This document shows positions 1 through 52,917 of a stretch of DNA of 52,917 bases, one piece after another. The translations under genes and the position numbers were made by a program. The notes below the pieces were generated by a model. The model searched no databases. It had not been told where the DNA came from and worked only from the letters and a program-made list of their open reading frames with translations. Positions within the stretch are counted from its first letter, which is position 1; each line of letters opens with the position of its first letter. Source of the DNA: Chiloscyllium plagiosum (taxonomy: Eukaryota); NCBI RefSeq assembly GCF_004010195.1, contig NC_057722.1, positions 5,726,571-5,779,487 on the forward strand, written 5' to 3'.

Positions 1-250
1 CACCCCCACTCCGGCCTATCACCCTCACCTTCACCTCCTTCCAGCTATCACATTTCCAACGCCCCTCCCCCAAGTCCCTCCTCCCTACCTTTTATCTTAG
101 CCTGCTGGACATACTTTCCTCATTCCTGAAGAAGGGCTCATGCCCGAAACGTCGATTCTCCTTCTCCTGGGATGCTGCCTGACCTGCTGCGCTTTTCCAG
201 CAACACATTTTCAGCTCTGACCTCCAGCAACTGCAGTCCTCACTTTCACC
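1..250 (+). mobile_element. Penelope-like element 3' end/pLTR with hammerhead motif
   Basis: CTGAAGAAGGGCTCATGCCCGAAACGTC at 126-153, followed by the GATGCTGCCTGACCTGCTG tail that recurs across the window. Confidence 0.7.
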
Positions 251-254
251 CCTA

Positions 255-1545
255 AAATAGGGCAACATCAACATGGTGTCATGAAGGGGAGGTCATACCT
301 GACAAATCTGCTAGAATTCGTTGAAAGAGTAATGAGCAAGTTAGACCAAGGAGAACCAATGGATGTTATCTACCTAGACTTCAAGAAGGCCTTTGACAAG
401 GTGCTGCACAGGAGGCTACTTAGTAAGATAAGGACCCATGTGTCAGAGGCAAGGTGCTAGCATAGATAGAAGCTTGGCTGTCTGACAGAAGGCAGAGAGT
501 GGGGAAAAAAGGGTCCTTCTCCGTGTGGCAGTTGGTGACAAGTGGTGTTCCGCAAGGCTCAATGTTGGGACAATGACTTTTCACTTTATACATTAACGAT
601 TTAGATGAAGGAACTGAGGGCATTCTGGCTAAATTTGCAGATGGTGCAAAGATAAGGAGAGGGACCGGTAGTGTTGAGGAGGTGGGGAGGCTGCTGAAGG
701 ATTTGGACAGGTTAGGAGAGTGGGCAAAGAGGTGGCAGTTGGAGTACAACATGGGAAAGTGTGAGGTCATGCACTTTGGTAGGAAGAATAGAGGCATAGA
801 CTATTTTCTAAATGGAGAGAAAATTCAGAAGCTGAAGTCCAGGTTTCTCTCAAAGTAAATTTGCAGGTTGAGTCAGTAGTTAGGAAGGCAAAGCAATGAT
901 GGCATTTAGTTTGAGGGGACTCGAATATAAAAGCAGGGATGTACTTCTGAGGCTCTATAAGGGTCTGGTCAGGCCACATTTAGAGTATTGTGCACAGTTT
1001 TGGGCCCCATCTGTCAGGAAGGATGTACTGACCCTGGAGCATGTTCAGAGGAGGTTCACGAGAATGGTCCCAGGAATGAAAAGCTAAACATATGAGGAAC
1101 ATTTGAGGACTCTGGGTTTATACTCGATGGAGTTTAGAAGGATGAGGGGGGAATCCAATGGAAACTAACAGAATACTGAATGGCCTGGACTGAGCGGGTG
1201 TTGGGAGGATTGTTTCCATTGGTAGGAGATACTAGGACCTGAGGGCCCAGCCTTAGAGTAAAGGGGAAGACCTTTTTAGAATGGAGATAAGGAGAAACTT
1301 CTTCAGCCAGAGAGTGGTGAATCTGTGGAATTAATTGTCACAGAAGGCTGTGAAGGCCAGGCCACTGAGTATATTTAAGACGCCGATTAAAAAAGGTTCT
1401 TGAGTATCAAGGAGATCAAGGGTTAAGGGGAGCAGGCGGGAGAATGGGGTTGAGAACCTTATCAGCCATGATTGAGCTGCAGAGCAGACTCAATGGACTG
1501 AATGGCCTAATTTCTGCTCTTATGTCTGATGGTCTTATGGTCTTA
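255..1545 (+). mobile_element. CR1-clade LINE fragment (RT region to 3' end)
   Basis: Decayed RT: YLDFKKAFDKV, SGVPQGSMLG, KFADGAK, LVRPHLEYCAQFW. Confidence 0.9.
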
Positions 1546-1549
1546 AATT

Positions 1550-3345
1550 CATGCCAAGAAAGAAGGTTACTGATGGAAAGGTGACGCAATCCTAGCTGAC
1601 AAGGGAAGTCAGGGACAGTACAGAAACAAAAGCAAAAGCATACAATGTGGTGAAGATTAGAGGAAAGCTAGAGGATTGGGAAGCCTTAAAAGCCAGCAGA
1701 GGATACTGTAAAAAAACAATAAGGAAGGAGGAGCTGAAATATGAGATCGCAATTAAAGAAGATTGCACGAGTTTTTTTCAGACATTTAGAAGGTGAGAGC
1801 GAGGTAAGAGTGGACATTGGATCACTGGAAAATGAGGCTGGAGAAGTAATGATGGGAACAAATAAATGATGGGAGAACTAAACAGGTAATTTGCATCAGT
1901 TTTTACAGTGGAAAACACCAGCCGCATACCAGAACTTCAAGAGAGTCGGGGCTAGAGATGAGCGTAGTGGCCATCACTAAGGAGAAGGTGGTGCAGAAGT
2001 TGAAAGGTCTGAAGGTGGATAAATCACCCAGAACAGATGGACTACACCCCATGGTTCTGAAGGAGATAGCAGAGGAGATTGTAGATGCGTTGGTGGTGGT
2101 CTTTCAGCAATCACTGGAGTCTGGGAAGGTTCTGGAGGACTGGACATCCTTAGTGTATCATCCTTGTTTAAGAAGGAGGGAGGCAGAAGACAGGAAACTT
2201 CTGACCTCAGTCATTGGTAAGATTTTAGAGACCTTTATTAAGGATGCGTTTGTGGAGTAATTGGAAGCATGTGGATACATAGGGCTGAGTCAGCACTGCT
2301 TCATGAAGGGGTGGTCATGCCTAAAAATCTTGTTAGAGTGTGGTGCTGGAAAAGCACAGCAGGTTATGCAGCATCCAAGGAGCAGGAGAATCAATGTTTT
2401 GGGCATAAGCCCTTCATCAGGAATGAGGCTTGTGGGTTGGGGCTGAGAGATAAATGGGAGGGGGTGTGGTATTGGGGAAAATGGCTCAGAAAGCAATAGG
2501 TGGATGAATGTGAAGGAGAAGGTGATAGGTCAGAGAGAGGGGAATGATGGACAGGTCCGGAGGGTGGTGCCGAGTTGGAGGCTTGGGACTAGGATAATGT
2601 GAGAGGAAGGAAAATGAGTAAGCTGTTGAAATCCACATTTATCCCGTATGGTTGCAGGGTCCCAAGGCAGAATATGAGGCTTTCTTCATACCTTCACAAA
2701 CCTTGCAAAAAAGAGGCTTTCCTCCTCCAGGCATTGGGTGGTAATGGCTTGGTGGTGGAGGAGGCCTTGACAGAGTGGGAGGGGGAGTTGAAGTGTTCAG
2801 CCATAGGGCGGTGGGGTTGTGGGTATGGATGTTCCAGAGATATTCTCTGAAATGATCTGCAAGATGGCTTCCTGTCTCTCCGATGTAGAGGAGACCACAA
2901 CAGGTGCAACAGATACAGTAGATGACATTGGTAGAGGTACAGGTAAAGAGCTAGACGCAAGAGTAGAGATTTACGGCTGAGGCTGAATAAACCTCTGGTC
3001 AGACCGCATTTGGAATATTGTGAATGGTTTTGGGCCCGTAAGGAATGATGTGCTGGCATTGGAGGGGTTCCAGAGGAGGTTTACAATATCGAACCCAGGG
3101 ATGAAAGGCTTGACGTAGGAGGTTCAGTTGAGGACTTGGGGTCTGTACGCGATGGAGTTTAGAAGGATGAGGGGGGAATGAAACTTAGTAATGAAACTGC
3201 CTGGACAGAATGAACATGGAGAAGGTGTTTCCACTAGGAAGAGAGATTGGACCTGAGGGCACAGCATCAGATTGAAGGGACAATCCTTTAGAAGGGAGAT
3301 GAGGAGGAATTTCTTCAGGTGGTGAATCATTGCTAGAAACAGACA
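1550..3345 (+). mobile_element. CR1-clade LINE fragments interrupted by a Penelope piece
   Basis: LKVDKSPRTDGLHPMVLKE; second part LVRPHLEYC from ~2950. Confidence 0.8.
2336..2945 (-). mobile_element. Penelope-like element 3' fragment
   Basis: Reverse copy of the hammerhead/pLTR tail at 2336-2425. The GIY-YIG-like LYIGE region reads on the minus strand near 2870-2900. Confidence 0.7.
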
Positions 3346-3354
3346 GGTTCTTAG

Positions 3355-5640
3355 ATCATAAGACCATAAGGCATAGGAGTGGAAGCAAGGCCATTCAGTC
3401 CATCGAGTCCACTCTGCCATGTAATCATGGCTGATGGCTATTTCAATTCCACTTACCCACACTCTCTCCATAGCCCTTAATTCCTCGCAAGATCAAGGAT
3501 TTATCAGTCCCTGCCTTGAAGACATTTGACGTTCCGGCCTCCACTGTGCTCCGTGGCAATGAATTCAACAGGCTCACCACTCTCTAGCTGAAGAAATGTC
3601 TCCTCATTTCTGTTCTAAATTGACCCCCCTCTAACTCTAAGGTCCTAGTCTCCCCATCTAATGGAAACAACTTCCCAGAGTCCACCCTTTCGAAGCCATG
3701 CATTATCTTGTAAGTTTCTATTAGATCTCCCCTCAACCTTCTAAACTCTAATGAGCACAATTCCAGCATCCTCAGCCGTTCATCGTATGTTAGGCCTACC
3801 ATTCCAGAGATCATCCATGTGAATGTCCGCTGGACACGCTCCAGTGCCAGTAGGTCCTTCCTGAGGTGTAGGGCCCAAAATTGGACACAGTATTCTAAAT
3901 GGGACCTAACTAGAGCTTTATAAAGTCTCAGAAGCTCATCGCTGCTTTTATATTCCAACCCTCTTGAGATAAGCGACAACGTTACACTCGCTTTCTTAAT
4001 CACTGACTCAACCTGCAAGATAACCTTTAGAGAATCCTGGACTAGCACTCCCAGACCTCTTTGTACTTTGACTTTATGAATTTTCTCACTGTTTAGAAAA
4101 ATAGTCCATGCCTGTATTCCTTTTTCCAAAATGCAAGACCTCACACTTGCTCACATTGAATTCCATCAGCCATTTCCTGGACCACTCTCCTAAACTGTCT
4201 AAATCTTTCTGCAGCCTCTCCACCTCCTCAGTACTACCTGCCTGTCCACCTAACTTTGTATCATTGGCGAACTTCGCTAGAATACCCCCAGTCCCTTCAT
4301 CCAGATCATTAATATATAATGTGAACAGCTGCGGCCCTAACACTGAACCCTGCGGGACACCGCTTGTCACCGGCTGCCATTCCGAAAAAGAACCTTTTAT
4401 CCCAACTCTCTGCCTTCTGTCAGACAGCCAATCCTCAATCCATGCCAGTAGCTCACCTCAAACACCATGGGCCCTCACCTTACTCAGCAGCCTCCCGTGT
4501 AGCACCTTATCAAAGGCCTTTTGGAAGTCTAGATAGACCACATCCACTGGGTTTCCCTGGTCTAATCTACTTGTCACCTCTTCAAAGAATTTCAACAGGT
4601 TTGTCAGGCACGACCTTCCCTTACTAAATCCATACAGGCTTGTTCTAATCCGACCCTACACTTGCAAGAATTTAGAAATTTCATCCTTGACAATGGATTC
4701 TAGAATTTTACCAACAACCGAGGTTAGGCTAATCGGCTTATAATTTTCCATCTTTTGTCTTGATCCTTTCTTGAACAACAGTGATTTTCCAACCATCTGG
4801 GACATTCCCTGAATCCAGTGATTTTTGAAAGATCATAGTCAGCGCCTCCGCTATTTCCTCAGCCACCTCTCTCAGAACTCTAGGATGTAGCACATCAAGG
4901 CCAGGAGATTTATCAATTTTTACATCTTTTAGCTTTTATAGCACTTTCTCTTTTGTAATGGCCATCATACTCAACATTGACCCCTGACTCTCCTTAACTG
5001 TTGGGATATTACTCATGTCTTCCACTGTGAAGACTGACACAAAGTGCTTATTAAGTTTAGATTAGATTAGATTACTTTTATTAGATTAGATTACTTACAG
5101 TGTGGAAACAGGCCCTTCGGCCCAACAAGTCCACACCGACCCGCCGAAGCGCAATCCACCCATACCCCTACATTTACCACTTATCTAACACTACAGGCAA
5201 TTTTAATGGCCAATTCACCTAACCTGCACATTTTTGGACTGTGGGAGGAAACCGGAGCACCCGGAGGAAACCCTCGCAGACACGGGGAGAATGTGCAAAC
5301 TCCACACAGTCAGTCGCCTGAGGCGGGAATTGAACCCGGGTCTCTGGCGCTGTGAGGTAGCAGTGCTAACCACTGTGCCACCGTTCTTCAGCTATTTCCT
5401 TATCTCCCATCACTAGGCTTCCAGCATCAATTTGGAGTGGCCCAATTTTTCCTTTTGCCTCTCATTTGTTTTTTATGTATTGAAAGAAACTTTCACTATA
5501 ATTTCTAATATTACTGGCTAGCCTACCTTCATATTTGATCCTCTCCTTCCTTATTTCTTTCTTTGTTATCCTTTGTTTTTGTAGCCTTCCCAATCTTCTG
5601 ATTTCCCAGTGCTCTTGGCCACTTTATAGGCTCTCTCTTT
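3355..5640 (-). mobile_element. CR1-clade LINE (RT) with nested HE1 SINE
   Basis: ORFs 4086-4370 (TSGVPQGSVLGPQLFTLYINDLD, KFANDTK) and 3584-4144. Confidence 0.9.
5057..5383 (-). mobile_element. HE1-type V-SINE
   Basis: tRNA-like head with B box GGTTCAATTCC, V-domain TGTGTGGAGTTTGCACATTCTCCCCGTGTC, (TCTAA)n tail. Confidence 0.9.
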
Positions 5641-6554
5641 TTCTTTGATATTTGATTCTTGATTAGTAATGGGATCAAGGGATACAGGAAGAAGGCGGGA
5701 GAATGAGGTTGAGAAACATTTCAGCTTTGATTAACTGACAGAGCAGACCTGACCAGCCAAATGGCCAAATTCTGCTCCGATATCTTATGGACTAATGGTC
5801 CTTTTCAATTATCATTGTCTTTTCTTTGACCTGGTCGTTCATTCCAATTGTCTTAAAAATCTTTTTAGTTTTTTTTTCTTAAGTCTACCTTAACAAGAAA
5901 CAATACAAACGGAGGGACAAGATTATTTCTCATATCTTTCATTTTTTTTTCTTCAATTGCCAAATTCTGAGTTCAAGCTGGGTGCCAGCCAAGCTTCAGC
6001 GTATGTGTACGTTTTGGGAGCTTCTTACAGAACATATTTTTTAAAACTGAAATTGAAAAGTAAAGCTCACCCTATTGTCAAACTTCTGTCCAAACTTTTG
6101 ACTTTTTCTCAAATCAATTATAAATCCTTGATGTTTGCAAACACACTGTTTTTAACTTGAACTTGAACGTATGATGTAGTCTCTTTGTATCAGTCATGGA
6201 ATCTCTGTCTGAATGCTTTCCAATTTTCACTGGGGCCCCTTTAATCTCACTGATGGCAAGGGGCTTCTGTTCAGTTGTAACCTCTTCTCAAATTATGCTG
6301 GATGACCAGGGTGTCCACCCTCGCTTCACTACATTGGAAAGGCAGAGCAGAAAGGTGAACATCTTCAACAATGCTCCCATACCAGCTGAAATCTCTCACA
6401 TTGTCCCAGCAAGTTTCAAAGCCATCTGACCTCTCTTTCCAAGGTTGCAGTCAAGATTATCTATTTCACTGATCGTTTCTGGGCAGTCTGGGCAAACGTC
6501 CTGGATAGTGGTGGTAGGAGAACCAGTGTTAATTGTTGACGGACTCCATTATCA

Positions 6555-6781
6555 ACTAGACGGAGGTGGGTACTGCAGATGCTGGAGACTGGAGTCAAGA
6601 TTAGAGTTGGCAAAGCACAGCAGGTCAGGCAGCATCCGAGGAGCAGGAAATTCAACATTTTGGGCAAAAGCCCTTCATCAGCAATTCCTGATGAAGGGCT
6701 TTTGCCCGAAACGCCGATTTTCCTGCTCCTCGGATGCTGCCTGACCTGCTGTGCTTTTCCAGCACCACTCCAATCCGCACC
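6555..6781. mobile_element. Palindromic Penelope-derived insert (two inverted hammerhead units)
   Basis: Inverted arms centred near 6684, flanked by direct CCATTATCA at 6546-6554 and 6782-6790. Confidence 0.75.
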
Positions 6782-7466
6782 CCATTATCATCAAATCAAC
6801 ACAACCATTGTATTGAAGAGAGGACAGCATCTCTCCCTGCGATTCCTGGAGGAATCACAACAGACTTTGGCATGTTTGCCTGGAGTTTTGGGTCACCACA
6901 CAGGCACCGGCTGAGTCTCCTGTTTGATCCTCTTGGCTCTGATTGCTGCTTCTACTCTCTGCAACCACTGTTAAACTGGGTCGAGACTCAGATGTACAGG
7001 AGGGAGAGAAGGTAGGATGTAACACTGGCGCTCCTTGTCAGGCTGTCCCATTTCCTGTTCACTGCAGCAATCCTAGGCGCAGCAACTCCCCAGATTTCAG
7101 TGGAAAGTGAATTTGGTTACATCTTCATTGCACAAGGCTTTTAAGTGCTCCAGCCTTCTGACTGGATAAGGAGCTCTCCACAGCTGCTATGTGAGCATTT
7201 CCCCAACTCCTGCAAAGATTATTATTGAACCTGTCCCCAGGACGTGTTAGCATCACAGATCAACACATCCCAGACTATCATTTTACTGTGTGCACAGACA
7301 ATACACTACAGACTGATGACTGCATCCCTCACACATTTCTGTTTCCCATCTTAATTGAGTGTCTAAACTGTCATTTTCCCTTTGTAACTAGATCCCGAGC
7401 TGTGAATATTTTACTCAGAGGTAAGGCACACAGGAGGGTGCCATAGGCTACCTTTTAATGGAATTC

Positions 7467-7494
7467 CTGATGAAGGGCTTTTGCCCGAAACGTC
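7467..7494 (+). ncRNA. Minimal type I hammerhead ribozyme motif (Penelope-associated)
   Basis: CTGATGA-A-GGGC-TTTT-GCCC-GAAAC-GTC: intact core, 4-bp stem II, palindromic ACGT stem III. Confidence 0.7.
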
Positions 7495-7576
7495 GATTTT
7501 CCTGCTCCTTGGATGCTGCCTAACCTGCTGTGCTTTTCCAGCACCACTCTAATCTAGACTCTAATTTCCAGCATTC

Positions 7577-7940
7577 GCCTGAATAAACAAAAGTCTTTTC
7601 CCCAGGGTGAGGGAATCCAGAACTAGAGGGCATACGTTTAGGGCGAGAGGGATGATATAAAAGAGACCAATAAGATAGAAAAGAGATATATAAGATATAA
7701 AAGGGGCAACGTTTTCACACAGAAGGTGGTGCGTGTATGGAATGAGCTGCCAGAGGAAGTGGTGGAGGCTGGTACAATTGCAACATTTAAAAGGCATTCG
7801 GATGGATATATGAATAGGAAGTGTTTGGAGCGATATGGGCTGGGCGCTGGCAGGTGGGACTAGACTAGGTTGGGATATCTGGTTGGCATGGACGAGTTGG
7901 ACCAAAAGGTCTGTTTCCATGCTGTACATCTCTATGACAC
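7577..7940 (+). mobile_element. CR1/HER1 LINE 3' end
   Basis: GAACTAGAGGGCAT...GGAATGAGCTGCCAGAGGAAGTGGTGGAGGC...TCTGTTTCCATGCTGTACATCTCTATGAC. Confidence 0.8.
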
Positions 7941-9500
7941 TATAGCTTGCCCACCACCGAAGTCAGGCTCACCAGTCTATAGTTCCTTGACTTTTCCTTA
8001 CCACCCTTCTTAAACAGTGACACCACGTTAGCCAATCTCCAGTCTTCCAGCACCTCACCTGTGACTATCGATGATACAAATATCTCAGCAAGGGACCCAG
8101 CAATCACTTCTCTAGCTTCCCACAGAGTTCTGGGGTCTACCTGATCAGGTCCTGGGGATTTATCCATCTTTATGCATTTAGAACATCCAGCACCACCTCC
8201 TCTGAATATGAACATTTTTCAAGATGTTGCCCTCTTTCATGGCTTTCTACACAGTAAACACTGATGCAAAATACTCATTTAGTATCTCCCCCATCTCCTG
8301 CAGCCTTGCTGATCTTTGAGGGGCCCCATTCTCTCCCTAGTTACCCTTTTGTCCTTACATATGTTTGGAATCCTTTTGGATTCTCCTTAACTCTATTTGC
8401 CAATGCTATCTCATGTCCCGTTTTTGCCCTCCTGATTTCCCTCTTAAGTATACCCCTTTATACTCTTCTAAGGATTCACTCGATCTCTGCTGTTCATACC
8501 TGACATATGCTTTCTTCTTTTTCTTGACCAAACCCTCAATTTCTCTAGTCATCCAGCATTCCCTATACCTACCAGCCTCGCCTTTCACCCTGACAGGAAT
8601 ATACTTTTTCTGGACTCTCGTTATCTCATTTCTGAAGGCTTCCCATTTTCCAGCCGTCCCTTTACCTGCGAACATCTGCCCCCAATCAACTTATGAAAGT
8701 TCTTGCCTAATACCGTCATAATTAGCCTACCTCCAATTTAGAACTTCACCTTTTAGATCTGGTCTATCCTTTTCCATCACTATTTTAAACTAATAGAGTT
8801 ATGGTCACTGGCCCCCAAAGTGCTCCCCCACTGACACCTCAGTCACTTGCCCTGCCTTATTTCCCAAGAGTAGGTCACGTTTTGCACTTTCTCCAGTAGG
8901 TACATCCACATACTGAATCAGAAGTTTTTCTTGTACATAAGGAACAAATTTCATTCCATCTAAACCCTTAACAGTATGGCATTCCCAGTCTATGTTTGGA
9001 AAGTTAAAATCCCCTACCATAACCACCCTATTATTCTTACAGATAGCCGAGATCTCCTTTCAAATTTGTTTCTCAAATTCCTGCTGACTATTGGGGGGGT
9101 CTATAATAAAATCCCAATAAGGTGATCTCCCTTTCTTATTTCTCAGTTCCATCCAAACAAAATCCCTAGATGTATTCCCAGGAATATCCTCCCTAAGTAC
9201 AGCCATAATGCTGTATCAAAAATGCCACTCCTCTTCCTCTCTTGCCCCCTTTTTGTCCTTCCTTTGGAAATTGTATCCTGCAACATTAAGCTGCTAGTCC
9301 TGTCCATCCCTGAGGCATGTTTCTGTAATTGCTATGATAGCCCAGTCCCATGTTCCTAACCATGCCCTGGGTTCATCTGCCTTCCCTGTTAGGCCTCTTG
9401 CATTGAAATAAATTAAACCACATTTATCAGCCCTACCTTGTTCTCTGCTTTGTTCCTGCCTGCCCTGACTGTTAACTCGCTCCTTTCCCCATCTGTACCA
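7941..9500 (-). mobile_element. CR1-clade LINE fragment (APE endonuclease to linker)
   Basis: YFNARG, IAITET, MVGDFNFPNIDW, DKSPGPD motifs. Confidence 0.88.
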
Positions 9501-12365
9501 GTAGTATAGATACAATGCATGACTCAGTTAGAAAAGAAAGGAAACATATTATCCATGATAGATGAGAGCACTTTACCCAAGGCCATCCTACAGAATGGAG
9601 GAGCAGGGCAAGCAGTTTGGGGGGCAATGGAGCATCTGTCTTGCAGTCTTTGTTGGTAAGTCTTTATTCTTCCTTCAGTCTGACGTTCCCCTGGATCCTC
9701 TTTCCCCACCTCGTCCCACTGATGTACCTGATCATGACGGCAGGTGCTTGTGCTGGGTCAACCTGTGTGAAGTCCTTTTAACATTGACTCTCTGCACACC
9801 AGAATAACTGTTGCCCCTTTTAGTTTATTAATTTACAGGATTTGGCCATTGCTGGCTAGGCCTAGATTTATTGCCCAGCCCTAACAAATCAGCTGTTTTT
9901 CTGTAGATCTAAAGGCACATATAGACCAGACTGGTCAGGATGGTAGACTCTCCTCCCTAAAGGTCATTAGCCCACCTCCACGTGAGGCTTAGGAGTCTAA
10001 GAATGTATTTTCCCAAACAATATTTGAGAACAGAATATTTACAGTACCAGTAATTGTTAATGCATGCTTAATGAGGCTTCTTTACCTCAGTGCTTTTTGA
10101 CATTATTACCTTTTCCTTGGTCTCCTGCTGTTAATGACCTGTTTATATTTGAAGGTGAGATGCTACCATAACACAGAAAATACTGATTATGAAATAGTAG
10201 AAGAATTCAGTTTTAAAGAGGGGCCCTGATTTCCAACAAGATAGAGAAAGATATGCAGGAGAAGGGACTAGAAGGACAGATCTTGCTGAAGAGAAGCTGG
10301 AAAAGGCTGGTGTGGAGCATCAAGATGGCAATAGTTTGGCAGAGTGGTCTGTTTGTGTTATGACAACATTATAAATCTTGCAGTCTGCCATCCTACTTAG
10401 TGCATGCAATCGGTGTTTAAAGTGAGGTTTATTGTATGTCAACAGCGTTCAAAACCTCACTTCTCCATCCATCTTAATCTCAAAGCATTGACAACCAGTA
10501 CACATTCACAGAAATAAGACTGAAGTCAAACTGCTGGCAAGGTAAGGGTTTGACTAACCTCAATGATGTGGTCATGTTTCTGGTTATAGGATTGGTAGAG
10601 AGCCACGAGAGAACTGGCAGAGCCCCCAGCCCCCACAAGATTAGCAATTACCCCATGATGACTTTTCACACAGATCATACAGCAATCCCTGCAAATGATT
10701 GACTAAAACAAATTTATTTTTTTAAAAAAATCACAATTATAGAGAAACAAAAGTATACGCCATGTACACAAAAAATATCACAGATATCAGACACATTCAA
10801 GGCTCTTCTTCAGAATGAATTTCTTACATAGACTGATAAAGGTCAAGACTTGTTGACTTCTTCGTATGTGGATCTACATGTTGTGCTGGTCACGAGAGTT
10901 CAAGCTGTTCACGTATATATCACTCAGCTGGTAATGTATAACCTTTTATGGCAACATCCTTTCATGTCACAGATAGTAAACCATGCACATTAATCCAGTT
11001 CTCTTCAAGATGAGCGACTTTTGATAGGTTTGATGCAAGAATTAATTCGTCTTCAAGTTCAGATGTGAGACACTGAACAGTAATGAGAATTATTCCAGTG
11101 AGTGTTTGAAATCTAACAAGGATGCCTACTATTTATTACCTTGGAATGTATAGTTTGAGTCATAGAGACCAACTTGATGTATGCATTTAGAGTTTTAATG
11201 TACGTGGAACATTGCTTAAGAGACAGAAAGATGTGGTGCTACAGATTTATGTCTTGGAATCATCAGGACAGAAACAAGAATGCCACAGTTTCCTACTAAC
11301 AAAGTGCTGTGCTAAATCCAAAGAGTTCCTACTTATCAAACACAGTTGAGCAAGACTGTATGGATTTTAGTGTCACTGGAATGCCAGGAAAATAAGCCAC
11401 AGATTGGTGATTGGGTGACTGAATCAAACAGCATGTTCCTTTTGCTGCTCATAACAGGCAGAGAACAGATCGTACTCAACCAGCCTGCATTTACAAAGCT
11501 TAAAAATAAAACGTGTCAGAAACATGTGATTGGCCTGCAGGTGCTGAACAATCCCAATTGTACTAATAGTTATACTAACAACCAATGATGATAATCAATT
11601 GAGCTCATGTTGTGGCTGGTTAGAAGTGACAAATATTCATGCACAGGGCCTGTGCTCTACAAACATATTGTTCAAGCCTTGAGCCTATCAAATTATCTGG
11701 GGGAATAAGGAATCAATGTTTCCTATTGCTTTCTCATGGCAACACTCAACCACGCTACACCATTTCTCCAATAATATAAATTGCAGCTATCATTTGAAAT
11801 TTGGCTTTGTTCCATGTACTGATGAGACTTCTGTAATAGCAGAAGTCTCCCATTCAATTAGTGCTTCACATTCAATCTCTCAAAGAATTTGGGAATGAGC
11901 CCACTCTAATCAAACACACTGACAAATATGCAAGCTGCAGCTTTTTTTTTTGCAACTAATCTTTATTTCCAGATCTTATTTCTTTCTCTCCTATAGGAGT
12001 TCGATTTTCACCAATCCATTCACTTCAAATTCAGGAACATATTCACCAACATTAAATTACACATGAAGATATTAAATAAATACATGCATCCTGATTTGAA
12101 GCCAGACTGTTTCTAGCAGATACAGATTATGCCTGACTGGCCCTTTTAGGAGGATTGAAGTTTAGTTAAATAGCACGTAAACCACTAGAACCAAACCGGA
12201 TTTGGACATGCCTGGGCTGAAGGATTGATTACATCGTCAATAGGAACAGCGTGAGGAAAACCAACTTTTTGCAATATTGTAGGTTCAAATTTTTGTGACG
12301 AAGGCAATTTTGACAGAGAAACCGAACACAATGGTGGAATGCAGTGTATATCAGAGTTTTAACAA

Positions 12366-12904
12366 TCACTTCAGGACAGACAGGGACAGGGTCACTCCCA
12401 TTCGGACCCGCAGGGCTGGGTAGAGGGGCTCAGTGAATCTTCCATTGAAGGTGTGCAACAAGGTGAGTTCACTCCCTGGCACACTGTAGAAGGAGATTAT
12501 CCCACCTTCAAAATTGATATACACTCCAACTGTGGAGGGTTTCTCTGCCTTCACGGCAATTCTCCTGCCGTTGTGTAGACCTGATAAGGCATCCGGCCCA
12601 GAGTGGATGCACCATGATTTATCATTAAACCCCAGCAGACAGTCATTACCCTCTCCTTTCCTGTTGATACTCTTGTAGCACACTCCAATGCTCCAGGCCC
12701 CGTCGCCATCCTTCACCTGGATCTCCCAGTAAGACTGGCCATAACTCACACCCTTAGCACCAAGGATCTGGGGCCACCGGTCAAAGATTTGTGTACTTTT
12801 CGGAAACACCTGGATGTAATTCGATGCTGACACTGTTCTATTGTTGTCTGTCAGAACGAGGTATGGGTTTGCTGTATCTGGATCGAGAGTTGGTGATTGG
12901 CCAT
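12366..12904 (-). CDS. TRIM last exon: PRY/SPRY (B30.2)
   Basis: gacag|(Y)GQSPTLDPDTANPYLVL..QSYWEIQV..WSIGVCYKSI..VGVYINFEGGIISFY..FTEPLYPAL..LK*. LDP and YWE motifs of B30.2. Confidence 0.95.
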
Positions 12905-15900
12905 CTGTCAGTGAAAGAAGATGGTGAGGGTAAATGACTTGCTCACTTCCTGCAGAATCTCCACCCTTTTATGCATTTCACTTTCTTCAAACACTCCATT
13001 TCCAAATCCTTGGCTTATTGGTGGCACACTCACCTTGGCAGTCAGGTTAGAAGGTCAAGTCCCACCCCGAGGGACTTGAACACAAATTCCAGACTGACAT
13101 ACAGTGCAGTACCAACACAGTGTTCAGCACCAACACAGTGTGCACTGTTGGAAGAGGCATCGTTTGGATGAAATGTTAAATGAATAACCCATTCTCCCAC
13201 TCAGGTGGGCACAAATTAAAAACTGGGACGACTTAAAAAGTAAGGGAGTTCTCCCCACTTGATGGCCAATAGTTTTTCTTTAACTAACATTTCGCATGTA
13301 AATCAAACAGCCATATTTTCTCATTAAGGAAGACTGTGCTGTGTTACAGAGAGAAGGCATGGGAATCTCACTCGGCAAGGTGCTTATGGGGGCAAACAGC
13401 CAGCTGAAATGTAAAGGACTGAATAGCCTACTAACATGCTGAAACCATCCCGTGACTATAACCATTCCCAAAATTCAGAAGTATTATCTCGTTATCAGGC
13501 AGTTTTGGACATGATGACAGAGTACAAGATTACTATCCTTTCCTGCAAGATTTCTAATAAATCAGAATACTGCCTGGAGGGCAAAAACTGGCCAGTGTGA
13601 CTCAAGACTTGGAATTAGATTAGATTAGATTCCCTACAGTGTGGAAACAGGCCCTTCGGCCCAACAAGTCCACACCGACCCTCCGAAGAGTAACCCACCC
13701 AGACCCATTTCCCTCTGACTAATGCACCTAACACTATGGGGCAATTTAGGATGGGCAATTCACCTGACCTGTACATATTTGGACTGTGGGAGGAAACCCA
13801 CGCAGACACAGGGAGAATGTCTGTGTGGAGTTTGTACAGTCGCCCGAGGCTGGAATCGAACCCGGGTCCCTGATGCTGTGAGGCAGCAGTGCTAACCACT
13901 GAGCCACCATGCCATTCTGGCATAACTAATTAATTTTTATTAATGATCAATTCCTGAATTATTAATAAATGTTTGATTTAGCAGATTAATAAACTTATTT
14001 AATATTTAATAAATTGATTTCTGAACTATTTCAGTCCAGCAGCACCTATTTTATATATGCTGATCAGATGTAAATGAATTTAGCAGCCAGCCAATTGCGA
14101 TTGTAACTAGAGGTCTTTGTGTGGGATGAAGGCTCCCCAAGCTTCCCACAAGACCAACACTCAGGTATGAACATGTGAATTAGAACCAGGAGTAGGCCAC
14201 TCAGTGCCTAGAGTCTGCTCCGTAAGAACACAGCTGATCTCAATGCGACCTTAAGTCCATTTTCCCGCCTACTCTCCCACAACAAGGGTCTTTGTCATTT
14301 GTCAAAAACCTATGTACCTCTGCCTTTTTAAAAAAAATCAATGGGCCTTACTTCATCACTCTCTGGGAAAGAACACTCCAATGACTCACATTCCACAGAG
14401 AAAAAAAATTCTTCACACCTTAGTCTTAAAACAGGAGGCCTTCTATTTTATACTACTTAAAGATTTTTTCAAATTTTATTTTTCAATTAATCTGGGACCA
14501 GGACACAGGAGAGGCCAAAAAAGTCCACTGTATTTTATTTCCATTTTCCTATTTCTGTACAGAATCCAGAGCAGTCATAGAAAGCTTAACTTCAACCTAC
14601 CCAGACTCCATCCTCTCTCCCCACCTACATCTGCAATTCCTCTGATGCCCCACACCACATTGACAATTTCCAGTTCCCTAGCCCTAACTGTCTCCTGGTC
14701 ACCACGGATGTCTAATCCCTCTATACCTCCATTCCCCATTAGGATGGCCTGAGAGTCTCTGCTTCTTCCCCAACCAGAGACCTGAACAATCCTCATCCAT
14801 CACCACTCTCCTCCGCCTGGCTGAACTTATTCTCTCTCTGAATAATTTCTCTTTTAATTAATCTCGCTTCTGCCAAGTCAAAGGAGTGGCTATGGGCTCT
14901 CACGTGGGTCCCAGTTATACCAGCCTCTTTATGGGGTATGTAGAATGATCCTTGTTTCAATCTTACACTAGCTCCCTCCCACAACTCTCTCCTTGTTACA
15001 TCAGCTGTTTCAGCGCTGCTTCATGCTCCCACCCGGACCTTGCAAACTTAATTCATTTTGCCTCCAATTTCCACACCTCTACAACATTCACATTGTCCGT
15101 TTCTGACACTTCCCTTCCTCTACTTGACCTTTCTGTCTACATTTCAGGGAATAAACTATCCACTGCCATCCACTACAAAGCCACTGACTCCCATAGCTCC
15201 TTTCACTACACTCCTCACACCCCATGTCCTGCAAGGACTCCATCCCATCCTCCCAGTTCACCTACATTGAATCTGTTCAGATGATACCAACTTCCAAAAC
15301 AATGCTGCTGACAGGGTTTGCTTCTTCCATAACTGTGGTTTCCCACCCACTATGGTTAACAGGACCTTCAACCCCATCTGACCTATCACCCTTATCCCTG
15401 CCCATCACTCAAAAACGTGATTGGGTTCCCCTTGTCCTCACCTTGCATCCCACCAGTGTCCGCATTCAAAGGATCATTCTCCGCCATTTCAGATAGTTCC
15501 AGCACAATCCCACCACCAAACATACCTCCCCCTCCCTCCCCCGGTCTGTACTTCACAGGGATCGTTCCCCCTGGGACTCCCTAGTCAATTCCACAATCTC
15601 CACCTCCCCTCTCATGCACTTTCCCAGTAACTGCAGAAGGTGTAACACCTGCCCCTTCACCTCCTGCCTGCTCACCATCTTTCCAGGTGAAGCAGCATTT
15701 CACCTGTAATCTTGAATATTGTATTTGCTACACCAAAAGTGGCCTACTCTACATTGGAGAAACCAAATGGAGACAGGGTGACCACTCTGCAGAACACTCC
15801 AATCTGTGCGCAAGCATGACTTTCCCATAGCTGGTCATTTTTATACTGCTTCCTACTCACGTCTGTCTCTGGCATGCAGCAGTGCTCCAGTGAATCTCAG

Positions 15901-18900
15901 CACAAACTGGAAGAACAACATCTAACCTTCAGGCAAGGCGCTTTACAGCCTGTGGGACTTCATATTGAGTTCAACACCTTCAAATCGTGAACCATTTCTT
16001 CCTTTTCTTTTAGCTTGTTATCATGTCCTCTTGCCCCAGTCCTAGTGTCTGTCCTTTCAAGATTAGCGTGGTGCTGGAAAAGCACAGCAGGTTAGGCAGC
16101 AACCGAGGAGCAGGAAAATCGACGTTTCGGGCAAAAGCCCTTCATCAGGAACGGAGCATGAAGGGCTTTTGCCCGAAACGTCGATTTTCCTGCTCCTTGG
16201 ATGCTGCCTGACCTGCTGTGCTTTTCCAGCGCCACTCTAATCTAGACTCTGGTTTCCAGCATCTGCAGTCCTTGTTTTTACCTTGTTGATTCTGTCCTTT
16301 CAAGTCTGGCAGGAGACACACCATTGTTCTGCAATTCTTACATTCAATCACTTAATCTGAACTATTGACACCTTTTCTCTACCAGCACTCTACACCCATT
16401 ATTTCACCTCCTCTAAACTATTGCATAAATGCTGTCCCCTCCACACTTCACTTCAGCTCTGAAGAAGGATCACCTAGACTCTGAACATTAGCTTGCTTTC
16501 TGTCCATGGATGCTGTCTGACCCACTGTGATCGCCAGCATTTGTTGTTTTCAGTAGATCCCAACATCTGCAGTAATTTGCTCCTTCAACCTCTTTCCCTT
16601 ACAACTGTCCTCAGCTAATCACCGGGGGACCACTCTTTCAGGGTTGACAGTAATTAAACTGCACAGTTCACACATACTCCATTCTCACCTTGCCTGACCA
16701 CTAGCATTGACATTGGGTGAGTGTTTGGAGGCCTCTTTCTACAATGATGTCACATAAAACTACTTGTTGTTACTAACATTCATTACACGTGATAAAAGAC
16801 CAGTGTTAACTTGATTCCCATGAAACAAGATCTCCCAGCATGTGCGCATTTCCAGTCTCTCACAATGTGATAATAGTCATACAGTATCGAAACAGACCCT
16901 TCAGTCCAACTCATCCATGCTGACCAGATATCCCAATCTGGCCTAGTCCCATTTTCCAGCATTTGGCCCATATCCCTCTGAACATCTTAAATTCCAATTC
17001 AGATGCCTTTTAAATGATGTAATTATACCCACCTCCACCACTTCCTCTGACGGCTTGTTCCATACACACACCACTCTCTGGGTGAAAAAGTTAAATCTGT
17101 CCCCTTTACCTTAAATCTATGTTCTCTAGTTTTTGACTTCCCGCATCCAAGGTAAAATACCTTGGCTGTTCACCCTATCCACACCCCTCATGATTTTAGA
17201 AACCTCTGTAAGGTCACCCCTGTATTTGCATATGCGAAATCTGTTATCCACAGCACTTCTATTTCACTAGGAACATCCAAAACGTTCACTTTTCTGTCAA
17301 AAGCTACGTAGACCAGCAGGGCAAAATAACCATTTTTCTTGAGTTAGTTTCAATAGTCACGATAAATCCTCAAATCTGTCCACAGTCAATTAACAAACTG
17401 AAATTTTCATGTCCAAAACAGTGACAACCAGAGAAAGCCTAGAATTTTGAAGCATGTCAGATGATCTCATTGAAATCTACAAAATATTTAAGTCGACTGT
17501 GCAGAGCGTTTCCCTTGGTTGAGGAGCCTGGAACTGAGGTCATAAAATTAAAACAAAACCATGGATGCCATTTGGGACCAAGATGAGGAGAAATTTCTTT
17601 CCACAGAGGGCAGTGAATCTCTGGAATTCTCTATCCCAGAGGGCTGTGGAAGCACAGTGTTTGAGTATGTTAGTGGGAAAATATCCGATGATCAGTGGTG
17701 CAATGGGTTACGGTAATAGTATGGGTAGAAGATACTGAAGTGTTTGATCAGCCATCAGCATTAAGTAGCAGATCAGGCTCAATGGGTCAAATGGCCTACT
17801 CCTGTTCCTATGATCCAATAACTTCCGACAGAGCCACTTGGTGGTCACAACTATATTATGACAGCTGAAATACAGCAGCACAACTGAACAGGAACCAATG
17901 AGCAAATATTTATAAAACAGGAGGCATGACTTTTAAAAAGTGGACTGTTGTAGCGTACTTACAGAGTTTGACCATTATCTGTCTGCTCCTCTGCTCCTCA
18001 CTTCCCTCAACTGAACATTTTATATGGTCTTTCACTTGCACGCTATTCAAAGAATAAGGCAACGACTCGAGTGGCAGCGAGATATCCTTCAAGCTGGAAA
18101 CATATGTAGACTAAATGAGAATAAGACATGTGAAATAATACATTGCGATTTCTCAGTAAGCATTTAAGCAGCAAAGTGCAAAACTTCCATGAAGGTGCAA
18201 CAGTTAATTATATCAAACCTACAGCTCAGCGAGCAAACCTACACCCTAAACAGTTAATTAAGTTAAACAGGCCCTTCTAAGGTTCAGTTTTAAGAAAGGT
18301 CATCCATTCTGGTGAAATCACATACTCAGGTTCAAAAACTGCCTGTTCTGCTGATGTTAAGACCAGCTTCATCAGGTTTAACATGAGGATCATGTCTCAA
18401 CCAATCCAATCAACATGCTCATCCTGAGAAACACACACAGTCGGATCATGACTATTCATGCAGAGTGAATATTATTCACAAATCCTGAATATAATGAGCA
18501 CTATTGCTATATCACGTACAGACCTACCTGTCACAGTGAAATGTCTCACCATTTCATGTGACTAATTATCCATTTAGGGGAGACACCTGTTCTGGAAGCA
18601 AATATAGGAGCTACTTGAAACCAGCACGGTGCCAAAAATAGAAATCTGACAAGTACGTGTCTTATTTTGTAATACTGCATGAAGGGCTAACATTGGCCAG
18701 GTCACCACAAGAACTCCTTACTCTTCTTCAATTAGCACTGTGGGATCTTTCTATTCCCTGGAACATGGTGGCAAGAAAGTAGAGCTTGTAGCCTTCCCAG
18801 CCTTACATTAGGCGTCTGAAAATGAAAAACAGATTATGTTGCTTTTGACCTACTTTGAATTTGGACTGACTGACTGACTTGGGTAACATGTACCCTCTGT

Positions 18901-21900
18901 GCTCTCTCGCATTCCTTTACATCCATAAGACCAGAGAGGGGCTGTGTCCCTGGGACTCTGCAAAATGGGAATGTGGTTGCCCTGTTGCAGCAATCATTTG
19001 TGACATTAGTTCAGTCAAAGTAGACAAGGTCAGTGTCATGACATTCACTGTGACTTTCAAATATTTATAATATACTCAAAAAACAAACAACAGTGAGCCT
19101 TTATCCACTTCTTCTCTGAGGATATCACTGAATATTCCAAAAGACAAATATCTCAAACACACTCCCACCACCTCTAACTAACACACACACACACACCGAA
19201 CTCCCTGTAACATTATACTCCAGTGAGGAAAAGATCTACCTCTAACCATCTTTCTCCAGCCTCAGTTCACAGGGAACCGAATAACAAATGTCAAACATGC
19301 AGATCCACCTGAGCACAACCACAGAGACAACAAAAAGGCACACACACATACATATGGGATTAGGAGCAGGTCACTTGGCCTCTCAACCGTTCAATATGAC
19401 AAAGCTGTTTACACTCTGAGACAATGACAGAAATGGACCCTACAGCCCAAGTAGTCCATACCAACCACAATCCCAAACTAAACGAGTCCCACCTACCTGC
19501 ACTTGGCCCATATCTCTCCAAACTTTTCCGATTCGTGTACTTATCCAAATGCCTTTTAAACGTCGTAACTGCACCTGGATCCACCACTTCCTCTGGAAGT
19601 TCATCCCGCACATGAACCACATTAAAAAAAAAGTTGCCCCTTTTGTCTTTTTAAAAATCTTCCTCCTCTCGCCTTAAAAATATGCCCTCTAGTCTTGAAA
19701 ACCCCCACCCCGGGGAAAGGACATCTGCCATTCACCTTAGCTATGCCCCTCATGATTTTATAAACCTCTATAAGGCCACCCCTCAATCTCCCACTCTCCA
19801 GGGAAAAACGTCCTGGCCTATCCAGCCTCTCCTTGTAACACAAAGCTTCAACACTCTGGCAAATCTTTTCTGAACTCTCAATAATATCCTTCCTGTAACA
19901 GGACAACCAGAACTGGGCAGAGTACTCCAGAAGAGACCTCACCAACATCCTGTACAACCTCAATATGACGTCCCAACTCCTACACTCAAAGGTCTGAGCA
20001 ATGAAGACAAGCGTGCTAAAAGCCTTCTTAATCACCCTGTCTACATTTGACGCAACCTTCAAAGAATCATGTACCTGAACTCCTAGGTCTCTGTTCTATA
20101 ACAAATCCCAAGGCCCTACTTTTAATTGTACAAGTCCTCCCCTCGTTTATTTTACCAAAATCAATACCTCACAAATTAAACTCCATCTGTCATTTGTCCC
20201 ATTCACTGCACTTGTGTTTAATACAAAGGTCTAACAATCTTATAGTGAACTGTAGTGACCATTACAGATCACTGGTATTAAAAAGACCCAGGTTGCACAA
20301 ACTGGGCCTGTTTATTTGGACTTGCTCAAACAGCTGAGCACAAATCAGCACAAAAAAAAATCATATTTCAACAAGCCACGCAGCACTGCGACCGGCTGGG
20401 TTAGTGCAGTCTTTGAACTGACCGATGTAAAATAGTATAAGACCAAAACAAAAATAAGGCCGATGCTGAAACTTTGAAACAAAATACTCAGTGGGTTCAG
20501 CAGCATCTGTAAACAGAGAGACTGATCAAAGGTGAATCAAATATGAGTTTCCTTCAGAACAGAAGACAGAGCAACAGAGGGTTTTATGCCACTGGGGTGG
20601 GGTGGGGTGAGGTGGGGTGAATGGGAGGAAGTAAGATCAAAGGGAGTGTCAGGGATCAGATAGAGGGCATGAGATTTTAAACTGCAAAGAACTTAGTAAA
20701 GTGTAAAACAGCTTGTCTGGTGATGTCTTTCGGTTTGGCCGAATGACATGAGCAGGTTTTTACTTACCGGGCAGTGATGGAGTTAAATTCCTGAAACAAA
20801 ACAGACAGGGAACACAGTGTAATACAGGACATTAACAGGCTCAATCTTACTGAAAGGCTGGCAGGAAGGGTTACACCCACAAGTGGAACCAGCATTACCA
20901 CACATTTACTTTTAGTGGTTTGGCAACAGAGAGCTTGAATAATGATACAAAAAAACTTTTTTTTTTTCCTGTCTTGCACTCATCAGAACATTTCACAAGA
21001 AATCTCCAAATCATTTCACAAGAATGCTATTTTAAAGGGAAAGACAATATTTATGCTGTATGTGAGGTAAATGCTCATTAGTTGGCAAATGCCTGAACCC
21101 ACAGTTATAGAAAAATCAACCCTCTGTACCACTATCCAAACCAATCAGCACTGTCCTCTCAGTGCTGGTGCTCCCCTTCAATTGATATCCTCGTGAATTA
21201 CCTCTGACGAAAAGCTTTGACAAACATGTCTTTGTTCAGCAATATATTTACCTTTGTTGCATGCACAAAAAAAATCATATTTCAACAAGCCACACAGCAC
21301 TGCGACCGGCTGGGTTAGTGCAGTCTTTGAACTGACCGATGTAAAATAGTATAAGACCAAAACAGTATTTCACAGAGGTGTATGTCAAGCCCCAATATCA
21401 GACATTAGACGAGGGTGACAGGTGATTTATTCTAGGAGGTAGTTTAAGCAGGTTAAGGCTTTTTAAGGACAGTGAGGTTCAGTCTGTATGAGCTCAGAAA
21501 CTGAAAGCATTACTGCTATAGGAGTGGGATATAGCAAACAACCCAACCACGTTTGTCCTGAAGAGAAAACAGCCAAAGAAACAGTGTGCAGGGTGAGGGG
21601 GAAAGAGGTTGCAAAGTGCCTGCAAGTGTGGTGCATGAGAGGGAGTGTGAAAGGGAAATAGAAAGAAAAAAAAAGGGAAAAGGCAAAGGAAAAAAATGGG
21701 GAGAGAGAGGAAGAGGGAGAGAGAGAGATGTAGGGTGAGGTGGGGGTGGGGGTGAGAGAAATGGAGTCTGGCAGTTAGAGTACTGGCACAACGATGATAG
21801 AGCCACAGATAATGAATTCAGCAACAGCTGCCTGAAGTGGAAGTAAGCAACATGGTGAGGGATATGTGGTGTCTGAAACAAAACCAACCATGCTCAGATG

Positions 21901-24900
21901 GTCACTCACACAGGCCATGGAAAGGGAATGGATCCACTTTAAAGGAATTTCTTTTAAATGGGGACAGAAGATGACAAAGAGAGCTGTCACTGGCCCAGCA
22001 CATGGAAGCTGAACCCACAGTAAGAGAAAAGCAAGCCTGCCTACACCCATCCAGCTGAGAAAGTCACCCAACAAAGACAAGACAGAGAGCAGATGGAAAA
22101 CTATTACACGGAGTACTAATTACACTAATAATATGAACATGAAGTGGAATACTCCTACTCCTGAGTCCTTCAGACTTGCTTCGCAGTTCAAGGAGATCGT
22201 GGCTTCTCTGCTTGGGGTCTAAACTCCAATTTTCTGTCTGCACTCCATAACACACAGGTCCCTTTCTCATCATAAATTTATCCAATTGAGGTTTGAATAA
22301 CAAGACCCAACCTCAACTACCTTTTGGGAAAGAATTTCAGACTCCAATAACCTTAAACCCTCATCTATCTTAAAGGGGAGAATTCCTAAGCTTAAAGCAT
22401 GTTCCCTAGTTTTAGTCTGCTCCACAGAAAATATTCATCAAATAACCACGCTCTTCAGACCAGGATACTGTGTGTTTCCATAAGAACATCTCTCATTCCT
22501 CTAAACTCCATTGGGTAGAAACCAAACCTTTCTTCATAAGACAATCTCCTCATCCCAGAAATTAGTCCAATGAATCCTTTCTGAATTGCTTCAAAAGCAT
22601 GAATATCATTTATTTTCAAACGAGGAGGCCAAAACAATGCAGTACTGCAGACGTAGTGGCACCAAGGCCCTGAACAGCTGCAATAAAACTTCTCTATTTT
22701 TATTCCCCTTGCAACAAATGATGGCATTCCATTTGCAACCTAGAGGGAACTTCGTGGGAAGCTGCTGAGAGTGGGTTTATTCCACACTTACCTGAATTAT
22801 TCCTGAACAGCACAAGTAGCTCAGCAATTTTAACCAGGCAGTAATACATGCATCAGCCCAAGTACCTTCCCTTCAGGACAGGGAGAGGACAAACAGAACA
22901 GGACAGGACTACCATTCTCAGAAAATAAATGTGTTTCAAAATCAGGTTGGGAGCTGAGCTCGACTGCGAACCACTCAAGAATTAAACACACCGTTTACAC
23001 CAACAGTGCAAACGCCTGTCCAAAACTAGTGTAATGTCCTTCATTGACTCCTGCTTCATGACTGACCGCGGTGCACCTACAAAACCAACACTCCATCAAC
23101 CACTGTCATTCGGAGGAGGAAAGCTGGGAAAATGTAAGCTTTATGGAGCAAGCTATTGCAAAGGCAGGCATGTAGATGATCACTGCCATCAATTATTATG
23201 CACAAATAATGTCAACAAAAGGGGCTCAGTTTGTGTGAAATATTATTGATCATTTAGTATATTGAACAGTCTTATAGATTGCAAGTAAAAGCTACATTAA
23301 CATATTCATCACCTGTATAAATGGGATGTCATCGTACTTTTCTGACAGATTGTTCAGATCCATTAGAGACTTGTCAAATTCTTTGGCTGCATTCTGGACG
23401 TCGAGGATCCTTGCATCGATCTCTGCTGTTACTTGGATCTTCTCCCTGTCTAGCTCTTCGAAAGCTTTCCTCTCTTCATCATCAATCTGCCTCCTGAGAG
23501 CTTCGTATTTCTCCTCAACATTTATTTCCTTCTCCTTTATTGCTGCCTTTGGTGGAAAGGTTTGAGTAAGTAGATAATACAGGGGCTTTACACAAACACA
23601 TCTTGCATATTCACTCTTCACCATCAGTAATGTCAGCTGTACCTCGGGGCTGGTAATCTCTCCTATAGGGAGGAAGGTTGAGAGTTCAAGCCCCACTCCA
23701 GAAACTCGAGCTCTGGACTAACCCTCCAGTATAGTTCTGAGGGAGAGGTGGGCAACATTACGCAGGCTTTTTTTTGGTTGAAGCATTAAACCAAGATCCT
23801 ATATGTTTCTCCAATGGACAGAAAATATCCACAACACTATTTGATAAAGAGTTGGCAGTGTCCTGGTCAATATTTGCCCCTCCACTAACATCTCAAGCTG
23901 ATGACTTGTTCATTGCCTTGTCACTGCAGAAACCTATTGCACCGAAATTCCCTACAGCCAATCACTGTTATAATGTAAAGTGCTTAAGTATCCAGAGATT
24001 ATTCAGGGCACTACAGAAATGCAAATCTTTCTTTTCTCATATAGTATCCCAATAGTAAGACCATATCGTAAAAACAGAGGGAAGGAATGTAATAAATGAA
24101 CAATTTCATCCCATTTCTGATCCATTCACATTGAAAACGTAATTTTTTACCCTCCCATCAAAACTGCGTATAATATCTGTTGCATTTGATGTTGTGTGAA
24201 CCTTAAACAGGAGGAATAGGCCTAGGATGGAAAACTTGAAGAGCAAAAACTAGGGCACCGCTGATATTTGTGAACTTTCTCTCAGTTCACCCCCTCATGT
24301 CCCCATTGTTCACTATCACTCCATCAACCACACAATGTGCATAGATGATGATTTTGGTCAAAGGAACTTCCTTTGGTTAAATGAATGGTGTTAACCCATC
24401 AATAAAGATTGCAAATTAACTGGGGTCGGGGGGGGGGGGCAGTATAGCTGAGGGTCAGCCCGTTGAATAATTTGAATAGATGATAGAAGACAATCACAGG
24501 ATAAGACCGGAAGCTCAGCTGATTTATATCAGAAAAAGGAAACCAACCAGTCCTTCAAGCTACTTTGCCATTCAATGAGGTCATAGCAGAGCTTCTACTT
24601 TAGCATCATTTTCCTGGACCTCCTATATCCCTTGATGTTGTCAAAATATCAATGTGTGTTCAACTAAGCCTTTACAACCGTCTAGGCAGATTATTCTGAT
24701 ATTTAAAGAGAAGCTGTCAAAATCCTGCACTCCCACATTGGCCCAAACGCCACACAGATTAGGGACAAACCCATATCGATTCAGAGTCAGAATACATGTT
24801 TTTTTTCTGGATAGCAAGATGTATCTAGCGTGGTGCCACAGGCTTCAGTCCTTGGAACCCAGCTATTGATAATCTACACTAACGACTTGGACACAGGGAT

Positions 24901-27900
24901 AGAAGGCTCTATGGCCAAATTTACAGACAACACAAAACTAGGCGGGATGGTAAATTCCAATTACAAATGGATATAGATTGGTGAGGAGAGTGTGCCAAGA
25001 TGTGGCAGATGGAGTTTATTGTGGATAAATGCAATGTCATGCATTTGGGTCAAAAAAATGGGAAAGGCAGCCCATTATCTTAATTGGGAGAGACTTCAGG
25101 GTGCTCCAGTGCAGAGGGATCTAGGTGTACCCATTCATGAGTCAAAGAAAACTAGCATGCAGGTGCAGCAGATAATAAAGAAAGAAAATGAAATGTTGGT
25201 TTTTACAGCTAAAGGAATAGAATACAAAGGTAGGTATTGGTGAGACTGCACCTTGAGTATTGTGTAGAGTTTTGGTCCCCTTTATTTGAGGCAGGATATA
25301 GTGGTTTTGGAGGTGGTTCACTGGATTGATCCTAGAGATGAGGGGTCTGTTATATGAAGAGAGATTGAACTGTTCAGCTCTACACTGTCTGGAATTTAGA
25401 AGACTAAGGGGAGTTCAAATTGAGATATTTGAGGTGATAAAAAAGGCGTGGGGTGGATGTTTCCTCTTGTGTGCATTCCAGGATGAGGGGTCATAGTCTT
25501 AGGATAAAGGGTAGCAAATTTAAAACAGAGTGGAGAAGAAACTACTACTCCCACAGGATTGTGAATCTGTGGAATTCCCTACCCCAAAGTGCGGTGGGTG
25601 TTGGGACAGTGAATAAAGTTGAGGAGGAGCTAGACAGACTTTTAATTGGTATTGGGTTGAAGGGATTTGGAGAGAAGACAGAAAAATGGGGGTGAGGAGC
25701 ATATCAGCCATGATCGAATGGCAGAGCAGACTCAATGGGTCAAATGGCATAACCCTGCTCCTAAATCTTACAAACTTTATTAACACATTGTGGATCAAAT
25801 AGGGCTTGGCAAACAAGAGAGAAGAAAGACCTTGTATTTCAGTAACATTAGTACACACCAAAGCTCTTTACAGGCAATGACATACCTTTAAAGTATAGTC
25901 ACTATTGTAATACAGGAAAAGCAACGTTATACTGCCCATAGCAAAATCCAACAAACATCTGTTAATGATCAGATAATGTGTTTTTAGGGGCTGATAGACA
26001 GGCAAATATGGGTCAGGACAACAGGAAAAACCCACCCACTCTTCTGTAAAATATTGCCATAGAATCTTAGGCAGAGCCTCAGTTTCAATTATCAACTGAA
26101 AGAGATTGCTCCAAGTACTGAATTGGAGTTTCAGCCTGGATTAAGTGCTCAAGTCTACAAAGTGGGACCTCAAATCAGGTGGCAGGCTCAGAGGTGTGAG
26201 TGCTACCCACCGAGTAACAGCTGACACCATACGACATTAAGCTTTTCAAAATTTAAATTCATCAACTGGCTAGTTTACTCACCAAAACATTTTCCTTCTC
26301 TTTCTTAACATCTTCAAGAGCAGCTTGGGAAACTTTAACTTTTTGCTTGAGTTCCTCCTGTTGATCTCCCAAATTATTCTAACATGAAGCAGCAGAGATA
26401 AATCATTCCAGGTTGTGATATCATTTTTAAATGTATAAATAGTGTACATGATAAATGAAAAAAAAATCAACAGACTCAGGTTTTAACATAAGTATTAGTC
26501 AACTTTTCATTTTTATTCTGTAAATTACAGAGATCTGCATTTTTCATGTATTAACTTAAACGTTCATAATTGTACAGTACTTTCTGTTATTTTGCTTTCA
26601 ATTCAATGATTGTCCGTAACTATGGAGTTACAATTACTTATTTTATTTGTGTTATCCCAATTCAATACCAGCTATCATGATTATTAATTAACCAAATATT
26701 CTTGGATCTAACTGAAAGATCTGCACAACTATCAAAGCTTTGCTATACAAATAAAACTCATAAATGACATTGGTACTTGAGGACAGTCTAAAACTGTGGT
26801 CTCCCATTTAAGACAAAGATTTAAGACAGACATTAAGAAATAAACTTTTTCACTCAGTTGTTTGCCTGTGAAATTCTCTTCCCTATGCTGCAGTGGAGGT
26901 TGTGTTATTGGACATTTTTTGAAAAAACAGTGGAGATTCCTGACAATGGAACCAAAGTGAAGAGGGAACAGGGAAGAAAATGGATATGGGGTCACAATCA
27001 AAGCACTTTTCTCATTGGATTTAGAAGAATGAGAGATTGAAACATATAGGATTCTTAAGGGGCTTGCCTGGGTAAATGCTGACAGGATGCTCTCCCTCAT
27101 GGGAGAGTCTAGGACCAGAGGGTGAGAATAAAGAGGTTTCAATTTAAAACTGAAATGAGGTGTAATTTTTCTCTTGAGGGTTGTGTCTTTGGAACTACTT
27201 GCCACAGAGAGCTGTGGGGAGCAGTCACTGTGCAACTTTAAGACTGAGATAGTCTGATTCTTGATGTGGAGGGGAATCAAAGGTTACAGGGAAAACAGGG
27301 GAGAGTTGACATGAGGAATGTCAGATCAGCCATGAATCTAGAGAAGTCTTGAGGGGCCAAAAGGCCTACTCAGTTCGTAATAACAATGTGCTGCATTGTG
27401 CAGCCTCAGGTTATAGGAAGGAAACAGGAAGGGCTTATTTGTAAGATCAAAGATATTTTAATAAATCTGTTCAGATATGCTACTACACCTGCCTGGTGCA
27501 GACGCAGCTTGAACGGAAATGGAGACACTGTCACTGTGTCCAAGAGCTCTTGTACATGTATTCATGTGCTAATTCTACTGCATTATGTAGGAGAGTCCAC
27601 AGATGATCTGCTGTCAATGAAACTTGGCCAGTTCACAGATGTGCGCGCGCGCGCACACACACACACACAGAGACAGATGCACACACACACACACAGAGAC
27701 AGATGCACACACACACACACACACAGACAGATGCACACACACACAGACAGATGCACACACAGACATACCCTCAGCTCCTTTGCTGCTTCACTGACGCTGA
27801 TTAAGTCGTGGCCCTTGTGGCTTCCTATTAAAGCGCAGAGGCTGCAGACACAGGCAGCATCGTCCTTGCAGTAGATCTCCAGCAGCTTTTGGTGTTGTGC

Positions 27901-28323
27901 GCACTTGGCCATCGCCATGTCGGCGGTCGGCTCGGTCAGGGGGTGGCCCTTCAGCACCGCGTTGTCCTGGTGCAGCCGGAGGTGCAGGGAGCACATGGAC
28001 ACCTCACACTGCAGGCAGCTCTTGAGGGCCGAGCGCCTCTTCTTGGTGCAGTAGGTGCAGGGCACGACGCCGTGGCGGGGCTCCAGGGCCAGGTAACCGG
28101 CCACGATGTTGGCCAGTTGGAAGTTCTTCTCCAGGCGGGGCCTGTCCGCCCAGGCCGCCCGGCACTGCGGGCACGAGTAACCCTCCGCCTCCCTCCACAC
28201 CGCCTCCAGGCAGCCCCGGCAGAAGCTGTGCTTACAGCTCAGGATCACCGGCTCGGTGTAAATCTCCAGGCACACCTGGCAGCTCAGCTCCTCCTCCAGG
28301 GGATCCGACACCTCGGCCGCCAT
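12366..28323 (-). CDS. TRIM E3 ubiquitin ligase (RING-Bbox1-Bbox2-coiled coil-PRY/SPRY), TRIM25/TRIM16/finTRIM-like; join of exons 28323-27769, 26378-26283, 23546-23313, 20790-20768, 18093-17963, 12904-12366; 1578 nt, ~525 aa
   Basis: All introns are GT-AG and the phases chain 0,0,0,2,1 with no stop. The 96-, 234- and 23-nt middle exons match typical class IV TRIM genes. Strong Kozak context GGCACCATGG. Orthology is not resolved. Confidence 0.92.
13020..13290 (+). mobile_element. SacSINE1/DeuSINE-like SINE (decayed)
   Basis: AAGTCCCAC..GACTTGAACAC..CAGTGCAGTAC..TGCACTGTTGG..GGATGAAATGTTAAA..GGGAGTTCTCCCC; similar copies at ~23660 and ~25830. Confidence 0.55.
13614..13913 (-). mobile_element. 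HE1-type V-SINE
   Basis: Near-identical to the 5057-5383 copy; (TAGAT)n tail. Confidence 0.9.
14560..16590 (+). mobile_element. Decayed Penelope-like element (RT + GIY-YIG) with downstream pLTR pieces
   Basis: GVAMGSHVGPSY at ~14882, LPLLDLSV..IHYKATD, LYIGETK at ~15745; many frameshifts. Confidence 0.8.
16062..16290. mobile_element. Palindromic Penelope-derived insert with 14-bp target-site duplication
   Basis: TCTGTCCTTTCAAG at 16048-16061 and 16291-16304; intact minus-strand hammerhead core at 16121-16148. Confidence 0.8.
16873..17222 (-). mobile_element. CR1/HER1 LINE 3' fragment
   Basis: Reverse similarity to 7577-7940. Confidence 0.75.
17963..18093 (-). CDS. TRIM exon 5 (131 nt, linker)
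   Basis: ttccag|C LKDISLPLESLPYSLNSVQVKDHIKCSVEGSEEQRSRQIMVKL T|gtaagt; phase 2-1. Confidence 0.82.
19425..20190 (-). mobile_element. CR1-clade LINE 3' fragment
   Basis: ORF 19622-20062: LYRMLVRSLLEYSAQFW..RLRGGLIEVYKIM. Confidence 0.85.
20348..21364. repeat. ~102-bp direct repeat pair (20348-20450 and 21263-21364) flanking the TRIM micro-exon
   Basis: The copies differ by one substitution and by poly-A length. Confidence 0.9.
20768..20790 (-). CDS. TRIM exon 4 (23-nt micro-exon)
   Basis: tttcag|GAATTTAACTCCATCACTGCCCG|gtaagt, reading EFNSITAR; phase 0-2 joins exons 3 and 5. Confidence 0.85.
22180..22725 (-). mobile_element. Old CR1 LINE 3' fragment
   Basis: Decayed ISGMRRLSYEER..MEFRGMRD. 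Confidence 0.65.
23313..23546 (-). CDS. TRIM exon 3 (234 nt, coiled coil)
   Basis: aaag|AAIKEKEINVEEKYEALRRQIDDEERKA...DDIPFIQ|gtgatg; phase 0-0. Confidence 0.9.
23660..24030 (+). mobile_element. SacSINE1/DeuSINE-like SINE
   Basis: GAGTTCAAGCCCCACTCCAG..CATTAAACC..GTGTCCTGGTCAATATTT. Confidence 0.55.
24845..25765 (+). mobile_element. CR1-clade LINE 3' fragment
   Basis: KFTDNTKL, QRDLGV, HLEYCVEFW, RIVNLWNSLP. Confidence 0.85.
25830..26225 (-). mobile_element. SacSINE1/DeuSINE-like SINE
   Basis: Reverse similarity to the 13020 and 23660 copies. Confidence 0.5.
26283..26378 (-). CDS. TRIM exon 2 (96 nt, coiled coil)
   Basis: ttag|NNLGDQQEELKQKVKVSQAALEDVKKEKENVL|gtgagt; phase 0-0. Confidence 0.9.
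26740..27375 (+). mobile_element. CR1 LINE 3' fragments
   Basis: TTTAGAAGAATGAGAG..TCTAGGACCAGAGGG..GATCAGCCATG. Confidence 0.65.
27641..27766. repeat. Compound (CG)n/(CA)n-GACAGATG microsatellite
   Basis: Visible directly; abuts the TRIM exon 1 donor. Confidence 0.95.
27769..28323 (-). CDS. TRIM exon 1: RING (C3HC4), B-box1 and B-box2
   Basis: MAAEVSDPLEEELSCQVC..CKHSFCRGC..CPQC; CTYC..CLQC..CSLH; CAQH..YCKDD..CVCSLC..HKGH. Donor AGG|GTATGT at 27768. Confidence 0.95.
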
Positions 28324-28490
28324 GGTGCCGCGCCGGAAGTGGAGCTGGTGGGCGGGGACGAGGGAGCTGGTTGCACCTCTCCGCCCCTCTTGGTGCGCCG
28401 CCCAAAGAAGCCCCGGCGGCAAACCTGGGCCCCGCGCCTGCGTTCCGCGTGGCAACAAACAGTTTCTCACTCAATTCCCTGAAGATTGTT
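27870..28490. promoter_or_regulatory. CpG island over TRIM exon 1 and its promoter
   Basis: High GC and CpG content. ETS motif CCGGAAGT at 28333-28340, GC box GGGCGGGG near 28350, GAS-like TTCCCTGAA at 28475-28483. Confidence 0.7.
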
Positions 28491-28650
28491 ATTAGTACAA
28501 TTAACACTCATCACGATACTATCACATTCACTACATTATGTTAATTATTCTTTTTAATACAAACATGAATGCACAGGCCTTTTGTTTTCCTTGCAACCCA
28601 GACAATTTTTGTTGTCCTTTTGTTTGCTGCCCAGACAATTTTTGTTCCCA

Positions 28651-28789
28651 CCCAGAAGGAGAAACCAGTAAAAGTTGTGAATGACACATACTGGTCTGAC
28701 TCATCTTATATACCCTCAAAATGGACGACCAGTAGTACCAGTACGCTTACTTCCACCTGTGTTGTTTTTACTGGTTTTTTCCCACTGGG
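28651..28789. mobile_element. 139-bp MITE with CCCAG..CTGGG ends and 2-bp CA target-site duplication, EnSpm/CACTA-like
   Basis: ca|CCCAGAAGGAGAAACCAGTAAAA...TTTTACTGGTTTTTTCCCACTGGG|ca, with internal ACCAGTA repeats. Confidence 0.6.
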
Positions 28790-29149
28790 CAGGTTTTTGC
28801 AGCCCACACAATTTTTTTAAAAAAAATCTTAATTTTGTGCACTGTTGTTTCTTTTTGTCACTGATGTTGCTGCCTTTTAATGATCACTTTAATCATTATT
28901 AATTTGATCATTGTTAATCATTTGAAGATAATGTTAGTTTATTAATCACTTCACAGCAGAACTGAACACAGAGAGATGGGACCTCTACTAGAAGAACAAA
29001 TTGGAGAAATGAAAGGGGCCTAGGGAGGCCCGCAGTCACAGTGAATGTTGCAAACTTGCCCAGTCTTTCAAAAAAAATGTGCTCAGCAGTGGGTGTCCAC
29101 CTTTTATCTTTGTTTGAAGGATCTATTTTCAAATGAATTAATAAGCACA

Positions 29150-29274
29150 CCCAGAAGTGAAAAACAAAATTTTCTTTTTAAAAAAAAGGTACCTGGAAAT
29201 TAACATATTGGTTGTACTGCAGTAGACCAGTATACATCCTTCACAAGTTTTACTGGTTTTCCCGCCTGGATGGG
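29150..29274. mobile_element. Second, degenerate, oppositely oriented copy of the same MITE-like repeat
   Basis: Reverse complement of 29222-29270 (TCCAGGCGGGAAAACCAGTAAAACTTGTGAAGGATGTATACTGGTCTAC) closely matches 28651-28700. The copy starts CCCAGAAG at 29150. Confidence 0.55.
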
Positions 29275-29602
29275 CACCTTTCCCTCTGTTATGTGGAAGT
29301 GCTGCATGTAAGGTGTGTTTTAGAAAAGGTTTTAAGAAACAGATATATGCTTACTCATATCAGTATGTAAAGGTATTGTTGTGTGCTTGTTTCTATTCAG
29401 AACCTGCCCTGGTGCGGTGTTTGAAAATGGCATTCACAAATCAATGGCAGCATTAAGCTCTATGGTCAGGTAAGGTTTCCGAAACCAACCGGGGAAACTA
29501 AAGGCAGCATTATAGCTAGAAATTAAAGCTTTTTACAAATTTAATTGAAAACAGTCTGCTTTGGATGTAATTTTTGAATGTTTTCCACCTCATTCAGATA
29601 CA

Positions 29603-29840
29603 ATGGCGGCAGTCGCAAAATTTGCATTTGTCAGATTCCTTGATGACAATGGGGTATCTAGGATTGTGTCCATTCAGGAGGACGTCCAAAAGTTTAAGCT
29701 CCTGACACACAATCCCAGCAGGGTATATATGGTTCGATGGATCCAGGCGAGCATTGGCAAGTCAGAGGACTATAACTCTGGTGAATATATGCGGAGCCCC
29801 AATGATCCATACTATAAAGCACAGATCATGCTTCTCGCAG
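29603..29840 (+). CDS. BEND5-like coding exon 1
   Basis: Acceptor ttcag at 29597, ACAATGG start, donor G|gtaagt at 29841. A probable non-coding exon ends at 29469 (cag|gtaagg). Confidence 0.88.
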
Positions 29841-32800
29841 GTAAGTGTGATCATCTGAGATAACAGTTGTGTTTGATGATGAGGTATTGATTAAATTTTT
29901 TGTGATCTCATCTCCAGAGTCCCCTGAAGAGATCAGAGCTGAAAGAGCTAAACATAAACTGCTGAAGTATCCTACCTGGGATAGCAATGTGGAATCGGAC
30001 AGTGCCAGTCATGGGCCTGGCCCAAGCAGGAACACACAGGGGAAGAGAGTATTAGAGGCCACTGGTGTGACAAGGGTAGGTGCTTAAGCCATTCATTTGG
30101 TTTTGTTGAGATATGGTCAACAATGCACACTGCGGAGACACATCTAATAAAGAGTAGCACTTGATGTATGGAGCCGTATCTCTCACCCATGCCAAAAAGG
30201 TAACCTCCAATTTCTCTTTGTTGGCAGAAGGATAAGAGAGCTCGGACAGAAAGTGCGTGGAGAAAACATCTGCAGAGGCTAATAGATGGTTTCAAGACCG
30301 AGATGCCCGACTGTGCTCTGGGGAATATGACAGATGCCCTCTCTGTATCAGGAGGGTTTGTGAATGAGATGACCCCGCCACCAAGGATGGTCGGACATGA
30401 CTGGCAGGAAAGGAAACCAGGGCTCATGCAGGTGGAAGCTGAGAACAAAGTCCTCAGGCAGAAGGTGGAGTCCCTAAACAGTGACCTGCAGGAGGCTACA
30501 AGAATCATCCGTCGCCTGCAGGAGAGAATGGACCAGCTGCAGGACCTCAACTGCCGACTCCAAGAGCGACTCCTAAACCGCGCCCAGCGTAACTGATCTG
30601 TTTGCTGAATATGCGATGGTGTGATTTCATGTTTTAGATTCAAGTCTGGGGAAGCTGAGAATAAGGAGCTAATTTTTCTATTTGCTGTGTGTTGTAGCAC
30701 GCCAACCTGCACTGTCCAGACGGGCCGTGGATCTGACAAGACCAGCACTGCCCAGATCAGTGCAGATGAATACGGAGCCTTCACCCACATTCACTGGCAC
30801 AGACGGAGAGACCAGCACCTGTGCAGACAATCTCTATATTCCTATCGATGGAATGGTAATTATAGCGTCATACAGAACTGAAACAGATCCTTCAGCCCAA
30901 CTTGTCTATGCCGACAAGGTTTCGAAACGAAACGAGTCCCACTTGCCTGCATTTAGCCCAGATCCCTCTAAACCTTCCCTATCCATGTACCTATCCAAAT
31001 GTCTCTTAAATGTAGTAACTCTCTACCATTACGTCTGGCAGCTCATTCTAGACACGAACTCCGTGTAATACCGTTGCCCCTCAGGTCCCTTTAAAATCTT
31101 TCCCCTCTCACTTTAAACCTTTGTCCTGTAGTTTTGAGCTCCCCTACTCAAGGGAAAATAACTTAGCTTATCTCTGTGCCTCATGATTTTATAAACCTCA
31201 ATAAGGTCACCCTTCAACTTCCTGCGTTCCAGTGAAAAAACGTTCCAGCCTACCTCATCTTATAACTCAAACCTTGCAGTCCGGGTGACATCCTGGTAAA
31301 TCTTTTCTGCATCCTTTCCAATTTAATAACATCCTTCCTACGGCAGGGTGACCAAAACTGTATGCAGTACTCCAAAACTTGTCTCATCAATGTCCTGTAT
31401 AGCCGAAACATGATATCTCAATTCCTATACTCGATGCTCTGACCAATGAAGACAACCGTGCCAAACGCCTTCTTCACCACCCTGTCTAACTGCAACTCCA
31501 CTTTCAAGAAATTGTATACCTGAACCCCTAGATCTCTCTGGTCGACAACCTGCCTTCCCATTAACAATATAAGTTTTGCCCTTGTTTGTCTTAACAAAAT
31601 GCAACACCTCGCATTTCTCTCAATTAAACTCCATCTGCCATTCCTTGGCCCATTGGCACAGTCGATCAAGATCCTGTTGAGCTTTTAGATAATCAGATTC
31701 ACTGTCCACTATACCATTAATTATCATCACATTGTACCAAGTAATGGTGCATCTGTAGTATGGCGGCTGTGATGTTAAAAATTGGACTCTGTCCGCAGTC
31801 TTCCGCATCTCATCTGTGTGTACCTGGACTCTGTATGTTCACAGTGCACTAAACTGCATTATTTCCAGCAGAAAACTGGTATGTACACTTTTCTGCCACA
31901 GGTTCAACTTCAGGGTGGTCTGGAGATTACAGAGCGCCAATGGGAAAATGTTCTGCGATCGAAGACAAACTCGATGTTTGTCAAGACCCTGGCTGCCGCT
32001 GTATGGGGCTCGGACGTGCTCCGCAATAGGTCGATTCATGGCAGAGTGTGTGCCCGCTTCATCAATGCGGACACACCTCCGGTACCGAAGCCTGCACTTT
32101 CTCCTGTTAAACTGAGTGCTATTAAAGGTAAGCTCAATTGCAAACTGTAATTGCATTTATGTGTTCCCTTACATGCCCTTGATACCTAGCCTTCAGGATC
32201 CTAAACATCATGCCAGCTTTGAATGTACCATTCACATTGTTGTGCTTAGTTTCCTACACAGAACACCGAGGACTAATGTTTGCAGATCAAAGTTGTGTTT
32301 ACTCAAACAAACTCAGAGGGAGTTCTGAGGAAGGGTCACTCAACCCAAAGCATTAACTCTGATTTCTCTCTACCTGCTGAGCTTTTCCAACAATTTCTGT
32401 TCATGAAACTCAGAGAGAGGGTCTCAAGCTGGCTAAACAGATCATTCTGTCCAGATCAGTCTGATACACTCAGAAAATTAACAACTTTCATGCTCTAATA
32501 AAAGCAAAATACTGGGTGAACCAAGATGGCGGCAATCTAGGAAGATCGCTTTGCTGAGCTCTGCACTGCATCGCGGGCGGGACAAAGCCCTAACCCACCC
32601 TACCCAAGTCATCGTGGTATTCTAGAACTCTGAAAAGGTCACAGAGCCCTAGAAAGTTCTAAGAAGTCACTTACCTTCGATCTCGCCGTCCAGGGATGCC
32701 GAAGAAGGAAGCAGGCTCATCTGAGGCTGGGACCACGGCCCAACCCATAGGATCCTTGGATGCTATTTCTTACTTGGCCCTGGTATCGGAACTCACGAAA

Positions 32801-35800
32801 TCTCGCGAGATGCTGGGTAAGCAAATTGGAGATGCCGGCCCCGATCTCTGTTACGGTGCAGAAGCACGAGCTGCAGCTGGGAGACCTCGGGGAAAAGGTC
32901 GGACGAGGTCCAACGCAGGGTCACAGTGGTAGAAGCTGAGACTGATTCCTCCAAGGATAGGATCTGGGCCCAGGAGATGCAGGTCCGCACTTTGCTTGAC
33001 TGGGTTGATTATCTTGAGAACAGAGGCAGGAGGAAAAATATTTGGATTGTTGGTTTGCCGGAGAGTAAGGAAGGTGAGCAACCAATGGAATTTATTGAGG
33101 ATTGGCTGCTGAAATTCCTTAACTTGGAGGCTGGAATGGGAGGTCTGAAGATTGAGAGGGATCATTGGGTCACGGCTTGAAGGCCTGGTCTGGACCAACA
33201 TCCTTGCCCTATCCTGGTGCCGTTCCACAATTATAGAGACAAAGCAGAGAATCATGAAAGCTTCCAGTGTCCAGGGGAAGGATCTGAAGGCCTTAGTTTA
33301 CGAGGGCTGTAGGATCATGTTTTTCCAGGACTTCTCAGTGGCGGTGATTCGGAAAAGGAAATCCTGTAGCGGGTCTAAGGCACTGGTAAATGAATCCCTT
33401 AATCCTTAAGTTTGTGGAGTATTCCTCTAATGAATACAGGGCATTTCTAGACATTAGTTCAGGTTTGGCTAGTAGCCTGTCTGTTCGGGAAGCAGCTAAA
33501 GCTTATGCCAGATGGTTAGTCATTTCCCATTCCACCAGTGGGGAGCGGCAGATGGGTGAACAGCAATGTCTGCCCGAAGCATGGTTGAAGGCAGCTGAGA
33601 AGGCTTACTCTGACAGGCCCTCGTTGGCTAAGTGCTTCGGTCTGCATTGAACTCCACACTCACGCAGACAGGAAAGAAGAAGCTTGCTTTTGCAAGACAA
33701 AGGCTTGTTTGAGCATGGTGACAAACCGGGCAAGTGCTTGCCAGGAAAAAGAGTGACCCCGCTCCCCCCAGTCCATTATGTCGATTAGGGGATGTGCTGG
33801 AAACCCAACCTGTGATTCTAAAAAGATCAATGCGGCATTTCAGAGATTTTACCAGTCTGAAGTTTGTGAGGATGGGCGAGCTAGGATGGAGTCTTTTATC
33901 AAGAACTTGGAGCTTCCAGGTGTAACCCCTGAACAAGTGTTGTTTTCTCAATGCTCCTTATCAGAGCAAGAGGTGCAGGAGGCCGTGTAGCAGCTTCAGA
34001 ATGGAAAGGCGTCTGGTCCTGATGGATTTCCCAGTGAATTTTATAAGGAATTTACAAGCATATTGTCAGGCCTGATGCTCAATACGTTTAATGACTCATA
34101 CATTCATGATCGCCCTTCCCCCATCTCTAAGAGAGGCCAATACCTCTCTTCTTCTTAAAAACTGGAAAGTCCCAGTGGACTGTGCTTCCTGTAGGCCCGT
34201 TTCACTTTTAAATGTTGATTTTAAAATCTTTTCCAAAACTTGGGTGGCACAGTGGCTCAGTGCCTCACAGCACCAGGATCCCAGGTTCGATTCCAGCCTT
34301 GGGCGACTGTGTGGAGTTTGCACATTCTCCCCATGTCTGCGGGAGTTTGCTCTGGTTTCCTCCCACAATCCAAAAATGTGCAGGTCAGGTGAATTGGCCA
34401 TGCTAAATTGCCCATAGTGCTAGGTGCATTAGTCAGAGGGAAATGGGTCTGGGTGGGTTACTCTTCGGAGGGTCGGTGTGGACTGGTGGGGTTGAAGGGC
34501 CTGTTTCCACACTGTAGGGAATCTAATCATAAAAAAAAATCTTGCATTAAGGCTGGAAACTGTGTTGTTGCCTTCTATTATTAAAGAAGACGAGTTGGGA
34601 TTTATAAAGGATCGCAGATCCTCCAATAATGTTAGGAGGTTGCTTATTGAAATGCAAGCATGTCAGCAACAGTCTGTACAGGGATTGGTGATCTCTCTAA
34701 ATGCAGAGAATGCATTTGACCAGGTTGAGTGGCCGTATCTTTTTTATACTCTAGAGCACTTTGGCTTGGGTGAAGCCTTTATAAGATGGGTAAAGATTCT
34801 CTATAGTGATCCTCTCACTGTGGTTCTCACCAATGGTGTGAGATCAAGCAATTTTAATATCTTTAGGGGCAGCCGACAGGGCTGTGCCCTTTCACCACTG
34901 CTTTTTACATTGGTGATCGAGCTGCTGGTGGAGCCCATTTGTAGGGATCTTAATATATTGACTCCAGAAATGGGGTCAAAATAATTTAAGATTTTGTTGT
35001 ATGCAGATGACGTCCTCGTCTTTTTGTCAAATCCAGCAGTTTTGGTGTCTCGTCTGATACAATGTATCAATTTGTTTGGCCTTTTTGGGTTACAAGATCA
35101 GTTTTGCAAAATCAGAGGTTATGCCTATGGGTGGTCTCACGAAAATTTTAGGTTTTGAGGGCGAATCTCTATTCTCTTTTAAGTGGTCACAGGGGGCTTT
35201 CTTTATTTGAGTATATTCATTACTCAAGTTTTTGATCGGCTGTTTAAACCTAATTTTGTTCATTTATTTGACAAAAACAAGGTCTTCGCAGATGGGAGGC
35301 GATTCCGTTTACTTGGTTAGGTCGGATAGCCCTCGTTAAAATGAACATTCTCCCCCATCTATTGTACCCTATGTGAATGCTCCCCTTGATTTTCACTAGG
35401 CAAATGTTCAGGAAACTGAACAGCTGGTTCAGCTCTTTTATCTGGCATCGTAAGCAGCCCCTTATTAAATTAGCTAAACTGCAATTGCCTCAAGGACTGG
35501 GGGGAGTGGATCTCCTGGACATTAAAAACTATCAACTAAGCTCGCTTTTATCTTATGTGAGTGACTGGGCTTGTAGGGACCCTCTTCCAATATGATTAGA
35601 TATTGAAACTTCTCATGCTGTTCCTGGACAAAATGACGACAGTTCAGGAATATTGCCACAACCCAATAGTTATTAAAACTGTTAAAGCGTGGAGGGCAGT
35701 GTGGCAGATTGCAGGCAATATTGCCAAAACATCTATTTTTTTACAGCTATAGTGAGTGTGCCAGGTTTTCAACAGGGATGGTGGACTCTGAGTTTAAATT

Positions 35801-37671
35801 TGGGCAGCTGAAGGGCTTATGCCTGAAACGTCGATTCTCCTGCTCCTCGGATGCTGCCTGACCTGCTGCGCTTTTCCAGCACCAGTCTCTCGACACAGCT
35901 AGGGGTGTGTCTTGCATGGGTGATTTATTTGAGGGGAACACAATGATGGCATTTGACCAGTTAGCACAGAAATACAAGCTATCTAGCAGGGATCTCCTTT
36001 TTTTTTTCAAATTAGGGATTTAATTCAAAAAAGGACAACACTTTCAACCGATCTGTACAGATCTGACATAGAGAAGGGGGTGCTCAGTGCTAAGAACACG
36101 CTTTCTGTCAGCACACTTTATCATCTCTTTTGGGGGGGGTGTGAGATCGAACGACTTTGCAGGGTGTGGCAGGGAGAGTTGGGTGTCGAGATTCCCTCAG
36201 ACATGGCAAGCTATTTAGGAGAATGCGAGAAAGATCTCAATTTGCAATCGGACCCGTGCTTTACAATTGAAGATTCTCCACAGGGTCCACTTGGCTCCAG
36301 ATAGTTTATCAAAATTTAAACCAGGAGTATCTTCAACATGTCCCAAGTGCAAAGCGAGTACGGGCACTCTCGCTCATTGTTTCTGGTTCTGCTGCAGGCT
36401 CCGAATGTACTGGAGCACTGTGGTAGGTGCAATAGAGAGGATCTTTGGGACGAGGGCGGAGGTGGACTCAATTTTTCTTCTTCCCTGTAGATGCGCATAA
36501 GAATACAACTTTTCAACATCCTTACTTTTTGCACAAGAAAGAATATTCTATTAGATTGGGTGTCTGAAAATCCTTCAAGTTTGTTGGGTTGGCATAAGAC
36601 AGTTGTGGAGCATGTCCCTTTGGATTTTCTTACAAGCATGGTGCATCATAAGATTGAGAATTTTATAAGACATGGCAGTCCTTTTTTGACTACGTGGACA
36701 CAGATCTGTTTGCCACACTAATAAAGGTTTTTATATAGCTGTAATGATTGGGTTTTAAGAGTCTAATACCCAGAGAGGGGGAACTGCGAATGTATGAATA
36801 TGTGTAAATTAATGCTCTTGATGGCTGAGAGCCACTGTTTTGTCTCACTGAGCTACATTATTATTATTATTATTTATTTATTAGTTAGTTGTTAGTTATT
36901 ATTTATTTACATGTTTAGTTTTTTGTATATAGATTTGTATGTTTGTACATGAGTGCAGTTTGGTTTTTTATTATTCTTACCTTGTACTGTTTTGAATTAT
37001 ATTGTTTTGCATTGTTGTAATATCAAAATAAATAAAAATGTATTTTTTTAAAAAGCAAACGACTACAGATGCTGGAAATCTAAACCAAACAGAGAATAGC
37101 TGGAGAAACTCAGTAGGTCTGGTAGCATCTGTGGAGAGAGAAACAGTAAATATTTCAAGTCTGGAATGGCTTCTTCAGACGCTCTGCAGTCATTGTACAG
37201 GAATGAAATAAAAACAATGACCAGAAATCTCTGTCCTTTCTCTTAACCTGTGCACAGAAATCTGTTTAAACTCTCGAATCTGCTGCCAAGGCTGATACAG
37301 GCCTTGGGGTGTATAAGGTTCCCCTCCAATCATATCTGATGGTGTGAACACTTTGAGGTGTTCCAGGTTCACACTTGCCAAAATGTGTCTTATTGTATTA
37401 GCTTGTAAAGTGTCATTATATCCCTGTTGTAAACCCTTTCCGTAAAATATTATTTAATTCACACTGCAGTATTATGACTTCATTAATTATATTCTCCCCT
37501 TTTTCTTCCCTATCTTCAGCTTGCTACGGCCACTATCTCAGATCTAAGGGGATGAGTACTGAAGGGGTCTGTAAGGAGCAAGCCCGGGTCCATGGTTATA
37601 TATCAGAGAAGATCATGGACCTAAACAGAACAAGAAAGAGCAGCCTGGCACAAGAGTCGGTGTCACAGTGA
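29603..37671 (+). CDS. BEN domain-containing protein 5-like (BEN-solo with coiled coil); join of 29603-29840, 29918-30075, 30228-30588, 30698-30855, 31902-32127, 37520-37671; 1293 nt, ~430 aa
   Basis: GT-AG introns; phases 1,0,1,0,1 chain without a stop. N-terminus FAFVRFLDDN..KAQIMLLAE, coiled coil LQDLNCRLQERLL and BEN region VKTLAAAVWGSDVLRNRS..PKPALSPVKLS..YISEKIMDLN match my recollection of vertebrate BEND5 (YAFVRFLEDN..KAQILALAE; LRDLNRRLQDVLL; KNLAVMIWGTDVLKNRS..PKPPLSPHKLS..YICEKIMDIN). AATAAA at 37769-37774. Confidence 0.88.
29918..30075 (+). CDS. BEND5-like coding exon 2
   Basis: tccag|(E)SPEEIRAERAKHKLLK...GVTR|gtaggt. Confidence 0.8.
30228..30588 (+). CDS. BEND5-like coding exon 3 (coiled coil)
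   Basis: ggcag|KDKRARTES...ENKVLRQKVESLNSDLQEATRIIRRLQERMDQLQDLNCRLQERLLNRAQ|gtaact. Confidence 0.85.
30698..30855 (+). CDS. BEND5-like coding exon 4
   Basis: tgtag|(P)RQPALSRR...DNLYIPIDGM|gtaatt; phase 1-0. Confidence 0.8.
30862..31717 (-). mobile_element. CR1/HER1 LINE 3' fragment in BEND5-like intron 4
   Basis: QQDLDRLCQWAKEWQMEFN, QRDLGVQV. Confidence 0.85.
31902..32127 (+). CDS. BEND5-like coding exon 5 (BEN domain, first part)
   Basis: cacag|VQLQGGLEITERQWENVLRSKTNSMFVKTLAAAVWGSDVLRNRSIHG...LSPVKLSAIK|gtaagc. Confidence 0.9.
32514..37050 (+). mobile_element. L1-clade LINE, 5' end intact, internally deleted and decayed, in BEND5-like intron 5
   Basis: 5' CAAGATGGCG; ORF1 DYLENRGRRKNIWIVGLPE; ORF2 RPVSLLNVDFKI, GSRQGCALSPLLF, YADD, CPKC..HCFWFC; AATAAA and A-rich end. 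Imperfect duplication AAAAGCAAAATACT (32500-32513) / AAAAGCAAACGACT (37051-37064). Confidence 0.9.
34242..34528 (+). mobile_element. HE1-type V-SINE nested in the L1
   Basis: B box GGTTCGATTCC, V-domain, ATCTAATC tail. Confidence 0.9.
37520..37671 (+). CDS. BEND5-like last coding exon (BEN C-terminal helix)
   Basis: Polypyrimidine tract, then ttcag|(A)CYGHYLRSKG...HGYISEKIMDLNRTRKS..SQ*. Confidence 0.87.
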
Positions 37672-37977
37672 AGAGGAGGGAGGGACTCTGCATTTTTATA
37701 AATGTTTCTTTCTTTTTAAGTGTTGCCATTTTCATAGTGCGGTGTACGCTGTTATGATTTAGATTTCCAATAAAATAGGTTTCAGAATCTTCAATGATGT
37801 TGTCAATAAGATGACTGTGGGCCCTCGCCCACCCAAGCACCAGAGGCCACTGCCAGCCTCAGTAGCTTTTCCATATGCAATTTTCATTTTAGTTCTTCAC
37901 AACTGACCTAATAAATACTATTTGGGCAATGATACCTATATTATAGAGCACCACACTCATTAATGCATATGGGTGCC

Positions 37978-38153
37978 ATGACCAATACTGCTAAGTCTAT
38001 GACCATAATGACAGATGACCAACTGGCATCAGGCGCCCTGACTAGCATTACCAGTGCTATGACCAGTATTACTCATGAATTATATAACAGTGCACAACAT
38101 ATCACAGCAGGCTGGTTTCACACTAATGCCAGTTCCTGGGTTTTCCTTCTGGG
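37978..38153. repeat. Putative right transposon end: ATGACCARTA-like subterminal repeats plus terminal inverted repeat
   Basis: Repeat units at 37978, 37999, 38015, 38038 and 38059. CTGGGTTTTCCTTCTGGG (38136-38153) is a 16/18 inverted match to 28651-28668. Confidence 0.5.
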
Positions 38154-38537
38154 AGCCAATGTTTTTGTCTCCTGTAGAGAAGCTGATGTGATTTGATGTG
38201 GTTCCTCTAAAACGTGCCGCATTGAATGCGGAACTTGATTTACCCAGTCGAGTGAAGCTGTGGGTGTGCACAGCACAACTTGGCAGACCAGGTGATGGAT
38301 GGTCACTTTTTTCTATTTAAGTGGCAGAGCTACTTATGCTTTCAATTACTGCATTTCCCACATTATCCTGCCTTTGAACTAAAGCTCTCAGAAGCAGTGG
38401 CAGGAAGATCCGGGAGCTAGGTGAAAGAATACAATTGAAACTGCCCTCACGGATTCCTGGTGTTCCCCACGTCATCTGTCAGCAATGGTTGCCCTGCACA
38501 GTAAACATTTCCACGTACAGATCCTTCTGAAAATCAG

Positions 38538-40192
38538 TTGATTACCTGCTCCACCAGGGGCCCGAACATTTTAGACCACTGGTACACCACTCTGATGGAT
38601 GCCTACCGCTCCATCCCCCGCCCTCATTTCGGGAACTCCGACCACAATGCCGTGTTTTTACTCTCGGCTTACAGGCAAAAGCTCAAGCCGGAGAACCGCC
38701 CCTCGTGGATACAGGTCCAGTGCTGGTCGGAGGAGGCAGAGGATCAACTCCGGTGCTGTCTGGAATTGGCTGATTGGGCCGTGTTCAAATAGTCCGCAGG
38801 TACCTTGGACAAGTACGCCACCACTGTCACAGACTTTATCAGCAAGTGTGTGGAGGACTATATACCGAGGAAGTCAATCCGGGTGTTCCCCAACAGGAAA
38901 CCCCGGATGAATAAGGACATACAGAACCTGCTAAAAACCAGGCATGAGGCCTTCAGATCAGGAGACCCACTCAAATATAAGGAATCCAAGAATGACCTTA
39001 CCAGAGCCATTAAGACAGCCAAGGACCATACCGATCTAGAGACCCAGACAGACACCCGGTGACTATGGCAAGGACTGAATGACATCACAGGTTCTAAAAG
39101 GAGACAGTGCAAGATAGGAGACGATGACACATCCCTCCCAGACCGTCTCTTCTATGCTCGCTTTGAGCAGCATTTCGGCGGAGAGGTAACACCTATTCCG
39201 ACAAGCCCTGATGAACCTATCCCAACAGTCACTGCATCAGAGGTCAGATCAGTTTTCCTTCGTGTGAATCCAAGGAAAGTGATGGGACCAGGCAGAGTAC
39301 AAGGCCATGCAGTCAGGGCATGTGCAGATCAACTGACAGAGATCTTCTAGGANNNNNNNNNNNNNNNNNNNNNNNNNNNNNNNNNNNNNNNNNNNNNNNN
39401 NNNNNNNNNNNNNNNNNNNNNNNNNNNNNNNNNNNNNNNNNNNNNNNNNNNNNNNNNNNNNNNNNNNNNNNNNNNNNNNNNNNNNNNNNNNNNNNNNNNN
39501 NNNNNNNNNNNNNNNNNNNNNNNNNNNNNNNNNNNNNNNNNNNNNNNNNNNNNNNNNNNNNNNNNNNNNNNNNNNNNNNNNNNNNNNNNNNNNNNNNNNN
39601 NNNNNNNNNNNNNNNNNNNNNNNNNNNNNNNNNNNNNNNNNNNNNNNNNNNNNNNNNNNNNNNNNNNNNNNNNNNNNNNNNNNNNNNNNNNNNNNNNNNN
39701 NNNNNNNNNNNNNNNNNNNNNNNNNNNNNNNNNNNNNNNNNNNNNNNNNNNNNNNNNNNNNNNNNNNNNNNNNNNNNNNNNNNNNNNNNNNNNNNNNNNN
39801 NNNNNNNNNNNNNNNNNNNNNNNNNNNNNNNNNNNNNNNNNNNNNNNNNNNNATCCATCTCCAGCCCTGCTGTCAAGGAAAGGCCACCAGCATTCTCAAA
39901 GATCCATCCCACCTTGGCAAAGTTTTTCTACAACCTCTACCATCAGGGAGAAGGTACAGAAGCCTGAACACACGCACCAGCCGGTTTCAAAACAGTTTCT
40001 ACCCTACTGTTGTTAGAATACTGAATGGACTCACATACTCTTAATATTCGCCTGTACCTGTGTTTTTGTTTTTGCCGCTGTGTACCTATTATTCACTTAT
40101 CTATGCTACTTAACTCTGTAATCTGCCTGTATTGCTCGCAAGACAAAGCTTTTCACTGTGCCTTGGTACACGTGACAATAAATTCAATCCAA
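38538..40192 (+). mobile_element. Rex1/Babar-like LINE fragment spanning the assembly gap
   Basis: TRGPNILDHWYT..PRPHFGNSDH (APE end), VFPNRKPRM; 3' end GCTTTTCACTGT..CACGTGACAATAAA. Confidence 0.8.
39353..39852. other. Assembly gap (500 N)
   Basis: Run of N. Confidence 1.
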
Positions 40193-40334
40193 CTGTTTGG
40201 TACGAGGTAAGGTGAGGAGAAAGGGTGTGGGAGAGGCCAATGAAACCAGAAAAGGGGTGGGAAGGGACAAAAGGGAAAACATGGCTAAGTGTAGCACATC
40301 TGAAATTAGAGCTGGGACCACCAGCAAAACACTT

Positions 40335-41075
40335 TGGGCCTGTTACTGGAAATAGCCACTGCTTGCAAAACAACCTATTCAACCTCAATCTAGTCTACTG
40401 CATTTGCTGCTCACAATGTGGTCCCCTTTACATTTGGGGTAACTCTCAATGTGGTCTCCTTTACATTTGGGGTAACAAAGCATGGACTGTCCCGCAAAAA
40501 GACTGTGTGCTTCCAATGCCTGCTACTTCAACACACCACTGTGTGCCCTGGCCAACATCTCTGTCTCAGGCTTGCTGCAGTGCTCAAGAAAAGCTAAGCG
40601 TAAGCTGAAGAACAGCACCTCATTTTCCGCTTGGGAAATCTATAGCCTTCTAAACTCAATATCGAGTTCAATAATTTTTGGGCTTCAGGCACCTCCCCCC
40701 CCGCCCGCCATCCAGCAGGCCTTGTTATCATGTGGTCTGCTATTACATATATTACCCATTGTTAGCCACTAATTGACCCCATTAATAGCTATCCATTCTC
40801 CCAGGCTGATTGTTAACCACTTTATTGTTTGTCCAATTATTCCTCTCTCTCATTGGACTCCATCTCCTTCTATTGTTTACTCCTTCTACCCTCCCTCCAC
40901 GCAATCTTCTGCATAAAAAAAACTTTTTCCTCGCTACCATCAGTTCTGAGGAAGAGTCACTGGACTGAAATGTTATCTCTGATTTCTCTCCACAGATCCT
41001 GCCAGACCTGCTGAGCTTTTCTGGCAATTTTTGTTTCTAATTTCGAGCTTCCGCAGTTTTTTTGGTTTTTATTTG
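40335..41075 (+). mobile_element. Penelope-like 3' fragment (GIY-YIG + pLTR)
   Basis: NLVYCICCSQCGPLYI; degenerate hammerhead CTGAGGAAGAGTCACTGGACTGAAA at ~40946. Confidence 0.7.
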
Positions 41076-41466
41076 ACTTACTTAACCTGTTGTTCAAACA
41101 TGTTGCCGTCAGTTCAAAAGGACCTTCTGTCCACCACACATTCAGCAATGTTGTTATCAATTTCAGTGCTAGGGCTATGCCAGATACAAAGACCAATTGG
41201 CTGATCAGATCAATAACGTGTTCCTTTGGCTATTTCTAACAACTTACAGCCTATACGTGCAAACTTCAAAACTAAACATCTACTGTTTGATGTGAGTCCA
41301 CAGTTGGGCAACACTTGCTGAGCAATCCCAAGTGTGCTAATAGAGTCATAGAGATGTACAGCACAGAAACAGACCCTTTGGTACAACCCATCCATGCCCA
41401 CCAGATATCCCAACCCAATTTAGTCAGTCAAGCTCATTATGTGGCCAAATGTGGCAAGCATCATTC

Positions 41467-41494
41467 CTGACGAAGGGCTTTTGCCCGAAACGTC
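41467..41494 (+). ncRNA. Minimal type I hammerhead ribozyme motif
   Basis: CTGACGA-A-GGGC-TTTT-GCCC-GAAAC-GTC. Confidence 0.65.
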
Positions 41495-42269
41495 AATTTT
41501 CCTGCTCCTCAGATGCTGCCTGACCTGCTGTGCTTTTCAAACCCCACTCTAATCTAGACTTCAGCCACAAGAACCTTTTCTCTGCAAAAAAAAAGAACAT
41601 GTTCAAGCCTTGCCCTGTTTTTGAATTACCCAGGAGGTTGAGACATCTATAGTTCCAGTTGCATTCTCCAAGGCAATCCTTTGGCCAATGAGAGTTGACT
41701 TGCTGATCATTCAGTATCCATTTCTCCTGTAGTACCAAATTGTGTTGACTGTTTGATAGTTAGCATTTGTGCACTTGTCCTAATGGGTGTAAATTTAAAG
41801 ACTTGGACAACTCGTCTGTCTTTTCAACAACATGTAATCAAACTAACTGAGTGGGTAACATTGTGACAGATGGAATGGAATATGGATACGATTAAGGGTG
41901 TCTATTGATACTCCTGCAAGTGGCTTCTTGCCTTTGTCATTTCTCACTGCTACCCAAACTATTTCTATATCTCAGTTGCCTGAACCTAATTCTTACCTCT
42001 CTATTGTAGTAATACCATCATTGACTAACAGAGCCACCCTCCACCTTTTCTTAGCTTTCTGTGTTGCCTAAATATGCTGCACCCTTCAATGTTTGGGTCC
42101 CAATCCATGTCATATAGTTAAGTCTCTGTAAAGGCTATGAGGTCATAACTATTTCTATTTGCATTCTCAGTTTATTGGTTTGAAAGCAGTGTGCATTCGG
42201 GTACTAAGCCCTTAGTTTTTATTTATTTTTCTACTGATTATTATTTTTGTTGTTTTTTTTTCTCTCTTT

Positions 42270-42590
42270 AACAGGATTTAACACAACATTTATTGCCCAT
42301 CCCTAATGGCCCAGAGGGCAATTCAGCGTCAACCACTTTGTTGTGGGTCTGGAGTCACATGTAGGCCAGACCAGGTATGGATGGCAGTTTCCTTCCCTAA
42401 AGGACTTTAGTGACCCAGAAGGGTTTTTACAACAATTGACAATGGATTTATAGTAGTCATTAGATTCTTAATTCTGGATATTTATTGAATTCAAATTCTA
42501 CCTTTAGCCATGGATTTGAACCCAGGTCCCCAGAACATTACCTGGGTCTCTGGATTAACAGTCCAGTGATAATACAACCTAGGCCATTGT
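42270..42590 (-). mobile_element. tRNA-derived SINE (second shark family)
   Basis: Minus-strand B box GGTTCAAATCC at ~42512; a partial second copy at ~9825-9970. Confidence 0.6.
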
Positions 42591-43530
42591 ATCCTCAGGC
42601 AACAATATAATTTACTCTCATATTTATACTTTCCATTCCTTCCTTTCATGGTTTATCATTTTCTGTACTTTTCCTGATATCTACTTCACTCTACTTTTTG
42701 ATTTCCACACCGTCCCACAGTAGAATACTAGCTTCTGTGTTTTGCATACAATCCTCTCCACTTCTCCCATCATTTGATTTGCTAGAGTATAGGTCCTAGC
42801 ATGACTCAAGCTTCCCAATCCCAAACCCCTGACCCTAACACCAATTTACTCCAACTCCACCACCAATCAGCATATTATCCACCATTTCCCAGCTGGTTTC
42901 CATTCTGACGAAGAGGCATTGAACTCAAAACATTAACTCTGCGTTTCTCTCCACAAATACTGCCAGATATGCTGAGTTTCTCCAGATCTTTCTGTATTTG
43001 TTTCTGACCTCCAGCATCAGCAGTTCCATGTGTTCTTTTATTGCGCAAGTGTAGATCATTCTAATGGTCCATATCCCATTCCCCAGTTCTGGTATTTCAG
43101 TGTGTAAGCGACACATTTATTTCTCTAGTCTTATTTTCCCTTTGCCAATTTGCACATGGCTCAGATAACTATCCAAAGATTACTACTTTTGACGTTCTAA
43201 TTAATTTAGTGGCTTGCTTCTCATTACTAACTATGTAGACCTTTCTCCTTGTCCTGTTGTGCCACCGGTACTTATATGGACCATCCCATTGCAAGTTCCT
43301 CTCCAGCCCTGAACAGGTGCCCCAAACTCTGGCTTTGGGCAGGCAACACAGTCAGGTGGAGTCAGCCTCTTTTCTGCAAAGAACAGTGTCAATCTTCCTC
43401 ACTACACTGTCATTATATTCCTATTCACTCCTCTGCCCTCCCTATGCCCCATTTGAATAGCTTCCTGGACCATGGTGCCATGGCCAGTTTGCTCATTTAC
43501 CCTGTAGACCTCATCTTCATCCAAATAAGA

Positions 43531-43873
43531 ATAATAGAATCCCTACAGTGTTGAAGCAGGTGATTTGGTCCATCGGGTCCTCATCGACCCTCTGAAGAGC
43601 ATCCCACCCCACCCACTCTTCTGACGTATCTCTGTAACTCTGCATTTCCCATGGCTAATCCACCTAGTCTGTACATCCCTGGACACAATGGGCAATTTAG
43701 GACAGCCAATCCACCTAACCTGCACATCTTTGGACTGAGGGAGGAAACTGGAGTACCCAGGTGGAAACCCACACAAACTCAGGGAGAATGTGCAAACTCC
43801 ACACAGACAGTTGGCTGAGGGTGGAATTGAACCTGGGTCTCTGGTGCTGTAAGGCAGCAGTGCTAACCACTGA
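43531..43873 (-). mobile_element. HE1-type V-SINE (older copy)
   Basis: Same head and V-domain as the other copies. Confidence 0.85.
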
Positions 43874-44299
43874 GATGAAAGAAACTCAAACCTGTTGGTC
43901 TATTGCAAAGACTGCGATTCCTGCACTCCTGCTGCCTGAGCCCCCTGTTCACAGACACTTGAAGAAGAAATCATTCCTTACAAAGAATCATAACGTTTAA
44001 AGAATCATATCATATCTTGCAATGGCCAAGATACTATCATCCCCATCCCTGGATATGTCCTGTCCCATTGACTGGACAAACCCAGCAGATGCGATGGCAC
44101 AATGGTATATGATCGGAAGGAATGTTCTCTCTAAGCTGTGCAACTACTTAAAGAATATAAGAAAATATCTTTTGGCCAGTTTTTCACATTCAATAGATTA
44201 ATACATGCCATGGGTAACAGCTCGCAGTTTAATTTCAGTAGCTAAAGCTGTTTGAGGAATCATCACAATGCCGTAATCGGTTTAAAATTGAATATAGCT

Positions 44300-44530
44300 A
44301 TCATAAAAACCAAAAAGAACTGCGGATGCTGTAAATGAGAGATAAAAATAGAAATTGCTGGAAAAGGTCTGGCAGCATCTGTGGAGAGAGAAATCAGTGT
44401 TAATTTTTGGGTCGAGTGACCCTGCTTAAGAACTAAGGAAGTTCTCGGAGTTCTGAGGATCACTTGACCCGAAATATTAACTCTGATTTCTCTCCACAGC
44501 TGCTGCCAGAGCTGCTGAGCTTTTCCTATC
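44300..44530. mobile_element. Inverted pair of Penelope pLTR fragments (second family)
   Basis: CTGTGGAGAGAGAAATCAG..TTAA versus TTAACTCTGATTTCTCTCCACAG. Confidence 0.6.
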
Positions 44531-45354
44531 AAAAAACATACTCGCTCTTGTTTGAACACACAAAGCTAATGAGGTACTGAAAAAGACATTAAGGAGAAAT
44601 GAAAAGAAGCAAAAAAACTACTGCCACATTACTCTGAAAGATCCCAATCTGATTTGATCTGGAAAACCAAACAGTGTCAGCCCTCATTAATACTTGGAAT
44701 ACCAGATGCTTTCAGCTTTTTTACTCTGTAACAAAGTGTTAGATGTTCTGCATATTGTCAGTTCTCTCTCTCTCTCTCTCCGAATGGCTACTTTTCTTGT
44801 CACATTTCTTTGCTACTGGCTCTCCTGCTGAACCATCCTGATAAACAAATCCCATGCCAGACCTCAACCTCGGGACTGATGCTGGATCCCAGATATTTCC
44901 AAATTTCAGATCGGGGAGTTTAGGCTGTGGGTGGTTCAGGTGAATCTAAGTTGGAGTCAAGAGTTGCTTGAAGTGCAGGACAGAGTGGTGTGTGAAGCCA
45001 GTAACTAGACTGAACCCTCACTGCTCTAAAGTACCATCTAAAGACTTGTCAAGGAAATGTTTTATTTAATTTTAATCAAATAAGGAAGATTATAAAATCG
45101 TCCGGTTTTCAAACGGTTCTTAAGTAACCAATGTTGAAGTATTCTATCTGAAAGTGTAAAACCTTTTTCTTGATAGTTTGTTTAGTTAATTAATGAAGCG
45201 TTACAAATGTTGACCTTCTCTCAACTCCCTCAGTGTTCTATCAACTCCTCTCTATACAATTCTGAGTCAAATTTATTTGCAGATACATTCTAATGTATTC
45301 AAAAAGCACACAATCTGTAGGAAGTCAGTCAATATGACTTTTTATAAATTCCTA

Positions 45355-45745
45355 CTTTGGAAATAGAACCAGTCTGACTTAAGATTCGGATACAGACAGA
45401 ATCTAACCTCGAGCTGAGATGTCACCTTTGTTTGTACTGATAAAACTTTAAGTTATCTCGGGACTGTGACGTGTAACAAGTTCTGGGATTTATATATTAA
45501 TGAATGGAAACCTGCATCCCCTTCTAAGTGATTAAAGACTTAATAGCAATCTAGGTTTGTTCAATACATCGCATCAGCTGTATGACACTATGATCTTTTA
45601 CTATAAAGTCTGATCCTCCCCCACTAGCTACCCGATGAAGGAGCAGCACTCCGAAAGATGGTACTTTCAAATAAACCTGTTGGACTATTACCTGGTATTG
45701 TGTGATTTTTAATTTTGTCAACCCCAGTTCAAAACCAGCACCTCA
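45355..45745 (+). mobile_element. Penelope-like pLTR (third family)
   Basis: CCGATGAAGGAGCAGCACTCCGAAAG followed by AATAAACCTGTTGGACT. Confidence 0.55.
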
Positions 45746-45819
45746 TCATGGCTACCATTGATACTTAAAAGTACTTAATGAGACAATACCCTTCATTGGT
45801 GTGTCTTAACAACTATTTT

Positions 45820-46126
45820 TTTAGATTAGATTCCCTACAGTGTGGAAACAGGCCCTTCGGCCCAACAAGTCCACACCAACCCTCCAAAGAGTAACTCACC
45901 CAGACCCATTTCTCTCTGACTAATGCACCTAACACTGTGGACAATTTTGCATGGCCAATTCACCTGATCTGCACATCTTTGGATTGTAGGAGGAAACCGG
46001 AGCACCCGGAGGAAACCCATGCAGACACGGGGAGAATGTGCAAACTCCACACAGACAGTCACCTGAGGCGGGAATCGAACCTGGTCCCCGGTGCTGTGAG
46101 GCAGCAGTGCTAACTACTAAGCCACC
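45820..46126 (-). mobile_element. HE1-type V-SINE
   Basis: Near-identical to 13614-13913. Confidence 0.9.
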
Positions 46127-46695
46127 ATTAATGCCATTAATGACTTGTTGCTTAATTAATTACAACTGTGGTCTCATGTTAAGACCTACCACTTCAAGGA
46201 TTTTGAGGACTTCTTATCCTTGGTCTTCTTTTTTGAATCAGGCTCTCTCTTATTTTTAAATTTATACTTGCGTTTGTGTTCGATACTGCTTTTCTTTATT
46301 TTCATGGAGTTTGTAAACAACATCATTCTTATCTTTCACATGAGAAAACCTTGTAACTAACTCCTTAATCTGAAGTACTATTATGCTTTAATGAAGTGTG
46401 ATATAGCTACATGCCATAAAGAATTAAAATCTTTGTTACGGTCAACTGTGAAGCTTAAAAAGAGGGGAATGATTCACCCCTTCTTACCTGGTTGTATGCC
46501 TTAACAGAGTTACAAAGGGCATAGATACTATACCTAACCTCGGACAGTGGCACTATTGACACTGACTGCAAATAGTTCAATCTTGGCAGTAACATTTTAA
46601 TTCTGAATAATAAAAACATTCCCCCAAAATATCATGAAATTAACTGACTAACTTATCTATTAAATTAAATTTAATACATTTTGCTTATTATGGCA

Positions 46696-49600
46696 TGTTG
46701 TGACTGAATTGGGCAAAGATGAGTTGAATTCTTGTGGGCAGGCTTAAGTCTATTTTTAAGAAGTTGACTATTGTGTACTTGTGTATGTTGGACTGTCACT
46801 TTAAGGGTCCAATCATGTGACATAATAAGAGGTCATTGGCAATTTTGAGTGGCCATTTGGCAAACTTGCCCATCTGTGGAGTGAGTAACTTTGGAATAAA
46901 GATCCTTCTGTTAAAGACTTCCGTCAGTTTGGGAATGTAATACAAGAAGTGGTGACAAAGATAAAAATTATTTAAGAAATCCTCCTGGTCAATCCATTAA
47001 ATCATCAACTAGAAATTCACAATCCTTCATCCAAGAGGTGAAAGGTGCAGAAGAAACTTGCCACGGTGCTCCATTCTAAAAGAACACTGTGAGATACAAG
47101 TATCCTAGCCTGAGGGAAGTGTTTTGAGCTAGGCGTGTAGATTTTTTTTTGTGGGACATCATATCCTTCCCATTTAAAAAGACAATGGCAGGAAAGTTCA
47201 GTGCCAGAATACAATATCATGAAAATACAAAGATGTGTAAGTCCTTCACAGAGAGACTCTCTTAATTTGTTCAAGCCAAGAAAATTGAAGCAGATACAGT
47301 GCCTGCACATTAATGGGGTGGGGTGGGGGATGTTTAACCTTCTGAGGAGTCTGGTATAACCAGAGAAGAAGGGCTTTCCTGAAGAAGGGCTAATGCCCGA
47401 AACGTTGATTCTCCTGTTCCCTAGATGCTGCCTGACCTGCTGCGCTTCTCCAGCAACACATTTCCATCTCTGATCTCCAGCATCTGTAGACCTCATTTTC
47501 TCTATAACCAGAGAAGTCAGGTTCCAAAACTTGGATGAAGTTGTCAGAATCCTACAGAATAATTTTTCACCAAAACCATTGGTGAAAGGTTCAGATTCCC
47601 CAAATGCTGCCAGCATGATGGTGAATCTAACTCCTAGTTTGTAGCAACTTTAAAGAAATTAGCAGACACACAATGCTGGTCTAATGTATGAAACAATCCA
47701 GAAAAGATTACTGATGGAAAGGGACCTGCAGTTAAAGAAAGCACCAGAAATAGCAATCTTGGTGGAGCTAGCAACCAAGGAAGCTCAGCAGCTCTGGTAT
47801 GAGAGTTTGCAAAATGGTGGCTGAGAGATGAGTCCAGTACCAATACAGACTCAAAATTACCACTGGTGTGGAAAAGCAGGTCACATAGCAGCGAATTGCT
47901 GGTATAAAGAAGCTAGATGCAGAAACTGTGGCCAAACAGGGCGCACTGAATAGGAAATAAACATGAATAACATACATACTGGGCTGATATAAATTGGTAC
48001 ACATCTGCAGTGATTTTAAGGTTTCTATTAATCTGGTTATATGTACTGAGCAATACCTTTCCCTTTAACCGATGACTTATTATTTGGTGATCAAGCTGGA
48101 GGTCAGCTTTTCAGTAAAATTGACCTTAGTCAAGACTATCTCCATATGAATGTAAATTCTGAGTCACAGAAATATTTGCTGATTGTAAAACATAAAGGAC
48201 TATTCAAATACAAGAGACTTCCATTTGGGATCACCTGCGCTATTCCAACATGACATGGATCAGACTTTAAGTGGATTGGAAGTAGCCCAGTGTTACCTGG
48301 AGAATATTTTAGTCACAGGAAGAAACGAAAAAGACCTTCTCTCATCTGTTAAATGACTATGGCAAGTTTGTCCCAAATCTTGCACCCATTCTCATGCAGT
48401 TGCACAATTTATTATGACAGAACTGGAATTGGAAAGGGGAAGATCAATGTAAAAGGCCTTTAAACAAGCCAAATAAGCTTTATTAAAGTCAAAGTCCTGA
48501 CCCATTTTGACCCAAAGTTACTGTTGCAACGAGCATGTAATGAATGACTATATGGAGAGGGAGCAGATGTTTCTCACATATTAGCCAATGATGAAGAGAA
48601 GCCAATAGCTTTTGCATCAAAATCATTAAACGAAGCAGAAATAGAAAATGCACAGATAGAGAAAGAAGTTCTTGGAATCGTTTTGATATTAGACCATTTC
48701 CAACAATGGCTGCATGGCGGGAATTTACCTACCAAAAGACCACAGATACCTTCTCTAGCTGCCAGCCATATCCAGAGCTGGTTGTTGTTGCAATCAGCTC
48801 ACGTTTATACAATTAAAAACCCAATTTACACGGGTTTTGATGAAGATTCACAGGACTCTAAATGTTAACATTGCTTTCTTCCCAGCGACGCTGCCAGGCT
48901 TGCTGAGTTCCTACAGCAATTTCTGATTTTGTTTCAGACCTCCAGTCTCTGCAGTTCTTTGTTTTATTGCAATTCATGTGGGAATGTTGATGGCCTCTCT
49001 ATGTTACCTTTGCCAAGCAAGTTGACTATAAACAGCCCTAATTTAGACATTTTCTACTTCAAATAAGTAGAGAACACTTTGGTAATGACAGGACAACTTA
49101 GGAAGGACATTAGAAATGGTTGACTATTATCAGAAATGATGGACATGGTACTTTGTGAAAAGATCATAGGAACAATCCCAGATCTGAAGCCATACAATTG
49201 CATGGTGGCTAGAACTATCTATACAAGCAGGATGTCTCCCTTGGGGAATGAGGGTTGTCATTCCACCACAGCAAGGAAACGCGTGATAAATCAACTACAT
49301 GAAGGTGGTTGTGGCATTGTCAAAATGAAAATGATAGCCAGAAGCTATTTTTGGTGGTCAGGGCTTGACTCCAAAACTGAGGAGGAGATGGGAATATGTG
49401 TAAGTTGTGAAAGAGTAAACAACCTAACTGCATTAATACCATGGGAATTCCCATGGGAATAGCCAGCAAGGCCATAGCAAAGAATCTATGTTGATAATAT
49501 CTTTAGAGAAAACCATAAAAAGATGGGGTAGATCTTTGTGAGGTTTGGATCTCCAGAACAACTTGTTAGTGATAATGGACGACAGTTTAAATGACAAGTG

Positions 49601-50280
49601 TTTATCGACTGAAGCTGAATGGAAATCAACATATCCGATCAGCTCCTTATCACTCAGCCACAAATGATTTTGCAAAGGTTTGTTTGTTAAAGGTAATTCA
49701 AGAACAAGATCACTATCCAAAAGATTCAGCTAATCTTTGTTAACATACCGGAACATAACCCACTCACACTTCATTGTTTCGGTATTGCTCATGGTAAATT
49801 GTCAATTTCACATGGCATTTGATCTGCTGAAACCACTCCTGGCAATAGACATTGTTGACAGGAAACAATAGAATCAGGTTTTCCAATGAGAAAACAAGGC
49901 CAAAAGCCACGTTTTCCAAAAAATATCAAGAAGTACTAGCATTATACCATTATTATAGCACAGACTACACTCTCCTACACTGGACAACTGAGACGATGTA
50001 GTATGGAGATGTACAGATCAACTTGGCAATGAGATTAATATGCCAGGGAGAACATTAGTTGAAGATCCACTATTAACTGTGCCAACAGAAACTCAGGTAT
50101 ATCTGAGGACAGAGCAGTAACTGGAATACTGGAATATCTGAGGGACTCAGTACCTTAGTGGAGATTAATGAGGCATTTTGTGAGCCTCTGAACATTCAGT
50201 TGTCTCAGGAAAAGATAACAACAGATGGTGTTCCTAGTATACCTAAAATAACAGGTTAAAGCCAGCAAGAAGAATAAACG
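46696..50280 (+). mobile_element. Decayed Ty3/Gypsy LTR retrotransposon
   Basis: Possible LTR TGTT..AATAAA..ACA followed by a TGGTGAC primer-site-like motif at ~46950. RT KGLFKYKRLPFGI (~48195), RNase H EKPIAFASKSL..AQIEKE, integrase LHEG..KMKMIARSYFWW..CVSC. No 3' LTR seen. Confidence 0.8.
47369..47502 (+). mobile_element. 134-bp hammerhead-bearing Penelope-derived insert with 14-bp target-site duplication
   Basis: TATAACCAGAGAAG at 47355-47368 and 47503-47516. Confidence 0.8.
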
Positions 50281-50689
50281 AAAGCCTGGGCTGCACCAAA
50301 AGCCATACAGGAATCAATGAACTCTGAAATTACCTACTTTGGAAATATTGTGAATTCTTACATTCCAGGAACCTCTAATGTAAAAGTGGAGGGATATTGC
50401 TTGGACTGCCGCTTTAAGAGCCTGACCATGTGACATAGTGACGACATTTGCCAATTTGGGCGGGAAACATCTTACTGCAGGCACCTTGCTGAATGCACAG
50501 TGAACGTAATAAATTAAGTTCTGGGAATTTAACACTTCGCTTGAGCTTTTTGGAACATACCACTGACCAAATGAAATGGCTGCTGCTTTATTGTCTGAAT
50601 TTTGAGGTTTGAGGAATAGGATTGTCAATTAGACTTGGTCATGTTCCAAGTAACCCTATAGAGTTAGAGAGCTTTTACTAAATGGTTAA

Positions 50690-51255
50690 AGACCTGTTGG
50701 CCAATTAGGCCTACATCAATCATCTATCTAACCCCATTTCCCAACACTTGGCTTGTAGCCTTATCTGCTTTGGCATTTTAAGTTCTCATCTAAATATTTC
50801 TTAAATGTCTTCAGGGCTCCTGTCTTTACCATCCAAATTTTTCCCTCAAATCCACTCACAACCTCCTGCTTCTTATCTAAAAACTTAGTTTCTTAGTTAT
50901 TGATCCTTTTACTAAGGGGTAAAGTTTCTCCCAATCTATACCCCTCTGAATTTTGTACATCTCAATCAGATCCCACACTCCCCTCAAGCCTTCTCTGCTC
51001 TAAAAAAAACAACTCGAGCCTATCTAACCTCACTTCATGCCTCAATCACTCCTACACCCATCCCTAGTGAATATCCTCTGCATCCTCTCTAATTCAATCA
51101 CATCCTTCCTCTACTGTCGTGATCAGAACTGCTCATAGTACTCCAACTGTAGCTGAACTAAGGCTATATACAGATCCACCATAACCACCTTGTTTTTGTG
51201 TTTAATTCCTTGGCTAATAAAGGCAAGTATTTCATATGCTTTCTAAATCACCCGA
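50690..51255 (-). mobile_element. Old CR1 LINE 3' fragment
   Basis: Reverse similarity to the other CR1 3' ends (CTCAATCAGATC..GAACTGCTCATAGTACTCCA). Confidence 0.65.
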
Positions 51256-52349
51256 GATTTCTCTTTGACCCTCTTTTCCTTGAAAGACAGTCAAAGCCAG
51301 GGCCATTGAATATTTTTCAGGCAGAGATAAATTCTTGTTAAAGAAGGAGGTGAAAGATTATCAGTAGTATGGGGGAAATGTGGATTTGAGGTAACAGATG
51401 AGCTGTGATATTTATAAATGGCAGAGCAGGCTGAATGGTCTACTCCTGCTTCTTGTTGAGAGGTTTGTAACCAAGATTGCAGATCACTCTCCTGATTCAG
51501 CCAATGTGGTTCAACTCTGGCCACTTGCACATTCGCCCTATTTACAGTCACCCACTGCGCTTTACTTGGATGCCTCGGCTCAGGGGTCATTTGCTTTTTG
51601 GTCAAGAAGTTTCAGACGTAAAACCACGTGCATTCGGTGAATCATCCAGCATGTGCTGGGGTGACTGAGGTGTTGGAATGATGAGACATGCAGCCACAGC
51701 CCTGGGATGAAAATGTGAGCCTTTGGTACCCAAGTGACCGCACACCCCTGTCCACTTTATTGAGTGAATGCAGAGCAGCCTGGGCATCACACGGTTCCCG
51801 GCGTGGCTGGCAACGCTTAATGATTACAAAAAAAGAACTGCAGATGCTGGTGGTCAGAAGCAAAAGCAGAACCTGATGGAGCGGGTCTGGCAGCGTCCAT
51901 GGAGAAGAGTAGCAAAGTGACTGGTTTTGGGTCCAGCTACTCTTCTTTGTTTTTTCCAGCCATTTCTGTTTTGTCAACACTTCATGTGCTTTGTTTGACG
52001 GTGGGCAGTTTCTGGGGGACATTTTGCTTGGGGGATGGGGTGTGGGGAGGAGACACTCTCCGGGGGGGGGGGGATGCATAGTCATCCCATGGTGAATCCC
52101 TGGGGCTGGTATCTTCCACAGTGGCCATTTTCACTCGGTGTCCAGGCTCCAGGGAGGGCCTACTCAGCAAAGGCCCCCCTGGGGATAGACAGCTCGCTCT
52201 TTTCAGCATTTTAATCAGAAAAATAAAGACTGCAGAGGCTGGTAATCTCAAATTTCATTTGGAAACAATCTGCAACTGCAGGGAACATCCGGTGTAAACA
52301 AACAGAGTTAGTGCTCGCTCCTCAGGACAGTGTCTCATCTCCAACAACA

Positions 52350-52690
52350 ACAACCGGGCACCGGAAGTGTGCAAAAGACTACAACTCCCAGAGGGCCCTG
52401 CGGGAGGCCAGCCCGCATCCGCCGGTTGCCATGGCAGCCGGGATCCAGGGTCGGCTCCGGGCGCTTCCACCCAATCGCGGCGGGCGGTGTTCGGCGGACG
52501 GGTTCGCCTCCACCAATAGCGATACAGGAGGCAACGAGGCCTGGCCAATCCGCTGTCCAGTTGTTGGGAAGGCCGTCGAGGGGCGGCGGAGCCTCGGGAA
52601 GTGAAGGCGGACAGAGCCCGCGATCTCAACCCCAAAGCAAGATAACCAGCGGCGAGGGTCAGGTTGGTAACTCGCCCCCACCCCACCCCG
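52350..52690. promoter_or_regulatory. CpG-island promoter of a neighbouring gene (probably + strand, continuing beyond the window)
   Basis: ETS CCGGAAGTG at 52361; ZNF143/SBS ACTACAACTCCCAG at 52378; RFX X-box GTTGCCATGGCAGC at 52425-52438; CCAAT at 52471, 52513 and 52545. Confidence 0.8.
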
Positions 52691-52917
52691 GCGGAGGTGC
52701 TCACATCCGCACCGTGAGCTCCGGGGCTGTGTTAATGACAGAGGAGGTGTGACATAGTGAGGCCAGACTCGGGTAGGGGACAGGGGGCTGTAGGTAAGGG
52801 AGGGGGCGAAGCCGGCGGAGGTGCTCACATCCGCACCGTGAGCTCCGGGGCTGTGTTAATGACAGAGGAGGTGTGACATAGTGAGGCCAGACTCGGGTAG
52901 GGGACAGGGGGCTGTAG
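52688..52917. repeat. 124-bp-period tandem repeat, truncated by the window end
   Basis: 52688-52793 is identical to 52812-52917. Confidence 0.95.

What the first reader, a model, noticed from the sequence alone, without database searches (positions are those of the whole stretch)
28651..38153. Intact BEND5-like gene enclosed by CACTA/EnSpm-like ends: candidate BEN-carrying DNA transposon or domestication intermediate
Seen: CCCAGAAGGAGAAACCAG (28651-28668) and its 16/18 inverted match at 38136-38153 bracket the whole BEN gene. Both ends carry clustered ACCAGTA/GACCARTA-type repeats. No transposase is visible inside. Removing the later CR1 and L1 insertions leaves a unit of about 4 kb. Known: CACTA/EnSpm elements have short terminal inverted repeats, subterminal repeats and, in plants, a second DNA-binding protein (TnpA). 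As I recall, animal EnSpm-type elements often end in CCC or CAC with 2-bp duplications. Inference: this is a non-autonomous element whose accessory gene is a BEN-solo factor, which would hint at a transposon origin for the BEND5 family. Caveat: the outer flanks do not form a duplication (CA vs AG), and the left repeat also closes a 139-bp MITE on its own.
Basis: partly seen in the sequence, partly recalled or inferred. Interest (0 to 1): 0.82.

Follow-up and report, generated by a model that had tools for sequence, protein, structure and literature searches.

The report
Shark gene tamed from BEN transposon
Carpet sharks keep, as an ordinary gene, a DNA-binding helper gene that a now-dead family of jumping DNA once carried, and its build matches the vertebrate gene BEND5, which may have arisen the same way.

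Summary
The sequence claims hold, but the two 'ends' do not belong to one element. The left repeat is a self-contained 139-bp MITE: it has its own CA duplication and splits a tandem array. The right end is real. At least 42 scattered, decayed relatives of this gene, many with introns in place, lie on 26 contigs, and 11 of 20 examined carry the same repeat array with a CCC-type terminus. Third-codon-position bias among them points to a working transposon gene, not passive cargo. The window copy is intact (430 aa; weakly Tudor-like, coiled coil, BEN), sits beside the same TRIM gene in five carpet sharks and shows purifying selection: it is domesticated. It is not BEND5, which lies elsewhere, yet all five coding introns match BEND5's. 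No transposase or true left end was found, so En/Spm membership rests on ends only. This scan noted En/Spm transposase plus BEN gene pairs before on other DNA (unchecked notes). I found no paper on this link in nine searches; two key BEN papers were not held.

The parts
12369..28323 (-). Neighbouring host TRIM gene (RING, B-box, coiled coil, PRY-SPRY), head-to-head with the BEN gene; start codons 1,280 bp apart. Not part of the element; used as synteny anchor.
   Evidence: orthologues
27800..28600 (.). CpG-rich stretch at the TRIM 5' end (CpG observed/expected 0.64-0.94); possible shared promoter (inference)
28585..28819 (+). Three-copy 32-33-bp tandem array, split by MITE 1 (copies at 28590, 28623 and 28796)
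   Evidence: 22-mer matches 19/22, 22/22, 19/22; 0 hits at 19 or more in 449,552 control bases
28651..28789 (+). MITE 1, 139 bp, CCC...GGG ends, flanked by CA and CA.
29150..29274 (-). MITE 2, 125 bp, same family in reverse orientation with an internal deletion, flanked by CA and CA
29603..29840 (+). BEN gene coding exon 1: beta-barrel N-terminal domain, weakly like hybrid Tudor domains
   Evidence: Z 5.7, rmsd 2.9, 54 aligned
29918..30075 (+). BEN gene exon 2 (helix, then low-confidence linker)
30228..30588 (+). BEN gene exon 3 (long helix, residues 188-251, predicted coiled coil)
30698..30855 (+). BEN gene exon 4 (linker, start of BEN region)
30870..31715 (.).
31902..32127 (+). BEN gene exon 5 (BEN domain, first part)
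32503..37055 (+). Decayed LINE in intron 5 with smaller repeats nested in it; approximate limits (L1 label recalled)
   Evidence: (RVT_1, E 1e-15)
37520..37671 (+). BEN gene exon 6 (BEN domain, last helices) to the stop codon
37950..38135 (+). Decayed subterminal array (unit about 21 bp with a palindromic core) shared with the dispersed copies
   Evidence: E 6e-10 with a profile built without the window
38136..38153 (+). Genuine right terminal repeat of the BEN-carrying element, ending in GGG; flank AG

Best explanation
A family of cut-and-paste DNA transposons with animal En/Spm-type ends once carried, next to its right end, a spliced accessory gene for a Tudor-like, coiled-coil, BEN protein. 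Shown: the family spread as intron-bearing DNA copies that share a right end, its BEN frame was under purifying selection, and the copies found have decayed. One copy landed head-to-head with a TRIM gene before bamboo, zebra and whale sharks split, and has been kept intact since. Later, LINEs entered two introns and two MITEs with related ends entered the upstream region; one of these mimics a left end. Inferred: in the transposon the protein bound the palindromic subterminal repeats as a dimer, as TnpA does in plant En/Spm, to help a transposase encoded by an autonomous partner. In the host it now most likely acts as a sequence-specific DNA-binding repressor or insulator factor, perhaps driven from the TRIM CpG island.
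For: 42 dispersed loci on 26 contigs (lower bound). 14 of 24 exon-5 matches hold in-frame stops. Exon order and introns kept. Right end in 11 of 20 loci against 0 of 12 upstream controls, and a profile built from 8 copies alone finds only 37999-38146 in the window at E below 1. 7 of 13 right ends match the 19-nt terminal motif at 14 or more, each with a different flank. Copy-versus-copy mismatch by codon position 0.38/0.35/0.46 in exon 6, p 0.0065, and 0.36/0.34/0.46 in exon 5, p 1e-4. Related MITE: exact 2-bp duplication in 7 of 15 readable copies against 14 of 120 control offsets, P 8e-4. Orthologues 88-97% identical; changes against whale shark 5/123 in BEN versus 26/143 in linkers, p 4e-4. 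Consecutive accessions with the TRIM gene in five species. BEN fold matches Insv and Bsg25A, E 2e-5 to 5e-5.
Against: No transposase found: PF02992 gave 0 matches at E 0.001 among 53 candidates and the control rang nowhere; the best weak match (E 0.086) has no BEN gene or end within the 30 kb read. No left terminus or shared upstream coding sequence in 19 + 6 joined loci, so no BEN copy has both ends or a readable target duplication. 9 of 20 loci lack the right end. Exon-5 copies were picked by protein likeness, which inflates that codon test. Synteny rests on accession order, not on DNA. Pfam BEN scores 20.4 bits, under the 23.2 cut-off. Binding to the repeats and expression were not shown here.
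Confidence: 0.78

Rival explanations
1. 28651-38153 is one non-autonomous element with matching ends.
For: 16/18 inverted match, related subterminal motifs, about 4.1 kb core. Two such MITEs within 620 bp is far above the density of 1 in 450 kb, so their presence is not simply random.
Against: The left repeat closes at 28789 with its own CA/CA duplication; the array it splits continues on both sides; 30 of 39 other genomic hits begin at this boundary and none extends into the gene. Outer flanks CA and AG differ. The MITE profile hit only one place in 19 BEN loci, about 7 kb from the gene, and none in 6 more.
Confidence: 0.06
2. A Pack-type element captured a host gene (BEND5, or this gene itself) as passive cargo, and the scattered copies are dead cargo.
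For: All five coding introns match BEND5 in place and phase. No transposase is linked to any copy.
Against: A tree holding the window clade with shark BEND5 is rejected, p-AU 0.0035 (24 rows, several long branches); identity to shark BEND5 is 29% against 42% to a Mustelus protein. Third-position excess among copies. The window gene itself carries the element's right end. Introns 4 and 5 sit at the same places in a distant animal-type contig (L130). Multi-copy relatives occur in two teleosts, a sea cucumber and ticks.
Confidence: 0.1
3. The copies are ordinary segmental duplicates of a host gene family, and the repeats are incidental.
For: Introns are retained; C. punctatum shows the TRIM-BEN pair twice.
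Against: Homology among copies is confined to about 2-3 kb and stops at a terminal-repeat motif with different flanks; the copies lie on 26 contigs.
Confidence: 0.04
4. The window copy is not domesticated, only an old copy that has stayed open by chance in a slowly evolving genome.
For: No expression or function was shown here.
Against: Open 430-aa frame in five species, changes concentrated in linkers (p 0.012, 4e-4 and 7e-5 for three species; 0.18 for the closest); in exon 5 the window differs from the majority of copies at 21 third positions against 11 first and second.
Confidence: 0.02

Closest known systems
Animal CACTA/En/Spm 'TRC' elements: SmTRC1 of Schistosoma and relatives (PMC1636069, passages read); CMC-NA MITEs and ENS1_Cis (PMC6004678, passages read)
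   Same: CCC first bases, 2-bp target duplication (shown here for the related MITE), tandem repeats near the right end, spliced genes, many truncated copies.
   Different: No Transposase_21 gene found here. The passages read describe no BEN gene (the term search for 'BEN' in PMC6004678 gave 0; it was not searched in PMC1636069).
Maize En/Spm TnpA (passages in PMC1636069; binding to subterminal repeats recalled)
   Same: Second, non-catalytic DNA-binding gene in an element with repeat-studded ends.
   Different: Different fold family as far as tested (BEN plus Tudor-like); TnpA is spliced from the transposase transcript. No sequence comparison with TnpA was run.
Harbinger Myb-like accessory genes and their domesticated forms (PMC9179366 passages; MSANTD title seen in a reference list; NAIF1 recalled)
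   Same: Host recruitment of the accessory DNA-binding gene rather than the transposase.
   Different: Other superfamily and other DNA-binding domain; 'BEN' occurs 0 times in PMC9179366.
Vertebrate BEND5 and Drosophila BEN-solo factors Insv and Bsg25A (PMC4281564 passages)
   Same: Single C-terminal BEN domain; same N-terminal motif, coiled coil and 5 of 5 coding introns as BEND5. Insv homodimers bind palindromes and repress.
   Different: Only 29% identical to shark BEND5, which is a separate gene at G000:C4:113392090-113418124. Full-length orthologues were found only in carpet sharks.

Membership tests
Animal En/Spm (CACTA, CMC) DNA transposons | Terminus starting CCC or CAC | tested here: met
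   Right end ends in GGG in the window; 7 of 13 right ends match the terminal motif at 14/19 or more; MITE ends CCC
Animal En/Spm (CACTA, CMC) DNA transposons | 2-bp target-site duplication | tested here: inconclusive
   Met for the related MITE (7 of 15 readable, of 29 examined). Not readable for any BEN-carrying copy, since no left end was found
Animal En/Spm (CACTA, CMC) DNA transposons | Subterminal repeat array | tested here: met
   Right-hand array in the window and in 11 of 20 loci; long in L060
Animal En/Spm (CACTA, CMC) DNA transposons | Both inverted ends around one unit | tested here: not met
   For 28651-38153 the left repeat is a separate MITE; no left end found in 25 loci
Animal En/Spm (CACTA, CMC) DNA transposons | Transposase_21-type DDE transposase in an autonomous partner | tested here: inconclusive
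   0 of 53 candidates at E 0.001, control silent; weak E 0.086 hit unlinked. No animal En/Spm transposase was on hand as a query
Domesticated transposon gene | Related to a dispersed mobile family | tested here: met
   42 loci, shared terminus
Domesticated transposon gene | Fixed at an orthologous site across species | tested here: met
   Accessions consecutive or nearly so with the TRIM orthologue in five species; indirect, no DNA of relatives read
Domesticated transposon gene | Intact frame under purifying selection | tested here: met
   (protein-level and codon-position tests; no formal dN/dS)
Domesticated transposon gene | Transcribed and functional in the host | not tested
BEND5 orthologue | Groups with vertebrate BEND5 and is the genome's best match to it | tested here: not met
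   BEND5 is a separate locus, 76-94% to catshark BEND5; AU test p 0.0035
BEN-domain proteins | BEN fold | tested here: met
   Foldseek E 2e-5 to 4x0g and 5e-5 to 4ix7, TM 0.8 over target; Pfam E 6e-4 but under the cut-off

The most novel reading that the evidence does not exclude
The BEND5-type Tudor-like/coiled-coil/BEN gene is the standard accessory gene of a class of animal En/Spm transposons, the animal counterpart of TnpA, and hosts have tamed it more than once: long ago as vertebrate BEND5, and again in carpet sharks as this gene, which still wears its transposon end. Human BEND5 would then be an unrecognised transposon-derived transcription factor whose ancestral target is a transposon's subterminal palindrome.
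Probability: 0.55. Interest if true: 0.86.

Novelty: new variant of a known kind. Interest (0 to 1): 0.72.

Why it matters
BEN proteins are repressors and insulator factors whose origin is not settled in the papers I could read; the human TF survey passage on transposon-derived DNA-binding domains does not list BEN (PMC11601247). This locus keeps the whole chain in one genome: a fossil transposon family, a tamed copy with the transposon end still attached, and BEND5 with the same five introns. It makes two things testable: whether BEND5 is transposon-born, and what DNA sequence BEND5-type proteins bind (the subterminal palindrome is a named candidate; PMC4281564 says BEND5 presumably prefers a site other than Insv's).

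Tried and rejected
Transposase: PF02992 search of the genome, none at E 0.001; 11 weak matches at E 10, of which the two covering profile positions 91-165 were read with their flanks and had no BEN gene or ends. Six-frame comparison of the first 20 loci showed only retroelement proteins and the BEN unit. A tick gene model joins BEN to a domain whose nearest named cluster is 'SAMD3-like' (score 0.82, a lead only); its relative P0175 found nothing in the genome under a stricter-than-usual first look. Pfam scan of 49 of the 149 proteins then held showed no CACTA transposase fused to BEN. Left end: upstream homology among copies is firm to about 100-300 bp before the ATG and weak to about 600 bp; L052's upstream inverted match is a second right end with 3' sequence, not a left end. 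28790-29149 matched only itself. Public contigs: one 1,185-bp metagenome contig, none viral. Expression: no RNA holder listed, and no reads were laid, so expression stays open. The first duplication count gave 4 of 13, P 0.013; re-anchoring on the terminal bases gave 7 of 15; 14 of 29 copies were set aside as unreadable. The 78-row BEN tree is a quick tree with many open forks. Carcharodon's BEN-like gene lies on the same-length chromosome as its TRIM orthologue but with accessions 341 apart, so its synteny is undecided. Pan et al. 2023 and Abhiman et al. 2008 are not held and were not read.
Full report
Observation. The repeat at 28651-28668 matches the reverse complement of 38136-38153 at 16 of 18, with flanks CA and AG. 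Six exons (29603-29840, 29918-30075, 30228-30588, 30698-30855, 31902-32127, 37520-37671) with GT-AG introns give 430 codons. The product equals RefSeq XP_043557685.1 of Chiloscyllium plagiosum, 430 of 430. The model (mean pLDDT 76.5) has an N-terminal beta-barrel, a 64-residue helix and a BEN domain that matches Bsg25A and Insv (E 2e-5, 5e-5). The barrel's three best matches are hybrid Tudor domains (Z 5.7, 5.5, 4.9; next row 2.9), which is under the Z 8 that the tool treats as firm.

The left 'end' is a separate MITE. A search of the genome with 28600-29600 scored 40 of 199 candidates; 30 of the 39 other loci begin within three bases of 28651, and none extends beyond about 140 bases. The unit closes at 28789 and is flanked by CA on both sides. 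Of 29 copies examined, 15 had both ends readable and 7 of these have an exact 2-bp duplication, against 14 of 120 control offsets (P 8e-4; a first pass gave 4 of 13). The MITE splits a tandem array whose unit recurs at 28590, 28623 and 28796 (19, 22, 19 of 22) and nowhere in 449,552 control bases; removing it restores the spacing. A second, reversed copy lies at 29150-29274, also between CA and CA.

The right end is real and belongs to the gene. Searches with exons 1, 5 and 6, a Mustelus relative and one copy's upstream DNA gave 42 other loci on 26 contigs (24, 7, 3, 2 and 6 new loci; lower bounds). 14 of the 24 exon-5 matches hold stops. Many keep exon order and intron sequence, so they moved as DNA. 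Median identity to the window is 70-72% in exons 5 and 6. I read 10 kb around 20 of the 31 loci then known, chosen for stronger or multi-exon matches. Eleven carry an array of roughly 21-bp units and a terminal motif related to the MITE's: ten behind exon 6 on the same strand, one inverted upstream. Seven of the eleven were scored leave-one-out and four were never in the training set; 0 of 12 upstream controls scored. A profile from eight copies alone hits the window at 37999-38146, E 6e-10, with one further marginal piece beside it. Seven of 13 right ends match the 19-nt terminal motif at 14 or more and then diverge.

The gene worked for the element. Among the copies, window excluded, third codon positions differ most: 0.38/0.35/0.46 in exon 6 (20 of 31 aligned, p 0.0065) and 0.36/0.34/0.46 in exon 5 (28 of 31, p 1e-4). 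The exon-5 set was picked by protein likeness and is biased that way; exon 6 was not. CpG decay was not corrected for.

The window copy is domesticated. Full-length orthologues are 97% (C. punctatum), 96.5% (Hemiscyllium), 89% (Rhincodon) and 88% (Stegostoma) identical, with changes concentrated in linkers (5/123 in BEN against 26/143, p 4e-4 for Rhincodon; not significant for the closest species). The neighbouring TRIM gene and the BEN gene have adjacent accessions in C. plagiosum (XP_043557684, 685), C. punctatum (XP_072429200, 201), Hemiscyllium (XP_060690976, 978) and Stegostoma (XP_048398031, 034), and in one Rhincodon set (g46531, g46532), though Rhincodon's RefSeq numbers are 241 apart. 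This is indirect synteny. Outside carpet sharks the TRIM gene has clear orthologues but the nearest BEN proteins drop to about 40%.

Relation to BEND5. True BEND5 is a separate gene on contig C4, 29% identical by the catshark protein. All five coding introns lie at the same aligned places and phases (intron 2 falls in a poorly aligned linker). A distant metagenome contig has introns 4 and 5 at the same places. In a 24-row tree the window clade joins a Mustelus protein (100/99), BEND5 forms its own clade (98/91), and both sit in an unresolved fork with multi-copy relatives from sea cucumber, ticks and two teleosts. Holding the window clade with shark BEND5 is rejected (p-AU 0.0035). So the element did not take its gene from shark BEND5. 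The tree is unrooted and does not by itself show that BEND5 came from a transposon; that is inference from shared gene structure and from the mobile behaviour of the relatives.

What is missing. No transposase and no true left end were found in 25 joined loci read up to about 10-14 kb upstream where the contig allowed, nor by PF02992. The family search could not be shown to work, since its control was silent. No BEN-carrying copy therefore has a readable target duplication, and the En/Spm assignment rests on the CCC terminus, the subterminal array and the 2-bp duplication of the related MITE, which fit the passages read in PMC1636069 and PMC6004678. I put the superfamily at about 0.8. Four earlier notes of this scan describe En/Spm-type elements with BEN genes in other animals, three with a transposase beside the BEN gene. 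They are unchecked AI notes that I could not test, apart from the Tudor-like domain; they fit the place of this gene next to a right end, with the transposase half lost.

Mechanism. Shown: DNA-level spread, shared right end, selection on the frame, fixation and conservation of one copy, later insertions. Inferred: the BEN domain, dimerised by the coiled coil, bound the palindromic core of the subterminal units, as Insv dimers bind palindromes (PMC4281564 passages) and as TnpA binds En/Spm ends (recalled). The host copy most likely acts as a DNA-binding repressor or insulator factor; the CpG island at the TRIM start may drive it. Expression was not tested.

Novelty. Taming an accessory DNA-binding gene is known for Harbinger Myb-like genes (PMC9179366 passages; a title). 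Nine full-text searches listed no paper whose title or abstract start links BEN genes to En/Spm elements or calls BEND5 transposon-derived. Term searches of two BEN papers found 'transpos' 0 times; BEN genes are known from bracoviruses and poxviruses (PMC4574769 passages). Of these papers I saw listings or passages only, and no supplements. Pan 2023, Abhiman 2008, Repbase and Dfam could not be checked and may hold the link. Verdict: new variant of a known kind, interest 0.72.

Noticed in passing
window 28651-29274: Two MITEs of one family lie within 620 bp just upstream of the BEN gene, both with CA duplications, while the family occurs once in about 450 kb of other loci. Local hopping, preference for related elements, or retention as binding sites for the gene's own product are all open.
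   Followed up: partly
window 29440-29475: A splice-donor-like site at 29469/29470 aligns with similar sites upstream of the ATG in L059 and L108: a likely non-coding first exon inherited from the element.
   Followed up: no
C. punctatum accessions XP_072429200-204 and XP_072429213-219: The TRIM-BEN pair appears twice with near-identical proteins: a local duplication or an assembly artefact.
   Followed up: no
P0007 (Mustelus XP_078063628) and P0006 (Carcharodon XP_041038945): BEN-family gene models in other sharks, sister to the window clade for P0007; possibly younger transposon copies and the best place to look for an autonomous element.
   Followed up: partly
P0123 and P0049 clusters: Near-identical BEND5-like genes at several loci in Megalobrama and Brachyhypopomus, the pattern expected of recent transposition in teleosts.
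   Followed up: no
P0008 residues 140-430; P0029 C-terminus: Gene models joining BEN to a domain near 'SAMD3-like' clusters (lead only); from recall such genes accompany En/Spm elements in fish.
   Followed up: partly
L060 oriented 6080-7000 (G000:C19, near 21.744 Mb): The right subterminal array is expanded to about 900 bp, with 24 near matches to the palindromic core.
   Followed up: partly
L052 oriented 2564-3025 (G000:C7): A second right end, inverted, lies upstream of a BEN copy; rearranged or nested element.
   Followed up: partly
G000:C1:23533346-23533570 (-): Weak Transposase_21 match (E 0.086, three stops) with no BEN gene or ends nearby; may be chance or a very old transposase relic.
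   Followed up: yes
P0066, P0068, P0080: Gene models that fuse BEND5-like sequence with carboxypeptidase domains; from recall vertebrate BEND5 is nested in AGBL4, which would itself suit an insertion origin.
   Followed up: no
window 39353-39852: 500-base assembly gap, outside the finding.
   Followed up: no
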